DNA of 64,000 nucleotides from Klebsiella phage Magnus. The DNA is taken from the sequence record NC_049462.1, one strand, 5' to 3'. This document shows, in pieces, positions 1 through 64,000 of the stretch; positions within the stretch are counted from its first letter, which is position 1, and every line of letters begins with the position of its first letter. The translations under genes were made by a program, and so were the position numbers. A model generated the notes under the pieces. The model was given only the letters and a program-made list of their open reading frames with translations, did no database searches and was not told where the DNA came from.

Positions 1-1596
1 TATTATAAAACTACAGGAAAGGTAATATTTGACAACCCTCTGGCTTCAAACGTTTGGGTCGTCGCAGAGATGAATATAAAGCAGAACGTTCCAGCGTTGG
101 CGGGTAATAATGGCGCGTCTCAAATAGGGACTGAAACAGGGAAAACCGTCCAAGAAGAATTAGATTACATAGATAATCATATTGAAGAAACTAAAATTAA
201 AGCAGCTGACCCAGACTACATCATTAACCCACCGGTTGCTTCTATAAAATTCGGGGATGACGATAAAAATGCCCAGCTTGACGTTGATGTTCGCGGCAAA
301 TTGAGTGTCAGCGTACACACCAATGGTATGCCTATGGCGGAAAGGGTCCATATTCCATACAGTGAGACGACAGGATTTTACAAAGGTCCTTTCCCGGACA
401 CTATAGTGAAATTTCCTACTTCTGATGAACCGGATGACTTTAAATCTCATGGGTTCTTGTTGTCTTTTGACACAAAAAGAAATCGTCCAAGACTTTTACT
501 TTTATCCCCATATTCCACCTCGCAACATGGATTTGTCACCCCAGTTAGAACTTGGGGTAATCCATTATTACCAGAAATGGCGGATATAAATTCTATTGGT
601 AAATCTCTATCTAATAGTTATGACCAATATTTTACTTTGGACAGTAATAACAAAAACTATTTCAAATTAGCATCTATTTCTAATGGTGCTAATCTCCCAG
701 GCGCATTTTTGTCCTGTATATTGAATATAGGTGATTACACTACCAAGAAACGGGCAGTTTATTCATTAAACGTCCAAACCCCTGATTTTGCTGCTGCATT
801 GAATGTTAATTCAATAATGGATATGGTCAAATTAACATGCATAGATGGATCTAATGGTCTGACCAGTGTCGCAGCTTCCACTACTCCGACAGTAGATTCA
901 TTAGTCGTTGGATTGGTCAAAACTGCTACTGGTTTTGACGTATGGCTTTCTCTACCAGCACACAGTACATATTTTTCTTGTAACGTTATAAATAGCGGTA
1001 GTGAAGATTTAATCACGTTTGACTGGTCTATTTTGAAAAGCAATTTAGGGTTATCTTCTCTTGCGGGTAGCCCGGCGGCGGGAACTGTTTGGGCACCAGT
1101 TGACGTTGTGCTTGATAGCCGCAGGACGGTTCCTTTAAATGATGGTTCCCTTTTTAATGTTCCCGTTGGTTATATGATGCTGCGGTTGCATGCTAATGGC
1201 ACCACAGTAGCTTTAGATCCTAGGTTTCAATGGATAAGTTCATTTTGCCGAAGAAGCGTTATAGATTCAGCGACTTCAACGGTTAGTACCGTGAATTGTA
1301 CTATATCTTCTCATGTATTTACGGTCACTGGTTGTGATTTAGCCACATCACAGCCCGTTTATATAACAAAACCAAAATCTCTTACGAACCAAGGGGATTT
1401 GCGTGTTCAGATAACAAATATAGACACAACCAACCATTCTTTTAAAGTTACGGTTGTGGAAAGAACTTTGAATGCAGTTACTACTGCAACGACGAATGGT
1501 GGGGTTACGACTTACAGTACCGTGTTAAATGAAGTTTTAACTCCAATCGATCCGCCTGCTGATACTTGGATCGACGTTTTGGTCAAACTGGTTTAA
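1..1596 (+). CDS. tailspike/receptor-binding protein, probably 5'-truncated by the window edge (first ATG at 70)
   Basis: 508-aa ORF. The frame has no stop back to position 1 and there is no SD before the ATG at 70. The sequence is Ser/Thr/Asn/Gly-rich and beta-type, and it sits first in a run of four tailspike-like genes. Confidence 0.45.
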   Translation, partial: YYKTTGKVIFDNPLASNVWVVAEMNIKQNVPALAGNNGASQIGTETGKTVQEELDYIDNHIEETKIKAADPDYIINPPVASIKFGDDDKNAQLDVDVRGKLSVSVHTNGMPMAERVHIPYSETTGFYKGPFPDTIVKFPTSDEPDDFKSHGFLLSFDTKRNRPRLLLLSPYSTSQHGFVTPVRTWGNPLLPEMADINSIGKSLSNSYDQYFTLDSNNKNYFKLASISNGANLPGAFLSCILNIGDYTTKKRAVYSLNVQTPDFAAALNVNSIMDMVKLTCIDGSNGLTSVAASTTPTVDSLVVGLVKTATGFDVWLSLPAHSTYFSCNVINSGSEDLITFDWSILKSNLGLSSLAGSPAAGTVWAPVDVVLDSRRTVPLNDGSLFNVPVGYMMLRLHANGTTVALDPRFQWISSFCRRSVIDSATSTVSTVNCTISSHVFTVTGCDLATSQPVYITKPKSLTNQGDLRVQITNIDTTNHSFKVTVVERTLNAVTTATTNGGVTTYSTVLNEVLTPIDPPADTWIDVLVKLV

Positions 1597-1608
1597 GGGG
1601 AAAATTAA

Positions 1609-3255
1609 ATGAACAATTATTACATAGATCCGTCCTTTGCAGGGGCATCTGATGGAACCATAAACGCCCCTTTCAAATCTTTTAGTGCAATGTTGGCTGC
1701 AGGGATAACCCATCCCTGCACTATTGGCCTGAAAAGAGGGACGGTTCTCGTTGAGAACGTTTTGGCTGGTTCCGCATTAAAGAATACAACAAACCAATAT
1801 TCATACATAACGGATTATGGTGACAAGAAATTACCCAAACCGGTTTGGATAAACTCAACTGTGTGGGGATCACAAGAATCAGGATACACGTATACTGGAC
1901 AACATTTGACTTCAAGAAATACCAGAAATTTAATAATTTCGAATATCAATTTTTCTATGAGGTCATATGATATTTATAAACCTATCACGGGCGCTTTGCC
2001 TATAGAAACTATTTGGTTGCGGTTAGAAATTCTTAATGACAGCACAGAGCCTACAATTGACGCGAATGTATGGGTGCAGGATTGTAAATTCTCTGCGGCT
2101 GTTATTGAAGGAACTGCCCGTAGGCGTAACTATGAAGCGGTCGTTCACATTATAGTGACTTCCAATGGTGCTTATCGGGCTGATAAATTTGGCGTAAAAG
2201 GTTGTAATTTCGTTGGAGTAAGCAGGGCGATTACGTGTACAGGAAATCATTCTTATGCCGCTGATACAACTGACAACAGTCAAGGAACTTTGTATTCCAG
2301 AGGCGTGCAGGTAGAAAATTGTTCTTTCGTCAGGAATGGGCGTGGTGCTGTTTTATTCCAAGGCGTGGAAAGTGCATTGAGCGCCGAGACACCAGATGTT
2401 TTACAATCCTATATGGCCAATTGCAATTATAGTCGGTATCGTTGGGATTCTATGAATGACAACGATACTGCCCAATCTGCTGATGCTGCTTTCTGGACTT
2501 GGCGTTGCAATCGTATATTGATTGAAAGAATATATGGTGGGGGAAGTTATTCTTTAAATCTTGACTGTGAATTATTAGATTTCGATTATATGACATGGGA
2601 TTCAGTAGCCCGTCATTGTGTATCTTTTCATAATTCTGCTATATTGTTGTCGATGGGGGCTAGTAGTTTGACTTCCCAAGGAGCAGCTCGCGCTCCATAC
2701 AACTCTGGATTATATACTGTAGACCAGTATTTTTATGTTCGGAGAAATGGTCAAGGGAATAATGTTATCAAAGAGTGTGTGTCTTACAATGACGGTGTAG
2801 ATTTAGGAAATGCTGCATTTACCCCTTACGCTGGGTTTATCAAAACTGGTGGCGGGGCTGGTACATATAACTTGACAGTACAAAATTGCTTGTGTATAGA
2901 CACTGTGTCAAGATTTTCTAAGCCATTGATCACAACTTTACCTTTGATGTCCACCCCAGGACTTGAAAAAGTGAAATTAATCAATAATGTGTTCATTTTC
3001 CCGTATCTGGCTAAAGCATCGTTGTTGCCAACAATATCAGCGAGTCAAGAAGTTGCCGGGACAAGGATAGAGTCTAATAGATTTTATTGTGTTCCTTTGG
3101 ATCTTACTTCTATAAATGAAAATTTATCCCAAGGTTCCAATGTCATTAACGCGACATTTGGATATCCTAACAGCTTAGTAAATATTCCTAGACAAGTTCC
3201 GCCGAGTTTAGAAGAATCTCTTGGATTACTCAAAACTCTTGGCTTAATGTCATAA
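1609..3255 (+). CDS. tailspike protein, right-handed parallel beta-helix (pectate-lyase-like depolymerase fold), no N-terminal anchor domain
   Basis: The N-terminus 'YYIDPSFAGASDGTINAPFKSF' is the typical beta-helix entry motif. Repeated N/G/C/V rungs follow (NCSFVRNGRG, GCNFVGVS). SD 'aagggg' precedes the ATG. Confidence 0.55.
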   Translation: MNNYYIDPSFAGASDGTINAPFKSFSAMLAAGITHPCTIGLKRGTVLVENVLAGSALKNTTNQYSYITDYGDKKLPKPVWINSTVWGSQESGYTYTGQHLTSRNTRNLIISNINFSMRSYDIYKPITGALPIETIWLRLEILNDSTEPTIDANVWVQDCKFSAAVIEGTARRRNYEAVVHIIVTSNGAYRADKFGVKGCNFVGVSRAITCTGNHSYAADTTDNSQGTLYSRGVQVENCSFVRNGRGAVLFQGVESALSAETPDVLQSYMANCNYSRYRWDSMNDNDTAQSADAAFWTWRCNRILIERIYGGGSYSLNLDCELLDFDYMTWDSVARHCVSFHNSAILLSMGASSLTSQGAARAPYNSGLYTVDQYFYVRRNGQGNNVIKECVSYNDGVDLGNAAFTPYAGFIKTGGGAGTYNLTVQNCLCIDTVSRFSKPLITTLPLMSTPGLEKVKLINNVFIFPYLAKASLLPTISASQEVAGTRIESNRFYCVPLDLTSINENLSQGSNVINATFGYPNSLVNIPRQVPPSLEESLGLLKTLGLMS

Positions 3256-3268
3256 TTGGAGAACTATC

Positions 3269-3550
3269 ATGTCATTTTCTCAAACAACTGTGCAACAAGT
3301 AACTAAAACTTTACCAGATGGTACAGTCATTGGTGTGGAATCTGTGGAAGTATCCATTCAGTATATGGTGAAGTCTGTGCAAGTGACAGCAACTTCTACT
3401 GATGCTGACCTGTATTACAGTTATGACGATGGATTATCTTGGCAAATGATGGGAAAATACCCCGTCACCCTGGATTTAACGCAAGGCGTTCCATTGCTGG
3501 AACAAGCAGAAGAACAAATCAAAAATTTGGAAGCATTTTCTACGAAATAG
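3269..3550 (+). CDS. hypothetical protein (93 aa) between tailspike genes
   Basis: ORF with SD 'ggaga', tightly packed between tailspike genes. Confidence 0.4.
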   Translation: MSFSQTTVQQVTKTLPDGTVIGVESVEVSIQYMVKSVQVTATSTDADLYYSYDDGLSWQMMGKYPVTLDLTQGVPLLEQAEEQIKNLEAFSTK

Positions 3551-3594
3551 TTTGTTATCCGAAGTAACTAAAGAAAAACAACAGGAGATTCATC

Positions 3595-5577
3595 ATGAAT
3601 CCGCAATTTAGTCAGGCCGGTGGTTCCGTCTCTAAAGACGTGAACAAACAATCTATCGCACGTGTATACGGCGTTAAAATGAGCGAAGTGGCTTATTTGA
3701 AAGCCGGATTAGTATTGAATGGTTATAAGGTGTTGTTTGATAAAACAACCCAAACTTGTTGGAAAAGTGGCAACGCTACAGGTACATCGATTTCCTGGCA
3801 AGTCTCTGGTAGCTCTCTGAACTTAGTAACTACTACTGGCTCGTATGTACTACCCCTTTTTGACATACTTGCAAACCTTGGTTCAGGCGAGGGACTTCTT
3901 CACATAGGAAGTGTAGCTACCATTGCTCAATTATCCACAGTCTCCCCCGTAACGGTAGGTCAGCGCATACAAGTTACCGAATATGCTTTAGGTTATGTAG
4001 TAGGTGGTGGTAACTTTATTGTACAAAAGTCATCTGATTATACGGTTGACGGTGGGAAGGTAGTGGCATCCGCAACGTCGGGGTTGGTCTTCGTACGTGA
4101 GGAATACTATGCGTCCCGCACTGTTAAGCCCGAATGGTACGGTTGTCGTGGTAAAGGCTCGGCCATACCCGACACAGTTCCGTTTAAAACGATGCTCGGT
4201 GCTCTTGTTAATGGCGACTACATCAGATTGATGGCCAATGCTGTTTATTACAATAGCTTTCCCAATAATTCGCAGGCAACAGATGGGTGGACAATAACCG
4301 CCGATAATATCACATTAGACGGTGTGGGCGGCGCCACCCTGTCCCGCGCAACACCTTCATCAGCAAGCTACTCTGGTTTTACCACGCTCAAGATTGCCGG
4401 CAGTAAAAACCCGAGACTGGTGGGGTCACTGCTCATCACCTCTGATGACCCCACCAACAGGCCTTTATACGCATACCAAAGTTTGACCAAAATCGACTCA
4501 AGGGAGATTTTCACATCTCCCTTGGCCAATACGCTAGGCCTGTGGGCGTCTGGCGTTGATGGCCTTTATATCGATAAATCGGTAATACTGGAAAGAGCTG
4601 TCTTCCCTTACTTCGCCAATAACGGCACAAAGAACAAAAAGGTGTTCTGCACTGCCAGAAAATCAGGTCAGATTTACCCGCAGCCGACGTCAGCAAGTTC
4701 AGATTTGGCACTCGGTAGTACCTTTAAGCTGGATGCGTGTTCCGACTTTATCATGGAGGTTGTTGCCAACGATTCGGCATATGCAGGCATTGAGTCTGAG
4801 AGTAACAACGTCAATGGCAGCATAACCCTAGTAACCAATAGGGCGTACCATGCCGGACTCCATTTATGGAACAGATGTAAGAACATTACTTACAAGGTCT
4901 CCGCGACGGATATCGTTGAGGGCGGTGGCGTTATTACAGGGTATGGTTGCGAGGCATGTAGCGGTGACGTTACAGCCTATAACGCACAATACGTCGCGGC
5001 ATTCATAGGAAATTCCGCAACAACCCCCGTTATAAGCTGTAACGTAAAAGGCTCTGGGTATGGCGTGACTGATGCTGTTGTATTCTATACAACAGCTGCG
5101 AATAATGCCTATATCCAGCACTGTAACGTGGATATTACTGCCGTGCACGCTGATGTATTCTCCATCGGCACTGGCCGACAATCAGCTATCAAGTTCAATG
5201 GTGGGCAGTACTGTGACATCAAAGTAAATGCCAAAGATTTTGACTACATATTTTCACTTGGCATGGGGGCAAATAACAAATTTAATGTTGCATATAATGC
5301 ATTCAATACAGCGTTCTCGTACTCAGATCAACGATCTTTTGACAATGAGTATAAATACACTGACCCTGCTGGCAGTGTGTACCATTTGCAGGCAAAGGGA
5401 AGTTCTTATGAGTACAGGTCAGATGCTGTCACTAACCCGGTTCTTGGGTATAAGGCACTGCTAAGAAAGCAGATAGTTACAGATGGGTTTGTTAATCCGA
5501 ACCTGCCACAAACAACTGCATCGGTGGGTGGTTTTTACTATGACCCAACCACGAAATATGTAAGGGTTAATCTGTAA
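3595..5577 (+). CDS. tailspike protein with conserved N-terminal anchor domain plus a beta-helix C-terminal region
   Basis: The N-terminal ~75 aa are paralogous to the 5885 ORF (MNPQFSQAGGSVSKDVNKQSIARVYGVK vs MKTQFNQSQGSTSRETNKEAIARIFGLK). The C-terminal part is Gly/Asn/Thr-rich. Confidence 0.6.
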   Translation: MNPQFSQAGGSVSKDVNKQSIARVYGVKMSEVAYLKAGLVLNGYKVLFDKTTQTCWKSGNATGTSISWQVSGSSLNLVTTTGSYVLPLFDILANLGSGEGLLHIGSVATIAQLSTVSPVTVGQRIQVTEYALGYVVGGGNFIVQKSSDYTVDGGKVVASATSGLVFVREEYYASRTVKPEWYGCRGKGSAIPDTVPFKTMLGALVNGDYIRLMANAVYYNSFPNNSQATDGWTITADNITLDGVGGATLSRATPSSASYSGFTTLKIAGSKNPRLVGSLLITSDDPTNRPLYAYQSLTKIDSREIFTSPLANTLGLWASGVDGLYIDKSVILERAVFPYFANNGTKNKKVFCTARKSGQIYPQPTSASSDLALGSTFKLDACSDFIMEVVANDSAYAGIESESNNVNGSITLVTNRAYHAGLHLWNRCKNITYKVSATDIVEGGGVITGYGCEACSGDVTAYNAQYVAAFIGNSATTPVISCNVKGSGYGVTDAVVFYTTAANNAYIQHCNVDITAVHADVFSIGTGRQSAIKFNGGQYCDIKVNAKDFDYIFSLGMGANNKFNVAYNAFNTAFSYSDQRSFDNEYKYTDPAGSVYHLQAKGSSYEYRSDAVTNPVLGYKALLRKQIVTDGFVNPNLPQTTASVGGFYYDPTTKYVRVNL

Positions 5578-5587
5578 AGGTGAAATT

Positions 5588-5737
5588 ATGGTTGAACTTG
5601 ATGAGATGTTTAGTAACCGTGCAGTGGTTGCACAGGCTCTTTCGGAGGCTCAGGAGATGGCCGTCCAGACTGATGATGGAAACGGGGGGGAACTTACCCT
5701 GGAAGACCAAATAGCATTTGCACAAGCTCAGGAGTAG
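5588..5737 (+). CDS. small ORF (49 aa, acidic)
   Basis: SD 'aaaggtga' then ATG. Not in the ORF track (under 60 aa). Followed by a terminator hairpin. Confidence 0.25.
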   Translation: MVELDEMFSNRAVVAQALSEAQEMAVQTDDGNGGELTLEDQIAFAQAQE

Positions 5738-5804
5738 GTATTCTGACAGCTTATAACTGGTGATGGTAATCCTGTTCTAAGGATATCACTGCAATGGTTT
5801 AAAC

Positions 5805-5830
5805 AAAGCCTCTTCGGGGGCTTTTCTTTT
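5805..5830 (+). terminator. rho-independent terminator (agcctc-ttcg-ggggct + T-run)
   Basis: GC stem-loop followed by 'tttcttttg'. Confidence 0.5.
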
Positions 5831-5837
5831 GAACAAA

Positions 5838-5844
5838 CTAAATA
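5838..5844 (+). promoter_or_regulatory. T4-type late promoter core (CTAAATA) upstream of the tailspike gene at 5885
   Basis: 'aaCTAAATAcaagga' lies about 40 nt before the ATG. The same core recurs before other virion genes. Confidence 0.45.
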
Positions 5845-5884
5845 CAAGGAGACATTGTTAGAAAAACAACATGAGGAACCACCC

Positions 5885-8077
5885 ATGAAAACGCAGTTTA
5901 ACCAATCCCAAGGCTCGACTTCACGCGAGACGAACAAAGAAGCGATTGCTCGTATCTTCGGTTTGAAGAAGTCTCAAGTCGGCTATTTGTCGACATCCAC
6001 CCCAATTGACTCATATGTCATATTGTTTGACAAAGAAACTCAGACTTGTTGGTATCGTGGTACGGCAACAGGAACACCAACATCATGGTTAGTTACAGGA
6101 AATACTTGTGTTTTGAATACCAACGCGGGGGTATTCAATTTAAACATAGCTAATTCTGGGGATATTTTAAAATCTAATTTGTCTTCTGCTATAGGTTCCT
6201 CAATGATAGGGTCTGAATGGGGAGGAACAATAAAAGATGCGATGGTATTTGTTTCTCCATCAAATTATGGCGGTGTTGCTAATGACCCTAGTTTTGACAA
6301 TTCTTCGGTCATTACGCTGGCAGCCACAAATTCAAAATTCGTAGATCTTAAAGGGTTGACTTGGTATATATCAAGCCCTATATATGTCCCCTCCGGTTGT
6401 ATAATACAAAATGGGAAAATTGTTTCTACAGCAGTAAAAGATGGCCCGTTTATGACAGGAAGTATATTTGCTCCAGGTAATTATCATCCGGTTTATGTAG
6501 ATAATATAGCCAAATCCACCGTAGGGACTTCTATCAATAGTAGTATCGTGACAGTAGATCCGACTGAATTTTCTATAGGCGAATTAGTACGCATATCTTC
6601 AACTAACGGTATCACTAACGGGTCAAATGGGTTCATACCAAAATATATGCAATTAGCCAAAATCATTGGTAAAACAAATTCTACCATTATATTGGATTCC
6701 CCTATTGAATCTAGTGATAATATGGTGTTACACAAAGCTAATAACACCTCTGTGAACGGTCGGTTTGACAAACCTCTTTTCGTTTGTGAAAACTCAATCA
6801 TACGTAATATAGAGATTGATACATGGGATTATTGGACGGCAGATTCTGCCACCTACAATGTGTTATTTGAGAATATAAAAGGCAAAGCAAAATCCGTAGT
6901 ATATGGAAATACATTTTGTAGGACAACTTTCAAGAATATTAATATTGCTTTCAGAAATAAAGCTTGTGAATTGGCGTTTGGTACGCATAACACATTACTA
7001 GAAGATATAGAATTTATTTCTAATGAAAGTGATTTTGTTATGGGTCCGGCAGAAGCGCCGACATACCTCGGCATTAGTCTTGCAGAATCAGGGCGTCATT
7101 GTACATTAGAGCGTTGGAAATTGCTTTTGGGTTCTAACGCAACTCCTCCAACAGTCTTCCGTATTTCTAGCCATTCTGATGTTATAGTCAGGAACGGTGA
7201 AATACGGATTGTTAGTAATACTAACAACGTGATGTCTGTAGAACATTATGGTGGCGAACGGTGTTCATGTGAAAACATATTATTGGAAAATATTTCTATA
7301 AATATTTCGGGTTCAGCTACAGTAGTGATGGACGTTTATAAATCCGCGGACGACTCGGTTATCAATAATGTTGAGTTTAAAAATATCTCATATTCAGGGG
7401 TTTCTCCTTCTGTTTCTCTGATCAGACAAAGGGGGACAGTGAACAATCCAGTAACTGGTATTAGAGGTTCAATAAAAACTAAAGTCACAGGAGCATTCAA
7501 CGTATCCAATGCTTCCGAATATGATTTTAAACTGTATGGACCTTTTACTTTGTCTAGCGCGATAGCGTTAGACGCATATGGGAAAATACAGTTAATAAAT
7601 TCATCCAGGACTGGATTGAAATCTCAAAATTACACGACCAGCACGATTACTCAAATAACCAGCACAGATCCTGCCAATAAGGTTTGGGGATTCAATTATC
7701 CAGCAGGTTCACTGAGGTCTTCAGATGAAATATCATTGTTTATATCAGGAAGTTATGGACAACTGAACGGGACTAAAAACATATCAGTTGGCGTCGTTGG
7801 GTCATCTGGGGAAGTGTTGACTACATTGAGCGCATTGGCTACAGAAGAAGGATTTGCCACATTTGATTTGAGATTGCGGGTGGTTTCTGATGTATATGTG
7901 CTTTTAAGTGGTTATATGATAAAGGGGAACGTTATCACTCCGGTGAGATCGTTAGTTCCTGTTAATTCATTAGCAACGAATGCTTTGGTCATGAACATAT
8001 ATGCTTGGAAGCAGAATTTAGCTGATGGGTTGGCTATCCAGAAATTAACCGCTAAGTTGGTTGATGTCACAGGTTGA
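5885..8077 (+). CDS. tailspike protein with conserved N-terminal anchor domain (paralog of the 3595 gene) plus a different beta-helix C-terminus
   Basis: ORF track 5855..8077. The internal Met 'MKTQFNQ' at 5885 aligns with the start of the 3595 gene. Beta-helix-like repeats follow. Confidence 0.6.
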   Translation: MKTQFNQSQGSTSRETNKEAIARIFGLKKSQVGYLSTSTPIDSYVILFDKETQTCWYRGTATGTPTSWLVTGNTCVLNTNAGVFNLNIANSGDILKSNLSSAIGSSMIGSEWGGTIKDAMVFVSPSNYGGVANDPSFDNSSVITLAATNSKFVDLKGLTWYISSPIYVPSGCIIQNGKIVSTAVKDGPFMTGSIFAPGNYHPVYVDNIAKSTVGTSINSSIVTVDPTEFSIGELVRISSTNGITNGSNGFIPKYMQLAKIIGKTNSTIILDSPIESSDNMVLHKANNTSVNGRFDKPLFVCENSIIRNIEIDTWDYWTADSATYNVLFENIKGKAKSVVYGNTFCRTTFKNINIAFRNKACELAFGTHNTLLEDIEFISNESDFVMGPAEAPTYLGISLAESGRHCTLERWKLLLGSNATPPTVFRISSHSDVIVRNGEIRIVSNTNNVMSVEHYGGERCSCENILLENISINISGSATVVMDVYKSADDSVINNVEFKNISYSGVSPSVSLIRQRGTVNNPVTGIRGSIKTKVTGAFNVSNASEYDFKLYGPFTLSSAIALDAYGKIQLINSSRTGLKSQNYTTSTITQITSTDPANKVWGFNYPAGSLRSSDEISLFISGSYGQLNGTKNISVGVVGSSGEVLTTLSALATEEGFATFDLRLRVVSDVYVLLSGYMIKGNVITPVRSLVPVNSLATNALVMNIYAWKQNLADGLAIQKLTAKLVDVTG

Positions 8078-8079
8078 CA

Positions 8080-8106
8080 AAAGCCCCTTCGGGGGCTTTA
8101 TTCTTC
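8080..8106 (+). terminator. rho-independent terminator (agcccc-ttcg-ggggct + ttattcttc)
   Basis: Perfect 6-bp GC stem with a T-rich tail. Confidence 0.55.
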
Positions 8107-8128
8107 ATACGATGGGTTGTGTGGTATA

Positions 8129-8135
8129 CTAAATA
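8129..8135 (+). promoter_or_regulatory. late promoter core (tataCTAAATAat)
   Basis: Lies 35 nt upstream of the start of the 1616-aa structural gene. Confidence 0.45.
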
Positions 8136-8169
8136 ATTCCAAGACAAAACTCTATAGATGGAGTACAAA

Positions 8170-11100
8170 ATGCAACAATTGAATCTTAACCGCCGCCCGT
8201 ATTGGGACGACTGGAATCCAGAGAAGCGTTTCAGCCGCATCCTGTTCCGCCCGAATCCAATCAAAGTACAGACTCGTGAGCTGAACCAGCTGCAGACTAT
8301 CCTACAGGATCAAATTGAGAAGATCGGTAATCATCTTTTCAAAGACGGTTCCATGGTAATCCCAGGCGGTTTGACTATTACCAATTCGGCTGTATCCATG
8401 AAGTTCCAGCTGGCGGGTGGGAGCGAATTCACTGACCTGGAAGGCATTCAAGAACTGTATGTGATTGGCAAAGACAACAACGCCAAGGCCCGTGTATTGT
8501 CTCTGGAACGCTACACCAGTGAACCGGATATGATGTTCTGTATCCTGGAAATGACCGAGTCCGGCACTGCCGATGGATTCAGCCCGAACGATAATCTGTA
8601 CTTCAACACTTATGATGTGAATGATAACTTCATCCGCATCGGTTATGGTGTTGCTCAGACTGTCGGTGGTTCTATTGTTGCTCGGATGACCAAAGGCGTC
8701 TATTTCGTTCGTGGGTTCTTCCTCGACGTTGACGATGATATGTTGGTCGTCAACAAATATGCAAACAACACCAGCCATCGCGTCGGGTTCAAAGTTACTG
8801 AAGAAATCGTGACTGAAGAGCAAGATAGTAGCCTGTTCTCCAATGCCCAGGGTACACCGAACACCAAAGCGCCGGGCGCTCATCGCCTTCGTTTGGATCT
8901 GAGTCTTCAGGCGTTTGATTATGACGCAGAAGTCGAAGATTTCGTTGAGCTGGCGAAGATCAAAGACGGTAAAATCCAGTCTATGGTCACCCAATCGACA
9001 TACAATATCCTCGAAGACACTATGGCCCAGCGCACCTACGAGCAAGCTGGTGACTACAACGTGTCTACTCACCAGATAGACCTTCGTGAACACCTGAAAG
9101 AAAACAACAATGGTGGGGTTTATACTCCGTCCGAAGGTGGCGATGAAAGCAAACTGGTTGCGGTAATGAAGCCGGGCATTTCTTATGTCCGTGGTCGTCG
9201 TATTGAGAACGTCGGGGAAGAACTCGTCATCATTGATAAGGCGCGTGATACAGACCTCCTGAACAACACACCAGTTGCTGTAGCGACAGGTAATTTCCTG
9301 ACGACCAAGAACTCTAAAGGTGTTCCTGTTATCAGCCGTAGTATTCGCTACAAATTGCTGAATGCTTCTGGTGTTACTCAAGCGACTGCCCTGTGTATCT
9401 CCGTTGACCGTACCGGGACGGAATTCCGTCTGTATATGCGTGACCTGGTCGTCACTGGTGATATGAGCACGGTCACCAAGGTCGCTTACGAAGAAAGCGG
9501 GACCACGATGTTCTCGGCAGCGTTGGAAACTAATCAGTTCTCACAAAGTTCATCTATGGACCTCATATTTGAACTGCCTGTGTTTGGCGTGAAAACTCTG
9601 GCACCGACCGGGACGATTGATATCAACTACACCGTCTTGCGGTCTTACAAAATTACACTGGACGCATCAGGCAATGGTTCTATATCCGCACCGCTGGGAT
9701 ACAGCTTTTCTCCGGAATTTTCTCTGTATTCCGGGGCTAAATCTGACGGAACCGCCGCCCAGATCGATATCTCCAGCAGCCTGTCTCTGACCGGTACGCC
9801 TGTTGGGTCGGCTCTGCAGATTTCTCTGGGTTCCGGTAATGCTCTGCAGTCTATCAACCTGTTGGCGCTGATGGTACGCACCACTGCTATCATCAAAACC
9901 AAAACTGTTACGACGGCGACTGAGACTGTGACCTTCACCAACCAGGCCAGCATCCAGCTTGCGAACCATGACGGCTACAAATTGACTTCCGTCAAAAATG
10001 CCAATGGCGCTGACGTGACCTCTAACTTCACTCTGGATGGCGGGCAGCGTGATGCGGCGTATTACAAGTCCAGTCTGATATCGGCTACTGGAGCTATTTC
10101 AGGGGCGTATACGGTGGAATACACGTATTTCGCTCACAGTACTGGTGACTTCTTTACGGCTGATTCGTATACTTCGATTGATTACAAATCAATCCCGAGT
10201 TATACGTCAAGCACGTCTGGTACAGTGTATGGCCTGGCCGACAGTATTGACTTCCGTCCTAAAATCACCAACGGGGCGTCTGATACTGATATGGTGCGGC
10301 CCAATACGGCTATCATCATGGACGTTGAATATTATCTGCCTCGGATTGATGCTGTGTACCTGGCAGACAACGGCGTTTTCAACGTTGCTCGTGGTATCAG
10401 TTCGAACAACCTGGCGGCTCCGGCTATCCCGGCAAACGCCATGCGTTTATATGAACTGTTGATCCCTCCGTATACTCCGGATATTGACGATATCCAGATC
10501 CGCACTATCGACAATCGCCGCTACACAATGCGTGACATCGGTAAACTGGACACCCGTATATCGAACGTCGAGTACTACACGACGCTGTCTCAGCTGGAAT
10601 CTTCGGCTATGACCCAGCAAGTATTCGATCCGGTAACAGGCAACCCACGCTACAAAAATGGTATCGCCGCCGACCCGTTCAAAGACTTCCGTCTGATCGA
10701 CGATTTGTCTCCCGACTGGATGGGTTCTGTAGATACTGATAATGGTCGTCTGCGCCCGTTTGTACAACAAAACGCGATTGATCTGGTTCCAGATGGTTGG
10801 AACAAGGTTATGGACGGCATGGTTGTGTGTCAATACACTCCGGAAATTTCTGTCAATCAGGAATATGCGACGACGACGATCAACGTCAACCCGTATGCTG
10901 TGTTCAACTGGACGGGTTTCCTCAAACTCAATCCGACAACAGATTACTGGTTTGAAAACTACTATGTTGCGCCTCGTGTTATCAACGAGACGATCAATAC
11001 CCGTGGTGCCGTTCAAGAAGGTACGGTTTACGGTACATGGCGGACAGTTTCTGTTTCTGAGCGGGTATGGGAACCGCATGGCGCGGGCGGCGTTTGGTGG

Positions 11101-13008
11101 GGTTATCGTTATCGGACCACTGTGTCTACGCGCGACGTTTCGACTTATACGTACACGGATACTACCACCACTTCACTTTCTGGTGAACAGATTGTTGAGA
11201 CGCAGGTTATTCCGTACATGCGTTCGATCGAAATCAACTTTGACGCCAGCGGCTTGCGTCCGTTTACTCGGATGTATGCCTTCTTCTCTGGTCGGGATGT
11301 GAACCTGTATTGCAAACCGAACGGTGGGGCATACGGCGCAGCGCTGACAACAGATGCCAACGGTAATTTGAAAGGTGTGTTCAAAGTTCCACAGAATAAC
11401 ACCATTAAGTTCAATACTGGCGACAACGTCTTCCGTCTTACTGATAGTCCAGTGGATAGCAAGTCTGCTGATGATACTTTGACGAATGCCGAGATTGTTC
11501 ATAAATCATTCGGTAAGAAACAAGGTATCCAGAAGACTTATGTTAACACTCGTGTTCTGGGTTACACTGTATCAACTAAATCTGAAACGACTTCGTCTGA
11601 AGCCGTTGTTGGTCAGTGGCGAGATCCTATCGCACAGTCATTCATGGTCGCAACCAGCATTGGTGGTGAATATATTGAAGGTGTGGAAGTGTTCTTCTCA
11701 ACCAAGTCTCGAGATGTGCCAGTAACTCTGGAAATCCGTGAGATGAGCAATGGCCTCCCAGCGAGCACGGTCATCACCCGGAAAACTTTGAATCCATCTG
11801 ACGTCAAAGTATCGAATGATTCATCCCTCGGGACGAAATTCACTTTCGATTATCCGGTGTATCTGCAGGCAGGCACAGAGTTTGCTATCGTTCTGCTGGC
11901 AAACACCCAGGATTACAATGCTTACATCGCAGAGATGGGCAAAAAGAACTTGCTGTCGAATGAATATATCGCCAAACAGCCTTATACTGGTGTGTTCTTC
12001 ACTTCTTCAAACGGTTCAACCTGGTCTCCAAACCAAATGGCGGATATGAAATTCCGTGTGTATCGTTGTAATTTTGCTGCCGCTGATAACGTGGTGACAT
12101 TTACCCCGAACGCCGGGCCTAAAATTCGTCCTCTGGGTCTGAACGTCCTGAACTGCGTCAATGGTTCTACTGTTGTGACTGTTTACGCTCCTGGTCATGG
12201 TCTGGTTGCGGGTAACTCCGTGACGTTGTCAGAACTGACAGGCGGCTGCGGCTTTACAGCAGAGCAACTGAATAAAGTTCACACCGTCACGGATGCGAGC
12301 TATACTTCATTCAAGATTGATGTTGGCGCAGCGGCAGACAGCGATGGACAGATTGGTGGTGAAGATGGTTCTTTCTTGGGCAATTACCTGGTGGATATGT
12401 TCTATGCCAGCGTGACCAATTCAGCTCTGGAAGGTTCTATATTGAAACTGGAATACCGTTATCGTGATTCTACTTCCAATTCTATGTCTGATTGGGCCGA
12501 GTTTGAATCTGATACTGATGTTCCTCTGCCGACAGAAGGCATTTATCGTCAGGCCGGGGACTTCCAGGTGAGAGCCACCATGACTCGCAGCGCGAGCAAT
12601 GCGTACACGGCACCAATGATTGATGGTGATGACTTAACCGTGGTTCTCAACTCGCATGGCGTAGATCCTTTCGAGGACGTTTTCCGCTATGTGACCAAGG
12701 ACGTAAGTTTTGACAACCCGTGTACAACTTTGAAAATGTACTTCGGCGCGATGTTGCCTTCTCAGTCCACCATGACTGTACAGGTCAAACTTCTGCGCCC
12801 AGGGCAAGAAATGGATTCGATCGAATGGGAAACGGTTACACCGAATTCTCCTCTGGTCAACGATGGTTCCGCATTCTTTGAATATGAATACGATAAGACC
12901 GTCGACAGCAACAGTCCATTTTCAGCCCTGAAAGTCAGAGCATTAATTCGCGGAAGCCGGATAGTCCCACCTTCCTGCAAAGATTTCCGCTTGATCGCTC
13001 TGGCATAA
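8170..13008 (+). CDS. giant virion structural protein (about 1612 aa; baseplate/tail-fiber-like, VrlC-like large protein of Vi1-like phages?)
   Basis: One uninterrupted 4.85-kb ORF with high-expression codon usage. SD 'ggag' precedes the ATG at 8170. It sits between the tailspikes and the neck genes. I do not recognise the domain content with certainty. Confidence 0.6.
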   Translation: MQQLNLNRRPYWDDWNPEKRFSRILFRPNPIKVQTRELNQLQTILQDQIEKIGNHLFKDGSMVIPGGLTITNSAVSMKFQLAGGSEFTDLEGIQELYVIGKDNNAKARVLSLERYTSEPDMMFCILEMTESGTADGFSPNDNLYFNTYDVNDNFIRIGYGVAQTVGGSIVARMTKGVYFVRGFFLDVDDDMLVVNKYANNTSHRVGFKVTEEIVTEEQDSSLFSNAQGTPNTKAPGAHRLRLDLSLQAFDYDAEVEDFVELAKIKDGKIQSMVTQSTYNILEDTMAQRTYEQAGDYNVSTHQIDLREHLKENNNGGVYTPSEGGDESKLVAVMKPGISYVRGRRIENVGEELVIIDKARDTDLLNNTPVAVATGNFLTTKNSKGVPVISRSIRYKLLNASGVTQATALCISVDRTGTEFRLYMRDLVVTGDMSTVTKVAYEESGTTMFSAALETNQFSQSSSMDLIFELPVFGVKTLAPTGTIDINYTVLRSYKITLDASGNGSISAPLGYSFSPEFSLYSGAKSDGTAAQIDISSSLSLTGTPVGSALQISLGSGNALQSINLLALMVRTTAIIKTKTVTTATETVTFTNQASIQLANHDGYKLTSVKNANGADVTSNFTLDGGQRDAAYYKSSLISATGAISGAYTVEYTYFAHSTGDFFTADSYTSIDYKSIPSYTSSTSGTVYGLADSIDFRPKITNGASDTDMVRPNTAIIMDVEYYLPRIDAVYLADNGVFNVARGISSNNLAAPAIPANAMRLYELLIPPYTPDIDDIQIRTIDNRRYTMRDIGKLDTRISNVEYYTTLSQLESSAMTQQVFDPVTGNPRYKNGIAADPFKDFRLIDDLSPDWMGSVDTDNGRLRPFVQQNAIDLVPDGWNKVMDGMVVCQYTPEISVNQEYATTTINVNPYAVFNWTGFLKLNPTTDYWFENYYVAPRVINETINTRGAVQEGTVYGTWRTVSVSERVWEPHGAGGVWWGYRYRTTVSTRDVSTYTYTDTTTTSLSGEQIVETQVIPYMRSIEINFDASGLRPFTRMYAFFSGRDVNLYCKPNGGAYGAALTTDANGNLKGVFKVPQNNTIKFNTGDNVFRLTDSPVDSKSADDTLTNAEIVHKSFGKKQGIQKTYVNTRVLGYTVSTKSETTSSEAVVGQWRDPIAQSFMVATSIGGEYIEGVEVFFSTKSRDVPVTLEIREMSNGLPASTVITRKTLNPSDVKVSNDSSLGTKFTFDYPVYLQAGTEFAIVLLANTQDYNAYIAEMGKKNLLSNEYIAKQPYTGVFFTSSNGSTWSPNQMADMKFRVYRCNFAAADNVVTFTPNAGPKIRPLGLNVLNCVNGSTVVTVYAPGHGLVAGNSVTLSELTGGCGFTAEQLNKVHTVTDASYTSFKIDVGAAADSDGQIGGEDGSFLGNYLVDMFYASVTNSALEGSILKLEYRYRDSTSNSMSDWAEFESDTDVPLPTEGIYRQAGDFQVRATMTRSASNAYTAPMIDGDDLTVVLNSHGVDPFEDVFRYVTKDVSFDNPCTTLKMYFGAMLPSQSTMTVQVKLLRPGQEMDSIEWETVTPNSPLVNDGSAFFEYEYDKTVDSNSPFSALKVRALIRGSRIVPPSCKDFRLIALA

Positions 13009-13020
13009 ATAAAATTGAAA

Positions 13021-13040
13021 TGGCGGGGATTCCCCCGCCC
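13021..13040 (+). terminator. GC hairpin (ggcgggg-att-ccccgcc) after the giant gene; weak U-tract
   Basis: Perfect 7-bp stem. The downstream sequence is only moderately T-rich. Confidence 0.35.
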
Positions 13041-13058
13041 TCTTGAGAGGATATGTGT

Positions 13059-13307
13059 ATGCGTGGAATGAAAGTACAGGGGCACGCATCAATGGTACGC
13101 AGTAGCTCTTGCCCCGGAGCAATCATCTGCACTGACCATGTTGCTGGAATGGCGGCGCTTCGGTCTCGCCAAGATACTGAACAAAGAGAGGCTAAGATTG
13201 CTCAGCAATCAGCCCAAATTGATCAGCTTGAAGCAACCGTTAAAATGTTGGCAGAAAAACTCGGGATTACAATCCCGGACGGGGGCGAAAATGACAACGC
13301 AGAATAA
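13059..13307 (+). CDS. small coiled-coil protein (82 aa)
   Basis: SD 'gagagga'. Coiled-coil segment 'AKIAQQSAQIDQLEATVKMLAEKLG'. Confidence 0.3.
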   Translation: MRGMKVQGHASMVRSSSCPGAIICTDHVAGMAALRSRQDTEQREAKIAQQSAQIDQLEATVKMLAEKLGITIPDGGENDNAE

Positions 13308-13629
13308 CAGCTTGTTTAATGTTAAGGAAATCTTGACTGCTGCCGTTGCATCGTTGTTAGTCTCTTCTGCGACATTCGTATGGTTTATGGGTGGATTAGA
13401 AAACCGTGTGAATGTTCTGGAAAAAGACTCTGGGAAAGTTGACCAGATTTTGGTTAAGGTTAATGATCTCAGTGAAAGGATGGCCGTCATGAACAACGAT
13501 ATATCCTACGTTAAACAAAACGTGTCAGAATTGAAATTAAACAGCAGCAGCCTTTCTGACGACGTTAGAACATTGCGCCTGACTGTTTCAGATATACAGC
13601 GCAAGGAGGGTGTCAATGGCCGTCAATAA
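13291..13629 (+). CDS. membrane-anchored coiled-coil protein (112 aa; N-terminal TM helix then heptad repeats)
   Basis: ATG at 13291 with SD 'gggggcg'. TM segment 'ILTAAVASLLVSSATFVWFMGGL' followed by coiled coil. Confidence 0.4.
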   Translation: MTTQNNSLFNVKEILTAAVASLLVSSATFVWFMGGLENRVNVLEKDSGKVDQILVKVNDLSERMAVMNNDISYVKQNVSELKLNSSSLSDDVRTLRLTVSDIQRKEGVNGRQ

Positions 13630-14368
13630 GATTCGGGACAAAGATTCATTTATGAATTATGTCCTTCGCAAATTGGGTGCGCCTGTCATCCAGATCAACC
13701 TCGACAAAACACAAGTTGAAGACGCGGTTGATGATGCTTTACAGAAGTTTTGGGAGTACCATCGCGACGGTAGCCAAGATGCATTCTTCCTTTACCAGGT
13801 GAAGCAGGAAGACATCGATAAAGGATATATCACCTTTCCAGAAGATATCGATGACGTTGTCGAAGTTATCCAAGGGCCACCAATTGAATCTATCGGTAAC
13901 TGGGCAACCCCCCAGTGGCAGATGGCTCAGGCGATGTTAGTGCCCAAAGCTGCTTTGGTATCTATCCGTCTTATCGATTATGTTGCTATGCAGCAGCGCC
14001 TTTCCGATATCACCAGCGTCCTCAATGTCCGCAGGGCATTCGTCTACAAGAAATTCCAGCGCCGTCTGTATCCTCAATTCTCAGCTGTTATCGATGAAGT
14101 CCTGGCGTTCAAGTGCTACCAGAACATCGACCCAACAGCGGAAGAGAACACAGAAGCGTGGAATGATATGTGGCTGAAGGCTTATGCGACCGCATTGGTA
14201 AAACGCCGTTGGGCGGAAGTGCTCAAAAAAGCCCGAGGCATCCGTCTCCCTGGCGGGATAGAACTGGATGGTGATAGTATGTTCAGCGAGGCCGAGGCAG
14301 AGATCGAGCGTCTGGAGGAAGAACTGCGTACTGGTCAGCAGTACCCGATCGACTTCTTTATGGGATAA
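13616..14368 (+). CDS. 13: neck protein gp13
   Basis: Matches T4 gp13 by eye: 'VLRKLGAPVIQINL' vs 'ILRRLGAPIINVEL', and the C-terminal 'ATALVKRRWAEVLKKARGIRLPGGIELDG' vs '[29 protein letters not shown]'. SD AGGAGG lies 7 nt upstream. Confidence 0.75.
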   Translation: MAVNKIRDKDSFMNYVLRKLGAPVIQINLDKTQVEDAVDDALQKFWEYHRDGSQDAFFLYQVKQEDIDKGYITFPEDIDDVVEVIQGPPIESIGNWATPQWQMAQAMLVPKAALVSIRLIDYVAMQQRLSDITSVLNVRRAFVYKKFQRRLYPQFSAVIDEVLAFKCYQNIDPTAEENTEAWNDMWLKAYATALVKRRWAEVLKKARGIRLPGGIELDGDSMFSEAEAEIERLEEELRTGQQYPIDFFMG

Positions 14369-14373
14369 CAAAA

Positions 14374-14398
14374 AGCCGGGGTTTCCCGGCTTTATTTT
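14374..14398. terminator. bidirectional terminator hairpin (agccggg-gttt-cccggct flanked by A-run and T-run)
   Basis: Symmetric GC stem with 'aaaa' 5' and 'tttatttt' 3'. It lies between convergent genes. Confidence 0.5.
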
Positions 14399-14609
14399 AG
14401 AGTTTGATATCCCGAGGCCCAGGGAGCGAAGTCGCCTGAATATACCCATCATGGACGTTATTACTGTCCCACCATTCAATGAAATCATTCCCGTCAGATT
14501 GTTTTACCAAACCGACGATATCATAATCACCACCTGAGATTTTAGCATCCACACAGATGATTCTTACTCGACTTCCATCACGAGTTTCCTTGATGTCTTC
14601 AACCTGCAT
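14397..14609 (-). CDS. small reverse-strand protein (70 aa) inserted between neck genes 13 and 14
   Basis: Minus-strand ORF with a good SD (gagga, 9 nt upstream). It ends at the bidirectional terminator. Confidence 0.4.
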   Translation of the reverse strand: MQVEDIKETRDGSRVRIICVDAKISGGDYDIVGLVKQSDGNDFIEWWDSNNVHDGYIQATSLPGPRDIKL

Positions 14610-14640
14610 TCGTCAATTCCTCAATAGAATTAAACATCGA

Positions 14641-14647
14641 CTAAATA
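14641..14647 (+). promoter_or_regulatory. late promoter core CTAAATA upstream of gp14
   Basis: 'cgaCTAAATAcc' lies 24 nt before the ATG at 14671. Confidence 0.45.
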
Positions 14648-14670
14648 CCTTCAAAATTGAGGGTATAGTC

Positions 14671-15312
14671 ATGGCCACTTCAAAATATTTCAACTACACG
14701 AACCACCAAGGCACGCAGAAGTTAATTGATGACCTCGTGGTGGAGATGATACAATTACGTGGGATCGACGTCAAGTATATTCCACGCGCCATTTATGAAA
14801 AATACCCAATTTTAAACGAGGCAGAACACCGTTTCGACCAGGCGTTTGATATTGAGGTCTATATGCAGGATTATCAGGGCTTCAACACCCAAATGTGGGA
14901 GAAGTTCGGCGGTATCCAGCTACAAGATGAGGTGACATTTACTATCGCCCGTCGCCGCTTTGCGGAAGTTATTGGCAACGGGCCAGGACTGGATCAACAA
15001 CCTCAGGAAGGGGATCTTATTTATCTTCCGATGGCGAATAAAATATTCAAGGTCAACAACCCGAATAATGACGAAGACTTCATGCAATTCGGTAAATGGT
15101 ACACATATTCATTACCATGTACCTTGTTCCAGTATGGCAACGAAGACTTCGATACTGGTGTCCCTGAAATTGATGATATTGATAAACGTCTTCAAGATCT
15201 TGAAGGTGATGGCATTTATCAGGATGCCACCCTACAGACAGACAACCAGTTTGCTGATGAGATAGAAGAAGATCTGTCTACCAATAATGTCAAAATAGAC
15301 TTTGGAGAATAA
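14671..15312 (+). CDS. 14: neck protein gp14
   Basis: Position directly after gp13. The internal Met 'MATSKYF' has SD 'gagggtatag'. Size (213 aa) is close to T4 gp14. Confidence 0.55.
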   Translation: MATSKYFNYTNHQGTQKLIDDLVVEMIQLRGIDVKYIPRAIYEKYPILNEAEHRFDQAFDIEVYMQDYQGFNTQMWEKFGGIQLQDEVTFTIARRRFAEVIGNGPGLDQQPQEGDLIYLPMANKIFKVNNPNNDEDFMQFGKWYTYSLPCTLFQYGNEDFDTGVPEIDDIDKRLQDLEGDGIYQDATLQTDNQFADEIEEDLSTNNVKIDFGE

Positions 15313-15314
15313 CC

Positions 15315-16013
15315 ATGAGACCTTTTCAGAATTATTTTTACCATGGTTCACTCCTGAAATATATCCATGTGTTCAACGCTATTATGTCTGACGTTCAGGT
15401 GAAAACCGAGCGCGGTCTTATGAAAGTCCCGTTACACATGGCTATTGGTCGTCGTAATGATCTGAACCGAAATACCCCGGCGAATGCATTACCATTTGCA
15501 ACTATGTCTTTCGGTCAATTTGAAATCAATAAGCAGGTAACAAATTCGTATCACAACAAATTGGCGACTAAAACTGCGACGTCTAAGCAACGAATTCCAA
15601 TCATCATCGACTTTGAATACAATGTGCGTACAAAGAAGATGAATGAAATGCTTCAGATCCTCGAACAGATTTATTCTGTTTACACCCCTTCAATAGATTG
15701 CCAGATAAAGGACAACGAAACGCTCAAGCAGGATCAGGTTGTGAAGATCCAATTGGTGAGCCATACGATGTCAGATAACTGGGAAGGGGATGCAGCTGAA
15801 TCTCCTCATGTCGATTGTAATTTCATGTTTCAGCTTCATGGTGCTATCTATGGCTGGGATTATTGGGTTGATGACGGTTCCGGTACTGGTGATCCAAACG
15901 TTATCAAGGAAATAATTATCGAAATGTCTACTGATTTGAATACACCGTGGACGGAATTGCCTCTTTGGTTTACTGTTGACAAAGACGGCGTCCACCATCC
16001 AGAGGATGATTGA
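15315..16013 (+). CDS. 15: tail sheath stabiliser / tail completion protein gp15
   Basis: 'FQNYFYHGSLLKYIHVFNAIMSDVQVKTE' vs T4 gp15 'FGYFYNSSFRRYATLMGDLFSNIQIKRQ'. Gene order is 13-14-15. Confidence 0.65.
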   Translation: MRPFQNYFYHGSLLKYIHVFNAIMSDVQVKTERGLMKVPLHMAIGRRNDLNRNTPANALPFATMSFGQFEINKQVTNSYHNKLATKTATSKQRIPIIIDFEYNVRTKKMNEMLQILEQIYSVYTPSIDCQIKDNETLKQDQVVKIQLVSHTMSDNWEGDAAESPHVDCNFMFQLHGAIYGWDYWVDDGSGTGDPNVIKEIIIEMSTDLNTPWTELPLWFTVDKDGVHHPEDD

Positions 16014-16015
16014 TT

Positions 16016-16702
16016 ATGTCTAATATGTCGGAACGTTTGTTACAGACCTTAGATGCTGTCTCAGCACGAGATGAGGTTGCTCAAGATGCGATGAAGAAAA
16101 CCGCATTGAAGCCCGGTGTTGATTATGATGAAGAAACGGGGGAGTGGTTAGGTGATCCCCCGGAAGGGTATCAAGGATTCGAGATGCCGCCATCATTGTC
16201 TGAAGTCGCGTCAAAAGAATCAAAAGTTCCTGAATACGAGGACACTGATGCCACGACTGACTACAAACGTATTCGTGACACCACATATGCTATGCAAGAA
16301 GCTACGATGTTCATGATGGGCAAGGCCGCTGAACTCGCCGCTTCTACAGAGGCTCCTCGTGCATTCAGCGTCTTCCGCGAGCTGGGTGAACTCATGCGTG
16401 GTCTCAATAAAGACCTGATGGAAAACCAGAAAACCATCAAGGATGTTACTCGCGACAAAGAGCCGCCGGGACAGACCACCGTTGAGGTTTCTGAAGATGA
16501 AAATGGAACGACTACAGTCAAAGTCGGCAAGACTGCTCGGTCGTCAAGAGATCTTCTTCAGATGATTGAGAAAGTTCGGCGTGACGCTGAGGCCAATCGA
16601 AATTCCCGTGTTAATCCTGACGAAGAAGTAATCGACGTTGCGGAAGAACCAAAACCGGAAGAGAAGTCAGAGGGTGAGGACAATGGCGAATCCGAAGCGT
16701 GA
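16016..16702 (+). CDS. putative terminase small subunit (gp16 position), acidic C-terminus
   Basis: Lies between gp15 and the large terminase, as T4 gene 16 does. No motif-level proof. Confidence 0.45.
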   Translation: MSNMSERLLQTLDAVSARDEVAQDAMKKTALKPGVDYDEETGEWLGDPPEGYQGFEMPPSLSEVASKESKVPEYEDTDATTDYKRIRDTTYAMQEATMFMMGKAAELAASTEAPRAFSVFRELGELMRGLNKDLMENQKTIKDVTRDKEPPGQTTVEVSEDENGTTTVKVGKTARSSRDLLQMIEKVRRDAEANRNSRVNPDEEVIDVAEEPKPEEKSEGEDNGESEA

Positions 16703-18893
16703 AGTCGAATATGCCCCGGTCAAGACGGGGTTTAAAATTGAAGACGTCAAATTGCGTATGGACCAAACGTTCATGCGCAAACCGACTGTGCGTGCTCCTC
16801 GTGTTGAATTAGTCCTTACTGATGAGCAGGAAGAAGAATATGTCAAGTGTGCTATGGACGCGCACTACTTCGCGGCGAATTATTACAAGATCACCACGAT
16901 TGACCATGGTTTCATCTTATTTGACATGCACGATTATCAGAAGCAGTTGTTCCATGATTTCCAGGATCATCGATTCAATGCTGTTGTGCAGGCTCGTCAG
17001 TCTGGTAAATGTGTTCGGGGCGACTCTGAAGTTTATGTTTACGATACTCTCAGCCAGGAAGAGTTCTCTATCACCATAGAGGAGCTTCACAGCCGCTTCG
17101 AAGACGTTAACCATGCAGAGCCGTTGAATACCATTGGCAAACACAATAAATTCGTAGATAGCCGCTTCGGCAAACGATACTTTGTACAGTCCGATAGTGG
17201 TTGGGTTCCGGTAATTGCTGCACACAAGACAAAAGAATACGCCGAGTATGTGGTCAAGACTGAAAGTGGCCGGACGATTCATGTCGCAGACGAACATCTA
17301 TTCTTTAATGAATATAATCGTGAGGTGTTCGCCAAAGATCTGGAAGCCGGGGATGCCATCATGACCCAGGATGGCCTTGAATGTATTTCTGAAATTTGGG
17401 AAACCGGTGAATCCCATCACATGTTTGACCTCCAGGTGAAATCATCTGAGCAGCGTTATTACACCAATGGGTTCCTGAGCCATAATACGACAGTGGTGGC
17501 GGCATTCCTTCTCTGGTATGCGATGTTCAACTCTGACAAAGAGATTGCGGTTCTGGCGAACAAAGAGAAACAGGCAATTGAAATCCTGGATCGTATTCGT
17601 AAAGCATACCAGGATATGCCATTCTTCGTTCAGCAAGGTTGTGAGAAGTTCGGTTCGACTCTGATTGAATTCGAGAACGGTTCGAAGATATTCGCATACG
17701 CGACTTCTTCGGACTCCATCCGTGGTCGTTCTGTATCTCTACTGTATGTTGACGAAGTCGCGTTCATTGAAAACGACTTTGAATTTTGGGAATCAACTTT
17801 CCCGGCGATCGCCCAGGCAGAGACTTCGAAGTGTATCCTCACCAGTACTCCCAAAGGTCAGCGCGGGCTGTTTTACGACATCGTCACGAAGGCGAACCCA
17901 GAACATCCTCAATACAACGACTTCAATCTTACGGAAGTTCCTTGGTACAGGGTTCCGGCGTACACCAAAGACCCGAATTGGGAATCCAAACAACGTGCCA
18001 AACTTGGCGACGCTCGTTTCGATCAGGAATTCGGTATCAAGTTCCGTGGTTCTGTCGGTTCATTAATACCGTCGAAATGTCTAGACAAGATGACATCCAA
18101 GTTGTATCAGGAGCCGAATGAGTTCACCAAAATCTACAAACCCTTTGACAAAACCAGAACATATTTTGGTATTGCGGATACAGGCAAAGGGGTTGAGGGG
18201 GACTACTCTGTGCTGACCATATTGGACATCACGGAATATCCTCATACGATTGCAGCCAAATATCGGAACAACACGATACCGCCAATGATGTATGCATACA
18301 CGATTGCCGATATGTGTACTCAATACGGTGAATGCCCTGTGCTTGTAGAGACTAACAATGATGTTGGTGGTCAGGTGATCACAATCCTGTATCAAGAAAT
18401 TGAATATCCGGAAATCGTGTTTACATCAACGGACAATAAAGGTACTGGTAAGAAGATCGGCGGGCGTCGTCCTGAACCAGGGATCAACACCAACAAGAAA
18501 GTTCGCTCTATCGGTTGTGCTAACCTGAAAGCACTTATCGAAAGAGAGATGTTGGTAATCGAAGACCAGGATACAATTGATGAACTCAGTACGTTCGTGT
18601 TTACTGGAACCCGCTATGAGGCCGATCAGGGTTGTCACGACGACTGCGTTATGCCACTTGTTCTCTATTCATGGGCTGTAAAACAGGAATGGTTCAGTGA
18701 CCTGACTGATACCAGCATTTCGCGAGATATGCGCGGACGTATGAATGCGATGGAGCAACACCAAGTCCTCCCGTTTGGGGGCAAATTTACTGGTGATACC
18801 CCTCATGAAGTCCAGCATATGCCGGGCTTCGGGGGTGTGAATGTATTTGATGAACGTTCTGGGATGTCAATGGAAGAGTGGTTCAAGAACTGA
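16683..18893 (+). CDS. 17: terminase large subunit gp17 (ATPase/nuclease), interrupted by a mini-intein
   Basis: Both exteins align with T4 gp17. 'AHYFAANYYKITTIDHGFILFDMHDYQKQL' and 'TTVVAAFLLWYAMFNSDKEIAVLANK...LLYVDEVAFI' correspond to T4 'VYFAETYCAITHIDYG...' and '[26 protein letters not shown]...IYIDECAFI'. Start taken at MANPK (16683); the ORF track opens at 16638. Confidence 0.85.
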   Translation: MANPKREVEYAPVKTGFKIEDVKLRMDQTFMRKPTVRAPRVELVLTDEQEEEYVKCAMDAHYFAANYYKITTIDHGFILFDMHDYQKQLFHDFQDHRFNAVVQARQSGKCVRGDSEVYVYDTLSQEEFSITIEELHSRFEDVNHAEPLNTIGKHNKFVDSRFGKRYFVQSDSGWVPVIAAHKTKEYAEYVVKTESGRTIHVADEHLFFNEYNREVFAKDLEAGDAIMTQDGLECISEIWETGESHHMFDLQVKSSEQRYYTNGFLSHNTTVVAAFLLWYAMFNSDKEIAVLANKEKQAIEILDRIRKAYQDMPFFVQQGCEKFGSTLIEFENGSKIFAYATSSDSIRGRSVSLLYVDEVAFIENDFEFWESTFPAIAQAETSKCILTSTPKGQRGLFYDIVTKANPEHPQYNDFNLTEVPWYRVPAYTKDPNWESKQRAKLGDARFDQEFGIKFRGSVGSLIPSKCLDKMTSKLYQEPNEFTKIYKPFDKTRTYFGIADTGKGVEGDYSVLTILDITEYPHTIAAKYRNNTIPPMMYAYTIADMCTQYGECPVLVETNNDVGGQVITILYQEIEYPEIVFTSTDNKGTGKKIGGRRPEPGINTNKKVRSIGCANLKALIEREMLVIEDQDTIDELSTFVFTGTRYEADQGCHDDCVMPLVLYSWAVKQEWFSDLTDTSISRDMRGRMNAMEQHQVLPFGGKFTGDTPHEVQHMPGFGGVNVFDERSGMSMEEWFKN
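17010..17486 (+). other. mini-intein (159 aa, Hint domain only, no homing-endonuclease domain) in the TerL P-loop between Lys and Thr of GK|T
   Basis: The sequence 'QSGK|CVRGDSEVYV...TIHVADEH...HMFDLQVKSS...YTNGFLSHN|TTVVAAF' has N-terminal Cys1, a block-B TxxH-like motif, a C-terminal HN and Thr at +1. Removing residues 125-283 restores 'RQSGKTTVVA', which matches T4 '[10 protein letters not shown]'. Confidence 0.75.
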
Positions 18894-18896
18894 TCA

Positions 18897-18903
18897 CTAA
18901 ATA
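18897..18903 (+). promoter_or_regulatory. late promoter core CTAAATA upstream of gp18
   Basis: 'tgatcaCTAAATAtc' lies about 45 nt upstream of ATG 18946. Confidence 0.45.
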
Positions 18904-18945
18904 TCTTTCAAATTGAGCGAAACTCTACCGAGAAGGAATAATGTT

Positions 18946-20841
18946 ATGGCAACTACAAGTTTCAGCGTTGCGCCGTCTGTACAGTGGACCGAGCGCGATG
19001 CCACGCTTCAGACGTCTCCGTCCGTTGTTGTTCAGGGCGCGTCTGCTGGTAAATTCCAATGGGGTGAAGTAGAATTACCCGTGTTGGTTACTAGCGGTGA
19101 GACTGGTCTGGTGAAGAAATTCTTCAAACCGAATGATGATACCGCGATCGACTTTCTGGTCATTGCTGACTTTATGTCGTATAGTTCTGCTGCATGGGTG
19201 ACCCGTATCGTCGGCCCTACTGCCAAGAACGCCGTGACTAAAGGTCAGAGCGCTATCCTCATCAAAAACAAACTGGACTTTGAGACCGCAAGTCCGTCGG
19301 CTTCTATCACCTGGACTGGTCGTTATCCCGGTTCTCTGGGCAACGATATCGCCGTTAACATCTGTGATGCAGCGTCATTCCCGACCTGGGAATTCCGTAA
19401 CAACTTTGCCTATGCTCCTCAGGCTGGCGAATTCCACGTTGTTATTGTGGACAAAGTTGGCCGTATCACCGATTCTTCCGGTGCTGTCGGTCAGGTAGAT
19501 CGTATTTCTATTTCTGGTACTGCTACCGCCGCTGGCGCCATTACAGTAGCAGGTGAATCTGTTGCATATCTGCAGACGGATACTCCAGCAACTCTGGCGG
19601 CTAAAATCGGCCTGGAGATGGAAGCGCTGACTGATGTTTATTCGAGCGTTGTTGTGAAATCGAATACCGTCATTCTGACCCACAAAGCTATCGGCCCGCA
19701 GCCCGTGACTGCCGTGGTTCCTGATGCTAATGGCCTGACTGGTACTGCGATCATCACCACTGTTGGCGCATCCGGTACGATCATCGAGAAATATGAACTG
19801 ATGCAGAATACCCAAGGCGCGAAAAAGTCTGATGGTGCTAATGCTTACTTCAAAGACGTGATCAACAACACTTCGAATTGGGTTTACACCTTCACTAATG
19901 CCCTGGCGGCAGGTGTAGTTGAACTCGAAGGTGGCGTTGATGATTACGACGTCAACCGTGTCGCTGCTATCGAAGCCCTGAACAACGCCGAAGCATACGA
20001 TGCTAAACCTGTGTTCGCATACTGTGAAGAACTGATCGAGCAGCAGGCTATCATCGACCTGTCGACTAACCGTAAAGACACAGTGTCCTTCGTGTCGCCG
20101 CTGCGTGATGTTGTAGTCGGCAACCGTGGTCGTGAAATGGATGATGTTGTGGCTTGGCGTGAAAGCCTGGTGCGCGATTCTTCCTATTTCTTTATGGATG
20201 ACAACTGGGCATACGTTTACGACAAGTACAACGACAAAATGCGCTGGATCCCGGCGTGTGGCGGTACTGCAGGTCTGTGGGCGCGTACTATTGAGATTGC
20301 TGGTATCTATAAGTCCCCGGCGTTCCATAACCGTGGCAAATACAACAATTACAACCGTATGGCGTGGTCTGCGTCTTCTGATGAACGTGCTGTGCTGTAT
20401 CGCAACCAGATCAACAGCATCGTCACCTTCTCCACAGAAGGCATCGTGTTGTACGGTGATAAGACTGGCCTGACCCGCCCGTCGGCGTTCGATCGCATTA
20501 ACGTGCGCGGCCTGTTCATCATGGCTGAACAAAACATCGCTGCCATCGCCAAATACTATCTTGGTGAAAACAACGATGCGTTCACTCGCAGCCTGTTTAG
20601 CAACGCCGTTCGTCCTTATATCCGCCAGCTGGCCAACATGGGCGCGATCTATGACGGTAAGGTCAAGTGCGACGAAGACAACAACCCGGCAGAAGTTATC
20701 GCGGCAAACCAGATGGTTGCTGGTATCTGGTTGAAACCGGAATACAGCATAAATTGGGTGTATCTTGACTTTGCTGCAGTTCGACCGGACATGGAGTTCA
20801 GCGAAATCGAATCTGGCGGCGGCATAGTCGCAGCGTCCTAA
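18946..20841 (+). CDS. 18: tail sheath protein gp18
   Basis: 'GKFQWGEVELPV' vs T4 'GKFQWGPAFQIK'. The C-terminal 'YGDKTGLTRPSAFDRINVRGLF' matches T4 'YGDKTATSVPSPFDRINVRRLF'. SD 'aggaa' precedes the ATG. Confidence 0.85.
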   Translation: MATTSFSVAPSVQWTERDATLQTSPSVVVQGASAGKFQWGEVELPVLVTSGETGLVKKFFKPNDDTAIDFLVIADFMSYSSAAWVTRIVGPTAKNAVTKGQSAILIKNKLDFETASPSASITWTGRYPGSLGNDIAVNICDAASFPTWEFRNNFAYAPQAGEFHVVIVDKVGRITDSSGAVGQVDRISISGTATAAGAITVAGESVAYLQTDTPATLAAKIGLEMEALTDVYSSVVVKSNTVILTHKAIGPQPVTAVVPDANGLTGTAIITTVGASGTIIEKYELMQNTQGAKKSDGANAYFKDVINNTSNWVYTFTNALAAGVVELEGGVDDYDVNRVAAIEALNNAEAYDAKPVFAYCEELIEQQAIIDLSTNRKDTVSFVSPLRDVVVGNRGREMDDVVAWRESLVRDSSYFFMDDNWAYVYDKYNDKMRWIPACGGTAGLWARTIEIAGIYKSPAFHNRGKYNNYNRMAWSASSDERAVLYRNQINSIVTFSTEGIVLYGDKTGLTRPSAFDRINVRGLFIMAEQNIAAIAKYYLGENNDAFTRSLFSNAVRPYIRQLANMGAIYDGKVKCDEDNNPAEVIAANQMVAGIWLKPEYSINWVYLDFAAVRPDMEFSEIESGGGIVAAS

Positions 20842-20852
20842 ATATAAGACAC

Positions 20853-20872
20853 ATGCCCTCTTCGGAGGGCAT
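20853..20872 (+). terminator. hairpin atgccctc-ttcg-gagggcat after gp18
   Basis: Perfect 8-bp stem. Weak U-tract. Confidence 0.35.
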
Positions 20873-20884
20873 TGAGGTATTGTT

Positions 20885-21187
20885 ATGAAAAGTTTTTCTC
20901 AATTTTTAGCAGAAGCGGGCCTAAAAGGTGACCTTCAGAAAGTTAAAGACTCCGTAATTGAGTGGTTGGAAGACCAAGATGTAAGACTCAAAAATGGGGA
21001 TATCGAAAATGGAGTATTTGGAGATTTCTTCCGCATAACCATTGATGATTTTGCATATACATATAATGGCAAAGAGATCAAAGTATTCGATCTGAAGAAA
21101 GATAAACAGGTTGTTAACAAAGCTGCTGGAACTCGAGAAGCCCCAGGTGAACTCGGTAAATTGTTTAAGAAATACAGCAAAGTGTAA
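20885..21187 (+). CDS. hypothetical protein (100 aa), AT-rich, part of the inserted cassette between genes 18 and 19
   Basis: ORF with SD 'gaggt'. Lower GC than the flanking structural genes. Confidence 0.4.
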   Translation: MKSFSQFLAEAGLKGDLQKVKDSVIEWLEDQDVRLKNGDIENGVFGDFFRITIDDFAYTYNGKEIKVFDLKKDKQVVNKAAGTREAPGELGKLFKKYSKV

Positions 21188-21190
21188 CAT

Positions 21191-21214
21191 ACCCCGCTTC
21201 GGCGGGGTTTTACT
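21191..21214 (+). terminator. terminator accccgc-ttcg-gcggggt + tttta
   Basis: GC stem plus T-run. Confidence 0.5.
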
Positions 21215-21250
21215 TCGGGGTAAATAATATCGGCAACCCGGAGATTTGAA

Positions 21251-21706
21251 ATGATATTTGCATACAAAATTGAAATGAATGCCAACAACATGGTCTATAT
21301 CGGTGTGACCAATGATCCGCAAAGGCGATATGAGCAACATTTGGCCAATGCATTTCAATATAATGTTGAAAGTGAATTGTATGATGCCATGCGCAAATAT
21401 GGGGCTTCTGCTTTTACTTTCGTGATTATTGCTCAAACCGATGAAGTCCACAAATGGGAATTGGAAAAGCAATTAATTGCTCAATATAATTCTTATGAAT
21501 TGGGCTACAACATGAATAAAGGCGGTAACGATGGAAGTCATCTGGTTGGTAAAGCTGCTGCTAAATTGACCTCCACTGGAGAACATATTGGTATGGTCTC
21601 ATTAATTGATCCACGTTGGGATCTCTGTGAGATTGAACCAGTACGGAACAATGTTGATCATGGCTTTGATCTCAGTAAATTGACGATCAAAAGATTAACA
21701 GACTAA
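21251..21706 (+). CDS. GIY-YIG homing endonuclease (free-standing, Seg-like)
   Basis: N-terminal 'FAYKIEMNANNMVYIGVTNDPQRRYEQH' carries GIY-YIG motifs A and B. 'ELGYNMNKGG' carries the conserved Asn. The gene is AT-rich and inserted between the conserved 18 and 19 genes. Confidence 0.7.
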   Translation: MIFAYKIEMNANNMVYIGVTNDPQRRYEQHLANAFQYNVESELYDAMRKYGASAFTFVIIAQTDEVHKWELEKQLIAQYNSYELGYNMNKGGNDGSHLVGKAAAKLTSTGEHIGMVSLIDPRWDLCEIEPVRNNVDHGFDLSKLTIKRLTD

Positions 21707-21740
21707 TTAGAATTGTGTAACTCTTTTTGGAGAATGTATA

Positions 21741-22274
21741 ATGGCTACAGTAAATGAATTTCGCGCGGCCATGTCACGTGGGGGCGGCGTTCAACGTCAG
21801 CACCGCTGGCGTGTGACTGTAAACTTCCCGGCATTCGTAGCGGGTTCTGACACCATTCGTGACGTATCTCTGTTGGCTGTAACAACCAACACCCCGACAG
21901 GCCAGCTGGGTGAGATTCTCGTTCCGTGGGGTGGCCGTGAACTGCCGTTCCCTGGCGACCGTCGTTTTGAGGCTCTGCCTGTAACGTTCATCAACGTTGT
22001 AGACAACGCCCCGTACAACGCATTTGAAATCTGGCAGCAGTATATCAACGGCAGCAACAACAACCGTGCGTCTGCTAACCCAGATGATTATTTCCGTGAC
22101 ATCATCATGGAACTGCTGGATGCTAACGACAACGTCACCAAGACCTGGACGCTGCAGGGCGGCTGGCCTCAGAACCTCGGTCAGCTGGAACTGGATATGT
22201 CTGCTATGGACTCCTATACTCAGTTCACTGTTGACCTGCGTTACTTCCAGGCCATTTCGGACAAGTCTCTCTAA
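21741..22274 (+). CDS. 19: tail tube protein gp19
   Basis: 'LQGGWPQNLGQLELDMS' vs T4 gp19 'IKGLWPTNVGELQLDWD'. Gene order is 18-(HEG)-19-20. Confidence 0.8.
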   Translation: MATVNEFRAAMSRGGGVQRQHRWRVTVNFPAFVAGSDTIRDVSLLAVTTNTPTGQLGEILVPWGGRELPFPGDRRFEALPVTFINVVDNAPYNAFEIWQQYINGSNNNRASANPDDYFRDIIMELLDANDNVTKTWTLQGGWPQNLGQLELDMSAMDSYTQFTVDLRYFQAISDKSL

Positions 22275-22283
22275 CGTTACACG

Positions 22284-22310
22284 TGGTGGGGGAATTTATT
22301 TCCCCACCAC
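22284..22310 (+). terminator. hairpin gtggtggggg-aatttatt-tccccaccac after gp19
   Basis: 10-bp inverted repeat. Confidence 0.4.
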
Positions 22311-22342
22311 TAATTACAAGAAAACGTTGAGGACATATAATC

Positions 22343-24025
22343 ATGGCATACGGCAAAGGTTTCTTTGGTCTGTTCAGCGGCGGCGGTTTAGTTGACGCCA
22401 AAGTTGACACGGACAAATATGTCCAGAGTCAAGAAGAGAAGCTGCTTTCAAAAGCGACTGTTGTAGCTCTGGACGACGCTCAGGATGGTTCAGTCATCCT
22501 CCAGGGCGGGGCCAACACTTACAATTATGTTGGTGTTGAGAGCGAGCTGCTTAATGTCAAACAGCTTGTTGAAGAATATCAGTCCATGGCTCAGCAGCCT
22601 GAAATCCGCAAAGCGGTGGACATCATTATTAACGACGTTGTCACCTGCGAAGAAGATGAAACGCCGGTTACTATCAATCTCGATAAAGTTGAAGGCATCA
22701 GTGAAGATTTGAAAGAACAAATCACAGAATGCTTCAAAGAGATTATGAATTTGCTGGACTTTGACGACACCGCGTATCAGAAGATTCGTAAATGGTATGT
22801 TGAAGGCCGTCAGGCATATCATGTTGTAACTGACCCAACCAAGCCGGGTAACGGCATTCAGAAGCTGGTCATGCTTGATTCTCGTTGCATCCGTCCAGTA
22901 TACGTCGTTGAGAAAACGATGCGAGAAGGCGGCATCGAGGCAATCGAAAAGGTCACTCTCAAGTATTACTACAATCCGAACTACAACCGCAACCAATTCA
23001 CTGGTCAATCTGGGACATCTCAGAACTTCCAGCCGTCTCAACAGGAACTGGTATTTGACGAAGAAAGTATCGTCTATGTTGATAGCGGTGAAGATCCTTT
23101 GGCAAATGGTGTTGTTCCCGGTCTGCTGAACCCTGCTATCCGTCCGCTCAACAACCTGGTTACGGTTGAGGATGCGACGGTAATTTACGCCATCACCCGT
23201 GCTCCAGAAAAACGTGCATTCTATCTGGACGTCGGTACTCTCGGTAAGAAATCTGCCGAAGAATACATGACTATGATGATGGGTAAATTCAAAAACCGTC
23301 TGGCATTCGACCGCAGTACTGGTAAGATTACGGGCAACAGCCATCTGATGGGGATTGCTGAGGACTACTGGTTGCCTCGTCGTGAAGGTCAGAACGCTAC
23401 TGAGATTTCAACAGTCGGTGGTGGCGACCAATTAGGACAGATGGACCACGTCAATTACTTCCTTGAAAAACTGTATAGCTCTCTGTTTATTCCAAAGAGT
23501 CGTATCCAGGAAGAAGGGAGCATCAATATTGGCGGTTCTAATTTGGCTGAGATCACCCAGGAAGAACTGCGGTTCAATAAATTCTGCGCAGGTTTGCGCC
23601 GTCGTTATTCTAAATTCTTCTCTGAATTTTTACGTCGTCAGTTAATTTTGAAAAAGATTACTGACGAACAAGATTGGGTTGAAAAAATTCAACCGTTTGT
23701 TACGTTTGAATTCACCTCAGACAGTTTTATCCGTGAACAGCAAGAAAATGAAATGCTTGCTGGTCGCCTCAGTGCCCTGACCGGGATTGAGCCTTATATC
23801 GGAACATTCTTCTCAATTGATTACGCGATGCGGAACATTATGCGTATGTCTGATGAAGAAATTAAGGCTCAGCAAGAGAAGATCAAAGAAGAAAAAGATA
23901 AAGGAATGTATCCGAAGGTTCAGGCTGATGAAAGCGGTGGGTTTAGTGGACAAGATGTTAGCCCGCTGAAATGGCGACCTGAAGTCGTACCTTTCCAGGG
24001 TACGCCCGGCGGAGTGGAAGAGTAA
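22343..24025 (+). CDS. 20: portal protein gp20
   Basis: 'ATVIYAITRAPEKRAFYLDVGTL...IAEDYWLPRREGQNATEIST' vs T4 gp20 '[23 protein letters not shown]...[20 protein letters not shown]'. The C-terminal 'MSDEEIKAQQEKIKEE' also matches. Confidence 0.85.
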   Translation: MAYGKGFFGLFSGGGLVDAKVDTDKYVQSQEEKLLSKATVVALDDAQDGSVILQGGANTYNYVGVESELLNVKQLVEEYQSMAQQPEIRKAVDIIINDVVTCEEDETPVTINLDKVEGISEDLKEQITECFKEIMNLLDFDDTAYQKIRKWYVEGRQAYHVVTDPTKPGNGIQKLVMLDSRCIRPVYVVEKTMREGGIEAIEKVTLKYYYNPNYNRNQFTGQSGTSQNFQPSQQELVFDEESIVYVDSGEDPLANGVVPGLLNPAIRPLNNLVTVEDATVIYAITRAPEKRAFYLDVGTLGKKSAEEYMTMMMGKFKNRLAFDRSTGKITGNSHLMGIAEDYWLPRREGQNATEISTVGGGDQLGQMDHVNYFLEKLYSSLFIPKSRIQEEGSINIGGSNLAEITQEELRFNKFCAGLRRRYSKFFSEFLRRQLILKKITDEQDWVEKIQPFVTFEFTSDSFIREQQENEMLAGRLSALTGIEPYIGTFFSIDYAMRNIMRMSDEEIKAQQEKIKEEKDKGMYPKVQADESGGFSGQDVSPLKWRPEVVPFQGTPGGVEE

Positions 24026-24036
24026 AAATTTATCAA

Positions 24037-24043
24037 CTAAATA
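24037..24043 (+). promoter_or_regulatory. late promoter core CTAAATA
   Basis: 'tcaaCTAAATAtag' lies 28 nt upstream of ATG 24071. Confidence 0.4.
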
Positions 24044-24070
24044 TAGAAAATTAACTTCGGAGATACAATC

Positions 24071-24235
24071 ATGAGCGCGATCGATATTGTTCGAGCCGTA
24101 CTGGATGGTGACATCGAAAATGCCACGGCAGAATGTGGTATGGAACTTGATGCCCGCCGTGAAGAACTGATTGCTCAGGGTACAGAATACGTTCTGAATT
24201 CCCTGGGTGACGACCTCAGCACTGGCGCGGAATAG
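24071..24235 (+). CDS. small acidic prohead core protein candidate (54 aa; gp67/68 position)
   Basis: Short ORF between the portal and protease genes, where T4 genes 67 and 68 sit. Confidence 0.3.
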   Translation: MSAIDIVRAVLDGDIENATAECGMELDARREELIAQGTEYVLNSLGDDLSTGAE

Positions 24236-24244
24236 GTGATTAAT

Positions 24245-24553
24245 ATGGAAATCAAAGAAATTGCCACGTTCGCTGATTTCCTGGCTTCCCGCATGGACGA
24301 ACAGAAAGTCATCGATAAAGTGAACGCAAAAGGTAAACGCCGTCGTCGTTTAAAATGCGCTCCCGGATTCAAACTTTCCGCTGATGGTTCTCGTTGTGAA
24401 GTCATGAACGCCAGCGAGCGCCGTTCCCGTAAACTGGGCAACCGGAAAGCCATACGCGCCAAAAAACGTATGGGTCTGGGGTATGAACGCAAAGTCGAGC
24501 GGCGTAAAAAGAAAGCCATGAAGTTCCGTAAAATGATGGGACTGAGTAAGTAA
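24245..24553 (+). CDS. highly basic prohead core/internal protein candidate (102 aa, Arg/Lys-rich)
   Basis: 'KGKRRRRLKC...RRSRKLGNRKAIRAKKRMG'. SD 'aggtga'. Confidence 0.45.
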   Translation: MEIKEIATFADFLASRMDEQKVIDKVNAKGKRRRRLKCAPGFKLSADGSRCEVMNASERRSRKLGNRKAIRAKKRMGLGYERKVERRKKKAMKFRKMMGLSK

Positions 24554-24560
24554 GGAGCAA

Positions 24561-25229
24561 ATGATGAAACTGTTGCGTGAGATCACGGCGATAGGAAAGG
24601 AACTTCAGATCGGGGAAGCGCAAACTTCCACTGGTGGGAAGGCCATGTTCATCGAAGGTCCGTTTGTGATGTGTAACCAGGTTAACCGCAACGGGCGCAA
24701 CTACGACCTTGAAAAAGTCGGTCGCCCTGCTGTGGAAGCATATGACCGGGAATACATTCAAGATCGTCGCGCAATCGGTGAACTCAAGCATCCTGACTAT
24801 CCATTTCCTGATATCGAACATGCCGCCCTCAAAACCGAGTCACTCGTGTGGCAAGGCAACAATGCAATCGGGCGGGCGCGTATTTTAAACACCCCCAAAG
24901 GTCAGATCATCCGTGCTCTGGCTGATGCGGACTTCAACCTGGCTGTCTCTACACGTGGCCTGGGTGAGACAGTAGAAGTTAACGGCTATGATGATGTCAA
25001 GCCGGGCTTCATGCTTACCGCTGTTGATGCTGTCGACCGTCCTTCTGGACAAGTTTGTTATGTAAAAGCGGTTCACGAATCTGTAGACTGGCAACTTGAT
25101 GAATCCTCTGGTATCTGGATGCCACGGGACATCAAAGGTCAGGTTGTAGACAATCTGGTTAAACACAATAGCCAGCTTGAAGACGACTTCCTGCGCCGTC
25201 TTGATTTAGCTCTTAAAAAATTGGGTTGA
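24561..25229 (+). CDS. 21: prohead core protease gp21
   Basis: 'GELKHPDYPFPDIEHAA' vs T4 gp21 'GELEHPAGKARIDLAKV'. 'LAVSTRGLGE' vs 'VGMSSRGIGS'. 'LTAVDAVDRPSG' vs 'LLTIDAVSDPSS'. Gene order is 20-67/68-21-22-23. Confidence 0.8.
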   Translation: MMKLLREITAIGKELQIGEAQTSTGGKAMFIEGPFVMCNQVNRNGRNYDLEKVGRPAVEAYDREYIQDRRAIGELKHPDYPFPDIEHAALKTESLVWQGNNAIGRARILNTPKGQIIRALADADFNLAVSTRGLGETVEVNGYDDVKPGFMLTAVDAVDRPSGQVCYVKAVHESVDWQLDESSGIWMPRDIKGQVVDNLVKHNSQLEDDFLRRLDLALKKLG

Positions 25230-25240
25230 TTTCAGCTCAC

Positions 25241-25247
25241 TAAATAC
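25241..25247 (+). promoter_or_regulatory. late promoter core CTAAATA upstream of gp22
   Basis: 'agctcaCTAAATActg' lies 28 nt before ATG 25275. Confidence 0.45.
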
Positions 25248-25274
25248 TGAAAAATCGTTCAGAAGGAAATTATC

Positions 25275-26135
25275 ATGAAACCTGAATTACAAAAACTGTT
25301 TGAGGGCGTTAATGGCCTCAGCACCGAGTTCCTGGACAAAGTGAGCGGTCTGATGGAGGCTAAAGTCGGCGAAGCCCGTCTTCAGGCTATCCAAGAGACT
25401 GAACATGTTGCCCACCAGGAACGTCTGAAACTGGTGGAAGCGCATCAGCAAGAAATCGCTAACCTGAAAGAAACTCATATTCAGGAAGTGGCGGCCAAAG
25501 TTGATGCATTCCTGAATGCCGTGGTTGAAGAATGGGCGAACAAAAATGCTCCGGCTATTGACGCTACCATCAAAACCGAAGCGGCTGAAAAATTCCTGTC
25601 TGGTATGGTCAACGTGCTGAAAGAAGCCAACGTTGAATTTACTGTAGACACCGACGGCCAGATCGCGGCCCTGACTCATCGTCTGGCGGAAGCAGAAAAA
25701 CGTGCAAACGTTTCTGAATCCGAGCTGAAACAGATCCGCGAACAAGAAAGTATCCGCCAGCGCAATAACGTCATTGACGAAATTTGCGAAGGCATGGTCA
25801 GTACCAAAAAAGAAGTCGTTGTTGGCCTTCTGGAAGGTATTCAATTTTCTGACGCCTCTTCCTTCGGCGCTCGCGTTCGCACCTTCCGCAACCTGGTAGA
25901 AGGTAACAAAGACGACTTTACTGACAAAGTCGGTAAAGACAACGAAGGTGGTAAATCTTCTGATGATAAGGAAAAAGACATCAAAGAAGGCAAAAAACAG
26001 AAAAAAGAAGGCGACGATCCTGATGATGACGATGACGACAACGACGATGACCCTGATGAAACCGACAAAGAACTGAAAGAGTCGGTCAGCCGTCAGCTGG
26101 AAGAATACCGTCGTATGCGTGGTCTGAAAGGCTAA
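25275..26135 (+). CDS. 22: prohead scaffold protein gp22
   Basis: Coiled-coil protein with a poly-acidic tail 'DDPDDDDDDNDDDPDE'. It sits between the protease and the MCP. Confidence 0.7.
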   Translation: MKPELQKLFEGVNGLSTEFLDKVSGLMEAKVGEARLQAIQETEHVAHQERLKLVEAHQQEIANLKETHIQEVAAKVDAFLNAVVEEWANKNAPAIDATIKTEAAEKFLSGMVNVLKEANVEFTVDTDGQIAALTHRLAEAEKRANVSESELKQIREQESIRQRNNVIDEICEGMVSTKKEVVVGLLEGIQFSDASSFGARVRTFRNLVEGNKDDFTDKVGKDNEGGKSSDDKEKDIKEGKKQKKEGDDPDDDDDDNDDDPDETDKELKESVSRQLEEYRRMRGLKG

Positions 26136-26229
26136 ATTTTGCAGCCACAGCCCTCTATAAAAGGGGGCTTGATTTTGAACGACTAAGTAATTTCAACTTA
26201 ACTGAATATCAATGTAAGGAATGAGCATC

Positions 26230-27552
26230 ATGGCTAAGAAACTTGTTACTGAACAAATGCGCGAAACGTGGCTGCCGGTTCTGAATGAAGAATCCAAATC
26301 TATTCAGCCGCTGTCTGCCGAAAACGTCGCGGTTCGCCTGCTGCAGAACCAGGCCGAATGGAACGCCAAAAACCTGGGCGAATCCGAAGCGCCGGGTTCT
26401 CTGAACACCACTGTCGGTAAATGGCAACCGGTTCTGATCGATATGGCAAAACGTCTGGCGCCGATCAACATCGCGATGGACTTCTTCGGCGTTCAGCCGC
26501 TGTCTGGTCCGGACGGTCAGATCTTCGCACTGCGTGCTCGCCAGGGCGTTGCTGACGGTTCTAATACCCAGCAGTCCCGTAAAGAACTGTTCATGCAGGA
26601 AGCCGATTCCGGTTATTCTGGTGACGGTACTGTACAGGCTGGTGACCCGTCTGGCTTCACCCAGGCTGAGATCGAAGGTTCCGGCGCTGGCACCACCACC
26701 ATCGGTAAAGGTATGCCGTCGACCGACGCTGAACTGCTGGGCTCTCCGTCCAATCCGTGGGCGCGTGTTGGTATCACCGTTCAAAAAGCGACCGTTACTG
26801 CGAAATCTCGCGGCCTGTACGCTGATTACAGCCACGAACTGCGCCAGGACATGATGGCGATCCACGGCGAAGACGTGGACAACATTCTGTCCGACGTGAT
26901 GGTAACTGAAATTCAGGCGGAAATGAACCGCGAATTCATCCGCACCATGAACTTCAGCGCAGTACGTTTCAAAAAATTCGGCACCAACGGTATCGTAGAC
27001 ATCGCTCAGGATATCTCCGGTCGTTGGGCGCTGGAAAAATGGAAATTCCTGACCTTCATCCTGGAAGTTGAAGCGAACGGTATCGGCGTTGACACCCGTC
27101 GTGGTAAAGGCAACCGTGTCCTGTGTTCCCCGAACGTAGCATCCGCGCTGGCAATGTCCGGCATGCTGGATTACGCTCCGGTTCTGCAGGAAAACACCAA
27201 GCTGGCGGTTGACCCGACTGGTCAGACCTTTGCGGGCGTTCTGTCCAACGGTATGCGCGTCTATATCGACCCGTATGCAGTAGCAGAATATATCACCCTG
27301 GCGTACAAAGGCGCAACTGCGCTGGATGCTGGTATCTTCTTCGCACCTTACGTGCCGCTGGAAATGTACCGCACCCAGGGTGAAAGCACCTTCGCACCGC
27401 GTATGGCGTTCAAAACCCGTTACGGCATCTGCGCGAACCCGTTCGTACAGATCCCGGCTACCCAAGACCCGCAGGTATACGTTACCTCCGACGGCATCGC
27501 CCAGGACAGTAACCCGTACTTCCGTAAAGGTCTCATCAAATCTCTGTTCTAA
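26230..27552 (+). CDS. 23: major capsid protein gp23
   Basis: 'FFGVQPLSGPDGQIFALRA' vs T4 gp23 'FDICGVQPMNSPTGQVFALRA'. 'DAGIFFAPYVPL' vs 'DAGIYYAPYVAL'. 'MAFKTRYGICANPF' vs 'MGFKTRYGIGINPF'. SD 'aagga' lies 9 nt before ATG 26230. Confidence 0.9.
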   Translation: MAKKLVTEQMRETWLPVLNEESKSIQPLSAENVAVRLLQNQAEWNAKNLGESEAPGSLNTTVGKWQPVLIDMAKRLAPINIAMDFFGVQPLSGPDGQIFALRARQGVADGSNTQQSRKELFMQEADSGYSGDGTVQAGDPSGFTQAEIEGSGAGTTTIGKGMPSTDAELLGSPSNPWARVGITVQKATVTAKSRGLYADYSHELRQDMMAIHGEDVDNILSDVMVTEIQAEMNREFIRTMNFSAVRFKKFGTNGIVDIAQDISGRWALEKWKFLTFILEVEANGIGVDTRRGKGNRVLCSPNVASALAMSGMLDYAPVLQENTKLAVDPTGQTFAGVLSNGMRVYIDPYAVAEYITLAYKGATALDAGIFFAPYVPLEMYRTQGESTFAPRMAFKTRYGICANPFVQIPATQDPQVYVTSDGIAQDSNPYFRKGLIKSLF

Positions 27553-27573
27553 TCGGACAGCTGATCTGAATCA

Positions 27574-27601
27574 AACCCCGCCATGTGCGGGGTTTTTATT
27601 T
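27574..27601 (+). terminator. strong rho-independent terminator (aaaccccgcc-atg-tgcggggttt + ttattt)
   Basis: Perfect GC stem plus U-run after gp23. Confidence 0.7.
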
Positions 27602-27625
27602 GCTCAAATTTATTTATTGAATCAC

Positions 27626-27654
27626 TTTACTTCTTCAATAACCTTCCTTATACT
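27626..27654 (+). promoter_or_regulatory. sigma70-type early promoter: -35 TTTACT, 17-bp spacer, -10 TATACT
   Basis: Read directly from the sequence. It belongs to a repeated 'cTTTACTtcttCAATAA' promoter family (copies at 30396, 52102, 54154). Confidence 0.55.
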
Positions 27655-27701
27655 TCAATCCATAGCAGTAATACACCAACTTGAAACGAAGGAACTACAC
27701 C

Positions 27702-28058
27702 ATGACTAAATCTGAAATCAACGCAATCCTGAAAGACCTCGGTTACGGCAGCATGAAGATGAGAGCAGGTCTGTATGAGACTCCTAAATGTGCTCGCAAC
27801 CGTCAGGGTAAAATGATCAAAGGCATTTGGTGTGGTGACGTAGGCCCAACCACGGTGACCTCTCCTCACCTGAACGGGTACGAAAAAGTCGTCCGCGAGT
27901 TCTGTAACAAAGTGTGTGGCCGGGTGGATGAGTCCCTGTCCACCCACGACTTGAAGGTAGTAGCATTTGGCGACAACCTGGTGTCATTCACCCTCAGCAG
28001 CTACCCATATGGTGGTGATTATGACCGCTACTACGCGATCGTGACAATCCGCAAATAA
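27702..28058 (+). CDS. hypothetical protein (118 aa; four Cys)
   Basis: ATG preceded by the conserved leader box 'TGAAACGAAGGAACTACA'. Confidence 0.5.
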   Translation: MTKSEINAILKDLGYGSMKMRAGLYETPKCARNRQGKMIKGIWCGDVGPTTVTSPHLNGYEKVVREFCNKVCGRVDESLSTHDLKVVAFGDNLVSFTLSSYPYGGDYDRYYAIVTIRK

Positions 28059-28062
28059 CCCA

Positions 28063-28087
28063 CCCCGCTCCGGCGGGGTTTTTCTTT
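28063..28087 (+). terminator. terminator ccccgc-tccg-gcgggg + tttttctttat
   Basis: GC stem plus U-run. Confidence 0.65.
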
Positions 28088-28138
28088 ATATGCCCTCCAG
28101 CTTATCATGATATGGTCTATCACTGAGGAAACCAAATC

Positions 28139-28474
28139 ATGAGTATTCAATTAACCATTTCTTCCCTGATTCCAGCGTTCGGTAGCAATCTGGAACAAAT
28201 CAATTTCATCCGTAAACGTCTGGAAGATGTGGCGTTCCAATTGGGGTATGTGGAACCTCCTCGGGAAGTAAAAGAAGCGGAGGATGTCGCATCGCCTTCC
28301 AACCTCATCGATGCGTATGATGAAATCGGACGTAAAACGAATGTTGCTATACAGCAAATCTTTGAATATCTGGGGTTCATAGAAAATGCGCTGGGGAATT
28401 CTTACCATCCCCAATCTGATTCGGCCAAGGAATTTGCTCCAACATCCATTGCTGGATCATCTAATGGTATTTAA
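28139..28474 (+). CDS. hypothetical protein (111 aa)
   Basis: ORF with SD 'gaggaa'. Confidence 0.45.
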   Translation: MSIQLTISSLIPAFGSNLEQINFIRKRLEDVAFQLGYVEPPREVKEAEDVASPSNLIDAYDEIGRKTNVAIQQIFEYLGFIENALGNSYHPQSDSAKEFAPTSIAGSSNGI

Positions 28475-28478
28475 AAGA

Positions 28479-28505
28479 AAGGGCGCTCTTGCGCCCTTTT
28501 ATTTG
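28479..28505 (+). terminator. terminator aagggcgc-tctt-gcgccctt + ttatttg
   Basis: Perfect 8-bp stem plus U-run. Confidence 0.65.
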
Positions 28506-28513
28506 GGGGGGAT

Positions 28514-28762
28514 ATGTACTCAAATATCTCAAACTCTGAAGCCCTGTCTTTGGCTAAACGATACCATTGCTTCAGGTCCCGCGCCGGGCATTCCTGGGAT
28601 AAAAAGGCTTGGATCAAGCAATTACAGTTACAAATAGAGATGATGGAATCTCTTTCCTCTCAGTGCGGAAATAACCCATTCGCCGCCCGTTGCCTTGAAC
28701 AGGAGTATGCAACTCTTAAAATGCAACTGAACACTGCGATGTCACACGTATTGCATTCTTAA
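28514..28762 (+). CDS. hypothetical protein (82 aa)
   Basis: ORF with SD 'gggggga'. Confidence 0.4.
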   Translation: MYSNISNSEALSLAKRYHCFRSRAGHSWDKKAWIKQLQLQIEMMESLSSQCGNNPFAARCLEQEYATLKMQLNTAMSHVLHS

Positions 28763-28820
28763 CTTTTCAATAACCAGATTTCAATTATTATTGCCCCACA
28801 AACCTAACGAGGAACAACTG

Positions 28821-29027
28821 ATGGCCCGTGAAGACAACTCTCAAATTTCTACCAACGCCAACTCAACCTTCAATGAGTGGCACAACACCCTTGAGCGCGT
28901 AGCGCGTTCTCAAGGCGGTTCAGCTGCTGACGCCGATGCCTGGCGTGAAGATTATGACAACGGCAAAACGCCGCGCCAGGCATGGGAAGACGAATGGGGA
29001 TGGGAAGATGCAGACACTAATTCGTAA
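28821..29027 (+). CDS. small acidic Trp-rich protein (68 aa)
   Basis: Internal Met 'MARED' preceded by 'acgaggaa'. Confidence 0.4.
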   Translation: MAREDNSQISTNANSTFNEWHNTLERVARSQGGSAADADAWREDYDNGKTPRQAWEDEWGWEDADTNS

Positions 29028-29049
29028 AATCTTTCTGGATAAAAAGGGA

Positions 29050-29238
29050 ATGGAATCAAAGGTCGAAATCATCACGACTCAAAAATTGTTTGAGAAAGGT
29101 GAAACTCGATACTATCTTAATGTGTTCCTTTACCTTCCAGAATGCAGCCTGAACCGCGATATTACCCAACCGGATGGAACTGTGGTCCGTTGGGAAATAG
29201 CCAAACAGGAAGATGTTGAAAGAGACATAACACTTTGA
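29050..29238 (+). CDS. hypothetical protein (62 aa)
   Basis: ATG with SD 'aaaaaggga'. Confidence 0.35.
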   Translation: MESKVEIITTQKLFEKGETRYYLNVFLYLPECSLNRDITQPDGTVVRWEIAKQEDVERDITL

Positions 29239-29253
29239 AGCGAGATCTATATC

Positions 29254-29691
29254 ATGACAAATAAATTCATTTTTCTGGACGTTCGCGGTAAACGATTCTT
29301 CAAAACTGATCTGGACGAAAAGACAGAAGGGTTCCAGGGGCGATTGTCATATTTGTTGCCGACAGGCGATATCGACACCCAAAGATATGTGGCGGATGTA
29401 CGGGATCTCCTGGATTGTGGTTGGGTTGAAATTCCTAACCCCCAGGTGTTGACCGTCAATCTGTATTACATGAAGGAAAGTGGGAAGTATTATTCCAATG
29501 GAGAACTCCACCTCCTTCGTTCTGAAGTCACTGCCGATCCAGCCAAGAGTTGGTACAATGCTAGAGAAACCGTCCGGAAGATGGTTGATGAAGGCAATTT
29601 GCCTGGCCTGGTATCTGGTTCTCGTTACGATGTGTTCATGTCCTGTGAAGAGCACCCTTGTTATGTGCCCACTTTGGTGAAGGTGAAATGA
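29254..29691 (+). CDS. hypothetical protein (145 aa)
   Basis: ORF. Confidence 0.5.
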   Translation: MTNKFIFLDVRGKRFFKTDLDEKTEGFQGRLSYLLPTGDIDTQRYVADVRDLLDCGWVEIPNPQVLTVNLYYMKESGKYYSNGELHLLRSEVTADPAKSWYNARETVRKMVDEGNLPGLVSGSRYDVFMSCEEHPCYVPTLVKVK

Positions 29692-30131
29692 TGAAAACTC
29701 TTGAACAAATTTTAGAAGGTCATAAATCAGGAACTTTGTCAGCGGCTTTAGACGGTCGCGATTTGTCCCGTCTGGCACAGTTCCTGACAGTTGAGCAAAT
29801 TGAAAGCCTGGGACTGTCTTTTAAATCTCCTGAAAAACGTGAATCCCATGTCCCGGTTGAATTCACCAAAGAAAATATCCTGAAACAACTGGAAAAGGAC
29901 GTCGCCTTTGGGTTTGAAAAGGCTCTGAATCGTCGTGGGATTAGTTCTAGCCTTATGTACGAAGTCGTACAAATGTGGAACTGTATCCTTGAAGAAGGTC
30001 TCGAAGATTTTGATTCGTATGCGATGTACGGCCTTCCTCTGTTTAAAGCAACTGCTGTCAAATACGGGTTTGACAACCCAATCGGTGATGACACAGGTGC
30101 TGAAGATTATTATGAAGAGCAGGGCTATTAA
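29688..30131 (+). CDS. hypothetical protein (147 aa)
   Basis: ATGA start/stop overlap with the upstream gene. Confidence 0.5.
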   Translation: MMKTLEQILEGHKSGTLSAALDGRDLSRLAQFLTVEQIESLGLSFKSPEKRESHVPVEFTKENILKQLEKDVAFGFEKALNRRGISSSLMYEVVQMWNCILEEGLEDFDSYAMYGLPLFKATAVKYGFDNPIGDDTGAEDYYEEQGY

Positions 30132-30132
30132 T

Positions 30133-30369
30133 ATGCGTATCAAAAAGATCGGATCCAGCCCGCTGACTGGTACTATCTTCTACGGCACCCTGGAGACCAA
30201 AACCAGCATGTGGGTAGGGGAAAAGGTTGATGTGACCAATGATTGTGTTGCGGCTACGGCTGAGCACATGCGTTGTGTTGGGAAGGATTATTGTTTCCCG
30301 ACTTTGGACGGTAAATTCTTGGTATTGTCAGCTGAAATTCACGATACCCTTCCGGACCGCTTCAAATAG
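30133..30369 (+). CDS. hypothetical protein (78 aa)
   Basis: ORF abutting the upstream stop codon. Confidence 0.4.
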   Translation: MRIKKIGSSPLTGTIFYGTLETKTSMWVGEKVDVTNDCVAATAEHMRCVGKDYCFPTLDGKFLVLSAEIHDTLPDRFK

Positions 30370-30395
30370 ATTTAAAAATAATTCAATAAACGGGG

Positions 30396-30423
30396 TTTAC
30401 TTCTTCAATAAACCCCGTATACT
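30396..30423 (+). promoter_or_regulatory. sigma70-type early promoter (-35 TTTACT, 16-bp spacer, -10 TATACT) embedded in the stem-loop acggggttt/aaaccccgt
   Basis: About 85% identical over roughly 75 nt to the 27621..27704 promoter-leader. The 9-bp inverted repeat brackets the -35 region. Confidence 0.55.
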
Positions 30424-30472
30424 TCATTTCATAAGCAGTACGACACCAACTCTGAAATGAAGGAACTACATT

Positions 30473-30724
30473 ATGGCACGTACAATCCACGATTTTAAAG
30501 ACTCCGATATCCTGACCTACGGTATGAACGGTCGCCTGGTAGTTCTGAACGACGGTGGTAGCGAAGAACGTTATAACACCACTCTGGTTTTCGAAAACAA
30601 AGTGATTTACTCCAACACCCGCGAAGGCATGAAACGTGCCCTGACCAACCCGAATTCTGGCCTGACCCGTTTGCTGCCTAAACAGTGCCATGCAGTTGCC
30701 CGCGCCCTGGCTGGCCGCTTCTAA
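30473..30724 (+). CDS. hypothetical protein (83 aa)
   Basis: Preceded by the leader box 'TGAAATGAAGGAACTACA'. Confidence 0.5.
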   Translation: MARTIHDFKDSDILTYGMNGRLVVLNDGGSEERYNTTLVFENKVIYSNTREGMKRALTNPNSGLTRLLPKQCHAVARALAGRF

Positions 30725-30734
30725 CCTAAATCTG

Positions 30735-30757
30735 AAGCCCCTCCGGGGGCTTACTTT
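30735..30757 (+). terminator. hairpin aagcccc-tccg-ggggctt
   Basis: Perfect 7-bp stem, followed by 'actttgaaacg'. Confidence 0.45.
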
Positions 30758-30776
30758 GAAACGAAGGAACTATATC

Positions 30777-31076
30777 ATGAACAATACACCAACTACTAAA
30801 ACCCCTCTGGCCATCGATCCTCGGTTTATCATTGAAGCAAAAGCGAACCAAATGGGTGCCTATGTGTACTCCCTGTATATCGGTGAAACATACGTTCTCT
30901 GTTTGGGTATAGACGGCGAGAAGAATGAGCGCGGTGTCCGTGAGCGTTATATCCCCAAAAACGCAGATGAAGATGCGACCAGATTTGCCAAGCACATCCT
31001 AGACCGCATTGCAGCGGGAAAGCCGTATAAAAACGGGGAAAGGGGATGGGCGACGGATCTGCTGAATAAAGCGTAA
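30777..31076 (+). CDS. hypothetical protein (99 aa)
   Basis: Preceded by the leader box 'TGAAACGAAGGAACTATA'. Confidence 0.5.
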   Translation: MNNTPTTKTPLAIDPRFIIEAKANQMGAYVYSLYIGETYVLCLGIDGEKNERGVRERYIPKNADEDATRFAKHILDRIAAGKPYKNGERGWATDLLNKA

Positions 31077-31142
31077 GTATTCAATGTATTCTATCAGGGT
31101 ATGATTCGTTTTATACCATCAACAAATAGTTGAGGCTTCACC

Positions 31143-31424
31143 ATGGCGAACAAAACTATAGCGACTTCTCTACCACCTTTAGATTTTAGTTTAGACCAAT
31201 CCCATAAACATCGTCTGTCTATCCATTATCGTATAGCGGCGGCGGTATCAGATGGCAGGGAGACAATTGAGTTTTACCGACCTGCCACTTCGGCCAAAGC
31301 TCATCGTGATACTTATGTTATTTTGCGTGAATTACGTGAACTTGGGGTTGATATTGAACCCATGCCGTGTAGCAATCCTTTGCTTAATCTCTTCGTTTTG
31401 AGCAACTTCGAGAATTGGAAATGA
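31143..31424 (+). CDS. hypothetical protein (93 aa)
   Basis: ORF with SD 'gagg'. Confidence 0.45.
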   Translation: MANKTIATSLPPLDFSLDQSHKHRLSIHYRIAAAVSDGRETIEFYRPATSAKAHRDTYVILRELRELGVDIEPMPCSNPLLNLFVLSNFENWK

Positions 31425-31864
31425 AGACCATTATTCTCATAACTGGTTCGCGTTCTATTACAGAACGTGACAAAATCTTTGAAAAGTTAGACGAACTTTC
31501 TCATACAGATTCCGTTTGTAATCTGTATCTTCCGTGCGAGACCCTATTGATCGCTGGGGAGGCTGTCGGTGTCGATACGATCTGCAAAGATTGGGCTGAA
31601 TCCAGAGGGGTGACTTATCTTGGGATGCCTATCCCCGATGAATACTTCGCTACATATGGGAAAGGGGCTGGAAACAAACGCAACCAGGACATGTTAGACA
31701 AGGCGTTGGAGTTATCACAGAAATACAAGGCGGAGATACTGCCTCTGGCTTTCTGGGACGGTTCATCGACTGGTACGCAGGATATGATCAAACGAATCAA
31801 CAAAGCAGGGTTGCATTGTAAGGTCATGCTCTTGGGTAAGCCAAAAACCAAACGCCTTCTGTAA
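31421..31864 (+). CDS. SLOG-superfamily Rossmann-like nucleotide-binding protein (DprA/YpsA/LOG-like, DUF2493-type)
   Basis: 'IILITGSRS...LLIAGEAVGVDTI...AFWDGSSTGT' fits the GSR...GxxxGxD SLOG motif pattern. Confidence 0.45.
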   Translation: MKTIILITGSRSITERDKIFEKLDELSHTDSVCNLYLPCETLLIAGEAVGVDTICKDWAESRGVTYLGMPIPDEYFATYGKGAGNKRNQDMLDKALELSQKYKAEILPLAFWDGSSTGTQDMIKRINKAGLHCKVMLLGKPKTKRLL

Positions 31865-31887
31865 TTTGTTAACACTGGAGACGTCCC

Positions 31888-32055
31888 ATGATCATTTTTC
31901 AACTGTTTTGCTATTTGTTCACTCTGTACTTTCTGGTTGCTGTCGGTTATGAAACCTTCCGTGATCTGGAATCGAGCCAGTATTCATCCAAACTGGTTTA
32001 TGCTAAGAAATTTGCTGTCCGTTTCTGGAGCAATTTTCTGTATCGCCTCCCCTGA
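31888..32055 (+). CDS. small hydrophobic membrane protein (55 aa, one TM)
   Basis: SD 'ggag'. TM 'IIFQLFCYLFTLYFLVAVGY'. Not in the ORF track (under 60 aa). Confidence 0.35.
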   Translation: MIIFQLFCYLFTLYFLVAVGYETFRDLESSQYSSKLVYAKKFAVRFWSNFLYRLP

Positions 32056-32058
32056 TTT

Positions 32059-32086
32059 AAATACCCCCATCAATTGGGGGTATTTT
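32059..32086 (+). terminator. terminator atacccccat-caat-tgggggtat + tttctt
   Basis: Perfect 9-bp stem plus U-run. Confidence 0.6.
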
Positions 32087-32089
32087 CTT

Positions 32090-32818
32090 ATGAACGCACA
32101 AATTTATGACGCCCTTGAACAAGGCAATGCATTTAACAATCCTCTCCCGGGATTCTCTGCTACTTCTCAGACGTTAATCACCAGTGGCCAACAAAGTATA
32201 GCAGGCATTACAAGCATCCCGGATACGTCCGTTCAGGCGGCGATAACCGCTGGTGGTTTGACTCCTGCTAAACTGAATACCATGAACACCATGTACGGGA
32301 CTGCCAATACTGGGATCGGGACTCTGAATTCTTATGGTGACCAGACCGTTAATGAGGCATACAATAGGATCGGAACTTCAGTATCCTATAAATCCGGCCT
32401 CAAAAGTATTGAACGAGAACCCACCAACTGCGATTTGATTAACAACGCATTCGGTGTCGTACAGACACTCGGTCGTCAATGGTTGACTGCAATGGAGGAT
32501 GCCTTATCTCCAATAACAGACAAAGTCCAAGAACTGTATGATCTCGCCAAACAAGGCGCGGCGGCGGGGTTGGCCAAAATACAGGCATTAGCCTCGCAGG
32601 TCAACGGATTAATCAATGATGCTGTAGCAAAGGTGAATGGTGTTATTCAGAACATCACTGATGGGATAGCTGCTGAGTTAGCCCATATCGAAGACATGGT
32701 GAAGAAGTGTCTTAATTTCTCCTTTGCTAATGTTCTTGGTGAATGGGCAAAAGATCTTTGCGCTGGCGGTGTCATCAACAATATCGGTTCTAATGATCTG
32801 AAAAATGCCCTGAAATGA
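32090..32818 (+). CDS. hypothetical protein (242 aa, Ala/Gly/Asn/Thr-rich, helical C-terminus)
   Basis: Internal Met 'MNAQIYD' immediately after the terminator. Confidence 0.5.
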   Translation: MNAQIYDALEQGNAFNNPLPGFSATSQTLITSGQQSIAGITSIPDTSVQAAITAGGLTPAKLNTMNTMYGTANTGIGTLNSYGDQTVNEAYNRIGTSVSYKSGLKSIEREPTNCDLINNAFGVVQTLGRQWLTAMEDALSPITDKVQELYDLAKQGAAAGLAKIQALASQVNGLINDAVAKVNGVIQNITDGIAAELAHIEDMVKKCLNFSFANVLGEWAKDLCAGGVINNIGSNDLKNALK

Positions 32819-33466
32819 TCAGGGCACAGTCCTTGCTGGCAGAACTCCCACTGGCTCAATACCTTCCACCAGAAGGGAGTTCACGCCTACATCGCTCAAC
32901 CTAATCCATATCTTCCCACCAGGCTTAATTTCAAAAACGTTCATTTCATTCCCAACCGCTTCATTATTCACAAATACACCTTGTGTTGCTATCCTTACAG
33001 GTTTCTTCGTGTTGTTTGTGATTTGAAATGTAACAGTTATATCCGTGGTCAGATTAACTCCCTGTCTCATGGTGTAACGTTTTATTTTGTCGTAGAAAGA
33101 TGGGTTGAATGTGATGATGATGCTGTTGTTCTGGGAGTAATAAATACTTGCTGACAAGTAAGGAATTTTGCCTTCTTCCCCTTTGCGTAAAAGAGGGATG
33201 GTGGTTTTCCAGTATGGTCGCAAAGTGTCTTTATTATCAAAACAACCGACAGGCTGGAGATTTTGGAAACTTTGAAACAAAATAGTGGCCTCATCCAGCA
33301 TGGATTTTTCACATTTGTTACTGTCTGTTGAAATGGTTACTGGTACAACACGGACATCAGTATCCCAGAGGTCACTAACGGAAATGATGGGCGTGACGAA
33401 AATACGGCAACTTGTCAATACAAGTACCATAAAAATCACCACAATCCATCTTCTGATTCCGCGCAT
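32819..33466 (-). CDS. reverse-strand lipoprotein (signal peptide + lipobox L-T-S-C)
   Basis: 'MRGIRRWIVVIFMVLVLTS|C' with a lipobox-like LTSC. This is the only sizeable minus-strand gene in this block. The start could instead be the upstream TTG at 33505. Confidence 0.5.
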   Translation of the reverse strand: MRGIRRWIVVIFMVLVLTSCRIFVTPIISVSDLWDTDVRVVPVTISTDSNKCEKSMLDEATILFQSFQNLQPVGCFDNKDTLRPYWKTTIPLLRKGEEGKIPYLSASIYYSQNNSIIITFNPSFYDKIKRYTMRQGVNLTTDITVTFQITNNTKKPVRIATQGVFVNNEAVGNEMNVFEIKPGGKIWIRLSDVGVNSLLVEGIEPVGVLPARTVP

Positions 33467-33504
33467 CAGGGACACAATTATTCTCCACGGTAAAGGTGCT
33501 AACA

Positions 33505-34005
33505 ATGTCTACTTCAGTCCAATTTAAACATGACAACCCAAATTATGCAGCATCCGATAAGTGGCGCTTAACTATCGGTGACCTGATATTGTTATCCCGC
33601 TCTGTACACGATTTTAGCATACCAGGCGTGTATTCCGAGGGCATCGATGGGCCTTCGCCCGGTTCAGTGCTCAACACGATCCCTTCTGAACGTTTAACAT
33701 ATGATCCCATCGTATTTACGTTCGTTATCGATGAGGATTGGGTAAACTGGGAAACCATCTACAACTGGATAGCCAGTAACGCCGCCGCTGATATGGCTGT
33801 TAGCAAAGATATCACCATAGAATTACTCAACAACATGAACCGCCCGGTTGGCCTGCAACTTCTGTTGGAAGAAGCACGTCCAACTGCACTGGACAACGTT
33901 CTTGTTGATGTAGACGCTTCTGTTCCCCAATTAGTTACAACGGTGACTTTCAAGTATCTGAAACTGACACCGACCCGTGTTGTCCGCGAAATTGATAAAG
34001 AATGA
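33505..34005 (+). CDS. hypothetical protein (166 aa)
   Basis: ORF, ATG at 33505. Confidence 0.5.
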   Translation: MSTSVQFKHDNPNYAASDKWRLTIGDLILLSRSVHDFSIPGVYSEGIDGPSPGSVLNTIPSERLTYDPIVFTFVIDEDWVNWETIYNWIASNAAADMAVSKDITIELLNNMNRPVGLQLLLEEARPTALDNVLVDVDASVPQLVTTVTFKYLKLTPTRVVREIDKE

Positions 34006-34042
34006 GTTATAATAGAGAGAGTTGAAAAGGTGGGAATATTTT

Positions 34043-34507
34043 ATGGAAGTTAACAACACTCAATATCAAACGATGTCTATAGAGGACATCATGGCTGAAC
34101 TGGATCCACTGATTACGGTTGATCCGGCTGATCGTAATTTAGATCAGATTTCGTTGAAGATCGGGCGTTCCTTTATGACAGTGCAGCGGCATTACATTCG
34201 TGAAGGGCGTTATCTGGAATACCTGACTGGGCGGTTTAAACAGATTGATGTTTATCTGCGCAGGTATTATGCCGGGGAATTACCTGCGCAATCGTATCGC
34301 GAACGCCCTCTCAACAACAAACCACTGAAAACTGATCTGCCTCTATGGGTTCAGGCCGACGATATGTATATCGAGATGTCCGGGCTTCTACAAGAACAGA
34401 AAGCGAAGGTGAAATTCATCGAAAGTTGTTTGGATCGTTTGAACAAGCTGGGTTATGAAGTGAAGAATGCCATAGATTGGAGAAAATACATGGATGGCGG
34501 TTACTAA
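34043..34507 (+). CDS. possible UvsY-like recombination mediator (154 aa)
   Basis: Weak similarity to T4 UvsY ('LDRLNKLGYEVKNAIDWR' vs 'LDAIKSRGFAIKHIQDMR'). It lies upstream of uvsW as in T4. Confidence 0.35.
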   Translation: MEVNNTQYQTMSIEDIMAELDPLITVDPADRNLDQISLKIGRSFMTVQRHYIREGRYLEYLTGRFKQIDVYLRRYYAGELPAQSYRERPLNNKPLKTDLPLWVQADDMYIEMSGLLQEQKAKVKFIESCLDRLNKLGYEVKNAIDWRKYMDGGY

Positions 34508-35253
34508 TGAGCCAACTCCAGGTACTCAAGAAGATCAACAATATTGAGGAACGTCAATATACATTTCAGCAGTACGAATTACCGTACAAGGAGCTGACTT
34601 GTGTAACGAACGAGAATGGACGCCATTACGTTTCCCCAACAGGGGTGAAGTTAACCTCTGTAACAACAATGTTGGGGCGTACCAGTGACCATACATGGTT
34701 GGATGCCTGGGTCGAAAGGCTTGGAGTTGAACAAGCAGCAATTGAAGCACAAAGATGCGCTGATAGGGGAGAGGCAGTGCATCTTGCTTGTGAATTATAT
34801 CTGAAGAATGCGCCGATGAAAGATGTTGTGGCCGCCGCCGGACAATATCTGTTCATGTTCATGCAATTGTTTCCCTATCTGAATCGCATGACAAAGATAT
34901 ATGCCCAGGAAATACCTCTATATAGCGAAGTATTGGGCTTGGCCGGGCGTGTGGATTTAATCGGGGTGTACAACGGAACCCCAGCAATTATCGACTTCAA
35001 GACTTCCAATACTCTGAAAACCAGGGACATGATAGAGGATTACAGCATACAATTGTGTCTGTATTCAGTTATGTTTCAACAGATGTTTAATGTCAAAATC
35101 GAGCGTCTCATCAACATTATATCCAATGAGAATGGTTTACTGCCGACAGTAATAGAATTCCACAGAAAAGATATTCTCCCAAAAATGTTCGAGCGTGTCC
35201 GTTTATATCACCGTATGGACAAGGAACAGAATGGAATCTGGGCAGACCGCTAA
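34507..35253 (+). CDS. PD-(D/E)XK-family nuclease (RecB/YqaJ-like)
   Basis: 'GRVDLIGVYNGTPAIIDFKTS' fits D...(D/E)xK, and 'QLCLYSVMF' follows. Confidence 0.5.
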   Translation: MSQLQVLKKINNIEERQYTFQQYELPYKELTCVTNENGRHYVSPTGVKLTSVTTMLGRTSDHTWLDAWVERLGVEQAAIEAQRCADRGEAVHLACELYLKNAPMKDVVAAAGQYLFMFMQLFPYLNRMTKIYAQEIPLYSEVLGLAGRVDLIGVYNGTPAIIDFKTSNTLKTRDMIEDYSIQLCLYSVMFQQMFNVKIERLINIISNENGLLPTVIEFHRKDILPKMFERVRLYHRMDKEQNGIWADR

Positions 35254-35280
35254 ATACTCCATATAATTGGGAGGATTGGT

Positions 35281-36798
35281 ATGGCCGACATTTCTGTGAC
35301 CAAAGTGAACGAAGTCCGTATGCGTGTGCATGCTGAAGCAGGGATCTATGAAGAACTAAATGATTACTTCAAATTTGAAGATCCCAACTTTCTGCCTAAT
35401 CCTTTCAGCAAATGGGATGGCGTCGTCCGCCTATTTACCAAATCTTCCGGCCTGATTGACATCGGTCTTCTGTTTGAACTCTTCAAATTTTGTAAGACCA
35501 ACGGTTATTCACTTGACGTGGATCCTGCATTGAAATATATCCAGGACATCCCTGACAATGAAATCCATGATTTCTGTAATAATTTGAAAACACAAATTCG
35601 CACAGAATCTGGGGAATACATTGATGCTGAAGTTCGGCAGTATCAATTCGATTCCATCGCCACTGCCATGAGGCAATCTCGCTGCGTCCTCGAGCTGGCT
35701 ACAAGTGCCGGTAAATCCTTTATTCTTTATGTGATGGCCCGTTACTACAGGGAAAGGCGAGAAGCGCTCGAAAGTAATCTGAGGACGCTTATCGTTGTTC
35801 CTTCCGTACACCTTGTAAGACAATTGTACGAGAACTTCGAAGAATATAGCCATGGACAATCCTGGAACCCGTTCTACCAGGTACAAACCATATGCGAAGG
35901 TGCAACCCGCAATATTGATAAACCCATCACAATTTCCACATGGCAAGGCATACAAGACCAGCCAAAGGATTGGTTTCATCAGTTTGGCGATATCATTGTT
36001 GATGAAGTGCATACTTCAAAGTCAGATAAACTTTCTTATATCCTCAACAACTGCATAAATGCTGACCAACGCCTCGGGGTTACTGGTACTTTGGCGAACA
36101 CTAAAGTTGCTGGTCTGCAGGTGGTATCCCACTTTGGTGCCTATCACAAGATCATCACGGCTCGAGAACTGATAAGTATGGGATATGCGGCTGATATTAA
36201 AATCCGGATGATAGAATTGAAACACAGATTGGCCGACGCTATTGATATGCATGGTGCCGATTATCAGAAAGAAATGGAATATTTGATATCGAACGAAGTT
36301 AGAAACCGGCTTATCGCCAAGATGGCTTTAACATTAAAGGGTAACGTCGCCATCATGTTCGAACGTATTGATGCCCACATGATGATCGTGTATGACATCC
36401 TCAAAGAAATAAAGCCAAACGTATTTGTCATCAACGGGGAGGTCAAATCAGCAGACCGCATGCAAATACAAAGGGCGATAGAAGAAGGTGAGGATATTAC
36501 TCTGTTGGCATCTTATGGAACGATGCAACAAGGGGTTTCTATAAAGAAACTTCATCATCTGGTATTGGCACACCCAAGCAAATCATATATCCGCGTCATC
36601 CAGACTCTTGGACGATTGATGCGTCAGCACTCAACAAAAGACGTGGCACTCATATGGGATTTGGTAGACAATTTGAGTTATAATGGGAGTTACAATCATG
36701 CGTTGCGTCACTCTCACGAGCGATACAAATTCTATTTGACAGAGCGCCACCCTGTAGAATTGAAAAGAGTGGCGCTGGAAGATTATTTGGGGTCTTGA
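35281..36798 (+). CDS. uvsW: UvsW SF2 DNA helicase
   Basis: 'LELATSAGKSFI' vs T4 'LNLPTSAGKSLI'. 'IIVDEVH' is the DEAH box. The C-terminal 'KLHHLVLAHPSKSYIRVIQTLGRLMRQH' matches T4 'NLHHVVLAHGVKSKIIVLQTIGRVLRKH'. Confidence 0.8.
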   Translation: MADISVTKVNEVRMRVHAEAGIYEELNDYFKFEDPNFLPNPFSKWDGVVRLFTKSSGLIDIGLLFELFKFCKTNGYSLDVDPALKYIQDIPDNEIHDFCNNLKTQIRTESGEYIDAEVRQYQFDSIATAMRQSRCVLELATSAGKSFILYVMARYYRERREALESNLRTLIVVPSVHLVRQLYENFEEYSHGQSWNPFYQVQTICEGATRNIDKPITISTWQGIQDQPKDWFHQFGDIIVDEVHTSKSDKLSYILNNCINADQRLGVTGTLANTKVAGLQVVSHFGAYHKIITARELISMGYAADIKIRMIELKHRLADAIDMHGADYQKEMEYLISNEVRNRLIAKMALTLKGNVAIMFERIDAHMMIVYDILKEIKPNVFVINGEVKSADRMQIQRAIEEGEDITLLASYGTMQQGVSIKKLHHLVLAHPSKSYIRVIQTLGRLMRQHSTKDVALIWDLVDNLSYNGSYNHALRHSHERYKFYLTERHPVELKRVALEDYLGS

Positions 36799-37166
36799 TC
36801 CACATAGGCGGGCGTTGGCTCGCCTTCTTCACTGTCGTCAACCAAACCCAGGAATGCGTCGATACTATCACAACAACGTTGTAACAGTTCCGGCTTGATG
36901 GTTTTGTTGATGACCGCCTGATTTTTGTTGATGAGAGGGAACACTTTTAATTCGCCGAAGTTGCTCATATTGACGATCGCAACATAAAGCCCTGGCTTGG
37001 TATTACCCGACAGGAATGAGAATGGGACTTCCTTGGCAGTGTCTGATTTCGTTTCATCAACTAAAACTTTCAAAAGAGTAGTGCTTGTTGTCTCACTACC
37101 CAATTTCCGGCTTGCCATATCTCCGTGGCTGTACCCTACGGCATAGATTGCTACTAGTTGTTTCAT
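36783..37166 (-). CDS. hypothetical protein (127 aa), divergent from gene 45
   Basis: Minus-strand ORF overlapping the uvsW end by 16 nt. Confidence 0.45.
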   Translation of the reverse strand: MKQLVAIYAVGYSHGDMASRKLGSETTSTTLLKVLVDETKSDTAKEVPFSFLSGNTKPGLYVAIVNMSNFGELKVFPLINKNQAVINKTIKPELLQRCCDSIDAFLGLVDDSEEGEPTPAYVDQDPK

Positions 37167-37489
37167 GCTATTCGTCTCGTGTTGTTTGCATCCTTATATA
37201 ATAGTCTCATGTTATGTTTAGACCAATTTAAAATAATTTGCCTTTCGGATTAAAAAGTCCTTTCTTGTTGAACAAATCCGTCGTACTATACGAGTTGTGA
37301 GCTTTGCGAGCAACGAGTATTAGGGGTTTACGAGCGAAGCGAGTTGATTAATATAAATTAATAGATTAATCTATTTCGTTAATAATTTGCGCGCGAAGAG
37401 ATTTAACACTTGTTCTATATCCCCAAATGGGCGATACTAAATTGCGTCAACAACATGACTTGACTTCACTATATCTTGAGGATACATAA
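37167..37489. promoter_or_regulatory. 323-bp AT-rich divergent intergenic region with reiterated (A/G)CGAG units and ATTAAT palindromes
   Basis: tACGAG, tGTGAG, tGCGAG, aACGAG, tACGAG and aGCGAG occur within 70 bp, followed by 'gattaatataaattaatagattaatctatttcgttaataatt'. Confidence 0.4.
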
Positions 37490-38158
37490 ATGCAAGAAAT
37501 TACTCTGTCGGAACGCACTCTGCAACTTCTGGCTAACTTTGAAACCATCTGCCCGTCTATCGTCCTGACTCCTGGCAAAAAGCTGCGTACCGTAAATGAC
37601 GCATCGACGGTTATCGCCATCGCCGATATTGACGAAGACTTCCCGTTCGAATTCCCGATCCTCGATCTAACCAAGCTGCTGGCCATCCAGCGCCTGCCGA
37701 GTTTCAAGAGCGGTAAGATCGAAATGTACGAAGATCACGTGCTGCTCAAAGGCGAAAACTCTCAACTGCAATTCTGGCGCTCGGCCAAAGAACTGACCAC
37801 AGTTCCGGCTGATACCATCGATCTGCCGTCGGTTGATTTCGAAGCAACTGTATCGCCGGAAAAAATGAAAGAGCTGATCCGCGCGTGTTCTACTCTGGGC
37901 CACAAAACTGTCCGCATGGTCGCCAGCGGCGGCAAAACCCGTCTGGTGGGTACTACTCCGGCGATCGACAATTCCAACGATTACACCGTTGAATTGGGCG
38001 AAACTGCGCTGGGTGATTTCTCCATGCCGATCGACGTTGTCAACCTGAAAATGATCGAAGGCAACTATACTATCCGCGCCTGCACTGAAATGCAGCTGGT
38101 CAATTTCCAATCGGTCGACGGCACCATCAACTATTACGTCGGCATGCAGCTGGAATAA
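37490..38158 (+). CDS. 45: sliding clamp gp45
   Basis: 'LQLLANFETICPSIVL' vs T4 gp45 'ALLKNFATINSGIML'. Length 222 aa vs 228 aa in T4. Directly upstream of genes 44 and 62. Confidence 0.8.
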   Translation: MQEITLSERTLQLLANFETICPSIVLTPGKKLRTVNDASTVIAIADIDEDFPFEFPILDLTKLLAIQRLPSFKSGKIEMYEDHVLLKGENSQLQFWRSAKELTTVPADTIDLPSVDFEATVSPEKMKELIRACSTLGHKTVRMVASGGKTRLVGTTPAIDNSNDYTVELGETALGDFSMPIDVVNLKMIEGNYTIRACTEMQLVNFQSVDGTINYYVGMQLE

Positions 38159-38192
38159 TCTTCAATATCTATCTGTTGCTTTAATATCGTTG

Positions 38193-38217
38193 CAGGGGCG
38201 GAAAGCCCCTGTATTTT
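38193..38217 (+). terminator. terminator caggggc-ggaaa-gcccctg + tattttg
   Basis: Perfect 7-bp stem plus U-run. Confidence 0.55.
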
Positions 38218-38243
38218 GAAACGCATCATCTAAAGAGGCTGTA

Positions 38244-39242
38244 ATGTCTAATATCACAATCGTTGGTGACCAATACGCATGGGAAAACAAATATCGTCCG
38301 GATAATCTGGATGAGATCGTACTCCCTCGGGACGTCCGTGCCAAGATCCATGGCTATATCACTGGTGGTAATGGCAACATCCCGTCAATGCTGTTCTACT
38401 CACCGAAACCGGGTACTGGTAAGACCACGACTGCTCTGGCGGTTTGTAATGAAATCGGCTGCGTCAAGCCGCTGATGATCAACGCATCCCTGGACAACAA
38501 CATCGACACCATCCGCGACAAAGTTATCCAGTATTCGACTGGCGTCAGCGTATATGGCGGACGGAAAGTCGTTATCCTGGATGAAGCCGAGCGCCTGTCT
38601 ATGGCCGCTCAGGAATCGTTGAAAGGTATTATCGAGAAGGTGAGCAAAAACTGCTCGTTTATCCTCACCACCAACTCCAAATCCCGTCTGAACGAACCGC
38701 TGGTTTCCCGCTGCCGTGAAATCGACTTCATCTGGACCGACAAAGAAGCACATGAAGTGCAGCTACAGTTCATGCGGCGCTGTGCTGAAATCCTTGCTGC
38801 TGAAAACGTCGAAGTCGATCTGAAAGTCCTCGGCCGGATCATTCCTCAGTTCTTCCCGGACAACCGTAAGATCATGGGCATCTTGCAAGACAATGCCTCC
38901 ACCTACGGAAAAATTGATGAACGCGCTTTGGCCGTCGTCAACGCAGGCGGTATGCGCCAGCTGGTTGAAGAGATGAAGGCCAACAATTGGGCTGGCGTTC
39001 GGCAATGGGTGACTGATAATCAGAACTATATCGGTGATGATTTTTATTCACGTTTCTTCCAGTTCTGTGTACCACAAGACAAAAGCAAACCCCGCTTGTT
39101 GGCCGACAATTCTAGCATCGTGGATATGGTTGCTCTGTGTGGTCAGGCACAAATAGAGCATCGCCAAGCTGGAGATGTATGGCTCCATGCGGTTTACTTC
39201 CTGACTAATGTCATGATCACCATGAGTAACAAATGGAGCTAG
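38244..39242 (+). CDS. 44: clamp loader large subunit gp44 (AAA+)
   Basis: Walker A 'SPKPGTGKTTTA' vs T4 'SPSPGTGKTTVA'. 'VVILDEAER' vs 'VIVIDEFDR'. 'SRCREIDF' vs 'SRCRVITF'. Confidence 0.85.
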   Translation: MSNITIVGDQYAWENKYRPDNLDEIVLPRDVRAKIHGYITGGNGNIPSMLFYSPKPGTGKTTTALAVCNEIGCVKPLMINASLDNNIDTIRDKVIQYSTGVSVYGGRKVVILDEAERLSMAAQESLKGIIEKVSKNCSFILTTNSKSRLNEPLVSRCREIDFIWTDKEAHEVQLQFMRRCAEILAAENVEVDLKVLGRIIPQFFPDNRKIMGILQDNASTYGKIDERALAVVNAGGMRQLVEEMKANNWAGVRQWVTDNQNYIGDDFYSRFFQFCVPQDKSKPRLLADNSSIVDMVALCGQAQIEHRQAGDVWLHAVYFLTNVMITMSNKWS

Positions 39243-39245
39243 ACT

Positions 39246-39668
39246 ATGGCTGGTCCTTCTTTATTTGATTTCTTAGGCGCCATAAACAACACTAAAGAAA
39301 ATTTGTTAGAGACAGATGATCCCGATGTTTTGAAGGCGTTTGACCCGTTCATGATTCGAAGAGGTTTAGCTCAGAGCGAAGACACGCTGGTGATTGCACA
39401 AAAAATGAACTTGTTGCACAAGTGCAGTCCTTGGATGCAGTGGAACATGGCGTTCCATACCGTTCAGGCCAGGAAAAGATATCCAAAATGGGCCAAAAAA
39501 GGTCCGCTCGACCCTGATATTCAGATGTTGTCTGAATATTATTACATTAGCCATGAAAAGGCATCAGAGTATCTCAAATTTCTTCCAAAAGAAGCACTGG
39601 CCGAGATCAGGAAGAAAGTTGAGTTGTCTAACAGCAACGAGAAAGCGAAGCCGCGCAAGGCTAAGTAG
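39246..39668 (+). CDS. 62: clamp loader small subunit gp62
   Basis: 'FLGAINNTKE' vs T4 gp62 'IIGAINNKTK'. 'RKRYPKWAKK' vs 'RGKRYGKWAKL'. Confidence 0.65.
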   Translation: MAGPSLFDFLGAINNTKENLLETDDPDVLKAFDPFMIRRGLAQSEDTLVIAQKMNLLHKCSPWMQWNMAFHTVQARKRYPKWAKKGPLDPDIQMLSEYYYISHEKASEYLKFLPKEALAEIRKKVELSNSNEKAKPRKAK

Positions 39669-39696
39669 TTAAAATCATTAATGAAGGAGTTTGGTC

Positions 39697-40161
39697 ATGG
39701 CGCGCAATACGCTCGACATCTTAAAACTGACTGCGGTCGACGATGAGGCCAGCATCGTCGATTGTATGGTCGAAGTTGAACTGAACCAAGATAAACCAGG
39801 GATTTTCCTGGGTATCAAGGAAACACTGAGCCGAATCGGGGTTAATACTCGTCAAGAGCCTGAAACCCTGTACCAGACCTGCCATATCCTCCACAAATCT
39901 GGCAAGTATTTTATCGTTCATTTCAAGCATCTGTTTATGCTGGATGGACATTACAACGGCTTTCAGCGTGAAGATGTCCTGCGTATGAATCGAATCATTC
40001 GTCTTCTGGAGCAGTGGAAGATGATCAAGGTTCTGCATCCGGAACAAGTGACCGAATGCGCCGACATGTCCCGTATCAAAGTTGTGAAACACGATCAGAT
40101 CGCCGATTGGAAACTGGTCCCCAAATATATCATTCGCCCATCTCGGGCCAAAAGCGAATAA
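39697..40161 (+). CDS. regA: RegA translational repressor
   Basis: 'CHILHKSGKYFIVHFKHLFMLDG' vs T4 RegA 'CHILQKKGLYYIVHFKEMLRMDG'. 'WKLVPKYIIRP' vs 'WKLVPKYTIGN'. Confidence 0.75.
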   Translation: MARNTLDILKLTAVDDEASIVDCMVEVELNQDKPGIFLGIKETLSRIGVNTRQEPETLYQTCHILHKSGKYFIVHFKHLFMLDGHYNGFQREDVLRMNRIIRLLEQWKMIKVLHPEQVTECADMSRIKVVKHDQIADWKLVPKYIIRPSRAKSE

Positions 40162-40177
40162 CTGGAGTCGCTATATT

Positions 40178-41062
40178 ATGACAACTACATTTAGTAAGAA
40201 CGTGAGACTGAATCTGGCTTTTGGTAATGCTAAAGGGGACGTAACCGCCCCCGACTTTAGCAAAATTCGCAATCAGGCGAAACTCGTGTTGGAAGAAACC
40301 AAAGAACTCCTGGAAGCGGCGTATTTTGACCATGACGTTGTTGTCAATTTCCAGGCCACTCCAAAACCGAGTAACAACGAAATATATTCTGACCCCAATG
40401 CCAAAGTGAATGCTATGCGCCTCATTATGGATTCCCAGGGCGATATCACAACGGTCAACGACGGCGTGGCTCACATCGCCGGTTTCGACGGCAACGAATG
40501 CTTGCAGCGTGTCTACACGTCCAATATGAGCAAATTCATCCGTTCTGAAGATGAAGTCGGTCCGGCGCTGGATTATTACTATTCTCGCGGTTTCCCGGAA
40601 GGCCAGCTGCGTGTTGAAGGTGAATTCCCTCAGGCATGCATCAAGGTCAATGAGACCGTGATGTGGAACGGCAAAGAATATCCGGCGAATAAATTCCTGA
40701 AGAACATGGCCGTCTTCCAGGAACCGGATTTCAGTGATATGCTGACGAGTACTCCATTACAACAGGTGAAAGCCATCATCGCCAGCAGCGTTGTTGAACC
40801 GGGTAAAGCGTACATCGATAAAGAGAATGGTGTCGCTTACTTCCACATCAACGACCTCCGCCAGTTCCTGGAAACTTCTGCGGGGTTTGGTACGACTCAA
40901 GAACTGGCTAATGTAGATGGCCAGACTGAGAGTTATGTCCCGGTCTACCATGTTAGTGATGATTCGTATCCGGAACTGAACGGTTATTGGGCTGCTAACG
41001 TTCGTGTGTTCGTCTACTCCCCATACAATCCGGAAGTCACGCAGCTGACCCGTATCGATTAA
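40178..41062 (+). CDS. conserved hypothetical protein (294 aa)
   Basis: ORF at the position where T4 has the DNA polymerase gene. No confident motif. Confidence 0.5.
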   Translation: MTTTFSKNVRLNLAFGNAKGDVTAPDFSKIRNQAKLVLEETKELLEAAYFDHDVVVNFQATPKPSNNEIYSDPNAKVNAMRLIMDSQGDITTVNDGVAHIAGFDGNECLQRVYTSNMSKFIRSEDEVGPALDYYYSRGFPEGQLRVEGEFPQACIKVNETVMWNGKEYPANKFLKNMAVFQEPDFSDMLTSTPLQQVKAIIASSVVEPGKAYIDKENGVAYFHINDLRQFLETSAGFGTTQELANVDGQTESYVPVYHVSDDSYPELNGYWAANVRVFVYSPYNPEVTQLTRID

Positions 41063-41084
41063 GTCATTCCACGTTTCAATATAC

Positions 41085-41115
41085 AACAGAGGCTATAATG
41101 GCCTCTGTTTTCGTA
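41085..41115 (+). terminator. terminator aacagaggc-tataatg-gcctctgtt + ttcgtattc
   Basis: Perfect 9-bp stem plus U-rich tail. Confidence 0.6.
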
Positions 41116-41133
41116 TTCTAAGAAGAGGATACC

Positions 41134-42363
41134 ATGAAAGATAAACCGTCAGACATCCAATATTGCGGTGTCCGTGAAGATAAAATCAAAACAGCTGATC
41201 CTGTCCTCAGCCCTTTCCATCGCAAGCTGTCCTATGATTGGATGAATGAACGTTACAAAATCCACGTAAGAAAGGACGTCCAGAGTCTTCCTGCTCCCTG
41301 GACGGAAAATGAGATACTACGGCAGGTCAAGTTTTGTAACGTCCGGAGAGAGCACGACAGGCAGTCTCAGCACCTCATCCGGAATATCGTTGATAATAAG
41401 AACCTGACTCTGGCGGACAAGATGTTCAACTGCCTTCTGTTCCGTATGTTCAATATGTGGGATCCCATCCAGCATGTTCTAGAAGGTCCGGTCTCCATCA
41501 ATGATTTCCGTAATATCAATTTGGACCGAACTCGTGAACGATTTGCGGACTTTGACAAAAAAGGCGGCGTGACGTTCACTAATGCTTTCAACACAGGCGG
41601 CTTGAAGCAATGCCTGGCTTTTCCTGAACTGGCCGTGACTGGTAAGCCAGCCAGCCCCAGCAAAATGATGGTGAAAGTATTTGAGAAAGAAGGGCCGATG
41701 AAGTTTTATGTCGGGGAAATGAAATACAAAGATGCCAAGACTCTGGCCGAAGCAAATCCGGAAACAGTTGTGATCGAAGGCTGGGAACCGCATATGGGAA
41801 TGCGTGTTGTCCGATTCCTGAAAGCGTTTGTTACCCATAATCCTCATTTCTTCCATGCGTTGTTGGGGTTCAATTCACCACTATCTGTTTATGAAGAACT
41901 GCTTAACAAAGTTGAAGGCCTCGGTCCATTCTTGGCATATCAGATTTGGGTTGACTTCACATACAATCCGGATTATCCGTTCAGTGAAAACCATTTCACT
42001 ATCGCCGGGCCGGGGTGCCGCGCCGGGATTGATCTGTTGTTCCTGGACAAAGATGGTATGACCCACGAAGAGTGTATCTTCTGGCTCCGTGATAACCAGG
42101 ATCAGGTCTACGGGCAATATGGTTATGTTCGTGAACAATTCTGGTCGGCTGAAGCACCGGAAGATCAATGCATGAACGTCATGCAGCTGGAAAATATGTT
42201 CTGTGAACTGAGCAAATATACCCGTTGTGTCGAGGCTGTCATGCGTGGTGAGAAGCCTCGTGGTAAGGTTGGATATGACGGAAGCGGCGATTATAAAAAG
42301 CGTTGCGACGAAGTTGTTCTCAACCGTGGTTCTGTCAATCTTCTGGAAAGGATGAAGAAATGA
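41134..42363 (+). CDS. conserved hypothetical protein (409 aa), Cys/His-containing; candidate DNA-metabolism or base-modification enzyme
   Basis: Long ORF. No recognisable P-loop. Any function is inference only. Confidence 0.5.
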   Translation: MKDKPSDIQYCGVREDKIKTADPVLSPFHRKLSYDWMNERYKIHVRKDVQSLPAPWTENEILRQVKFCNVRREHDRQSQHLIRNIVDNKNLTLADKMFNCLLFRMFNMWDPIQHVLEGPVSINDFRNINLDRTRERFADFDKKGGVTFTNAFNTGGLKQCLAFPELAVTGKPASPSKMMVKVFEKEGPMKFYVGEMKYKDAKTLAEANPETVVIEGWEPHMGMRVVRFLKAFVTHNPHFFHALLGFNSPLSVYEELLNKVEGLGPFLAYQIWVDFTYNPDYPFSENHFTIAGPGCRAGIDLLFLDKDGMTHEECIFWLRDNQDQVYGQYGYVREQFWSAEAPEDQCMNVMQLENMFCELSKYTRCVEAVMRGEKPRGKVGYDGSGDYKKRCDEVVLNRGSVNLLERMKK

Positions 42364-42584
42364 GTTGGAAATTATTCAAGTTACGCAAAGCCACAGATGA
42401 ATTTCTACTGGAAGCTCGTATGCAAGGTCGTCTTGTGTACACGCCTTATCCAGGAACCACGCGCTTTTGCAATACGTTAAGAAAACAGAATTCTGTTTCT
42501 GGCCCTAGAAGATTGATGAACCAGGGAATGTTGGCATACAACTCTGGGGATACCCGGCCTTGTGACGGTGGGAAGATAATCTGA
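42360..42584 (+). CDS. hypothetical protein (74 aa)
   Basis: ATGA overlap with the stop of the upstream gene. Confidence 0.35.
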   Translation: MSWKLFKLRKATDEFLLEARMQGRLVYTPYPGTTRFCNTLRKQNSVSGPRRLMNQGMLAYNSGDTRPCDGGKII

Positions 42585-42606
42585 ACCAATATGATACTGG
42601 AATAAA

Positions 42607-42635
42607 GTTTTCAATAACTGTAATCGGGGTATATT
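42607..42635 (+). promoter_or_regulatory. putative sigma70 promoter (-35 TTTTCA then 'caataa', -10 TATATT) followed by hairpin gcgcc-tcaaccgg-ggcgc (42653..42670) and a leader box
   Basis: Shares the 'CAATAA' element next to the -35 with the TTTACT promoter family. Drives the 676-aa gene. Confidence 0.4.
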
Positions 42636-42700
42636 GACCTCACTTTAACGAAGCGCCTCAACCGGGGCGCACATTTGAACTGAAACAGGAAGACTATATC

Positions 42701-44731
42701 ATGTCAGATTTTAAACCCTTCGCAGTTGCTGTAAAGAATCAAATCACCGCGATGTCCAGCAATGGCCTGTACATGACTTCGGTTGACAAAGACGCCCTGT
42801 GGGATCTGTATCTGTCGTCTTTCCCGGAAGGCACCAACAACATCTACCGTGAGCGCACCGAGCACGATTGCACCTGCTGCAAGCAATTCATCCGTAATAT
42901 CGGCGGCGTCGTATCGATTGACGCTGATCTGAACCTGGTCACTGTGTGGGACAGTGTTAATCTGGGCAACGAATATGACGTGGTGGCAGCGGCGCTGGCC
43001 AAGTATGTCAAGCAGCACAATATCGTGGGCGTATACTTCAACGATTCGTCTAAAGTCGGCGTTGAAAGCAACCATGAAATGGGTGAAAACGGTAAAGTCC
43101 GCACCTACAACCATTTCCACGCAACGCTGGAAGGCAAATTTGTTCTCCGCGCCGATACTATCGCATCCAGAAAAGGTGAAATCTGGCAGTCGATTGAAGT
43201 CTTTGAGCGCGGGTTGCGTGAACTGACTCTGGAATCGGCTGAGATCGTACTGGAACTCATCGACCAGAACTCCCTGTATCGTGGCGAAGAGCATCGTGCT
43301 GCTATCCAGAGCTTTATCCAAAGCAAAAATGAATACGCACAAATTCCGTCGACTCTGAAACAACTCTGGGCTTGGCGTACTGGCTGGATGTCGAATAACC
43401 ATAAGCCGTTCGGCATCCGAAATAACGTCATCGGCACGTTATTAATCGATCTGTCTGGTGGCGTGGATCTGGAAAAGGCGGTTAAGTCATTTGAAACCAA
43501 AGTGGCACCGACCAACTACCGCCGCCCGACTGCTCTGGTGACTAAGGGTATGATCGAGCAAGCGCAGAAAAAAGTTGCTGAACTCGGCCTGACCGACTCG
43601 CTCGGACGCCGCTTTGCCACCTACGACGACCTGACCATCAACAACGTTCTGTTCGCTGATTTGGCTGCGCAGAAGGCGATGGATCCGTTTGCCCAGCTGG
43701 CTCAGGAAGTGAAAGTGTCGGAGAAATCCCTGGGTAAAATCGAAGAGATCAGTGCCGACGACTTTGTCAAAAACGTACTGCCGAAGGCGCATTCTATGGA
43801 AGTCCTCTTTGAGGGTTCCCATACTGGTAATCTGATGTCGTTGGTGGCACCGCAAACTGCAGGCGCACCTGGCCTCTTCAAATGGAATAACAACTTCTCC
43901 TGGTCATATAATGGTGAAGTTGCCGATTCCATCAAAGAGCGCGTGAAGGCCGCTGGCGGTAATGTGGATTCGTTCCTGCGTGTGTCTCTGGCCTGGTTCA
44001 ACAACGATGACCTGGACCTGCACATGTATACACCGCAGCGTGAACATATCTACTTCCACACTCGCGAATCCCGTTCTACGGGCGCCAAGCTGGACGTTGA
44101 TATGAACGGCATGGATGGTATCAACGCAGAACGCAAGCCCGTTGAGAACATCTTCTTCAGCGATGAAAGCAAGCTGAAAGACGGTGTGTATCAGTTCGTG
44201 GTGGACAATTATAACCAACGTGAAACTATCGACACCGGGTTTATCATCGAAGTCGAATACAAAGGTGATCTGAAGCGCTATTCCTGCGAAAAAGGTCTGA
44301 AGCAGAAACAGCAGTTCGCGGTAGTTGAACTTCATGTCAAAAATGGCAAAGTCGTTGACGTTCAGACTCCACTGACGCCGACTGCTGGCGTTGAGACTGA
44401 AGTATGGGGCATCCGTACACAGAACTTCCAGAAAGTGCAGCTGGTTCTGAACTCACCGAACCATTGGGATGGTGAACAGACAGGCAACCGCCACTTGTTC
44501 TTTATCCTGGAAGGCTGTGTGAACCCGGTCGGAACCCGCGGATTCTACAACGAATATCTGAAGCCGGAACTGGCACCGCATGGTAAGGTTTTTGAAATGC
44601 TTGGCGCTAAAATGAAAACAGCACCAAGTGATAACCAACTGAGCGGCCTGGGCTTCTCTTCCACTCAGCGCAACCATGTTCTGGTGAAGGTAAGTGGCTC
44701 GTTCAACCGTGTAGTCAAAGTCGTCTTTTAA
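42701..44731 (+). CDS. large conserved hypothetical protein (676 aa)
   Basis: Long ORF preceded by the leader box 'TGAAACAGGAAGACTATA'. No recognisable catalytic motif. Confidence 0.55.
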   Translation: MSDFKPFAVAVKNQITAMSSNGLYMTSVDKDALWDLYLSSFPEGTNNIYRERTEHDCTCCKQFIRNIGGVVSIDADLNLVTVWDSVNLGNEYDVVAAALAKYVKQHNIVGVYFNDSSKVGVESNHEMGENGKVRTYNHFHATLEGKFVLRADTIASRKGEIWQSIEVFERGLRELTLESAEIVLELIDQNSLYRGEEHRAAIQSFIQSKNEYAQIPSTLKQLWAWRTGWMSNNHKPFGIRNNVIGTLLIDLSGGVDLEKAVKSFETKVAPTNYRRPTALVTKGMIEQAQKKVAELGLTDSLGRRFATYDDLTINNVLFADLAAQKAMDPFAQLAQEVKVSEKSLGKIEEISADDFVKNVLPKAHSMEVLFEGSHTGNLMSLVAPQTAGAPGLFKWNNNFSWSYNGEVADSIKERVKAAGGNVDSFLRVSLAWFNNDDLDLHMYTPQREHIYFHTRESRSTGAKLDVDMNGMDGINAERKPVENIFFSDESKLKDGVYQFVVDNYNQRETIDTGFIIEVEYKGDLKRYSCEKGLKQKQQFAVVELHVKNGKVVDVQTPLTPTAGVETEVWGIRTQNFQKVQLVLNSPNHWDGEQTGNRHLFFILEGCVNPVGTRGFYNEYLKPELAPHGKVFEMLGAKMKTAPSDNQLSGLGFSSTQRNHVLVKVSGSFNRVVKVVF

Positions 44732-44766
44732 GTTAAAATACAACCGAATTCATAGAGGATACAAAA

Positions 44767-45138
44767 ATGTTTGATAAAGCAACCCGTCTGAAACTGCGTT
44801 TCAACTCCAACAAAGGCATGCTGTCCGTTGAGCAGGTGTGGGATCTGAGCCTGACTGCTCTGAACGAAATGGCGAAAGGTCTGAACCGCGAACTGAAAGC
44901 TGCTGCGGTTGACGATGAAGATTTCATCGGTAACAATACCGCTGTTGATTCTCAGCTGCAACTGCGCTTTGACATCGTCAAAAGCATCATCAGCACCAAG
45001 CTGAAAGAGCGCGACGACACCCTGTCCGCTGCAGAAAAACGTGAGCACAACCAGGCCATCCTGGAACTCATCAAGAAGAAACAGCAGGAAGAGCTGGCGG
45101 GCAAATCTGTTGAAGAACTGCAAGCCCTGCTGAAATAA
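44767..45138 (+). CDS. hypothetical helical protein (123 aa); its 3' end is the upstream copy of the 27-bp direct repeat
   Basis: ORF. The C-terminal 'SVEELQALLK' is encoded by the repeat. Confidence 0.5.
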   Translation: MFDKATRLKLRFNSNKGMLSVEQVWDLSLTALNEMAKGLNRELKAAAVDDEDFIGNNTAVDSQLQLRFDIVKSIISTKLKERDDTLSAAEKREHNQAILELIKKKQQEELAGKSVEELQALLK

Positions 45139-45161
45139 ATCCGTCAACTCCGGTATTAACA

Positions 45162-45186
45162 ACCCCGCCCTGTGCGGGGTTTCAAT
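45162..45186 (+). terminator. terminator aaccccgcc-ctg-tgcggggtt + tcaatttg (upstream copy of the duplicated terminator)
   Basis: GC stem plus T-rich tail. Near-identical to the terminators at 47789 and 27574. Confidence 0.6.
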
Positions 45187-45236
45187 TTGTGTATCGCAGT
45201 ATAATACATATGTAAACTAAACTATGGGGCTACGTT

Positions 45237-46091
45237 ATGTTTCGTTTGAGATTGAACGACCAAGATGTGTTCTACAAACACTTCACCTTTCCGGGCGGTG
45301 AGGAACATATCAAGATTCAAAAGGCGGGTATCCCTGTTGGTAAAATCCAGACAGTGGTAATTGACGCCCACATTAAATCGTCAGCAGACTTCATTGAGCT
45401 GGCACTGTTGGTGAATGCCGTGCGCGGCCTGGGTAATGTCGACCGACTGACAACATTTCATGCTTATATCCCTTATTTTCCATATGCCCGTCAGGATCGT
45501 CATTGCGACTTTGGTGAACCTCTTTCGGTGAAGTGGGCAGCAGAGTTCATCAATAGTATGAACTTTGACCGTGTGGCTATCAAAGACCCTCACAGCCATG
45601 TTGTGTCTTCTTTGATCAACAACGTCCATGTTGTCCCGCAAGATTACATTGCTCGCCAGTACCTGGGATGGTTCATCCGTGGAAACAACGCTGTGTTAGT
45701 AGCCCCTGACGGTGGCGCGGCGAAGAAGACTGAAACCCTCAGCCTATCGCTGGATGGCGTTCCTGTTGTCTACGGACATAAGAACCGCGACACCAAGACA
45801 GGCGAGATCATTGGGGTGAGTATTACAAACCCTGAACTGATCAAAGACCGCTATCTGGTTGTGGTAGATGATATCTGTGACGGCGGGCGAACGTTTGTTG
45901 AGCTGGGCAAAGAGCTTCAGAAGCACGAGCCTAAGCACATGACCCTCTTCGTTACCCACGGCATTTTCAGCAAAGGCCTCTCTGTGTTCGACGGGATCTA
46001 CGATGCTGTGTATGCCGACACTGTCTGGTGGGAGAACATCACTGCCGACGGTCTTCCATTCAAAACTGAAAATACAGGACGTGTAAAATGA
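45237..46091 (+). CDS. ribose-phosphate pyrophosphokinase (Prs) family protein; candidate ADP-ribose pyrophosphokinase (Adps) of the NARP1 NAD+ reconstitution pathway
   Basis: 'IPYFPYARQDRH' vs E. coli Prs 'IPYFGYARQDRR'. 'VVVDDICDGGRT' vs 'VLVDDMIDTGGT'. 'VTHGIFSKG' vs 'ATHPIFSGN'. Confidence 0.65.
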   Translation: MFRLRLNDQDVFYKHFTFPGGEEHIKIQKAGIPVGKIQTVVIDAHIKSSADFIELALLVNAVRGLGNVDRLTTFHAYIPYFPYARQDRHCDFGEPLSVKWAAEFINSMNFDRVAIKDPHSHVVSSLINNVHVVPQDYIARQYLGWFIRGNNAVLVAPDGGAAKKTETLSLSLDGVPVVYGHKNRDTKTGEIIGVSITNPELIKDRYLVVVDDICDGGRTFVELGKELQKHEPKHMTLFVTHGIFSKGLSVFDGIYDAVYADTVWWENITADGLPFKTENTGRVK

Positions 46092-47740
46092 GCATGCGCC
46101 ACTTAGATCCAATCCATGCAATCGACTTCTACAAATCAGGGCACATCTATCAATTTCCTGAAGGTAGCGAGCTGGTGTTCTCCAACGGAACTCCACGCTC
46201 CAACAAACTGTTCAACTCCCACCTGCCGAAGAACGGCGTGGTGGTCTGGGGTATCCAGGGCTTCATGACCTGGTTCCACGAACTGTTTGATGAAGCGTTC
46301 TTCCAGCGCCCAAAGGCCAAGGTGCTGAAGAAGTATGCCCGTCGAATGAACAAAGTTCTCGGACCAGGCCGCGTTGGGACAGAGCATATCGAAGCCCTGC
46401 ACGACCTCGGCTACCTGCCTATCGAAGTCCGCGCTCTACCCGAAGGCACCATGTGCCCGTATGGTGTTCCAGTATATGTGATGTTCAACACCTTGCCGGA
46501 GTTCTACTGGCTGACCAACTATCTGGAGACGGTGTTCAGCTCTGAGATCTGGAAGCCGATGACGAACGCAACCATTGCCCTGCATTACAAGGCGCTGATG
46601 GTGAAAGCCGCTATCGCTACAGGCGTGTCGCCGGACCATTGGTTCATCGACTACCAAGGCCACGACTTCTCCTTCCGTGGTATGAGCGGGTGGCATGACG
46701 CGGCGTCTTCCGGTTCTGGCCATCTGGTGTTCTTCAAAGGCACCGACACCAACCCTGCCCTGGACTTCGTTGAAGAGTATTATGGCGCGGATATCGATGA
46801 AGACTATGTCGTTGCTGGCTCTGTTGCAGCCACCGAACACGCCGTGATGTGCATGGGCACGAAAGATGGCGAATTCGAAACCTTCCGCCGCCTGGTACAG
46901 GACGTGTATCCTGATGGCATCGTCAGTATCGTTTCTGATGCATGGGATTACTGGCAGGTCATCGACGACTATCTGCCGCGCCTCAAAGATATCATCATGG
47001 CGCGTAATGGCAAAGTTGTGATCCGCCCCGACTCTGGTGACCCAGTGCATATCGTCGGTGGTTATCGCGTCGAAGAATTTTGCAATGAGCAGGATTTTTA
47101 CGATAACGACCCACGTGAAGAAACTGAAGTTATCTATCTCAAAGAAGAAAACAGATACCATATTCTGGAACAATATCAGTTTAATCAGATCGGGGAAGAG
47201 ATTTCTCGTTCAGAAGCGGTCGGTTCTATCCAGCGCCTATGGGAGATCTTTGGCGGAACCCAGACCGAAACGGGCCACTTCCTGTTGGATGAGCATATCG
47301 GCCTGATCTACGGTGATTCCATTACCCTGAGCCGTGAAGATCAGATCTTTGCTCGTCTGGCTGAACGTAATTTCGCTTCCATCAACGTAGTGTTCGGTAT
47401 CGGTTCCTATACTTACCAGATGAACACCCGTGATAGTACCGGGACGGCGGTGAAAGCAACGGCTGGGAAGGTCAACGGTGAATTCCGTGAGATTTTCAAA
47501 GAACCGAAGACTGACAAAGGTGGTACGAAGAAATCTGCGCGTGGTTTCCTTAAAGTCATTAAAGACTCTCAGGGTAAACTAGTGTTGGTTGACGGTATCA
47601 CCTTTGATCAGGTGCAAGACGCCGACAACCAGCACCAGCTGGTGTATCGTGATGGCAAGTTCTTCAACACCCAAACTCTGGAAGAAGCGCGTTTTCGTGC
47701 CGCTCCTCTGGTGGAAGAATTGGCATCACAAATATGTTGA
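46088..47740 (+). CDS. nicotinamide phosphoribosyltransferase (NAMPT/NadV) family protein; candidate Namat of NARP1
   Basis: 'DFYKSGHIYQFP' is the DSYK-type N-terminal motif. 'RPDSGDP', 'IYGDSI', 'FGIGSYT' and 'KKSARG' match NAMPT 'RPDSGNP', 'IQGDGV', 'FGSGGGL' and 'KKGR'. ATGA overlap with the Prs-like gene. Confidence 0.75.
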   Translation: MSMRHLDPIHAIDFYKSGHIYQFPEGSELVFSNGTPRSNKLFNSHLPKNGVVVWGIQGFMTWFHELFDEAFFQRPKAKVLKKYARRMNKVLGPGRVGTEHIEALHDLGYLPIEVRALPEGTMCPYGVPVYVMFNTLPEFYWLTNYLETVFSSEIWKPMTNATIALHYKALMVKAAIATGVSPDHWFIDYQGHDFSFRGMSGWHDAASSGSGHLVFFKGTDTNPALDFVEEYYGADIDEDYVVAGSVAATEHAVMCMGTKDGEFETFRRLVQDVYPDGIVSIVSDAWDYWQVIDDYLPRLKDIIMARNGKVVIRPDSGDPVHIVGGYRVEEFCNEQDFYDNDPREETEVIYLKEENRYHILEQYQFNQIGEEISRSEAVGSIQRLWEIFGGTQTETGHFLLDEHIGLIYGDSITLSREDQIFARLAERNFASINVVFGIGSYTYQMNTRDSTGTAVKATAGKVNGEFREIFKEPKTDKGGTKKSARGFLKVIKDSQGKLVLVDGITFDQVQDADNQHQLVYRDGKFFNTQTLEEARFRAAPLVEELASQIC

Positions 47741-47788
47741 AGAACTGCAAGCCCTGCTGAATAGCCAGCTGCCTTCGGCGCGATAATG

Positions 47789-47812
47789 AACCCCGCCATG
47801 TGCGGGGTTTAT
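47789..47812 (+). terminator. terminator aaccccgcc-atg-tgcggggtt + tattttagg (downstream copy)
   Basis: GC stem plus U-run. Confidence 0.65.
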
Positions 47813-47826
47813 TTTAGGTGAAGAAT

Positions 47827-48204
47827 ATGAAACCAGTTATTTGTGATTATTGTGGGAAGGCAGCGATACTCGTTAGTGGCGACGCAATATACCCCCACCG
47901 CCCGGATCTTAACCACCTTCAATTCTGGGCTTGTGAGCCTTGCGATGCAAGAGTCGGTTGCCATCCTAACACAGGGGGCATTCCCCTCGGGAGCCTGGCT
48001 AATGCCGAATTGCGCAAAGCGAGAAACAAGGCGCATAACTGTTTTGATCCTCTTTGGAGAGAAGGTGGTATGAGCCGTGGACAGGCATACCAATGGCTGT
48101 CTGAACAACTCGGTCTACCGAAGTCCAAATGTCATATAGGACAATTCGATATCCACACGTGCACAAAAGTCGTTGGCTTGTGCAGCCTTTATTGGAGTAT
48201 GTAA
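47827..48204 (+). CDS. zinc-finger-containing protein (CxxC...CxxC; DUF3268-like)
   Basis: 'CDYCGK...CEPCDARVGCH'. SD 'aggtga'. Confidence 0.45.
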   Translation: MKPVICDYCGKAAILVSGDAIYPHRPDLNHLQFWACEPCDARVGCHPNTGGIPLGSLANAELRKARNKAHNCFDPLWREGGMSRGQAYQWLSEQLGLPKSKCHIGQFDIHTCTKVVGLCSLYWSM

Positions 48205-48957
48205 ATGTCTAACAGAACTGGTATTAAACTCAATCCAGAAATCCTTAAATCCCATATCGCGGAAGTTATCTATGAAGACCGCGAAGTGGGAGGGCATCGT
48301 GTTATCACTTGCCATTTGAAAATGGATAACGGATTTGTCGTTTGGGGAAAGGATAGCTCAACATCTATTGACCCCAAAAATTTCGATGAAGAATTGGGCA
48401 AGAAATTGGCATACGATAAGACTTTCTCTCAATTGTGGGAACTGGAAGCATATCGGGCTATGGTTGTCCAAGATTTCATTGGTAAGACAACTGAAGAACC
48501 GTTTATAAAACTTGAAGATTATATTGAAGAAAGTAAGACAATGCAAGTATCCGGTTGGGACTATCGGAATGGTGTAGCCACCGCATATTCTATTAGATCA
48601 ATTAAAAGAAGTAAATTTGGATTGTTGGATTACATCAGCATTTGTCTTTACAAAACTGATAATAAAAAACATGATGATATCAATAATTCGAAAGAAATAC
48701 AGAAAGCAAAGGATTTCATCAGATCTTATATGAATCACACTGAAATTAATAGCCAGTTTGTAATTCATATCGCAAAACTTTGTTGGGCTGCTCGGTCAGC
48801 GGTTGTGGACACTACACCTTCTTGGGAAGATTCTAAAGAAACAGATCGCCAAGATATGTGCGAAACGGTTAAAAAATTACTGTTATCCCCCAGCGATTAT
48901 CAACCAAAAGATAATTTGTTGAAATTGTTTTGGGCGATTGTGTCCCAATTCCGATAA
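48205..48957 (+). CDS. hypothetical protein (250 aa), AT-rich
   Basis: ORF abutting the upstream stop codon. Confidence 0.5.
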   Translation: MSNRTGIKLNPEILKSHIAEVIYEDREVGGHRVITCHLKMDNGFVVWGKDSSTSIDPKNFDEELGKKLAYDKTFSQLWELEAYRAMVVQDFIGKTTEEPFIKLEDYIEESKTMQVSGWDYRNGVATAYSIRSIKRSKFGLLDYISICLYKTDNKKHDDINNSKEIQKAKDFIRSYMNHTEINSQFVIHIAKLCWAARSAVVDTTPSWEDSKETDRQDMCETVKKLLLSPSDYQPKDNLLKLFWAIVSQFR

Positions 48958-49021
48958 CAAAACCGGGTTCAATATACGTTCGGGCATATAATATCCTAGT
49001 GTTAAACAGTGGAGAAGATTT

Positions 49022-49378
49022 ATGTCGATCAAAATGAAAGGTGCCGAGTTTAAAGCATACTACGATGACTCAGAGTATTGGGTTCAGGATGCTTGGCATG
49101 ATTATCACAACATAAAGGTTAATGGCGAATATATTGAAGATATTGAAACTGAGAATATTCCCGACGACGCTGATGTGGTTATTGAGTCGGGGATAGTTTA
49201 TATTCCCATCAGAAGTGAATCCGGTTATGAAGAAAAAGAAATCCAACTGGTCACACACTTCAAGAACTGGCGCAAACTGCAGAAATTTTCTACTATCGTT
49301 GTCGTAGTTGAGAAAGACAAAGCTGAAGAAATTATAGCCTCAATTAAAACGATGCCGGGCGTCAATACCGTCAAGTGA
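49022..49378 (+). CDS. hypothetical acidic protein (118 aa)
   Basis: ORF with SD 'ggagaaga'. Confidence 0.5.
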   Translation: MSIKMKGAEFKAYYDDSEYWVQDAWHDYHNIKVNGEYIEDIETENIPDDADVVIESGIVYIPIRSESGYEEKEIQLVTHFKNWRKLQKFSTIVVVVEKDKAEEIIASIKTMPGVNTVK

Positions 49379-49385
49379 GGCGATA

Positions 49386-49529
49386 ATGGATTCCTGTCTA
49401 TTAGATCCCGAGAACGTTCTTGTGGTTGAAATTGAAAACAACAAGCCGTTCATTTTGAAAATGTTGGAGAAGGATAATAATCCTGAAACCAATCCTAAAC
49501 TATCCCAAAAGGGGAATAACGATGATTGA
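49386..49529 (+). CDS. small ORF (47 aa) overlapping the vWA gene start by 8 nt
   Basis: SD 'gagg'. Not in the ORF track. Confidence 0.25.
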   Translation: MDSCLLDPENVLVVEIENNKPFILKMLEKDNNPETNPKLSQKGNNDD

Positions 49530-51720
49530 ATCATTAGAATTTAAGAATGCCACACAGACGGTTGCTCCTTCCAATCACGTCATCGTCGTTGACATTTCTT
49601 ATTCCATGTGCTATGCGCTGCCGAAACTGCGCCAGCACCTGAAAGAAAACCTGCCCTCTCTGGTTAAGCCGGAAGACACCATCAGTATTCTGTACTTCTC
49701 TTCTCGTGGCGACTTCGGTACTGTGTTCGCTGGGCGCCAGGTCAGAAACGCATCTGACCTGAGTGAGCTGGGCAAACTGATCGATCGCTTCCTGCAACCG
49801 ACGGGCTGCACCGGATTTGTTGAGCCGCTCAAGCTGGCTATCGAAACCGCCAACGATCTGAAAAAGTCCGGCGTCATCAATTCCCTGGTGTTCATGACCG
49901 ACGGCTATGACAACTGCTGGCGTTCCAGTGAAATCCTGGCCGTTGCTGAGCAGCTGCCAAAAGCATACGACAACATCACCCTGATCGAATACGGCTGGAA
50001 CTGCAACCGCGAACTGCTGCAGAAAATGGCTGAGTGCTCTGGTGCAACCCATGTATTCGCCGAAGGCCAGGAAGAATATCAGACCGAACTGGAAACAGCG
50101 ATGGTTTCTGTCGCTCCGCGCGTTCGCGTTGATTTCAGCGTCATCTATTCCTATGCCGTTTATATCGAAAACGGGATTCCGACCATCCTGGCCGCCCAGT
50201 CTGATGAAGACCATCCTATCAATTACGTCAACATCCCTGAGAGCGTCTCTAAGCTGTGGGTTGTTGATCCTGATATGATCGACCAACTGGATAACCTGGC
50301 GGACGTTGAAGCGGCATATGTGCTGGCTCTCTTTGGCGTGCATACTATGGATGCCGACCTGGTGTGGGCCGCGCTGAAAAAGACTGGCGATGTGCGCTTC
50401 ATTAAACAGTACACCAACTGCTTCACCAAGCAGGATTATTCCAACATCAAAACTGACATTACAGCAGCGATTGTAGACCCGGCGCTGCGCGGTGTGGACG
50501 GTATCGATTACAATCTGGTGCCGCCGGAAGACGCAACTACTGTTGTTGATGTTCTGACTTACCTGGCGGGAGCAGACGCACAACTGGTTGTTGACCATCC
50601 CCTGTTCTCTTACAAGCGGATCGGTCGCGGTACGGTACAAAAAGCCGACGATACCGAAGACAAGCTGGCGGCAGAAATTGCCGAAGCCAAATCTAAAGAA
50701 GAGCGTAAAGCGCTGGCCCTGAAACTGGCTGAACACGAAGACTGGACTCCTGTGTTTGAGCCAGTGAAAGGCGCGGGCGTTCCCATCAGCAATCTGGTTT
50801 ACAACTCCGCCCGCCCGAACATCAGTCTGCAGACTGTGCAAAACGGGACCGTCATCATTCCGAAGTTCGCCCAAAAGAAATACGATCTGCCGGAATCTAT
50901 TGACACATGGCAGTGGAAGAACTACACCATCGTCAAAGACGGTATCATCCATATGAAGACCCTTCCTGTGGTCTGCTCGGCTGAAACCGTATCTGAACTG
51001 GTTAGCAAAGGCGTTGAAGTTTACGGCGGGCCGGAAGTGTTCATCGTAAATCTGGGCAGCGTTCCTCTGGTTAACCGCGCGATGGTTAAGAACATCAGCG
51101 CCGCGCAGTTCTTTGCTGACCATGTCCGTCTGGAATCCCTGAAAGCCAAGCAGAAGGTTCTCAAATACTTCCGTGACGAACTGGTTGGGAAAGGTAATGC
51201 CGTGGGCCTGGCGGGCAAATACGGTGCCGAAGCGGCTGAGTTTCTGTCTGCGAATGGCATCCGCGATTACGGCTTCTCTCCGAAGACCGCTTCGGTTGAG
51301 TCTACTGATTTCTACATGAGCCGCGAACTCAATGTGAAGATCAAAGGCGCTTCCTCTCTGCCGTCAATTGCCGCCGTTCTGAAGAAACAGGCAGACAACA
51401 AAAAGCTGAACGCAGCTGATCAGCTGATCGCTAATGCGCTGGCAGAATACAACGCCTTTGTCAAATCTCCGGCGGTGACTGCAGTCCCGGAAGCAACGCA
51501 GGCCAAGATCATTGAATCTTGGATCAGTGACGCTGCCAAGGCCGCAATCACCCAAGTGCGTGAGCTGAACAAGACCCTGTCCAAATCCCTGTATGCCATC
51601 GTTGCTGGCCATGGCTGGTTCACCGACCTGGATCTGGAAGAGTCCACCATGGAAGTGGAAGTTGACGGTGTGAAATACACCGTCAGCGCAGTGCTGGAAG
51701 AGAAAGAGATCAAAATCTAA
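49522..51720 (+). CDS. von Willebrand factor A (vWA) domain protein, 732 aa, with a large uncharacterised C-terminal region
   Basis: The N-terminus has a MIDAS-type 'VVVDISYSM' (DxSxS) motif, then a downstream Thr and 'MTDGYDN'. Confidence 0.6.
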   Translation: MIESLEFKNATQTVAPSNHVIVVDISYSMCYALPKLRQHLKENLPSLVKPEDTISILYFSSRGDFGTVFAGRQVRNASDLSELGKLIDRFLQPTGCTGFVEPLKLAIETANDLKKSGVINSLVFMTDGYDNCWRSSEILAVAEQLPKAYDNITLIEYGWNCNRELLQKMAECSGATHVFAEGQEEYQTELETAMVSVAPRVRVDFSVIYSYAVYIENGIPTILAAQSDEDHPINYVNIPESVSKLWVVDPDMIDQLDNLADVEAAYVLALFGVHTMDADLVWAALKKTGDVRFIKQYTNCFTKQDYSNIKTDITAAIVDPALRGVDGIDYNLVPPEDATTVVDVLTYLAGADAQLVVDHPLFSYKRIGRGTVQKADDTEDKLAAEIAEAKSKEERKALALKLAEHEDWTPVFEPVKGAGVPISNLVYNSARPNISLQTVQNGTVIIPKFAQKKYDLPESIDTWQWKNYTIVKDGIIHMKTLPVVCSAETVSELVSKGVEVYGGPEVFIVNLGSVPLVNRAMVKNISAAQFFADHVRLESLKAKQKVLKYFRDELVGKGNAVGLAGKYGAEAAEFLSANGIRDYGFSPKTASVESTDFYMSRELNVKIKGASSLPSIAAVLKKQADNKKLNAADQLIANALAEYNAFVKSPAVTAVPEATQAKIIESWISDAAKAAITQVRELNKTLSKSLYAIVAGHGWFTDLDLEESTMEVEVDGVKYTVSAVLEEKEIKI

Positions 51721-51764
51721 TCAACTGTGCCGGGGAAACCCGGCCTTTTCATAAGGTATACCAA

Positions 51765-52088
51765 ATGTCTAAGAATGTGTCTTATATCGATGTCATGCGC
51801 TTCCTTGTCCAGTATGCAAGCGACAATCTGAATATGGAACTGTGGCGTGAGAAGAAACACTCCGTAACAATACAATCCGCGATTGAAAAAATCGAAGACC
51901 AGCTGGATACCCTGGCTCCTCTGCGCGTCAAAGAACATCTGGGTGGCGATGAACTTGACGCGATAGAAATCATCATGGAACTGGAAGAAGAATATGATGT
52001 AGAGATCACGGATCATTGGATCGGGTCTCACCAAGACGACCCAACCCTGGGTGAATTGGCTGAACACGTGGTTCACCTATTAAAATAA
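51765..52088 (+). CDS. acyl-carrier-protein homolog with Glu replacing the phosphopantetheine-attachment Ser
   Basis: 'LGGDELDAIEIIMELEEEYDVEI' vs E. coli ACP '[23 protein letters not shown]'. Confidence 0.5.
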   Translation: MSKNVSYIDVMRFLVQYASDNLNMELWREKKHSVTIQSAIEKIEDQLDTLAPLRVKEHLGGDELDAIEIIMELEEEYDVEITDHWIGSHQDDPTLGELAEHVVHLLK

Positions 52089-52101
52089 TTTTGAAGTTGG
52101 C

Positions 52102-52129
52102 TTTACTTCTTCAATAAATGATTTAATAT
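52102..52129 (+). promoter_or_regulatory. sigma70-type promoter (-35 TTTACT, 16-bp spacer, -10 TAATAT) followed by a leader hairpin at 52140..52162
   Basis: Carries the same 'cTTTACTtcttCAATAA' element as the promoters at 27626 and 30396. The hairpin ggcggga-acg-gctcccgcc lies in the 5' leader. Confidence 0.5.
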
Positions 52130-52181
52130 TAATTTTGTAGGGCGGGAACGGCTCCCGCCTGATTGAAGAAGGTGCTATATT

Positions 52182-52397
52182 ATGGCTATATCACAAATTG
52201 TCGACCTCACCCCGTTTTGCCTCAACAATATTTCAAATCCTAAATTAGTCTTGTACAAGGACCCAACTAATTTTTGTTGGTTAGCAAGCTGCGACACCCA
52301 CAACGGAAGGCGTGCTGTTTGGGATTTCCCCGCGACCGATGAGGGGCGCATACTTGCTATACGCAAATTGGAATCAGAAAATTCTAAACGCGGGTGA
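52182..52397 (+). CDS. hypothetical protein (71 aa)
   Basis: ORF with SD 'gaaggtg'. Confidence 0.35.
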   Translation: MAISQIVDLTPFCLNNISNPKLVLYKDPTNFCWLASCDTHNGRRAVWDFPATDEGRILAIRKLESENSKRG

Positions 52398-52402
52398 TGG
52401 AT

Positions 52403-52639
52403 ATGTCGAATAAGAAAGTCGAAACCACGGTTGAAATTGAAAAGAATTGGGGTTTCCTGCGTGCTAAAGGTTTCCGCCGTGTGTATGCTGCGAAGGAAGT
52501 CTACGTCCAGCGTAAGGACGTTATCATTAGCAAGAAGGGTAAGTCCTGGGTGGCCGAAGAAGTGGACGAAGACGGCATCGTAGGCAAGATTAAGGCCAAG
52601 GCTGAAATCCTCTTCGCTCTTCTGAAGCAAATCAATTAA
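52403..52639 (+). CDS. hypothetical basic protein (78 aa)
   Basis: ORF. Confidence 0.35.
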   Translation: MSNKKVETTVEIEKNWGFLRAKGFRRVYAAKEVYVQRKDVIISKKGKSWVAEEVDEDGIVGKIKAKAEILFALLKQIN

Positions 52640-52698
52640 AATCAATAACACGGGCGGGGTATGATTGCCCCGTCTATTTGAAACGCAGGATTCATATC

Positions 52699-53067
52699 AT
52701 GAAAAAGTTAATCATCGCCTTGTCTCTGGTGTCTCTTTCTTTCGCCGCCCATGCTGATCGTGTGGTAAAAGGCATCTCGTTTGACGGGAAATATTCCTTC
52801 CAGGCGTTTGGTGCCGACCTGGTATTGACCCAAGGTAAAAAGACCGTTTATCGTTGCAAATACGATGAAACGATCCGTGGGATAGATAAGGCCAATGACC
52901 CGTATATTCTGGATATTTACCAGTGTGGTCAAAAAACCCTGGGCGTAAAAACTTTCGGTCGAATTGAAGACGGCGGATGGGTAACGGTTTTGGCAACTGT
53001 CAATAACAAAACTGTGGAAGTTTTCCAGAAACCGTTCAATATTTACACTGAGGCGAATTCATTATGA
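52699..53067 (+). CDS. secreted/periplasmic protein (signal peptide MKKLIIALSLVSLSFAAHA)
   Basis: Classic Sec signal with an AHA|D cleavage site. SD 'gcagga'. Confidence 0.5.
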   Translation: MKKLIIALSLVSLSFAAHADRVVKGISFDGKYSFQAFGADLVLTQGKKTVYRCKYDETIRGIDKANDPYILDIYQCGQKTLGVKTFGRIEDGGWVTVLATVNNKTVEVFQKPFNIYTEANSL

Positions 53068-53363
53068 TCAAGAACCCAAGTATTCATGATGCGGTGACAA
53101 ATATTGTCAGAAGGGAATTTGATTGTCTAAGGGTTCCGGCTCGGCGTATTACTCGCTTATTGGAGGCGAAAGTCGCCATTGAAGAAGGTGATACTAAATC
53201 TGCAATGTTGTCGATGTTGGAAGTGATTGTCCGGTTGTCTGATGATGACAATGTTAAATCTGTAGACGATCTAACAAAACTTCTAAACACAACAATTCAG
53301 GTTCGTTTAGATACAGGACCATTCACCTTACGTGAACTGATCAAAGAAGGGGTTGGAAAATGA
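53064..53363 (+). CDS. hypothetical protein (99 aa)
   Basis: ATGA overlap with the upstream gene. Confidence 0.45.
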   Translation: MIKNPSIHDAVTNIVRREFDCLRVPARRITRLLEAKVAIEEGDTKSAMLSMLEVIVRLSDDDNVKSVDDLTKLLNTTIQVRLDTGPFTLRELIKEGVGK

Positions 53364-53536
53364 TTATTAATTGGGAATTAGTCGGCTTGGTGCTCAGCAT
53401 TATTTTCGGCTTGGTGGGTGTAATTTGGGTAATCATTGGCATCTGGTTCTATCGTTTCTTCACCAAATATGAGAAACGCGATGCTGAACGCCGGGCGCGT
53501 CAGGATGATATTCGAAATCGCCGGGAGAACTGGTGA
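53360..53536 (+). CDS. small membrane protein (58 aa; one TM, basic C-terminal tail)
   Basis: TM 'LVGLVLSIIFGLVGVIWVIIGIWF' then an Arg-rich tail. Translationally coupled with its neighbours. Confidence 0.35.
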   Translation: MIINWELVGLVLSIIFGLVGVIWVIIGIWFYRFFTKYEKRDAERRARQDDIRNRRENW

Positions 53537-53649
53537 TGGAAGAAAATGTCTGGCATGTCATTGGCGGCAATCTTCTGGGTATTCTGATCGTCTGGTTCTG
53601 TTATTGGTTTGGTGGCAAACTGGCTAAATTTTTCCACGGGCGTGACTAA
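53536..53649 (+). CDS. small membrane protein (37 aa; one TM)
   Basis: 'VIGGNLLGILIVWFCYWFGG'. TGATG coupling to the upstream ORF. Confidence 0.3.
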   Translation: MEENVWHVIGGNLLGILIVWFCYWFGGKLAKFFHGRD

Positions 53650-53681
53650 CTAAGGGATAACTCCATATCCCGAGGTGTGCC

Positions 53682-54131
53682 ATGTTTCTGACTTCCTTTA
53701 TCGACTGGATGAATATCATCAATGGCCTGAGGATTCCTGTGGGAAACCTCGGGCTTTCTCGTTCTTCTATGCCACAAATTGACGCTGATAAACAGCAAGA
53801 CTTTCATGATTATCTGGAAGACAACGGCGTCACTATCGATGCATCTCAAGTTCCGATCCGGTCATTGCGTCTGACCCAGAACGAAATCAACAAAATGAAA
53901 GTCTGGAAGATAATGAAACAGATCCGAAACAAGAAGCCGATGGGCCGGGTTTGGGTGTCGTCAGACAATTACGTCGTGGATGGTTCTCATCGGTTCGTCG
54001 CCGCTCTGAATATGGATGGGAAGCAGCGCATGAAGGTCTACAAAGTTGATATGCCTGCCATGGAATTTGTCAAATTAGCTCGACAATTCAATGGTGTGCG
54101 CTACCGGACAGTTTCAGATAATCGATTCTGA
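53682..54131 (+). CDS. ParB-like nuclease domain (ParB/Srx fold) protein
   Basis: 'YVVDGSHRFVAALN' is the ParB N-terminal DGxHR motif. Confidence 0.5.
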   Translation: MFLTSFIDWMNIINGLRIPVGNLGLSRSSMPQIDADKQQDFHDYLEDNGVTIDASQVPIRSLRLTQNEINKMKVWKIMKQIRNKKPMGRVWVSSDNYVVDGSHRFVAALNMDGKQRMKVYKVDMPAMEFVKLARQFNGVRYRTVSDNRF

Positions 54132-54153
54132 ATAAAGATTCTTATTGAATTCC

Positions 54154-54182
54154 TTTACTCAATAAACCTCCCGAACTACTAT
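54154..54182 (+). promoter_or_regulatory. sigma70-type promoter (-35 TTTACT, 17-bp spacer, -10 TACTAT) with the 'CAATAA' element
   Basis: Fourth copy of the TTTACT...CAATAA promoter family. Confidence 0.45.
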
Positions 54183-54209
54183 TTCCTCAATGAACAAGAG
54201 GGAATCACC

Positions 54210-54896
54210 ATGAAACGTTTAATCCTTGGGGTGCTGCTGGCTGGACTGGCGCTCCCCGCCGCTGCCAAACTGAACTCCACAGGTGAGAAACTGTGGGAAG
54301 ATCTTTCTTACTGTGCTGGATGGTCTCAGGCTGTCGCCATAGACAAGACTGGTTCTATCGAGAACTTTTCTGAATTGTGGAACACAGGCAACGTATCTGA
54401 CGCTGTTGTCAACGCCGGAATTGAATTTAATCGATACAAACAAGGAGCCTATAATCTTAAAGGCTACCTGAATGACGATAAATTCAACAAAGGTGGGATG
54501 GATGCCTCAGATTTGATCATGACCGGGCGTATGGGGACGGCAGGACGGATTCAGGTTAGACAATGCCGTTCTCTCCCCATCCCGGCGCTTCAGAAAGGTG
54601 TCAACATCGGGCGTCGCCATCTTGATCTCATTAATGATGGGAACCAGTGCGTCAAAGTATTTGAATACAGTGCCGATCAGATCAATGATCCTAAATTGAA
54701 GAAAGAATGGCGGACACGCGCTCTGGAACTTCGTGCTTGGCTGGTCGACAATGATCGTTATCATCAAGACCGGGTTGATGCCGGACTGAAAGATTTATCG
54801 ACCAATTTGTCTGTGAATCTGGATGACCCACGACTGTCCCGGGAACTTCAGCAGACTCGTATTGACTGTGAAAATATGATGAAGGAGAACGAATGA
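54210..54896 (+). CDS. secreted/periplasmic protein (228 aa; signal MKRLILGVLLAGLALPAAA)
   Basis: Sec signal peptide. Confidence 0.5.
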   Translation: MKRLILGVLLAGLALPAAAKLNSTGEKLWEDLSYCAGWSQAVAIDKTGSIENFSELWNTGNVSDAVVNAGIEFNRYKQGAYNLKGYLNDDKFNKGGMDASDLIMTGRMGTAGRIQVRQCRSLPIPALQKGVNIGRRHLDLINDGNQCVKVFEYSADQINDPKLKKEWRTRALELRAWLVDNDRYHQDRVDAGLKDLSTNLSVNLDDPRLSRELQQTRIDCENMMKENE

Positions 54897-55240
54897 TGCG
54901 TGTGAAAAAGTCGACTATCATAATCTTCTACCTGGCATTCGTTGCAGTCTTTGTGGTCTGGGCAAGCAATGCGTTGGCAGTCCCGGCGAACAATCTGAAC
55001 AAATGCGCTGCATGGCTGTCAACGTATCAACAGTTCCATCCTGACGATAAAGATACTTCTATTTTGCTTTCCGATTTTGAAGGTGAAATGAAACGTTTGG
55101 ACCAGTACAGTACTGACCAGATTGAGAATGCTCTGGATTTACCAATGATGGATTCCGCAGCAGATAACAGTCACCAAACTGCTGTAGACCTGTCATATTG
55201 CCGTGAGATTGCGATTAACTTTACCCGTAATCAAAAATAA
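54893..55240 (+). CDS. secreted protein (115 aa; signal ...VVWASNALA)
   Basis: Hydrophobic N-terminus with an ALA| site. ATGA coupling. Confidence 0.45.
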   Translation: MMRVKKSTIIIFYLAFVAVFVVWASNALAVPANNLNKCAAWLSTYQQFHPDDKDTSILLSDFEGEMKRLDQYSTDQIENALDLPMMDSAADNSHQTAVDLSYCREIAINFTRNQK

Positions 55241-55289
55241 AATCGGGTTAAAATTTAGGCTCTAACTGAAAATGACCGGAGTACTTTAA

Positions 55290-56030
55290 ATGACCGACAA
55301 CGAAATTGCCCAGATCATTAAGCAGCATTCCCGTTTTGCTCCGGATGCTGCTAATGTCATCATAGTGCACAAAGACGGACGTGTATTCTTTGCTGAAAAA
55401 TTTGAGCAAGGGAGCCAGTTCTGGGATGCGAGCACGATGCTTCCACGTACCCTACAAGGTATCATCTACTCCTGTTCTCTGGTAGCGAAGCGGAGCGATG
55501 CTGGTCATTGGGTTAGTGTTAATGATCTCGGTGGCATTATGGGTGGAAAAGAATATCCGACCAAACGCTCCCCGCCGCCTTATGTCAAAGAACAGATGTC
55601 CAAGATTACCAATCGTCCAAGACCGACCCCGAAAGCACCGAAATTCGAAGTCGTTCCTGCAACGGCGGTAGAAACAAAACCAGCCAAAAAGGATACTGAT
55701 TGGCGTTCTGGATTTATCGGGGTTAAAGAATTGGATCGCGAACGTAATCCTCGCAATCATCCATTGTTCGTGTCAATACGGACTGATGGTAAAATCATCC
55801 TGAGCAAAGGTCTTCTGGATAAAATCGATGGTAATTTTGATTTTCTGGTGTCTAAGGATCGGAAGGTCATTGCCCTGGTGAAAAACGGTTCTATGTATAA
55901 TATGAACAAATCGGGGAATTACTCTCACAAAGGTCTGCCCAAGTATCTCAAGTTCCCAGAAGATTCCGGTACAGTTCGAATCTATATGGACTGGGACCAA
56001 GAAAAGAACGCATTTATCGGCAGTCTATAA
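55290..56030 (+). CDS. hypothetical protein (246 aa)
   Basis: ORF. Confidence 0.5.
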   Translation: MTDNEIAQIIKQHSRFAPDAANVIIVHKDGRVFFAEKFEQGSQFWDASTMLPRTLQGIIYSCSLVAKRSDAGHWVSVNDLGGIMGGKEYPTKRSPPPYVKEQMSKITNRPRPTPKAPKFEVVPATAVETKPAKKDTDWRSGFIGVKELDRERNPRNHPLFVSIRTDGKIILSKGLLDKIDGNFDFLVSKDRKVIALVKNGSMYNMNKSGNYSHKGLPKYLKFPEDSGTVRIYMDWDQEKNAFIGSL

Positions 56031-56047
56031 TATCGGGGCGGTTATAA
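56028..56047 (+). terminator. hairpin ggcgg-ttataatga-ccgcc + tctttgatttg
   Basis: Short GC stem with a T-rich tail. Confidence 0.35.
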
Positions 56048-56078
56048 TGACCGCCTCTTTGATTTGAAGGAATATATT

Positions 56079-56789
56079 ATGCACAATGTAACAAAACTCT
56101 ATCCGATCATTATCGGTGCCGATCAAGGGCACCTGCATTTATCTGAACCCTCATATATCGCCTATGCCCGCGCCGGGGGATCTCGATATGTATATTGTGA
56201 ACATGACCATGGGCGTGGTACAGGCCTCCTTCACTATACGGTGAACGACACTACAATGGTCCCTCTGGCCCCAGAAGACGTCGTGTTGGCCCGGCGCATT
56301 TACATTGAATTTAATGCAATGCACAACAACGAAATAGACGCTCGTTATCATGCCATGCGTTCTATGGAGGGGCGAGATTGTATTTATCGTATTGATCATT
56401 TTTCTGAATTTAGCCAGTCTATAGATTGGTTCATTTCTGACAAGATCTTGGGTGAAAGGATCATCACAACTCCTTGGGCACATGCCGAACAACTTCGTGT
56501 CTCCACAGACGCATACAAAGAAGTTGATACCCTGTGCAACAAATTCCGCATTTCTGTAACCTGCAACCAGGACCTGGGTGAAGAGATCCAATGGAAAGCA
56601 CAGTCCCCACATTTTAGTGATATGGAAATGTGGGCTGAAACCCGTTCCCGTGCTGTTGTTCAATTAGTTCTGTGGGCATTCTACCAGCGTACCCCATTCT
56701 CTTACATGGGGCAGAAAACGATTGATGAAATTCTGAAATCTCATAAAGTCGAGATTGTTGAAGATTTAATGGGTTGGAGCGCATTATGA
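56079..56789 (+). CDS. hypothetical protein (236 aa)
   Basis: ORF with SD 'aaggaa'. Confidence 0.5.
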   Translation: MHNVTKLYPIIIGADQGHLHLSEPSYIAYARAGGSRYVYCEHDHGRGTGLLHYTVNDTTMVPLAPEDVVLARRIYIEFNAMHNNEIDARYHAMRSMEGRDCIYRIDHFSEFSQSIDWFISDKILGERIITTPWAHAEQLRVSTDAYKEVDTLCNKFRISVTCNQDLGEEIQWKAQSPHFSDMEMWAETRSRAVVQLVLWAFYQRTPFSYMGQKTIDEILKSHKVEIVEDLMGWSAL

Positions 56790-57061
56790 GCATGCTATTT
56801 GATGTCTATCTGGTTCATATCGCCGCTAGTCAATCCCAACGTTCTTTCTTCGTGCTGTTGCCAGCAGATAAAGGTATGGGTATTGATGACTTATCTACCC
56901 TGGAGCACCAGTTCTTCCAACGTTGGAAAGACTTGGGGCACCTTGTTAATTTCAACAAATTGACTGATGAGATCGCCGCGCAAGAAAGTGACGGTCTTCG
57001 ACTTCTTTCACGGTCTGAATTACAACTAATCAGGAGTAAACATGAGCAGCCGTATTTTTAA
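56786..57061 (+). CDS. hypothetical protein (91 aa)
   Basis: ATGA overlap with the upstream gene. Confidence 0.35.
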   Translation: MSMLFDVYLVHIAASQSQRSFFVLLPADKGMGIDDLSTLEHQFFQRWKDLGHLVNFNKLTDEIAAQESDGLRLLSRSELQLIRSKHEQPYF

Positions 57062-57368
57062 TCTAAAATTCCGCGTTTGGCACGTCCCTCAGGTGCCGGG
57101 GAAAATGTTTACAGTTGAAGTTCCGACGTATGCTGAAGCTGAACGTTTGAAATCGTCGCTGGCTGATTATGATCTGTTCCAGTATCAGAACAACATCAAA
57201 CCAGATTATTGCAACGCCAGCGGTATTCAGATTTATCAACACGACCTAAATGATGCCGAGTTGATCGAAATGGGCCTTGAAGATCGTTGGGTGGATATCG
57301 AGGATGACAAAGATCTGCAGGATTATCTAGATCACCTCCGTTCTACTGGTTGGGAAATAAAATCATGA
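57042..57368 (+). CDS. hypothetical acidic protein (108 aa)
   Basis: ORF. Confidence 0.4.
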   Translation: MSSRIFNLKFRVWHVPQVPGKMFTVEVPTYAEAERLKSSLADYDLFQYQNNIKPDYCNASGIQIYQHDLNDAELIEMGLEDRWVDIEDDKDLQDYLDHLRSTGWEIKS

Positions 57369-57679
57369 CCATGATCAGTTCATATATCGTTCAAAAGGGT
57401 GATACCCTTATGGGGATCTGTATGAAATTTTATTCAGATCCATACATGTATTCAGATATAGCGAAGTACAACAATATCATTGACCCAAACAAAATTTGCG
57501 TCGGCCAGCTGATTAAATTCCCCCGGCCTGTCAATGACCCACAAACAGTCGTTATCCCGGTAGAACCCACTCAGAAATGTTTGGATGCTATCGCAGGCTT
57601 ATTCCAGGAAGGATTTTGTGATGGTCGTATAGAAAGAGATATTTATGCCGTCATAGTGAGTTCGGCTCTGAACCAATAA
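57365..57679 (+). CDS. LysM-domain protein (peptidoglycan-binding; no catalytic domain visible)
   Basis: 'YIVQKGDTLMGICMKFYSD...IAKYNNIIDPNKICVGQLIKFP' matches the LysM pattern. Confidence 0.55.
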   Translation: MTMISSYIVQKGDTLMGICMKFYSDPYMYSDIAKYNNIIDPNKICVGQLIKFPRPVNDPQTVVIPVEPTQKCLDAIAGLFQEGFCDGRIERDIYAVIVSSALNQ

Positions 57680-57796
57680 TTTATTGGGAATCGGCAAATA
57701 AGTGCTTTATTCAATAATTTTTGTTAGGTAAGCTGTAATCCTCTTGTAGTGAACACAGAAGTAAACGTTTAACATAAACCAACTGGAGTAATCCGA

Positions 57797-58075
57797 ATGA
57801 ATCGTCAAGATTTTATCGCACATATCGCCCAAACTCAGGGTGTGACCAAAACCGAAGCTGAAAAAACTGTCGCGTCCTTTATCGCTGGTATCAACTCTGC
57901 CGTCGCTGCTGGCCAATCCGTTCAACTCGTCGGGTTCGGCACCTTCGAAGTGAAACATCAGGAAGCCCGCGCTGGCCGCAACCCGCTGACCGGAGCTGCG
58001 CTGACAATCGAAGCGAAAAATGTCGTCAAATTCAAAGTCGGCGAAACTCTGAAAAACGTCGCCAACGGCAAATAA
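57797..58075 (+). CDS. HU/IHF-family DNA-binding protein
   Basis: 'LVGFGTFEVKHQEARAGRNPLTGAALTIEAKNVVKFKVGETLK' is the canonical HU arm signature. Confidence 0.75.
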   Translation: MNRQDFIAHIAQTQGVTKTEAEKTVASFIAGINSAVAAGQSVQLVGFGTFEVKHQEARAGRNPLTGAALTIEAKNVVKFKVGETLKNVANGK

Positions 58076-58124
58076 AACAAATTCGGCCAGTACCAGGCGC
58101 ACTGCGCAGGCAGGTACAAAGAGG

Positions 58125-58150
58125 AAGCCGGGGTAATCCCCGGCTTTTTC
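58125..58150 (+). terminator. terminator aagccgggg-taat-ccccggctt + tttcgttc
   Basis: Perfect 9-bp stem plus U-run. Confidence 0.65.
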
Positions 58151-58200
58151 GTTCTTGGGATTCGGGTAAACTATACTGACACCCCCAAAGGAGAAATCAA

Positions 58201-59922
58201 GTGACAGCATTTAACCAGCATGCCAAAGCGCTGGATACTCTTCGCAGAGAAATACCGATAGAAGAAATCCAGAAATTGGCCGAACGATATTTTCCATATG
58301 ACCACGCCAACCCCGGCCAAATGGAATGTATTGTTGAAGCCACAGATGCTTTGGCCAATAAGAAATTCAAACACGTGATTATCGAAGCTCCTACCGGAGT
58401 CGGTAAATCCCTCATCGGCACAACTATCCATCAGGTGTTGCGCCATCTTGTGCTTGAAGCAAACCCCTATGGCCAATTCCGTACATCCATTTCCACGCCG
58501 ACCAAAGGTCTACAAGATCAGTATGCGGCTGAAAAGGCTGTTGCTATCGATATCCTGAAAGGCAAGAAGAATTACCGCTGCCATATGCACCCGGATATCT
58601 ATTACAACGCAGTGCAATGCCGTATCGCTTGCCGGGATGGGCATTGTAGTAAGAGGCGTTGCCCCTATGTCCAGGCACGTAATCTCTGGACCAACATCTC
58701 TTCATTACGCTGCACAAACGCAGCCATGATGATAGAAATGTGCACCACCATTTGTATGAAGCCAGAAAACCGGGCCGACATGCTTATTTTGGATGAGTGC
58801 CATAAAATGCCCTCTACGCTCCTGGACCATACGATCATGGAATACAATACGAAGGTATTGGAAGGACTGAGATCGTTGCCTCAGGGGAAGGATATCGTCC
58901 AGGCAGTGGTTGAGATTGTATCCCATTGCAAAGACTATGAATTGGGCAAGCTGTATTCCCTTGATGGTTATCTGTTCGACCGTTTTGTGGACTTGTTAGG
59001 AAAGGTGGAAGCCATTTTAACAGAACTGCATGAACTCGTTGAAGATGACCGCCTGACCGAAGCCCAGGTAATGAAGCTGGCCGATATTATCGACACCCTC
59101 CACAACCTATCTGACTATTGTGGTATCATGTCACAGACCCAGGCGAGTACATTTATTGTACAAGAGAAAGGAGAAGAATTCATCCGCTTCAAACCTGTTA
59201 TGGCATCGGATGTGTCTGAATTCGGCCTTTTCCGCAAAGCCGATTATCACGTGCATATGTCTGCAACCATCTGTGGTATTGATGCGTATGCCCGCTCCTT
59301 GGGTATTCGCCCTGGGCAGTACCATAAGATACAGATAGGGAACCCGATCCCGATTGAGAATCGCAAAGTCAATTACATGCCGGTTATGAAAATGACCAAC
59401 AACATGGGTGACTATGAGATGCGTCAGCTGGCCGGGTTTGTTGATGAGATCATCCAATTCCACCAAGGGCAATCCGGCATCATTCATACGGTGAGTTATG
59501 ACCGGGCGCTGGCGATACAGAAGTTCAGCAAATATCGGAACATCATCCACGTACCCAGGACCCGCAAGGCTCTGATGGAACTGATGGATAACGCTTTCCG
59601 TACGAAGACGCCTTGCATCATTGCCAGCCCGGCTATGGAAGAAGGATATGACTTCAAAGGGGATTACAGTCGTTTCCAGATTCTTATCAAGGTGCCATAT
59701 GATTACCTTGGTGACCCATTAGTTGCGCATATCAACTCTGTGGACCCATCGGCGTATTTCCGGAATGCCATACTGCGTATCATACAAATGTGTGGGCGTT
59801 CGGTCAGGGGCGTGAACGACTGGGCCGCGACATACATCCTGGATTCGTCATTTGAATCCTTGATGATGCGCAACCCAGAGTTCTTTCCAACTTGGTTTAC
59901 CGAGGCAGTGTTTGAAGTTTAA
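58201..59922 (+). CDS. DinG/XPD(Rad3)-family FeS DNA helicase
   Basis: Walker A 'APTGVGKS'. 'LILDECH' is the DEAH-type box. The cysteine cluster 'CHMHPD...CRIACRDGHCSKRRCPY' lies between helicase motifs I and II, as expected for the 4Fe-4S domain. GTG start with SD 'aaggag'. Confidence 0.7.
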   Translation: MTAFNQHAKALDTLRREIPIEEIQKLAERYFPYDHANPGQMECIVEATDALANKKFKHVIIEAPTGVGKSLIGTTIHQVLRHLVLEANPYGQFRTSISTPTKGLQDQYAAEKAVAIDILKGKKNYRCHMHPDIYYNAVQCRIACRDGHCSKRRCPYVQARNLWTNISSLRCTNAAMMIEMCTTICMKPENRADMLILDECHKMPSTLLDHTIMEYNTKVLEGLRSLPQGKDIVQAVVEIVSHCKDYELGKLYSLDGYLFDRFVDLLGKVEAILTELHELVEDDRLTEAQVMKLADIIDTLHNLSDYCGIMSQTQASTFIVQEKGEEFIRFKPVMASDVSEFGLFRKADYHVHMSATICGIDAYARSLGIRPGQYHKIQIGNPIPIENRKVNYMPVMKMTNNMGDYEMRQLAGFVDEIIQFHQGQSGIIHTVSYDRALAIQKFSKYRNIIHVPRTRKALMELMDNAFRTKTPCIIASPAMEEGYDFKGDYSRFQILIKVPYDYLGDPLVAHINSVDPSAYFRNAILRIIQMCGRSVRGVNDWAATYILDSSFESLMMRNPEFFPTWFTEAVFEV

Positions 59923-60686
59923 TAACCAGCAATAAATGACAGGCGACATTTGAGATTCGGTGCCAGGGATGTCAGGGATATGATCATATCATCGCTGTCC
60001 ATACTGTACTCAATTGTCGCCAGTTTCTGGGTTTGAACATTGTTGTATTCACTGTAGATCAAGTCCTCACCACGGAAACCGATTTTTCCATCTGTATCTT
60101 GCCAATGACCTTGTGTTTTGTCATACACATGGACACGGAATTCTACCATATGGAAAAGCGCTTTCGGTATACTTTTCAATATACTGGTGCCCACGACTGG
60201 GATCTCAATATTTGAATCATTGGCCCCGCCTTCATAAACTGGCGTCCAATTGAATATAGGATCACCACCAGCGACCGGAGTCCTTTTCCAATATTGGAAT
60301 TCCGGGTTCCCTGAATCGTTTTTCTGCAATAATATGACTTCGCCACCTGTAAAATTGGTGGTGTCAATATCGTCTCTTGCTAAAATATCCGCCGGGGAGC
60401 CGATAAATTTCCAGCCATCACGATCCAATAATGACTTATAATAGTCTGTGAAAACGTTGCTGTCGCCAGCATTGTTGATTGCGTCTTTGAGACCTTCTCC
60501 TGTGACCATCTCATTGACTTTCAACCACATGTTTTTGACCGCAGACGCTGCCGCAACCTGGCCTGGTGTACCGCCTGCAGTGTAGTCATAGATGATGTCT
60601 ACATTCTGTATTGCGGTATGTATGGACAGGAGAAGTCGTTCGATTTCAGCTGCGGTTAAACTGAAACGATAAGAACGTTCAGCCAT
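59919..60686 (-). CDS. reverse-strand hypothetical protein (255 aa)
   Basis: Minus-strand ORF. The internal Met 'MAERSY' has SD 'agga' 7 nt upstream. It is divergent from rnh. Confidence 0.45.
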   Translation of the reverse strand: MAERSYRFSLTAAEIERLLLSIHTAIQNVDIIYDYTAGGTPGQVAAASAVKNMWLKVNEMVTGEGLKDAINNAGDSNVFTDYYKSLLDRDGWKFIGSPADILARDDIDTTNFTGGEVILLQKNDSGNPEFQYWKRTPVAGGDPIFNWTPVYEGGANDSNIEIPVVGTSILKSIPKALFHMVEFRVHVYDKTQGHWQDTDGKIGFRGEDLIYSEYNNVQTQKLATIEYSMDSDDMIISLTSLAPNLKCRLSFIAGY

Positions 60687-60727
60687 AATAATGTCCTCAT
60701 GATAAACAAGTTTGGAGTATTTATATC

Positions 60728-61267
60728 GTGATTGAAATTTACACTGACGGCGCTTCATCGCCACAAACCACACAAGCGGCGGGATGGGCCTTTGCAGTCA
60801 GCCCGATTTCTGGCGGGGTACAATGGAATGTATTCTATGGTTATTTGCCGCCGCCTTCCACAAATAATATAGCAGAACTCTTGGGCGTTATTAATGCTCT
60901 GAAACTCCTTTGGAAATTTTCGGGTTGTGGTGAGCGTAATATTCCCAAAGCGACGATTATATCTGACAGCCAGTATGTCATCAATAGTGCCACCAAATGG
61001 CGTTCGAAATGGGAATATGAGGGCATGCCTCCCAAGAATACTGAATTGCTTCTTGATTTGTTCAATATGTATGACAAAGTTTGTTCAATTTGTGAACTTG
61101 AACTAAAATGGGTCAAAGGTCATGCGGGTACAATCGGCAACGAAATTGCGGATCAGTGGAGTGTCCGGGCCAAAGAAAATAGCAGTATGGTCCTGGAAAA
61201 TGAACGATTTCGCGTCAAGAAAGTCGTCGGTTCATTCAATCAATTTATCGGTATCTCTGAGGGTTAG
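60728..61267 (+). CDS. rnh: RNase H (type 1, rnhA-like)
   Basis: 'IEIYTDGAS...TNNIAELLGVINAL...ISDSQYV...WVKGHAGTIGNEIADQWS' carries the RNase H1 DEDD motif residues. GTG start. Confidence 0.75.
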   Translation: MIEIYTDGASSPQTTQAAGWAFAVSPISGGVQWNVFYGYLPPPSTNNIAELLGVINALKLLWKFSGCGERNIPKATIISDSQYVINSATKWRSKWEYEGMPPKNTELLLDLFNMYDKVCSICELELKWVKGHAGTIGNEIADQWSVRAKENSSMVLENERFRVKKVVGSFNQFIGISEG

Positions 61268-61270
61268 ATC

Positions 61271-62041
61271 ATGGGCATGAATTTCGTAGACAGAGGGGAA
61301 AACGTCACCAAATATTTCACTGACGAAGACAATGAGCGTGTCATCGCAATATTACGTGACTGGATACCCGGAAGGAAAAAGGCGATAGCCGAAGGGAAGC
61401 CCCTACCCAAGATCCCAAATTATGTGGCCACTAAAGTCCATATGATCATCCAGAAAATGAGTACCCGCTACAACTACAGAGATTATCCTTTCCGTGAAGA
61501 TATGGTGAGCGATGCCGTCGCCAATATTCTTCGATATTTACACACCTTCGACGTCAGCCATGTCGGCAAGAAAGGGAAGATCAATTTCTTCTCTTGGGTC
61601 ACCATGTGTGCTGATCGTTCATTCGCCCGCAAACTGACAATCGAAGAAGAACACACATATATCAAATTGCGTTCATTCGAAGACGCGGGTGGCTTTGCGG
61701 CGTTCAGTGATGATCCGGACTTCCAGACTCAGACATTTGTTGACAACACTGGGATTACAATGGATTTTCGTGAGCGCATAGGCCACTTCGAAAATAAGAA
61801 AGAATCACAGCGTGAAAAGGAAAGACAAAAACAAGCCGACCTCAAAGAAGACGAAAAGAACAAAAAGATTCCAAAAGGTATACTTCAATGTCTTCGTGGA
61901 CCACAAAATAATGCTACCGCACAGGCCGAAGATGATTCAGAACAAGACTTCGGCAAAACCCAATTCAGCCTTGAAGAAATAATGGATAGCCCTACGCTGC
62001 TATCCGAATTATCAGGAGAAAAGAATAATGGCGATTGCTAA
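61271..62041 (+). CDS. 55: late-promoter sigma factor gp55
   Basis: 'VIAILRDW...VATKVHMIIQKMSTRYNYRDYPFREDMVSDAVANILRYLHTFD' vs T4 gp55 'LLQAIIDW...[45 protein letters not shown]'. Confidence 0.65.
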   Translation: MGMNFVDRGENVTKYFTDEDNERVIAILRDWIPGRKKAIAEGKPLPKIPNYVATKVHMIIQKMSTRYNYRDYPFREDMVSDAVANILRYLHTFDVSHVGKKGKINFFSWVTMCADRSFARKLTIEEEHTYIKLRSFEDAGGFAAFSDDPDFQTQTFVDNTGITMDFRERIGHFENKKESQREKERQKQADLKEDEKNKKIPKGILQCLRGPQNNATAQAEDDSEQDFGKTQFSLEEIMDSPTLLSELSGEKNNGDC

Positions 62042-63146
62042 GATCGGCGATTTACACATCGGGAGCCGCAATGGCTCTCGTTATGTTCGTGACTTCATTA
62101 AGAATTATCTCATCAACTATTTCATTCCTGAACTCGTTGATGCCGATATCAAAGAAGTCTGGCAATTCGGTGATACATTTGATGTCCGCAAATTCATGTA
62201 TGGGCGCGACAAAGATTGGCTAAAAGATGAGTTGGTCCCGGCTCTGCGCGCTGCTGGTATCAAATGGAATGGTCTGATCGGCAACCATGACATTACTTTG
62301 GAAGAGTCCAACCGCATCAACTGGCCTTCTTATTTGGTTGAACTTGCTCCCGATGTCTTTACTTACTACTCAGAACCGACGGAAGTTATGGTCGAGGGCA
62401 AAAAAGTTCTGGTGCTCCCGTGGATCAACAAAGAGAATTATGCGCGGTCGGTACAGATGTTGCAAGACACTGATGCAGAGTTCTGCTTTGCACACCTGGA
62501 ACTGGCTGGTTTCAAAATGTATCAGTCCTCCACTTGTGACCATGGCCAGATCGATTTGTCTCTGTTGAGTAAGTTCACTCGTGTAGACACAGGACACTTC
62601 CACACCCGTTCGTTTGAAGGGAATGTTCAGTACCTGGGAACGCCGTATCATCTGACATGGGAAGACCACAAAGACGGGGATAACCGTGGATTCTACGTGG
62701 ACGACCTGACAGAAGGTGGTGAGCTGTTCATCCCCAACAACGCCAGCCAAACTCTATTCCGGTATGTGGAATATGATTACACCAAACTTTCATCTGATGA
62801 CGAAGGTAATTGGATTGATCCGGAATGGCTAAACACCAAGTTGGGTATTGAAGGACAGATCGTTAAGATTATCGTAACCAATCGCGATAATTCTAAACAT
62901 TACGAGAAGTTCTGTGATGCGATGAAGCGCTGTAAATGTATTGACTACAACTTCATCGATAAGACCGTGACCGTTTCGGCTGAAAAGGTTGAAGTCACCG
63001 AAGAAATGATCGCGACCGATGCCGTGGAAGTTCTGAAGAATGATATCCGCGCTGCCGACAATATCCAGCGCCCAGAATCGGTCTGTAAACTGGCCGAAGC
63101 ATTCTATACAGCCGCCCAACAACGTCTTAATACTCTGGATGCATAA
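62028..63146 (+). CDS. 47: recombination endonuclease subunit gp47 (Mre11/SbcD-like)
   Basis: 'IAKIGDLHIGSRNG' is the phosphoesterase motif I and matches T4 gp47 'ILNLGDWHLGVKAD'. Gene order is 55-47-46. Confidence 0.8.
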   Translation: MAIAKIGDLHIGSRNGSRYVRDFIKNYLINYFIPELVDADIKEVWQFGDTFDVRKFMYGRDKDWLKDELVPALRAAGIKWNGLIGNHDITLEESNRINWPSYLVELAPDVFTYYSEPTEVMVEGKKVLVLPWINKENYARSVQMLQDTDAEFCFAHLELAGFKMYQSSTCDHGQIDLSLLSKFTRVDTGHFHTRSFEGNVQYLGTPYHLTWEDHKDGDNRGFYVDDLTEGGELFIPNNASQTLFRYVEYDYTKLSSDDEGNWIDPEWLNTKLGIEGQIVKIIVTNRDNSKHYEKFCDAMKRCKCIDYNFIDKTVTVSAEKVEVTEEMIATDAVEVLKNDIRAADNIQRPESVCKLAEAFYTAAQQRLNTLDA

Positions 63147-63148
63147 CG

Positions 63149-64000
63149 ATGACAGATATCCTTGAAAAATTTGGCAACCTGTTAAAAGAAGCTGCGACGC
63201 CGGAAGATATCCCGGTTCCATTTGATGTGCGTGGTGATGTTACCCACAAACTCACCTTCCGTAAGGGGCGGGCGAAGAACTTCCGTTCTATTGGTAATGA
63301 ATTCATGGAAATTGATTACCAACGAAACCCAGCAACCCTTGTTACATCTGATGATAATGGTGCCGGGAAATCCACTATGTTGGTCTGGCTGTTATTCTTT
63401 GTCCTGTACAACGATACATACAGCAAGAAAGAGAAGAAGGCCGGGCTGGTAAATTCTCAGAACAAAAAGGACTGCGTTGGTGAAGTAGAATTCGCCTGCC
63501 GGGGTAGTGAATGGAAGGTCCGCCGTGGGATCAAACCCGACTTCGTTGAAGTTCATCAGCTGGTTGACGGGGAATGGAAACAGGTTGTAAACGAAGCGGC
63601 TAAAGCCGACATGAACAAGTATATCGTCAACCTGATCGGCATCGACCAGAAGATGTTTGAGAACTCCCTGGTGTTGGGTAAAGAGAAATTCATCCCGTTC
63701 ACGGAAATGTATACGGCTGACCGCCGTACCATGGTAGAAGCGATATGGGATCTTGGTTTCTTCAGCCTGATGAATGAGGATGTTAAGGCAAAGATCAAGG
63801 TGCTCAACAAAACGTTGGAAGATATCTCCAATGAGTTTGGTATGAAAATGATTGATCATACCAACAAAAAGACGCAGCTGGCACAGATCATTGAATCTAA
63901 TAATCGTATCCAACAACAATCTGCTGAGATCCTTGAGCAGGAACGGATCCGGCTTTCCAGTCTGGATGCGGATATTTCTTCGTATCAAGATGAAATGGCC
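63149..64000 (+). CDS. 46: recombination ATPase gp46 (Rad50/SbcC-like), 3'-truncated by the window end
   Basis: My own translation. 'NGAGKSTMLVWLLFFVLY' is Walker A and matches T4 gp46 'NGGGKSTMLEAITFGLFG'. 'VNSQNKKDCVGEVEF' and 'RGIKPDFVEV' also match T4. Not in the ORF track because there is no stop in the window. Confidence 0.8.
   Translation, partial: MTDILEKFGNLLKEAATPEDIPVPFDVRGDVTHKLTFRKGRAKNFRSIGNEFMEIDYQRNPATLVTSDDNGAGKSTMLVWLLFFVLYNDTYSKKEKKAGLVNSQNKKDCVGEVEFACRGSEWKVRRGIKPDFVEVHQLVDGEWKQVVNEAAKADMNKYIVNLIGIDQKMFENSLVLGKEKFIPFTEMYTADRRTMVEAIWDLGFFSLMNEDVKAKIKVLNKTLEDISNEFGMKMIDHTNKKTQLAQIIESNNRIQQQSAEILEQERIRLSSLDADISSYQDEMA

Follow-up and report, generated by a model that had tools for sequence, protein, structure and literature searches.

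The window analysed here (the whole stretch of 64,000 nucleotides from Klebsiella phage Magnus, NC_049462.1) belongs to the genus Taipeivirus (Ackermannviridae) and is 99.3% identical to Klebsiella phage Madison. The Ackermannviridae are the sister family of the T4-like Straboviridae, and the phage lies outside the T4-type in the narrow sense. Downstream of the major capsid gene, and again further along the window, units made of a predicted promoter and a leader stand ahead of small ORFs, some of them followed by a terminator-like hairpin (Table 1).

Table 1. Promoter-leader cassettes, associated hairpins and neighbouring ORFs in the window. E values are from a profile made from five copies, three of which are window copies 1-3, so the scores of these copies are partly circular.
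Feature	Position	Strand	Remarks
Terminator hairpin (predicted)	27573-27595	+	follows major capsid gene (26221-27552); -14.9 kcal/mol, z -3.0
Cassette copy 1	27588-27704	+	AT tract, promoter, unstructured leader, SD AAGGA 27689-27693; E 7.5e-24
Copy 1 promoter (predicted)	-35 27626-27631; -10 27649-27654	+	TTTACT; TATACT
118-aa ORF	27702-28058	+	behind copy 1; Madison gene 058 family, PHROG 13016
Terminator closing the gene-058 cassette (predicted)	28062-28079	+	-17.6 kcal/mol
Seven or eight small ORFs between copies 1 and 2	28139-30369	+	
Internal hairpin of small-ORF block	28478-28499	+	
Weaker promoter-like site in small-ORF block	28764-28791	+	
Cassette copy 2	30365-30475	+	AT tract, GC stem, unstructured leader, SD 30460-30464; E 7e-27
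Copy 2 promoter (predicted)	-35 30396-30401; -10 30418-30423	+	-10 TATACT
ORF Z, 83 aa	30473-30724	+	PHROG 16902
Terminator-like hairpin	30735-30752	+	stretch 30725-30790 folds at -16.1 kcal/mol, z -2.9
Leader-only partial copy	30753-30779	+	TTTGAAACGAAGGAACTATATC then ATG (TTGAAACGAAGGAACTATATCATG); E 0.0025
ORF X, 99 aa	30777-31076	+	PHROG 17538
Diverged member	42610-42703	+	promoter-like site with TTCAATAA, leader hairpin, leader 3' motif AGGAAGACTATATCATG
Cassette copy 3	52070-52184	+	-35 52102-52107; -10 TAATAT 52124-52129; SD, ATG; E 5e-21
71-aa ORF	52182-52397	+	behind copy 3; PHROG 22629
Hairpin, then leader-only motif TTGAAACGCAGGATTCATATCATG	52640-52702 (motif 52678-52702)	+	E 6.6, weak
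Short variant	54142-54182	+	TTATTGAA-TTCC-TTTACT-CAATAA ... TACTAT, the latter a weak -10

The promoter-leader repeat claimed in the original prediction is real: the profile search of the window recovered three full copies together with a partial one. TTTACTTCTTCAATAA matches exactly at 27626, 30396 and 52102 and, when up to three mismatches are allowed, at six sites where 0.75 would be expected, a number reached by 0 of 100 shuffles. Genome-wide, the same profile found five full copies and two weaker ones in Madison, and all matches in the window and in Madison lie on the coding strand with a small ORF immediately downstream. Each full copy consists of an AT tract, TTTACTTCTTCAATAA, TATACT or TAATAT, and a leader. 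In copies 1 and 2 the leader is about 45 nt long, ends in GAAGGAACTAYAYYATG and folds as unstructured (z = +0.9 and 0.0, respectively), whereas the leader of copy 3 contains a hairpin and ends in GAAGGTGCTATATTATG. The likeness between paralogues reaches into the promoter spacer and the leader. Between the -35 and the ATG, copies 1 and 2 share 84-85% identity over 76-82 nt, in agreement with the predicted 85% or so over about 75 nt; over the exact spans originally compared (27621-27704 and 30391-30475) identity is 68/86, or 79%. TTTACT and TATACT are present in both copies as predicted, and the spacer of 17 nt holds for copy 1 but is 16 nt in copy 2. The copies are homologous to one another, beyond chance likeness, and form a single family of promoter-leader cassettes of about 110 nt.

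Secondary structures are placed differently from copy to copy. Copy 1 itself lacks a G/C stem-loop. The hairpin correctly noted ahead of it is the predicted terminator of the capsid gene, and the -35 of copy 1 is surrounded by an AT-rich inverted repeat (27614-27621/27634-27641) absent from the original prediction. The inverted repeat described in copy 2 is present and, as folded, pairs over 10 bp (arms 30390-30399/30409-30418), enclosing the -35 and abutting the -10. This stem folds at -14 kcal/mol (z = -5.3), and 0 of 200 shuffles fold equally well; its activity as a terminator is doubtful because the U-tract that follows is weak. The promoter reported at 52102 with a leader hairpin belongs to a full copy, the hairpin lying at 52140-52160. 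The site at 54154, also listed as a copy, turned out to be a variant shorter by 4 nt that lacks TCTT and scores a non-significant profile E value of 1.4. The diverged members at 42610-42703 and 52678-52702 had been overlooked, and the hairpin and motif at 52640-52702 are arranged like 30735-30779.

In related genomes, small accessory genes have been exchanged, gained or lost exactly where these near-identical units lie. The predicted coincidence of synteny breakpoints with the repeats is borne out in eight Taipeivirus genomes, where gene-content breakpoints fall at the leader/ATG or in flanking terminators, and the same is seen across genera. At copy 2, four arrangements occur: the promoter followed by X, by an unrelated ORF Y, or by Z, its hairpin and a second leader and then either X or Y. 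Z is carried by the window, KP6 and cp16, and missing in Madison, Menlow, Bestiario, KpnM-20, K751 and PWKp5; the hairpin behind it travels with it. The leader repeat stands on both sides of this insertion (the 83-aa gene plus the hairpin, 30476-30752), its right direct repeat being the leader-only copy that the first reading of the sequence had missed. The two repeats match at only 20 of 23 nt, a short stretch for recombination by homology. In K751, PWKp5, KP6 and cp16, ORF Y (140 aa) substitutes for X from ATG to stop. X alternates behind the same leader with Y, and either gene is found in phages of Klebsiella as well as of Salmonella: X in 19 + 34 records and Y in 23 + 29, at a single place per record. 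Another difference between the window and Madison is a GIY-YIG-like ORF.

The unit behind the capsid gene varies as a whole. Among relatives, the gene-058 unit (promoter, gene and terminator) is present, absent or replaced at this position, with junctions within GCGGGGTTTTT: compared with KpnM-20, the left junction is the 3' half of the capsid-gene hairpin with its T-run (GCGGGGTTTTT), and the right junction falls between CGGGGTTTTT and CTTTAT at the closing terminator. Phage maane carries the complete unit elsewhere, between its sheath and tube genes in the tail region, with identical 26-nt terminator repeats on both flanks. A third locus is occupied in L108, in which a distant gene-058 homologue (about 29% amino-acid identity, the value in phage barely, a 157,920 bp record as is L108) follows the copy found at 98.6 kb in Madison, and the 3' part of the leader there matches copy 1. 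Across 20 genomes, five unrelated ORF types stand behind this 98.6-kb copy and do not track the promoter subtype; its hairpin shows a compensatory change (GGGGC/GCCCC versus GGGAC/GTCCC) and seven different loops. In KP6, Bestiario, cp16 and LIMEstone1 the post-capsid slot holds homing endonuclease genes; endonuclease-driven replacement accounts for part of the variation.

No meaning could be shown for the idea that copies 1 and 2 frame the small early genes. None of the relatives examined lacks the entire 27.6-30.4 kb block, so they show no sign of recombination between copies 1 and 2. Within the block, Menlow and others carry an additional 81-aa gene at 28126-28142, with SD-ATG microhomology at its borders.

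The cassettes are extremely conserved. The orthologues of copy 2 in Vi01, JN03 and LIMEstone1 are 90-91% identical to it, compared with 86% for the capsid gene and 51-75% for the upstream ORF, and a 48-nt core shows no difference among all three genera. Cassette matches were found at 760 places in 279 records of the phage collection. The promoter matches the T4/PST PeSL consensus TTTACW-N17-TAYWAT (PMC4122927), and late genes in this phage carry CTAAATA instead. In LIMEstone1, the orthologue of copy 2 is annotated as a 'putative early promoter' (-35 GTTTAC, -10 TATACT). The searched literature holds no data on transcription starts or timing for any Ackermannviridae.

We propose that these elements are probably promoter-leader cassettes for small accessory genes that double as homology patches for recombination. 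In these, an AT-rich, UP-like tract is followed by a predicted promoter of T4-early/sigma-70 type (TTTACT, a spacer with TCTTCAATAA, and TATACT, TATAAT or TAATAT as the -10) and by a leader with an AAGGA SD and the start codon; usually a G/C-rich stem-loop overlaps or adjoins the promoter, and in copy 3 the hairpin lies within the leader. Right after infection, host RNA polymerase would use the promoter, and the leader would ensure efficient translation of the small gene; the stem-loop or a flanking terminator may insulate the unit from neighbouring transcription, which is late here. Because each genome has the same sequence at five or more loci, with hardly any change throughout the family, we infer that the cassette could also serve as a homology patch for UvsX/UvsY-type recombination by the phage itself; the Madison annotation includes exonucleases as well as RecA-like and UvsY-like proteins. 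Accessory ORFs would be exchanged, inserted or deleted with a left junction at the leader/ATG and a right junction either at a terminator or at the conserved intergenic sequence that comes next, and entire promoter-ORF-terminator units may relocate between loci.

It is rather unlikely that the copies act solely as strong and conserved early promoters whose 5' UTR is optimised, kept alike by functional constraint and without a special part in recombination. Turnover would then come from homing endonucleases and from ordinary recombination, illegitimate or at microhomologies, with selection filtering the outcome. Such a reading accommodates the conservation across genera, which fits purifying selection on expression signals, the endonuclease genes in the post-capsid slot of several relatives and the GIY-YIG-like ORF behind another difference, as well as the indel at 28126-28142, bordered by generic SD-ATG microhomology alone. 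Breakpoints also have to be intergenic anyway: cassettes and terminators make up roughly 40% of the intergenic sequence of the 6.6-kb region (a rough estimate) and selection already restricts viable indels to intergenic DNA, so that the overlap of breakpoints with cassettes has no significance by itself. The duplicated leader around Z rather argues against promoters alone, as do the joining of one ORF to various leader variants and of one leader variant to various ORFs, the displaced gene-058 unit in maane with its duplicated end terminators and the distant homologue at a third locus, and the conservation among paralogues of spacer and leader positions beyond the needs of any promoter model.

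The leader might instead be conserved as a putative operator of a phage post-transcriptional regulator, especially through its unstructured SD-AUG spacer ACUAYAYYAUG; we consider this unlikely, and it could coexist with a role in recombination. The obvious candidate, which would jointly shut off translation of early messages, is a RegA homologue (39697-40161; PF01818, E 4.8e-33) encoded right behind the clamp-loader genes in a T4-like order. Sites of T4 and RB69 RegA are unstructured and A+U-rich and lie between SD and AUG or over the AUG (PMC3014915). The leaders of copies 1 and 2 are unstructured as well, and AGGA-N1-3-CTAYAYYATG recurs at the starts of four genes in the window and of six in Madison; there both strands were searched and all occurrences lay on the + strand. 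An operator would explain the conservation of the leader but neither that of the promoter spacer nor the positions of the indel junctions, and the motif is not closely similar to the T4 SELEX consensus AAAAUUGUUAUGUAA. That the hairpins are sites for a dedicated site-specific recombinase, like integron attC, a possibility put forward for PeSLs by Arbiol et al. (PMC2839356), is highly improbable: G/C-rich stem-loops do lie at or close to many junctions, but the junctions vary (ATG, leader, terminator T-run) with no single defined site, and the annotation of the complete Madison genome lists neither an integrase nor any site-specific recombinase.

The cassettes resemble several known systems. 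Morons of lambdoid and other phages, reportedly described by Juhala and colleagues in 2000 and by Hendrix and colleagues, are like the gene-058 unit, which combines promoter, ORF and terminator between two late-operon genes, is present or absent between relatives and differs in locus by genome. Morons are thought to enter by non-homologous events, without conserved flanking linkers, and are typical of temperate phages, in which they are expressed from the prophage; here, in contrast, repeated terminator or leader sequences form the ends of the unit, in a virulent phage. The moron concept is discussed in PMC2839356. At the T4 internal-protein locus (Repoila et al. 1994, as cited in PMC4122927), unrelated small genes likewise alternate between conserved flanking regulatory sequences; that locus is a single one with encapsidated products, whereas one promoter-leader family serves several loci here. 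In Dickeya phage LIMEstone1 (NC_019925), five early promoters were counted (PMC3296691), among them the copy 2 orthologue; the annotation is limited to two hexamers and leaves the conserved leader, stem-loop, paralogy and gene swapping unmentioned.

The closest parallel, as the original prediction held and as anatomy and genome comparison now support, is the PeSL cassettes of the T4-like phages RB49/phi1, T4/PST and KVP40/nt-1 (Arbiol et al. 2010, PMC2839356; Comeau et al. 2014, PMC4122927), all of whose listed sequence features are found in this family; in the searched literature, no such swappable cassettes are described for Ackermannviridae. Shared are the AT tract, the sigma-70-like promoter with a -35 of T4/PST type (TTTACW), a G/C stem-loop in variable register, SD and ATG, about 100 conserved nt, a position ahead of small ORFs of unknown function with several copies per genome, and a T4-type recombination system in the phage. 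In both cases the elements also mark the limits of the indels and replacements that separate close relatives, and crossovers fall between the -10 and ATG. The cassettes here differ in belonging to Ackermannviridae rather than Straboviridae, in number (about five full copies and a handful of diverged ones versus dozens, a density far below that of RB49/phi1), in a conserved part that takes in a long leader nearly invariant across genera, and in the location of several copies within late structural operons instead of dedicated hyperplastic regions.

The window carries three copies of a promoter-leader cassette (copies 1 to 3) and a leader-only partial copy. Copies 1 and 2 lie directly 3' of the major capsid gene, on the same strand and within the late structural module (portal, prohead protease, scaffold and capsid genes upstream, tail completion and uvsY-like genes downstream). 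The complete genome of Klebsiella phage Madison (PQ368523) is a 99.3% match to the window, and other genomes of the genus Taipeivirus (Ackermannviridae, assigned to the order Pantevenvirales in one record) match it at 93-98%. Between the -35 and the ATG, copies 1 and 2 share 84-85% identity, which confirms the original prediction of a duplicated promoter-leader of about 85% identity; across the exact spans first predicted they share 79%. TTTACTTCTTCAATAA has three exact matches in the window and, with up to three mismatches, six matches against 0.75 expected, a number reached in none of 100 shuffles. A profile recovers the three full copies at E 1e-21 to 1e-27 (scores that are partly circular, since these copies were among the five used to build it) and the partial copy at 30749-30779 with E 0.0025. 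Of two further copies that had been predicted, the one at 52102 is thus a full copy and one of the three exact sites returned by the motif search, but the one at 54154 is a variant shorter by 4 nt with a profile E-value of 1.4. The shuffle counts and E-values rule out chance as the origin of the repeat, and paralogy of the downstream proteins was rejected as well: gene 058 (behind copy 1), ORFs Z and X (behind copy 2 and the partial copy) and a 71-aa ORF are unrelated and belong to different PHROGs. Matches resembling the -35 at 19872 and 4607 lie inside coding sequence and are not significant.

Coordinates of the cassettes and associated features in the window and in Madison
Feature	Genome	Position	Remark
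Major capsid gene	Window	26221-27552	
Capsid-gene terminator	Window	27573-27595	
Copy 1	Window	27588-27704	TTTACT-17-TATACT
Gene-058 unit	Window	27596-28079	Promoter, gene, terminator
Gene 058	Window	27702-28058	118 aa
Copy 2	Window	30365-30475	TTTACT-16-TATACT
ORF Z	Window	30473-30724	83 aa
Insertion relative to Madison	Window	30476-30752	277 nt
Partial copy	Window	30753-30779	Leader only
ORF X	Window	30777-31076	99 aa
Copy 3	Window	52070-52184	TTTACT-16-TAATAT
Exact TTTACTTCTTCAATAA matches	Window	27626, 30396, 52102	
Full copies	Madison	14986, 58417, 61194, 83217, 98561	
Weaker copies	Madison	105654, 112921	
TTCAATAA sites	Window	27614-27641, 30382-30411, 54142-54165, 28766, 42610, 57710	
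TTCAATAA sites	Madison	4494, 6891, 11095, 19566, 23690, 147797	
CTAAATA ahead of late genes	Window	5838, 14641, 18897, 20838, 24037, 25240, 35250	
RegA-family repressor	Window	39697-40161	PF01818, E 4.8e-33
Ribose-phosphate pyrophosphokinase	Window	45237-46091	
Nicotinate phosphoribosyltransferase	Window	46088-47740	
33-nt direct repeat	Window	45102-45134, 47729-47761	97% identity
Regions of repeat and terminator at this pair	Window	45094-45194, 47721-47822	
Tailspike difference	Window	6090-8081	About 2 kb; 1.7 kb in Madison
In-gene insertion	Window	51267-51320	54 nt
GIY-YIG-like ORF	Madison	65027-65743	717 nt; without it, window 34499-34506

The Madison genome holds five full and two weaker copies, with small ORFs downstream of all seven, and the leader 3' motif AGGA-N1-3-CTAYAYYATG marks the starts of four genes in the window and of six in Madison. 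Each genome has 5 full and about 4-6 diverged cassettes, far below the number in RB49/phi1. The ORFs downstream are all of unknown function, and several cassettes sit inside late-gene modules.

The anatomy of the cassette matches, feature by feature, the published definition of the promoter-early stem-loops (PeSLs) of T4-like phages (Arbiol 2010, PMC2839356; Comeau 2014, PMC4122927). Each copy has -35 and -10 hexamers, recognized at the sequence level only, and an AT-rich tract lies upstream of the -35 (AAATTTATTTATTGAA in copy 1; TTTAAAAATAATTCAATAAA in copy 2, where it begins 4 nt past the upstream stop codon). The G/C-rich stem-loop is found around the -35 of copy 2 (-14 kcal/mol, z -5.3), where an inverted repeat had been predicted, and after the -10 of copy 3. 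In the Madison copy at 98.6 kb it abuts the -35, and among 20 genomes the stem is kept by compensatory change (GGGGC/GCCCC vs GGGAC/GTCCC) around seven different loops. Copy 1 itself has no more than an AT-rich inverted repeat; 30 nt upstream stands the capsid-gene terminator, which accounts for the hairpin predicted ahead of this copy. The 3' end consists of a Shine-Dalgarno sequence (SD) and a start codon, GAAGGAACTAYAYYATG in copies 1, 2 and the partial copy and GAAGGTGCTATATTATG in copy 3. A riboswitch or other structured RNA in the leader was rejected: the leaders of copies 1 and 2 (z 0.0 and +0.9) fold no better than shuffles, and an Rfam search gave no family match, with two sub-threshold chance matches over the capsid terminator.

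By its hexamers the cassette promoter is predicted to be of the sigma-70/T4-early type; the PeSL consensus for T4/PST is TTTACW-N17-TAYWAT (PMC4122927). A late promoter of the T4 type was discarded, TATAAATA having only five sites in 64 kb and none near the cassettes. CTAAATA occurs at seven positions in the window, 20-40 nt ahead of the starts of late structural genes, and is likely the late-promoter motif of Ackermannviridae, a shortened form of T4's TATAAATA. The orthologue of copy 2 in Dickeya phage LIMEstone1 bears the annotation 'putative early promoter', its promoter hexamers being part of that existing annotation; the five early promoters per genome reported for LIMEstone1 (PMC3296691) agree with the five full copies found here. 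According to the CBA120 paper, early promoters were not identifiable by informatics, and MotA, AsiA, Alt and ModA are absent from the family (PMC3184105). Transcription from the cassettes is predicted to be early; the literature searched held no transcription-start or transcriptome study of Ackermannviridae. The two ORFs directly behind cassettes (27700-28050 and 30470-30720) have a G+C content of about 0.50-0.51. This exceeds the 0.43-0.47 of the small-ORF block that separates them and comes nearer to the 0.55-0.58 of the capsid gene, which is compatible with high-expression codon usage or a different origin.

A 109-nt query across copy 2 found 760 places in 279 phage records, all of them from Ackermannviridae or close to that family. 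Vi01, JN03 and LIMEstone1 carry counterparts of the 103-nt non-coding cassette at 90-91% identity, where the upstream ORF reaches 75, 75 and 51% and the capsid gene 86%, and a 48-nt core (ATTCAATAAACGGGGTTTACTTCTTCAATAAACCCCGTATACTTCATT) is identical across Taipeivirus, Kuttervirus and Limestonevirus. An exact 16-mer scan of IMG/VR gave mostly chance matches in unrelated contigs, the useful ones being isolate genomes of ~155-160 kb; a longer hairpin-anchored pattern was effective. A non-exclusive alternative to the linker function proposed below is that the strong conservation of the leader could be due to a RegA-family translational repressor. One is encoded in the window, directly after the clamp-loader genes as in T4, and the RegA sites of T4 and RB69 are unstructured stretches located between SD and AUG (PMC3014915). 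In Madison this RegA homologue is annotated as a hypothetical protein.

The short motif TTCAATAA is over-represented (10 on the + strand of the window vs 1.9 expected; 19 vs 4.7 in Madison). Inverted (TTATTGAA..TTCAATAA) or direct repeats of the motif flank the -35, and other sigma-70-like promoters have it after their -35. In the leftward early region of Madison, several of these promoters place the -10 within the loop of a G/C hairpin, the classic PeSL geometry. TTCAATAA may serve for binding or extend the promoter.

The gene content behind the cassettes varies among close relatives. The window, compared at all positions outside 19065-22999 (3.9 kb), shows four gene-level differences from Madison: a tailspike swap, a GIY-YIG-like ORF found in Madison only, a 54-nt in-gene indel and a 277-nt insertion. 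The unalignable part of the tailspike gene is a receptor-binding-domain swap, as is usual in Ackermannviridae. The GIY-YIG-like ORF, between the uvsY-like and exonuclease genes, is probably a homing-endonuclease indel. The 54-nt insertion lies inside the large ORF that precedes the acyl carrier protein gene, and a 6-nt alignment overlap suggests a short in-frame repeat expansion. The 277-nt insertion contains ORF Z and a hairpin and has the leader repeat on both sides: the single leader of Madison aligns with window 30449-30475 as well as with 30753-30779; this repeat-insert-repeat layout would be the expected product of circle integration through ~25-nt leader homology.

Across eight Taipeivirus genomes the slot behind copy 2 takes four states. 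The promoter-leader is followed by X in Madison, Menlow, Bestiario and KpnM-20 and by Y, a 140-aa ORF, in K751 and PWKp5; Z, a hairpin and the partial leader are interposed before X in the window and before Y in KP6 and cp16. The X, Y and Z proteins are unrelated, and the swaps begin at the ATG and stop at the stop codon. The same leader precedes X in the Kuttervirus phages JN03 and Se-J (68% amino acid identity) and Y in Vi01 (48%), an unrelated ORF in LIMEstone1 and, in a metagenomic genome (L048), an ORF whose N-terminus resembles Y. In the phage collection X occurs in 19 Klebsiella and 34 Salmonella records and Y in 23 Klebsiella, 29 Salmonella and 9 Escherichia records, always at one place per record, a distribution consistent with alternative occupants of a single slot. 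Synteny breakpoints coincide with the repeats, as the original prediction demanded, in the eight Taipeivirus genomes and across genera. Such coincidence alone is weak evidence, because cassettes and terminators fill around 40% (a rough estimate) of the local intergenic DNA; once conditioned on intergenic space the test was judged uninformative, and we left it out of the evidence. The 27.6-30.4 kb interval, which copies 1 and 2 had been proposed to frame, bears no sign of recombination between them.

The slot behind the capsid gene is empty in KpnM-20, holds the gene-058 unit in the window and four other genomes, and holds a homing endonuclease gene in KP6, Bestiario and cp16, so that homing endonucleases account for part of the variation among these three states. 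The junctions fall inside the terminator sequence GCGGGGTTTTT; at a further indel (28126-28142) SD-ATG microhomology is the only boundary. Salmonella phage maane carries a 52%-identical gene-058 homologue with a complete promoter-leader between its genes for tail sheath and tail tube, with identical CCCCGCTTCGGCGGGGTTTTTATTTG terminators (26-nt repeats) on either side; the promoter-ORF-terminator unit therefore occurs at two genomic loci. At a third locus, more distant homologues (about 29-35% amino acid identity) lie behind a related copy, the 98.6-kb one, in two genomes (L108 and L147), and the leader of that copy in L108 and MK-13 shares its 3' part (ACACCAACTTGAAACGAAGGAACTA) exactly with copy 1. 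Behind the 98.6-kb copy, 20 genomes hold five unrelated ORF types, incongruent with promoter subtype, the same ORF being joined to two leader variants. In Serratia phage 3M a Madison-120-type gene stands instead behind the copy near the DNA polymerase gene.

Straboviridae, too, have members of the protein families of Z and gene 058. Citrobacter phage Miller (Straboviridae, L156) has a Z homologue between terminators at 1395-1860, which shares with the next gene its own repeated leader, ACACACATCGAAACGAAACA..AAAGGAAC, partly like the Ackermannviridae GAAACGAAGGAAC. Elsewhere in the window, the gene pair for NAD salvage, ribose-phosphate pyrophosphokinase and nicotinate phosphoribosyltransferase, is bracketed by a 33-nt direct repeat and by similar terminators, which also resemble the capsid-gene terminator; the second repeat is what remains of the 3' end of ORF 44767-45138. 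The pair appears to be a further module that entered by recombination at a terminator.

We read the cassettes as probable PeSL-like early promoter-leaders whose primary role would be as expression signals and whose secondary role as recombination linkers, because their anatomy and comparative pattern match those of the PeSL papers, and because of the layout around Z, the moron-like gene-058 unit, the RecA-like and UvsY-like proteins encoded by the phage and the lack of an annotated integrase in the complete Madison genome. It is tempting to go further, though we consider the combined proposal rather unlikely: the near-invariant promoter-leader might be a family-wide docking port, integron-like but without integrase, so that any ORF acquiring it could be exchanged ORF-precisely between loci and Ackermannviridae genera by phage homologous recombination, with the TTCAATAA repeats and the SD-AUG spacer as operators that switch off the whole set, for example via the RegA homologue.

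Early transcription in Ackermannviridae is poorly understood, and the cassettes offer concrete candidate early promoters and 5' UTRs. They also provide an unusually clean case of unrelated alternative genes behind one leader, in Klebsiella and Salmonella phages alike; no description of a conserved leader or of ORF-precise swapping in Ackermannviridae was found in the literature searched. If we read them rightly, the PeSL idea of regulatory cassettes as recombination linkers extends to a second family of large virulent phages. The cassettes further single out a few accessory genes of unknown function, presumably strongly expressed, as candidates for host takeover or anti-defence. Their slots may be natural permissive, self-expressing insertion sites for engineering therapeutic or reporter Ackermannviridae, and NanoLuc reporters have already been placed after the capsid gene (PMC9965104).

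Among known systems, integrons have an integrase and one defined recombination site per cassette, whereas no integrase is annotated in Madison and the junctions here are heterogeneous, so that integron-type cassettes were rejected. The gene-058 unit resembles a moron in being an autonomous transcription unit of promoter, gene and terminator within a late operon, present or absent between conserved genes; unlike morons, which have no conserved flanking linkers and belong to a temperate context, it ends in repeated terminators (GCGGGGTTTTT, or the 26-nt repeats in maane) and would behave like a moron delimited by them. As for PeSLs, promoter, AT tract, stem-loop, SD-ATG end and element-bounded gene changes can all be recognized in the nucleotide sequence, and indels and replacements among close relatives are bounded by cassettes here too. 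In the literature searched, PeSLs are confined to T4-like myoviruses (Straboviridae), none being found for Ackermannviridae, the family of this Taipeivirus. We therefore file the cassettes as PeSL-like elements of a sister family rather than as one of the described sets.

Follow-up and report, generated by a model that had tools for sequence, protein, structure and literature searches.

A duplicated gene end and terminator as the probable scar of a mobile NAD+-reconstitution cassette in a lineage of Taipeivirus phages

The 64-kb stretch of DNA analyzed here (the window) belongs to a Taipeivirus phage (Ackermannviridae) with Klebsiella as its host, and holds an operon of a Prs-like and a NAMPT-like gene between two copies of one repeat. 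Comparison with related genomes confirms this flanking repeat as a real insertion scar of the NAD cassette. The best explanation overall, which we consider quite probable from the sequences compared, is that a mobile NAD+-reconstitution cassette was placed after the terminator of an upstream gene (gene A) in one Taipeivirus lineage. The features of the locus are summarized in Table 1.

Table 1. Features of the gene A to gene G region, in window coordinates.
Feature	Position	Strand	Description
Gene A	44767..45138	+	Open reading frame for a conserved 123-aa phage protein; its last 9 codons are the upstream repeat copy
Upstream repeat copy	45102..45134	+	Perfect over the 27 bp from 45108, one mismatch over the full 33 bp; coding, ..KSVEELQALLK
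Upstream spacer, "beta" allele	45139..45160	+	ATCCGTCAACTCCGGTATTAAC; unalignable with the downstream spacer
Upstream terminator hairpin	45161..45182	+	AACCCCGCCCTGTGCGGGGTTT; terminator of gene A
Left junction (J1)	45176..45183	+	GGGGTTT/CAATTTG; similarity to cassettes of other genera begins here; GTTT microhomology
Promoter-like motif of the cassette	45181..45205	+	TTCAAT-N13-TATAAT; kept upstream of Prs in all cassette-bearing phages
Prs-like gene (PRPP-synthetase family)	45237..46091	+	Pfam PF13793 and PF00156; PDB matches to ribose-phosphate pyrophosphokinases
NAMPT-like gene	46088..47740	+	Pfam PF04095; PDB matches to NAMPT; start overlaps the Prs-like stop
Right junction (J2)	47729..47736	+	CAAATATG; donor NAMPT end CAAATCTGATAA, gene-A tail GGCAAATCTGTTGAAG
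Downstream repeat copy	47735..47761	+	Remnant of the 3' end of gene A, not coding; its frame differs from that of NAMPT
Downstream spacer, "alpha-prime" allele	47762..47788	+	From CTGCC on, matches the spacer at the single-copy A/zinc-finger junction in HMGUkp5 and T765
Downstream terminator hairpin	47789..47810	+	Original gene-A terminator, still joined to the zinc-finger gene; now the sole terminator after the NAD operon
Zinc-finger gene (ZnF, DUF3268)	47827..48204	+	Directly after gene A in May, SKML-39, Marshall and HMGUkp5
Gene G (N4 gp49 / Sf6 gp66 family)	48205..48957	+	Cassette lies just 3' of gene G in other genera

The sequence TGTTGAAGAACTGCAAGCCCTGCTGAA forms a perfect 27-bp direct repeat at 45108-45134 and 47735-47761, as claimed in a first-pass annotation of this DNA and recovered by exact search of the window, where it has exactly two copies with up to three mismatches allowed. 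It had 0 occurrences in 100 dinucleotide-preserving shuffles. With one mismatch the repeat reaches 33 bp (45102-45134 versus 47729-47761). The first-pass annotation was also right that the upstream copy encodes ...VEELQALLK, the end of the 123-aa gene; the downstream copy, which it placed at the NAMPT stop codon, starts 3 nt earlier (TGT TGA, stop at 47738-47740). Spacers of 26-27 nt, which cannot be aligned with each other, separate the repeats from 22-bp hairpins of the form AACCCCGCC(C/A)TGTGCGGGGTTT at 45161-45182 and 47789-47810, where a single loop base differs; the earlier start of 47789 was correct, and that of 45162 is actually 45161. Repeat and hairpin are each duplicated, their copies lying 2,627-2,628 bp apart on either side of the Prs-like/NAMPT-like operon. 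It was confirmed that chance is not expected to yield the repeat or the hairpin pair.

Both hairpins were folded into stable stem-loops with U-tracts after them, and the stem-loop in each repeat copy (AACCCCGCCnTGTGCGGGGTTT), with a GC-rich stem of 8-12 bp and then a U-tract, is terminator-capable. Terminators are annotated at the matching place in the records of Madison, Marshall and KWBSE43-6. A terminator consensus scan detected only the upstream hairpin, as a weak 5-pair stem, and the counts of sigma-70 promoters and terminators were near shuffle expectation. A third copy of the hairpin lies at 27574-27595, after a major-capsid-like open reading frame. The hairpin alone is a recurrent terminator and the 27-mer is specific to the Prs/NAMPT locus; because the hairpin recurs elsewhere in the genome, the resemblance of the two flanking hairpins could partly reflect a shared terminator type and not duplication.

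Homologues of gene A are found in 419 phage records (245 at 60% identity or more), and no Pfam family was matched by it. The PDB matches of the Prs-like protein are to cellular PRPP synthetases only (E = 1e-17). A two-gene phage operon named NARP1 (Adps and Namat) has been shown experimentally to counter the defences SIR2-HerA, Thoeris type I and DSR (bioRxiv 10.1101/2024.02.11.579819). The window has its architecture, a Prs-family gene and then an adjacent Nampt-family gene with overlapping stop and start codons. Adps proteins form a phage-specific clade and act on ADP-ribose in place of ribose-5-phosphate. Judged from the operon architecture, the Prs-like protein probably corresponds to Adps and the NAMPT-like protein probably to Namat, the two NARP1 enzymes. 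Resistance to NAD+-depleting bacterial defences is the likely payoff of the cassette, which would account for its patchy distribution. The motif TTCAAT-N13-TATAAT has three perfect copies and one single-mismatch copy in the 64-kb window, and no sigma-70 promoter was called by consensus scan at the copy upstream of Prs. It stands only after the upstream repeat copy; immediately after the downstream copy lies the zinc-finger gene's ribosome-binding site. No transposase, integrase or homing endonuclease was found in the 2.6-kb unit, where the list of open reading frames supports only the two metabolic genes. The duplication of ~75 bp and the microhomology junctions differ from the short fixed-length target duplications and defined ends of mobile elements.

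Gene order differs among the relatives. The order A-Prs-NAMPT-ZnF-G is found in the window, Madison and 0507-KN2-1, and the order A-ZnF-G-Prs-NAMPT in May and SKML-39; HMGUkp5 (A-ZnF-G) and T765 (A-G) are without the cassette. The presence of the zinc-finger gene varies independently of the cassette. The usual cassette site in other Ackermannviridae is between gene G and the next gene, ~1.2 kb further downstream, and May is a Taipeivirus too, yet has its cassette at this alternative site. A foreign acquisition unique to Magnus was rejected, as the cassette is widespread in Ackermannviridae at the other site. The single-copy junction that had been predicted for module-free relatives exists in HMGUkp5, where gene A is joined to the zinc-finger gene; in T765, cp18, Bestiario, cp19 and others, which lack the module, a single copy joins gene A to gene G. 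The correspondence is exact, with two repeat copies where the cassette is present and one where it is absent. Approximately 22 records have the cassette at the gene-A site, and at least 12 Taipeivirus genomes (95-100% identity) have an empty site. The cassette query (blastn) matched 29 Klebsiella records, i.e. 28 carriers and cp19, whose match is limited to a 44-nt segment of spacer and hairpin. As these account for all 29 matches, no Prs gene lies elsewhere in the other empty-site genomes at blastn sensitivity. NAMPT is patchily present at 80% identity or more in 85 phage records, and scans of IMG/VR gave 6 loci for the Prs-like protein and 5 for gene A, mostly from the same isolates.

The junctions were compared base by base. 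J1 falls in a terminator T-tract in both contexts, and the match starts at window position 45176 in all carriers from other genera. At J2, the donor NAMPT end and the gene-A tail have an 8-bp microhomology, CAAATCTG, in common. J2 is identical in every cassette-bearing Taipeivirus genome read, and the fusion therefore arose once. In carriers at the other site (four genera compared), the native NAMPT end is ...ASQI* with its own terminator, AAGGGGAGGAGACTCCCC; the native stop and terminator are found in May, SKML-39, P46FS4 and the decayed NAMPT remnant of Dickeya phage phiDP23.1. In the window the gene-A tail replaces this native end, so that the last codon (an additional Cys) and the stop of the NAMPT-like gene derive from it, and the cassette's own terminator is lost and that of gene A used. 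In May, SKML-39, Marshall, phiDP23.1 and HMGUkp5, gene A and the zinc-finger gene meet at a single-copy junction to which window positions 47735-47830 align base for base, with the spacer, the hairpin, the ribosome-binding site and the first bases of the zinc-finger gene all included. On these alignments, the downstream copy is the ancestral gene A/zinc-finger junction. The stop region of the gene-A relic is degraded in the window, from AAATAAATCCG to AATAGCCAG.

Cassette proteins are 92-97% identical across genera and flanking proteins 50-75%. Between the window and SKML-39, amino-acid identity is 96.8% for Prs and 92.5% for NAMPT (~87-89% nucleotide) and 51-74% for flanking proteins; between the window and May it is 92.6% for Prs and 90.9% for NAMPT (~83-84% nucleotide) and 84-94% for flanking proteins. 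May is by its flanks a much closer phage overall, yet its cassette is less like that of the window than the cassette of SKML-39 is. The cassette thus appears to move horizontally, because its proteins are far more alike across genera than the flanks are. No donor closer than ~89% nucleotide identity was found.

The spacers provide a record of later exchange. The beta spacer accompanies the cassette in seven of the eight carriers read directly, and is covered at 96-99% in all 16 cassette-bearing records among the matches listed. The exception is TASP117, where the cassette lies behind an alpha spacer; the TASP117 genome is incomplete, with gene A and the 676-aa gene upstream both in fragments. 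The downstream spacer in carriers is either alpha-prime, followed by the zinc-finger gene, or "gamma", without it, and each type has a matching co-circulating empty-site allele (HMGUkp5 for the former, Bestiario and cp18 for the latter). An empty site with beta spacer and beta hairpin is found in cp19, and the gene-A haplotypes of cp19 and the carrier Madison do not differ. A simple duplication gives identical spacers and those of the window are unalignable, so that later allele replacement or two different parental genomes must be invoked. Origin of the upstream spacer from the donor G-Prs intergenic region was considered, and the similarity is weak (TCAACTCC versus TCAAACTCC in SKML-39); it was set aside because in cp19 the beta spacer is one of the alleles seen in the gene-A terminator region, where each lineage has a spacer of its own.

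Neither NAMPT nor the Prs promoter has a homologue in empty-site genomes, so a crossover within the 27-33-bp repeat or the hairpin is required, and the spacer combinations indicate that crossovers have occurred inside these short repeats. The first-pass annotation had proposed that the cassette was inserted or can be looped out. Single-copy relatives support insertion, and loop-out has probably occurred, judging from the allele shuffling and from cp19 as one candidate product. No exact 27-mer excision product of the window type, in which gene A would end in ..ALLNSQLPSAR*, was found in the phage collection, where the top full-length match to a synthetic excision junction is HMGUkp5, at 96.3% and inexact; an exact-pattern search of metagenome contigs for the excision junction gave 0 matches. 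The empty-site genomes may all be pre-insertion states.

Under the mobile-cassette explanation, a horizontally mobile unit of its own promoter, the Prs-like gene and the NAMPT-like gene would have landed immediately 3' of the gene-A terminator. In the genomes compared, the promoter end lies against the T-tract of this terminator (GGGGTTT/CAATTTG), and the 3' end is fused via CAAATCTG to a second copy of the last 33 bp of gene A with spacer and terminator; this copy is still joined to the zinc-finger gene, the arrangement that phages without the cassette have. The junctions suggest microhomology-mediated illegitimate recombination, or template switching in recombination-dependent replication during mixed infection, where a return switch ~75 bp upstream of the departure point would produce the duplication. 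Afterwards, the 27-33-bp repeat and the 22-bp hairpin could serve as short homologies for crossovers with cassette-free relatives, by which the unit of 2,627 bp would pass from one background to another and probably also be lost. Possibly, although we hold this with some doubt, the unit of 2,627 bp, running from the spacer and terminator through the promoter and the Prs-like and NAMPT-like genes to the gene-A tail, is a self-targeting portable module that loops out as a circle and re-enters co-infecting Ackermannviridae at gene A. Re-entry would proceed by homologous recombination, because the unit has a copy of a conserved core-gene 3' end and terminator. If so, an anti-defence pathway would spread without a dedicated recombinase, and mini-circle transfer of the kind proposed for promoter-early stem-loop (PeSL) elements would be at work in one more phage family, with a cargo whose adaptive value is known.

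Other histories can be considered for the same locus. The two flanking copies would be coincidental if the repeats were a genome-wide terminator-family motif, a reading that is hardly credible. The third hairpin after the major-capsid-like gene (27574-27595) fits it and shows that the hairpin is not confined to the cassette; the 27-mer is found only at the two cassette boundaries, even with 3 mismatches allowed, and for the 27-mer the widespread motif that the first-pass annotation named as a refutation is effectively refuted. The downstream segment, including the gene-A coding relic, is moreover collinear with the single-copy A/ZnF junction of relatives, and cassette presence or absence coincides exactly with two copies or one. 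An intragenomic block interchange from an A-ZnF-G-Prs-NAMPT ancestor, e.g. tandem duplication via CAAATCTG microhomology and then two deletions, would involve no horizontal gain and would make the cassette-free genomes later deletions. This is improbable, although May, from the same genus, has the alternative order and an A/ZnF junction equal to the downstream copy of the window, the observed fusion could come from one unequal crossover that joined the end of NAMPT to the end of gene A, and the cassette divergence from May (83-84% nucleotide) is within the range of some flanks (80-85%). The cassette is nearer to Agtrevirus and Kuttervirus (87-90% nucleotide) than to May (83-84%), whereas the flanks show the opposite (55-77% versus 80-92%). 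The junction of G with the next gene in the window lineage is clean, has a promoter, resembles that of cassette-free phiMAM1 and has no trace of the native cassette terminator, and three events are needed and not two. Pure block interchange was downgraded given the existence of cassette-free relatives and the incongruent divergences of cassette and flanks.

It is also conceivable, if rather unlikely, that the scar is inert, i.e. that a single old insertion took place, that empty sites are ancestral, and that the repeats never mediated excision or transfer, the alleles having been exchanged by long-flank recombination. Empty-site alleles of the alpha and gamma types are widely found, and gamma, being similar to the allele of May, could be ancestral; decay of the relic's stop region in the window type, and the failure to find the exact excision product in the phage collection or metagenome contigs, are in keeping with this history. 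However, the swapping of one spacer only (alpha-prime or gamma downstream; beta or alpha upstream, in TASP117) is beyond long-flank crossovers alone, as one crossover must sit between cassette and spacer, in the 27-33-bp repeat or the hairpin. In cp19, the cassette-linked beta spacer and hairpin and a gene A identical to that of Madison are united with an empty site.

NAD+-reconstitution operons currently attract attention as a means of phage counter-defence, and members of Taipeivirus have found use against drug-resistant Klebsiella. The locus illustrates at base-pair resolution what appears to be the gain, relocation and probable loss of such an operon among nearly identical therapeutic-candidate phages, the cassette being present in roughly two-thirds of the sampled close relatives and missing from one-third. 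A simple PCR across gene A and ZnF/G could be used to type phages and to track cassette loss in production, and the locus can serve as a natural system to measure recombination at homologies of 22-33 bp. No new principle is involved, as shuffling at terminator/promoter repeats and microhomology junctions are established for T4-like phages. Deletions and duplications in the rII region of T4 end in short direct repeats. The Taipeivirus locus has similar junctions of 4-8 bp, direct repeats of tens of bp as deletion substrates and a setting of recombination-dependent replication; it differs in that foreign DNA would have been imported, whereas in rII resident DNA is only rearranged.

Morons, a concept of Hendrix and Hatfull from lambdoid and other tailed phages, are accessory transcription units with their own promoter and terminator between genes that are adjacent in relatives. 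The cassette is likewise inserted between genes that are neighbors in relatives and is likely to be of benefit in particular hosts. Classical morons are known from temperate phages, where the prophage expresses them, whereas this phage is virulent and its cassette, having lost the terminator it came with, relies on a duplicated one. NAMPT and RPPK genes have been described as variable in Agtrevirus, with 8 of 14 genomes carrying them, and an anti-defence role has been proposed (PMC10791037; review PMC11721090). As in NARP1 and in these Agtrevirus genes, a Prs-family gene lies directly upstream of a Nampt-family gene and is patchy among related phages. Those papers cover gene content and biochemistry; the junction structure, the second insertion site and the flanking duplication are not reported in them.

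The closest known system is the modular shuffling of PeSL elements in T4-type phages (Arbiol et al. 2010, PMC2839356; Comeau et al. 2014, PMC4122927), for which reversible excision and insertion via recombination between repeats has been proposed as the mechanism (PMC2839356; PMC4122927). PeSLs form a genome-wide family of ~50 sigma-70-type promoter/stem-loop cassettes, most densely placed in hyperplastic regions; in the 64 kb covered here the hairpin occurs three times and the 27-mer twice. The repeat at the Taipeivirus locus is ~75 bp of coding 3' end, spacer and terminator that would have been made by the insertion itself. A PeSL element has a strong sigma-70-like early promoter with -35/-10 boxes and AT-rich upstream sequence; here the promoter-like motif follows the upstream copy only, and TTCAAT-N13-TATAAT is not a canonical -35/-10 pair. 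The phage family is Ackermannviridae, and the shuffling is read from sequence comparison. In both systems, a non-essential module with its own promoter lies in a plastic region between short regulatory repeats with a terminator stem-loop beside the promoter, and relatives either have the module or lack it precisely, the empty site keeping one repeat that is sometimes chimeric; at the Taipeivirus locus, cp19 and TASP117 are chimeric combinations.

Klebsiella phages of the genus Taipeivirus (Ackermannviridae), such as 0507-KN2-1, Madison, P01 and Menlow, share about 95-96% identity with the window. The first-pass annotation had described its two-gene NAD module (the cassette) as bracketed by a duplicated 3' end and terminator of the upstream gene (gene A). 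This is borne out, with the 27-mer and a hairpin present at both boundaries, and direct search of the window found the coordinates correct within one base. The 27-mer has two sites when up to three mismatches are allowed, with no further site in the window even at three, and no match was found in any shuffle of the sequence. With one mismatch allowed the repeat is 33 bp long, starting at 45102 and 47729. The downstream copy extends over the last codon and stop of the NAMPT-like ORF but is not in the frame of that ORF. Both hairpins fold into a strong stem-loop followed by a U-tract, and the upstream and downstream repeat-to-hairpin spacers (26-27 nt) are not alignable.

Features of the NAD cassette locus in the window, and spacer alleles in the genomes compared
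Feature	Coordinates	Description
Gene A	44767-45138	123-aa ORF, ...VEELQALLK*; its end is the upstream repeat copy
27-mer repeat	45108-45134; 47735-47761	TGTTGAAGAACTGCAAGCCCTGCTGAA
Hairpins	45161-45182; 47789-47810	AACCCCGCC(C/A)TGTGCGGGGTTT; one 3' of each repeat copy
Prs-like gene	45237-46091	PRPP-synthetase family (Pfam)
NAMPT-like gene	46088-47740	NAPRTase/NAMPT family (Pfam)
Zinc-finger gene (ZnF)	47827-48204	DUF3268, zinc-finger domain (Pfam)
Gene G	48205-48957	N4 gp49 / Sf6 gp66 family (Pfam)
Major-capsid-like ORF	26221-27552	443 aa
Third hairpin	27574-27595	AACCCCGCCATGTGCGGGGTTT
TTCAAT-N13-TATAAT, + strand	41075-41099; 45181-45205; 48968-48992; 38161-38185	upstream of genes; last site with one mismatch
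Upstream spacer, beta		ATCCGTCAACTCCGGT...; all seven fusion-bearing carriers
Downstream spacer, alpha-prime		then ZnF: window, Madison, 0507-KN2-1
Downstream spacer, gamma		then G directly: Menlow, FKP10, K5lambda5, MDA2066
Empty site, alpha		T765, phi1_146041, KZag1, PWKp5, phi1_175010, HMGUkp5, KWBSE43-6
Empty site, gamma		Bestiario, cp18
Empty site, beta		cp19

Several other features of the window were noted. The third hairpin, identical to the downstream copy, lies directly 3' of the major-capsid-like ORF, and thus the same hairpin serves at least two unrelated genes. The TTCAAT-N13-TATAAT motif occurs four times in the window against 0.6 expected; its upstream box lies near -30 instead of a canonical -35. 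It may represent a phage-specific, possibly middle-type, promoter class in Ackermannviridae. Homologues of gene G are labelled "anti-CRISPR protein" in several recent records (L025, L031, L032), which appears to be the product of an automated pipeline. The stretch 42701-45138, comprising a 676-aa gene and gene A, has 96-98% amino acid identity to Serratia phage IME250, whereas against Madison and Menlow these two genes reach only about 85% and 96%. Starting with the Prs-like gene, everything downstream is 94-100% Madison-like, and the variable sites of gene A change pattern close to its 3' end. Together these patterns indicate that the window phage is a recombinant with a breakpoint within gene A.

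Relatives identify which repeat copy is the older. Klebsiella phage May (Taipeivirus) and Salmonella phage SKML-39 (Agtrevirus) have the gene order A-ZnF-G-Prs-NAMPT, and their A/ZnF junction (gene-A end, spacer, hairpin, ribosome-binding site and ZnF start) lines up base by base with window 47735-47830. A single-copy A/ZnF junction is likewise found in Marshall (Kuttervirus), Dickeya phage phiDP23.1 and others. This collinearity indicates that the downstream copy is the original A/ZnF junction, and ZnF in the window retains its ancestral upstream context, including a gene-A relic that is now non-coding.

The native NAMPT end, ...ELASQI* (CAAAT(C/T)TGATAA), is found in May, SKML-39, P46FS4, maane and the decayed Dickeya copies, followed by its own terminator AAGGGGAGGAGACTCCCC(T)GTTTT. 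At the right junction of the window lineage (...CAAATATG|TTGAAGAACTG...), NAMPT is joined to the gene-A tail (GGCAAATCTGTTGAAG) within a common octamer, CAAATCTG; the fusion adds one Cys codon to NAMPT and the native terminator is gone. On the left, similarity to every carrier (cassette-bearing genome) of another genus starts at window 45176, inside GGGGTTT|CAATTTGTG...TATAAT, and in those carriers it is the T-tract of the gene G terminator that precedes this promoter-bearing sequence (..GGGCGTTT|CAATTTGTG). The alignments thus show both junctions to be microhomologies, the left one at a terminator foot in both contexts. Examination of ORFs found no recombinase gene encoded within the cassette unit. 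The seven fusion-bearing carriers that were read (the window, Madison, Menlow, FKP10, K5lambda5, 0507-KN2-1 and MDA2066) share one and the same fusion, down to a synonymous ATC-to-ATA change, which indicates that it arose once. The fusion originated in an insertion-type event, given a native end that four genera conserve and a fused end that is derived. The cassette-insertion footprint proposed earlier is therefore upheld, by the junctions and by the single-copy site of relatives.

The cassette is accessory and absent from many relatives: Marshall (order A-ZnF-G-58aa-vWA-like gene), Serratia phage phiMAM1 and the Taipeiviruses KpS110, IME250, KWBSE43-6, T765 and HMGUkp5. NAMPT at 80% identity or more is found in 85 phage records, and gene A at 60% or more in 245. 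Compared with SKML-39, the window's cassette proteins show 96.8% and 92.5% identity and the flanking proteins 51-74%; compared with May, the cassette proteins show only 92.6% and 90.9% and the flanking proteins 84-94%. This reversal, also seen in nucleotide identity and in codon identity at conserved residues, indicates that cassette and genome have different histories. For Agtrevirus, patchy NAMPT/RPPK content was reported earlier (PMC10791037; review PMC11721090). Decayed remnants occur in Limestonevirus genomes, one metagenomic contig and phage RPN242 (6433-7716 in L006, the phiDP23.1 record; 3501-3779 in record L018). In phiDP23.1 the Prs-like gene is gone, NAMPT (annotated NadV/NAMPT) is reduced to its last ~110 codons, and ZnF and G are truncated; the contig and RPN242 keep a fragment of Prs and a short piece of NAMPT. 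The remnants in Dickeya phages, the contig and RPN242 are erosive loss, not clean excision.

Close relatives also have empty sites (a single repeat copy, no cassette). HMGUkp5 (A-ZnF-G) has the expected arrangement, one repeat copy between gene A and ZnF; its sole junction is ...CTGCTGAAATAAATCCGCTGCCTTCGGCGCGATAATGAA[hairpin]TTTATTTTAGGTGAAGAATATG.... Gene A is contiguous with G in 11 more Klebsiella Taipeivirus genomes (95.8-100% identity), and the empty site of KWBSE43-6 leads directly into the gene normally after G. In this E. coli Taipeivirus (record 5900-6000) the gene A terminator is followed by the post-G promoter and gene, with the entire ZnF-G-(cassette) stretch missing; this absence marks the interval from gene A to the vWA-like gene as a small hyperplastic region. 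ZnF presence is independent of the cassette, and all four combinations are found: both (window), cassette only (Menlow), ZnF only (HMGUkp5) and neither (T765). Here too, the boundary between presence and absence of ZnF is the T-tract of the gene A terminator.

Each individual empty site may be pre-insertion or post-excision. Alpha empty sites were rejected as recent window-type products because the degraded stop region of the window relic, AATAGCCAG, is in none of them. No phage record exactly matches a synthetic window-type excision junction (best HMGUkp5, 96.3%), and an exact-pattern search of metagenome contigs returned zero. The best candidate excision product is cp19, in which the beta spacer and beta hairpin lead directly to G and the gene-A haplotype is Madison's at 60 of 60 variable sites. 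Its match to the Prs-upstream query comprises the 44-nt spacer and hairpin, nothing more. The 29 Klebsiella records matching this query can be accounted for as 28 carriers and cp19, so other empty-site genomes are without the cassette anywhere at blastn sensitivity. FKP10 differs from cp18 and Bestiario by essentially one repeat period. Empty-site genomes have no homologue of NAMPT or the Prs promoter, so replacing one spacer alone takes a crossover that falls within the 27-33-bp repeat or the hairpin. Recombination appears to have used the repeats on at least two or three occasions, and this population-level evidence points to short repeats as recombination substrates. In TASP117 (L027, 4503-7200) the cassette is preceded by an alpha spacer and a chimeric NAMPT has the native end. 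Gene A and a terminator are followed by Prs, NAMPT, the native terminator and then the next gene, ZnF and G being absent, and NAMPT is 97% window-like in its 5' third and 85% in the remainder. TASP117 is an apparent recombinant of the two cassette positions, in a partial record with gene A and the upstream gene fragmented.

A phage operon annotated as Prs and Nampt has been shown to be NARP1 (Adps and Namat), which reconstitutes NAD+ from ADP-ribose and nicotinamide and overcomes defences that deplete NAD+ (bioRxiv 10.1101/2024.02.11.579819). From operon architecture and domains, it is plausible that the window operon is NARP1. The duplication is a real insertion scar with good support, and the cassette that it surrounds is horizontally mobile and putatively anti-defence. 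It represents a known kind of genome plasticity, clearly exemplified here in a phage family new to it, Ackermannviridae. The closest described system is modular shuffling mediated by promoter-early stem-loops (PeSL) in T4-type phages, in which accessory genes are flanked by terminator/promoter cassettes, sister phages differ by the exact presence or absence of modules, and excised mini-circles have been detected (PMC2839356; PMC4122927). The two share a common logic but not the defining element. Unlike PeSL, the repeat around the NAD cassette consists of a coding tail and terminator, was produced by the insertion itself, and has a promoter-like motif, not canonical sigma-70, after one copy only.

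Follow-up and report, generated by a model that had tools for sequence, protein, structure and literature searches.

The window (the whole 64-kb stretch of DNA that was analysed) belongs to a Klebsiella Ackermannviridae phage of the Taipeivirus group. Two ATG-started genes in the ORF list of its forward strand were studied, namely a Prs-like (PRPS-like) gene, adps (45237..46091, 284 aa), and a NAMPT-like gene, namat (46088..47740, 550 aa). Both are intact and together they fill exactly 45237-47740, the span in which an earlier note on this DNA had placed a Prs-like and NAMPT-like module. The ATGA overlap claimed there is borne out by the junction gtaaaATGAgc (46088-46091), where the adps TGA (46089-46091) and the namat ATG (46088-46090) share a 4 nt overlap, with an AGGA at 46076-46079 ahead of the namat ATG, and every motif quoted (PYARQDR, VVVDDICDGGRT, DFYKSGH, RPDSGDP and FGIGS) is present in the translations. 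As read from the sequence, the operon leader (45200..45229, forward strand) carries TATAAT at 45200-45205 and a GGGG ribosome-binding site at 45226-45229, 8 nt before the adps ATG, and phage Menlow has its adps ribosome-binding site annotated at the corresponding position. A consensus scan for sigma-70 promoters upstream of adps gave none above the shuffled background, the lone TATAAT hexamer being visible, and we infer only that the promoter of the operon would lie at this leader. The ATGA coupling and the ribosome-binding site are kept in Menlow, May and allotria.

The operon is positioned between two terminator-like hairpins, within a replication/nucleotide-metabolism region that also has a MazG-like pyrophosphatase, a 5-hmdU DNA kinase, a clamp loader and helicases. 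In the databases the two genes are labelled ribose-phosphate pyrophosphokinase and nicotinamide phosphoribosyltransferase, and GenBank still describes them as ordinary Prs and NadV salvage. The complete genome of phage cp21 (160.5 kb) encodes two proteins that are 99.3% and 99.6% identical to the window pair. When compared with the Kuttervirus and Taipeivirus-may orthologues, dN/dS is 0.03 for adps and 0.02-0.03 for namat outside one variable loop. Both adps and namat are real genes under strong purifying selection.

The first protein matches Pfam Pribosyltran_N and Pribosyltran as well as PHROG 619 (E=6e-91), and is 100% identical to a protein of Klebsiella phage phi1_146021. Its identity is 33% to ICP1 Adps, 33% to Bas63 Adps, 29% to SPbetaL1 Adps and 24% to E. 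coli Prs. An HMM was trained on 70 Namat-linked Adps of uncultivated viruses, taken among the IMG/VR matches listed, and the canonical Prs comparators were E. coli Prs from its genome together with B. subtilis and human Prs sequences. On this HMM the window protein scored 270.7 bits, the characterised Adps 236-246 bits and canonical Prs 134-142 bits, so that the profile check named in the earlier note came out on the Adps side. A three-sequence Prs HMM gave it 75.9 bits, which is within the Adps range of 61-84. It also falls below the cut-off of all NCBIfam Prs models (106.5 vs 113 for TIGR01251, and 50-95 bits vs cut-offs of 296-536 for the equivalog models). A PDB search with this protein did not match the ICP1 Adps structures, the best matches being canonical PRPS at <=67 bits.

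The residues point the same way as the profiles where the two families differ. The catalytic residues R85, H119, D158, K182, R184, D211 and D212 are present, and the set shared with ICP1 (R87, H121, D161, K185, D212, D213) corresponds to R85, H119, D158, K182, D211 and D212 of the window protein. The catalytic beta-hairpin (45774..45824, forward strand; residues ~180-196, GHKNRDTKTGEIIGVSI) contains Lys182, T188-G189 and I191 in the motif KNRDTKTGEII. Lys182 aligns with K185 of ICP1 Adps and K162 of SPbetaL1 Adps, both essential by mutagenesis (PMC13586617 for ICP1 Adps). T188, G189 and I191 are found in 51, 67 and 52 of the 70 Namat-linked Adps respectively, and the corresponding Prs residues (human, E. 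coli and B. subtilis) are A/P, N and S/A/V. The PP loop, which has been defined as the remodelled ATP-donor site of Adps (PMC13586617), aligns to DDICDGGRTF (residues 211-220; 45867..45896, forward strand), identical to the loop of Bas63 Adps; here C214 occurs in 63/70 Adps (I/A in Prs), G216 in 60/70 (T in Prs) and F220 in 70/70 (L/I in Prs). Also, the tail after the THGIFS motif has 39 aa vs 59-64 aa in Prs, and the N-terminus ahead of the conserved Phe has 17 aa vs 34-40 aa. Judged by these lengths, the window Adps has lost the C-terminal alpha11-alpha12 module and the allosteric elements of regulated PRPS. For the adenine contacts of ICP1 Adps (Phe18', Arg87 and Phe92) the window protein has F18, R85 and Cys90, of which F18 and R85 are also present in Prs, and Cys at the Phe92 position is the commonest family state (31 of the 70 Namat-linked Adps). 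In this alignment the adenine-contact positions thus do not discriminate Adps from Prs. The 284-aa protein is predicted to be an ADP-ribose pyrophosphate synthetase, catalysing ADPR + ATP -> ADPR-PP + AMP.

The second protein matches Pfam NAPRTase (E=3e-32), NCBIfam NF006629 (475 bits, cut-off 405) and PHROG 448 (E=3e-194). In a PDB search SPbetaL1 Namat (9W5X/9W5W) came first with 457 bits vs 177 bits for human NAMPT, which puts the NAMPT-like protein nearer to Namat. The second-best match (9KE8/9KEO, 357 bits, with the motif GAQTYQRNTRD) is not used as evidence. Sequence identity is 48%, 46% and 46% to the Namats of SPbetaL1, Bas63 and ICP1 vs 31% to KVP40 NadV and 29% to human NAMPT, of which the comparator sequence was verified. 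The catalytic core is conserved, D13, Y15, F194, R197, D220, H251, R313 and D315 being the counterparts of D13, Y15, F189, R192, D215, H245, R306 and D308 in SPbetaL1, and the protein also has the Namat-specific residues S195, T249, S411, S440, Y441, T442 and Y443.

The selectivity-clamp loop (SCL), located by alignment and residue map, is RSNKLF (residues 37-42; 46196..46213, forward strand), the same in length and type as RSDKWF of Bas63, with Lys40 as its third residue. It may be noted that the published rule for this beta1-beta2 loop requires Arg, Lys or Tyr at the third position and, if it is Lys, the next residue stacks on adenine (PMC12774641). The selectivity-clamp helix (SCH) carries GSYTYQMNTRD (residues 439-449; 47402..47434, forward strand), which fits the Namat consensus GS-X-Phi1-X-Phi2-X-Phi3-TRD published in 2026 at 10 of 11 positions, the aromatic Y441 included; KVP40 and human proteins have GGGLLQQLDRD and GGGLLQKLTRD at this place. 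The deviating position 7 is the non-aromatic Met445, where SPbetaL1 has the adenine-contacting Tyr396 and Nampt has Lys or Gln. Met at this position is a minority state found in 5 of 80 viral relatives mapped among the matches listed; these Namats come from unrelated viral contigs, with Adps-like genes <=4 kb away in those identified. In SPbetaL1 Namat the single Y396K change costs only ~1.3-1.7-fold in vitro. The 550-aa protein is predicted to be a nicotinamide ADP-ribose transferase, catalysing ADPR-PP + nicotinamide -> NAD+ + PPi.

Gene linkage was tabulated in 80 IMG/VR Namat relatives, which represent the wider family, no Ackermannviridae contigs being among the matches listed. An Adps-like gene lies <=4 kb from Namat in 71 of the 80, among the matches listed, and of the remaining 9 cases, 7 have <2 kb of upstream flank in the locus. 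NatV homologues were found in none of the flanks of these 80 relatives, again among the matches listed. The statement that no NMN adenylyltransferase is adjacent also stands, as the genes adjoining adps-namat have no NMNAT-type domain, and tblastn with KVP40 NatV, E. coli NadD and E. coli NadR against the window and the cp21 genome gave a best value of E=0.2, within the sensitivity of tblastn, with no hit on an (H/T)xGH motif. The Klebsiella phages that are listed with NatV all have ~175-kb genomes. By these searches the phage would have no Nmnat partner as in NARP2 (Nampt + Nmnat), and Osterman et al. found no phage carrying NARP1 and NARP2 together.

Considering the Adps states, the Namat clamp, the profile scores, the linkage and the missing NMNAT, the NARP1 (Adps + Namat) reading is favoured, and we consider it highly probable (about 0.9) that the two genes make up a minimal NARP1 operon (adps-namat) in a Klebsiella phage of the Ackermannviridae, rebuilding NAD+. 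A host NADase effector of the SIR2, TIR or SEFIR type would cleave NAD+ to ADP-ribose and nicotinamide. Adps would then move the beta-gamma pyrophosphate of ATP onto ADP-ribose at its 1'' hydroxyl, which yields ADPR-PP, and Namat would let nicotinamide displace this pyrophosphate to form NAD+ directly. Such a route would need neither an NMN intermediate nor an adenylyltransferase, the two enzymes would be made by translational coupling through the ATGA overlap, and abortive infection by NAD+ depletion would thereby be cancelled. For this phage lineage, we infer both enzyme activities, and likewise the anti-defence phenotype, from the characterised homologues. The points that count against NARP1 are that identity to the nearest characterised proteins reaches only 33% for Adps and 48% for Namat, along with M445 and Cys90.

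The earlier note had held that the sequence alone cannot distinguish NARP1 from Prs plus NadV. This does not hold any more, since the 2026 structure papers give signatures (for Namat the GS-X-Phi-X-Phi-X-Phi-TRD helix and the clamp loop, for Adps the PP loop, the beta-hairpin and the missing C-terminal helices) and the window proteins carry the NARP1 states. As a prediction, the classification is settled by sequence signatures, profile scores and the published table. Nor is the module a new candidate. Supplementary Table 1 of Osterman et al. ('Adps homologs') has Klebsiella phage 0507-KN2-1 in row 1, with Yes under 'Namat within 10 genes', and the Menlow and UPM 2146 orthologues are entered with the same answer; the Adps of 0507-KN2-1 and of Menlow are each one amino acid off the window protein (I for L in 0507-KN2-1). 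The Menlow orthologue is a leaf of the tree of Osterman et al., and a 2024 Ackermannviridae review already ties these two genes to that work. Therefore the module is already known and adds no new biology, a protein with one residue different being the first row of the Adps table.

The alternative that survives best, yet is improbable, is classical salvage, by which a true PRPP synthetase and a true Nampt/NadV would make NMN for conversion to NAD+ by host NadR or NadD (or PncC and NadD), similar to NARP2. Database records and the Pfam, NCBIfam and PHROG names all say Prs/Nampt, and the catalytic core for PRPP chemistry is intact, but the Prs-like protein stays under every NCBIfam Prs cut-off, is short of the N- and C-terminal elements of regulated Prs and has the Adps donor-site states. 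SPbetaL1 Namat can also form NMN from PRPP in vitro, so a side route via host NadR or PncC could run beside the main reaction; yet SPbetaL1 Adps formed no PRPP, and counter-defence by Bas63 was independent of pncC and nadR. Moreover, the window protein has, M445 apart, the Namat clamp and not the GGGLLQ of the PRPP-preferring KVP40 and human enzymes, and of the phages with KVP40-type Nampt 94% encode Nmnat as well (Osterman et al.), whereas none was found here.

Very unlikely is a general boosting, independent of immunity, in which larger pools of PRPP or NAD+ would serve DNA synthesis, ligase or hypermodification chemistry. The location of the module in a replication/nucleotide-metabolism region would agree with this, as would the published finding that NARP2 lifts NAD+ even without a defence system. 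However, ADPR-PP of Bas63 was seen only with an active NADase system, and free ADP-ribose, on which the pathway depends, is in short supply as long as NAD+ is not cleaved. Also the module is dispensable, as the remnant in Limestonevirus and the gene fusion in Ag3 (see below) indicate, which is more in keeping with an accessory arms-race gene than with core metabolism. That the genes are a decaying remnant whose function is gone in this lineage is most improbable, for although the module is deleted in sister genera, the clamp residue M445 deviates and the Namat insertion is fast-evolving, both ORFs have their full length and retain every catalytic residue, dN/dS is 0.02-0.03 across genera, the coupling and ribosome-binding site are conserved in related phages, and M445 recurs in the unrelated Namats mentioned above.

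Among the characterised systems, NARP1 (genes 79-80) of Bas63, the Felixounavirus phage JohannRWettstein of Escherichia (Osterman et al. 2024), likewise belongs to a phage of an enterobacterial host and has the same gene order, adps then namat. Its PP loop (DDICDGGRTFVE) is the same as in the window, its SCL is equal in length and Lys-type (RSDKWF vs RSNKLF), and its SCH is GSYTYQYMTRD, with Tyr where the window has Met at position 7. In both Namats a large insertion follows RPDSGDP at the same site, that of Bas63 being ~35 aa longer and of unrelated sequence. The identities to the window proteins are 33% for Adps and 46% for Namat; the two Bas63 genes are 45 nt apart whereas those of the window overlap, and deletion phenotype and metabolite data exist for Bas63 whereas the window phage is known from sequence. 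For the Bacillus phage SPbetaL1, with Adps biochemistry and Namat crystal structures (9W5X, 9W5W), the residues contacting NAM, ribose and phosphate are all conserved in the window Namat, and the gene order is the same, with genes that overlap or abut. The SPbetaL1 SCL is 4 residues shorter and stacks via Arg40, its Namat has no insertion after RPDSGDP, unlike the window Namat, and its Adps, 29% identical, has the PP loop DDLSSFGGTF of the Gram-positive subtype.

ICP1 Adps of a Vibrio phage, assayed and available as an apo crystal structure and as cryo-EM substrate and product complexes (PMC13586617), has 280 aa vs 284 aa in the window, and by comparison of the sequences the two share the DDICDG start of the PP loop, the TG(D/E)I hairpin, the catalytic Lys and the alpha11-alpha12 loss. 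They differ at Phe92 (window Cys90) and at the lid residue Phe223 (window Glu222). KVP40 NARP2, also from a Vibrio phage (NadV/Nampt and NatV/Nmnat-Nudix), has in common the Nampt superfamily (31% identity) and the goal of restoring NAD+. However, KVP40 NadV is PRPP-preferring, has GGGLLQQLDRD instead of the Namat clamp and no Prs-like neighbour, and the pathway uses Nmnat, of which none is detectable for the window phage. The Adps and Namat core is also shared with NARP1-AP (Adps-Adpp-Namat) of Vibrio phage Gary, where Adps is 37% and Namat 44% identical to the window over the tblastn-aligned regions, and with NARP1 with RyDEP of mycobacteriophage DyoEdafos. Different from these two systems, no Macro-domain or RyR-domain gene lies in or adjoining the window operon. 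The downstream 250-aa ORF (48205-48957) was tried as a carrier of a RyR/RyDEP domain and rejected, as the one Pfam domain seen in it, with matches up to E<=5 allowed, is an N-terminal Gp49/Sf6-gp66 domain. For the Macro domain (Adpp-type), there was no Pfam match at E<=5 in the neighbours and no tblastn match in the window, and by its gene content the operon has no Macro-domain ADPR-1''-phosphatase as NARP1-AP does. The cp21 genome has a Poa1p-like Macro ORF, 28% identical to an Adps-partner Adpp, which is unlinked to the operon and outside the window.

The variable loop of namat is a lineage-variable insertion of ~50 aa (47063..47218, forward strand; residues ~326-377) just after RPDSGDP, a family-wide insertion hot spot, and it is missing from the SPbetaL1, ICP1, KVP40 and human proteins. 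The spacing from RPDSG to LWxxFGG is 66 aa in the window and 24-105 aa in 70 viral relatives. Between Ackermannviridae alleles the insertion is ~35% identical as estimated by eye on an alignment, while the whole Namats are 91-93% identical, and dN is 0.62-0.70 in the insertion vs 0.009-0.02 across the remaining namat. This surface insertion may have been swapped in the Ackermannviridae Namat, or may be evolving ~50 times faster than the rest. A joint reading that asks for more than plain NARP1, built on this insertion, on Met in place of the adenine-stacking Tyr and on the unlinked Poa1p-like Macro protein of close relatives, namely that the insertion is under diversifying pressure from a Namat-sensing or Namat-inhibiting host factor, or that the phage has a split NARP1-AP acting in trans, is tentative and we hold it to be unlikely. 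If the split NARP1-AP in trans were true, protection would extend to the aRES-type NAD+ cleavage found in Klebsiella.

With plain NARP1 as the preferred reading, the module is expected to give no protection from aRES-type NAD+ cleavage, known from K. pneumoniae, because the Macro-domain phosphatase Adpp is absent from it. The NAD+-depleting immunity countered by NARP1 comprises Thoeris I, DSR1/2, SIR2-HerA, SEFIR, Kongming and SPARSA, and the Taipeivirus and Kuttervirus phages, many of which are candidates for Klebsiella/Salmonella phage therapy, carry this predicted counter-defence module. In practice the annotation of both genes can be corrected, and the host range may be predicted, as such phages would plate better on ADPR-producing NADase strains and would probably be sensitive to aRES. 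As the module is gained, moved and lost within the family, its presence should be checked phage by phage.

The cassette is flanked by an imperfect direct repeat of ~82 bp, obtained by repeat search and with both copies on the forward strand, that marks a lineage-specific rearrangement. The left copy (45102..45182) is made up of 37 nt from the end of the upstream gene (44767..45138, ending ...SVEELQALLK*), then a divergent spacer and, at 45161-45182, the terminator-like hairpin AACCCCGCC-CTGT-GCGGGGTTT. The right copy (47729..47810) consists of the last four Namat codons with the stop (CAA ATA TGT TGA), a spacer and the hairpin AACCCCGCC-ATGT-GCGGGGTTT at 47789-47810, which is likely to be the operon terminator. 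The exact repeated 20-mers in the 64-kb window are confined to these copies and one other copy of the hairpin. Two copies of the repeat are found in Menlow and cp21 and one in phage May, and the repeat joins namat at a CAAAT microhomology, with the C-terminus changing from ...SQI* to ...SQIC*. In sister genera the module has been lost by deletion; in Limestonevirus phages a remnant of 110 aa is all that is left, and in Ag3 an internal deletion has joined the two genes into one.

The earlier note had placed a module of a Prs-like and a NAMPT-like gene at 45237-47740, and both open reading frames were found exactly there, on the same strand in the ORF list: adps (45237..46091, 284 aa) and namat (46088..47740, 550 aa). 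The sequence motifs it had quoted were all present in the two translations. Reading of the junction (...gtaaaATGAgc..., with AGGA 9-12 nt 5′ of the namat start) confirmed the ATGA overlap said to couple the genes, a four-base overlap of the adps stop with the namat start. Pfam, NCBIfam and PHROG agree with the family assignment: the first protein matched both Pfam ribose-phosphate pyrophosphokinase domains and PHROG 619, and the second matched Pfam NAPRTase, PHROG 448 and NCBIfam NF006629 (475 bits; cut-off 405). The reading preferred at the outset was NARP1, the pathway in which Adps and Namat rebuild NAD+ from ADP-ribose (ADPR) and nicotinamide, and it is upheld by the Adps and Namat signatures, the profile scores, the gene linkage and the missing NMN adenylyltransferase (NMNAT). 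Osterman et al. (2024) based the pathway on genes 79-80 of phage Bas63 and on the SPbetaL1 operon. According to them Adps converts ADPR and ATP to ADPR-PP, with no PRPP made, and Namat turns ADPR-PP plus nicotinamide into NAD+, ADPR-PP being preferred over PRPP; counter-defence was independent of host pncC and nadR. Judged by sequence, the module can be assigned to NARP1 on every testable point, bar one clamp residue in a minority state, and falls outside canonical Prs, NARP2 (Nampt with Nmnat) and NARP1-AP (NARP1 with the Macro-domain phosphatase Adpp) by their own criteria.

The alternative of a Prs working with a NadV was weighed by profile comparison, in which the HMM, the clamp motif and the PDB scores place both proteins with Adps and Namat. 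The first protein was aligned with the Adps of ICP1, Bas63, SPbetaL1 and FADO (33%, 33%, 29% and 24% identity, respectively), two further phage homologues, and E. coli Prs from the MG1655 genome (24%). The features that make an ADPR pyrophosphokinase out of a PRPS fold have been named from ICP1 Adps structures (2026; PMC13586617). We located the Adps positions in the window protein as well as in 70 Adps-like ORFs adjoining Namat genes in uncultivated viral contigs among the matches listed. The window protein has the Adps state at all discriminating positions (T188, G189, I191, C214, G216 and F220), the Prs states being, in the same order, A/P, N, S/A/V, I/A, T and L/I. Its N-terminus has 17 aa as opposed to 34-40 aa in Prs, and its C-terminal tail 39 aa as opposed to 59-64 aa. 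An HMM trained solely on the 70 Namat-linked viral ORFs gave 270.7 bits for the window protein, 236-246 for three characterised Adps and 134-142 for the Prs of E. coli, B. subtilis and human, while no NCBIfam Prs model reached its curated cut-off on window Adps.

For the second protein, the top solved structures in a PDB sequence search were 9W5X and 9W5W (457 bits), which are the nicotinamide and NAD+ complexes of SPbetaL1 Namat, respectively (PMC12774641); human, rat and mouse NAMPT reached about 177 bits in the same search. By alignment, window Namat is 48% identical to SPbetaL1, 46% to Bas63 and 46% to ICP1 Namat, 31% to the PRPP-preferring NadV of KVP40 and 29% to human NAMPT. The catalytic core is entire, with His251 and Arg313 among the residues kept; Arg313 is the counterpart of R306, mutation of which abolished NARP1. 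The selectivity clamp of Namat consists of a helix, GS-X-Phi1-X-Phi2-X-Phi3-TRD, whose aromatics stack on adenine, and a variable loop with Arg, Lys or Tyr as third residue (PMC12774641). In the window the helix is GSYTYQMNTRD and the loop RSNKLF, as compared with GSYTYQYMTRD and RSDKWF in Bas63 Namat, whereas KVP40 has GGGLLQQLDRD and human NAMPT GGGLLQKLTRD at the helix site. Only motif position 7 deviates: SPbetaL1 has Tyr396 there and the window protein Met445, a residue kept throughout Taipeivirus and Kuttervirus. Met occurs at this position in 5 of 80 Namats from unrelated viral contigs among the matches listed, with Adps-like genes near those identified.

Linkage of the two genes was examined in IMG/VR loci with Namat relatives at 43-51% identity, which represent the wider family and include no Ackermannviridae contigs. 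An Adps-like gene lies within 4 kb of the Namat relative, mostly directly upstream, in 71 of the 80 loci among the matches listed, and in 7 of the remaining 9 the locus extends less than 2 kb upstream. No homologue of NatV, the partner of NadV in KVP40, was present in the flanks of the 80 loci. The absence of an adjacent NMNAT gene, claimed from the sequence, also held: a tblastn search with KVP40 NatV, E. coli NadD and E. coli NadR against the window and the relative cp21 (OX335403.1; complete genome) gave a best E of 0.2 and no (H/T)xGH motif. Window Adps and Namat share 99.3% and 99.6% identity with their cp21 counterparts. Therefore, NARP2 is excluded at tblastn sensitivity. It may be noted that the Klebsiella phages listed with NatV all have genomes of about 175 kb and none belongs to Ackermannviridae. 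As regards NARP1-AP, Pfam found neither a Macro-domain Adpp nor RyDEP in the operon or its neighbours; the operon is thus the minimal form of NARP1 and should not counter aRES, a system that occurs in K. pneumoniae and whose product is ADPR-1″-P. A Poa1p-like Macro-domain ORF (201 aa) does exist in cp21 (63837-64442, minus strand), outside the window and unlinked to the NARP1 operon, and is 28% identical to Adpp of Vibrio phage Gary, the ADPR-1″-phosphatase of NARP1-AP (pairwise E=1e-14). Over 2,300 phage records, T4 Tk.4 included, have homologues of this family, so a functional tie to NARP1 would be tentative.

By homology, Adps would use ATP to pyrophosphorylate the free ribose of ADPR, and nicotinamide would then displace the pyrophosphate on Namat to give NAD+, from genes that are translationally coupled and lie between two terminator-like hairpins. 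As the substrates are the products of SIR2, TIR and SEFIR NADases, the pathway would be active only after immunity fires. The enzyme activities and the counter-defence phenotype in Ackermannviridae are those we infer from the characterised systems. The module itself is already known, near-identical orthologues having been catalogued: the first row of 'Adps homologs' in Supplementary Table 1 of Osterman et al. is Klebsiella phage 0507-KN2-1, whose Adps is one residue off the window protein ('Namat within 10 genes: Yes'), and Menlow and UPM 2146 are likewise rows of that table. A 2024 review of Ackermannviridae had also tied the NAMPT and RPPK genes of the family to Osterman et al. The nucleotide relatives of the 2.5-kb segment are all Ackermannviridae: UPM 2146, FKP10, Menlow and 0507-KN2-1, which infect Klebsiella, at 97-98% identity, and Salmonella Kuttervirus phages at about 89%. 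Klebsiella phage phi1_146021 has the same first protein (100% identity). GenBank labels in the relatives read 'ribose-phosphate pyrophosphokinase' and 'nicotinamide phosphoribosyl transferase'. Across genera dN/dS is 0.02-0.03 for adps and for namat outside its variable insertion, so both genes are kept by selection.

Besides the unlinked Macro gene, minor leads are a rearrangement of the cassette, its recurrent deletion and the variable insertion in Namat. Terminator-like hairpins, nearly identical to each other, flank the operon at 45161-45182 and 47789-47810, and the cassette is bracketed by an imperfect direct repeat of about 82 bp (45102-45182 and 47729-47810), each copy carrying the upstream gene's 3′ end together with the hairpin. 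No exact 20-mer recurs anywhere in the window outside these repeats and one further hairpin copy, AACCCCGCCATGTGCGGGGTTT (27574-27595), 20 kb upstream and identical to the post-namat hairpin, which suggests a terminator element reused in the genome. Two repeat copies are present in Menlow and cp21 and one in phage May. The gene order is DUF3268 gene, Gp49-like gene, NARP1 in May and Salmonella phage allotria, and in Dickeya phage Ds23CZ the Gp49-like gene is also upstream of a NARP1 remnant, whereas the window has NARP1, repeat, DUF3268 gene, Gp49-like gene. Gene order and repeat number together indicate that the window arrangement is derived and that the cassette moved in this lineage. A CAAAT microhomology marks the junction, where the Namat C-terminus goes from SQI* to SQIC*. 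The DUF3268 zinc-finger-domain gene (47818/47828-48204, 125-128 aa; Pfam E=3e-40) lies directly 3′ of the operon terminator. In May it precedes the Gp49-like gene, and the otherwise collinear Menlow and cp21 lack it, having 24 bp instead of about 400 bp. Upstream of the operon by 3-5 kb, a MazG-like pyrophosphatase (40178-41062) and a 5-hmdU DNA kinase helical-domain protein (41134-42363; PF18723, E=4e-80) are part of the thymidine hypermodification/nucleotide-metabolism block of ViI-like phages. Two large conserved ORFs, of 676 aa upstream of the NARP1 region (42701-44731, PHROG 1735) and 732 aa downstream (49522-51720, PHROG 2426; 'vWA-containing' in one relative), had no Pfam match. The 64-kb window contained no tRNA genes and no Rfam families at the gathering threshold.

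Limestonevirus retains a 110-aa in-frame remnant (Ds23CZ locus 4485-4817) in which Adps codons 1-6 are joined to the last ~105 Namat codons. Shigella phage Ag3, also a row of the Osterman et al. table, has another in-frame deletion, which leaves Adps residues 1-222 followed by Namat from roughly position 229; this fusion underlies PHROG 12872, which is why both window proteins match that family. These two kinds of deletion in sister genera indicate an accessory module that was lost repeatedly. The variable Namat insertion (47063-47218, residues ~326-377) sits at a family-wide insertion hot spot, where family members have between 0 and ~80 additional residues, with a spacing of 24 to 105 aa in viral relatives among the matches listed. 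When Ackermannviridae Namat alleles are compared, the insertion is about 35% identical (by eye) as against 91-93% for the whole protein, with dN of 0.62-0.70 as against 0.009-0.02 in the rest of namat; such hypervariability could reflect recombination or diversifying selection.
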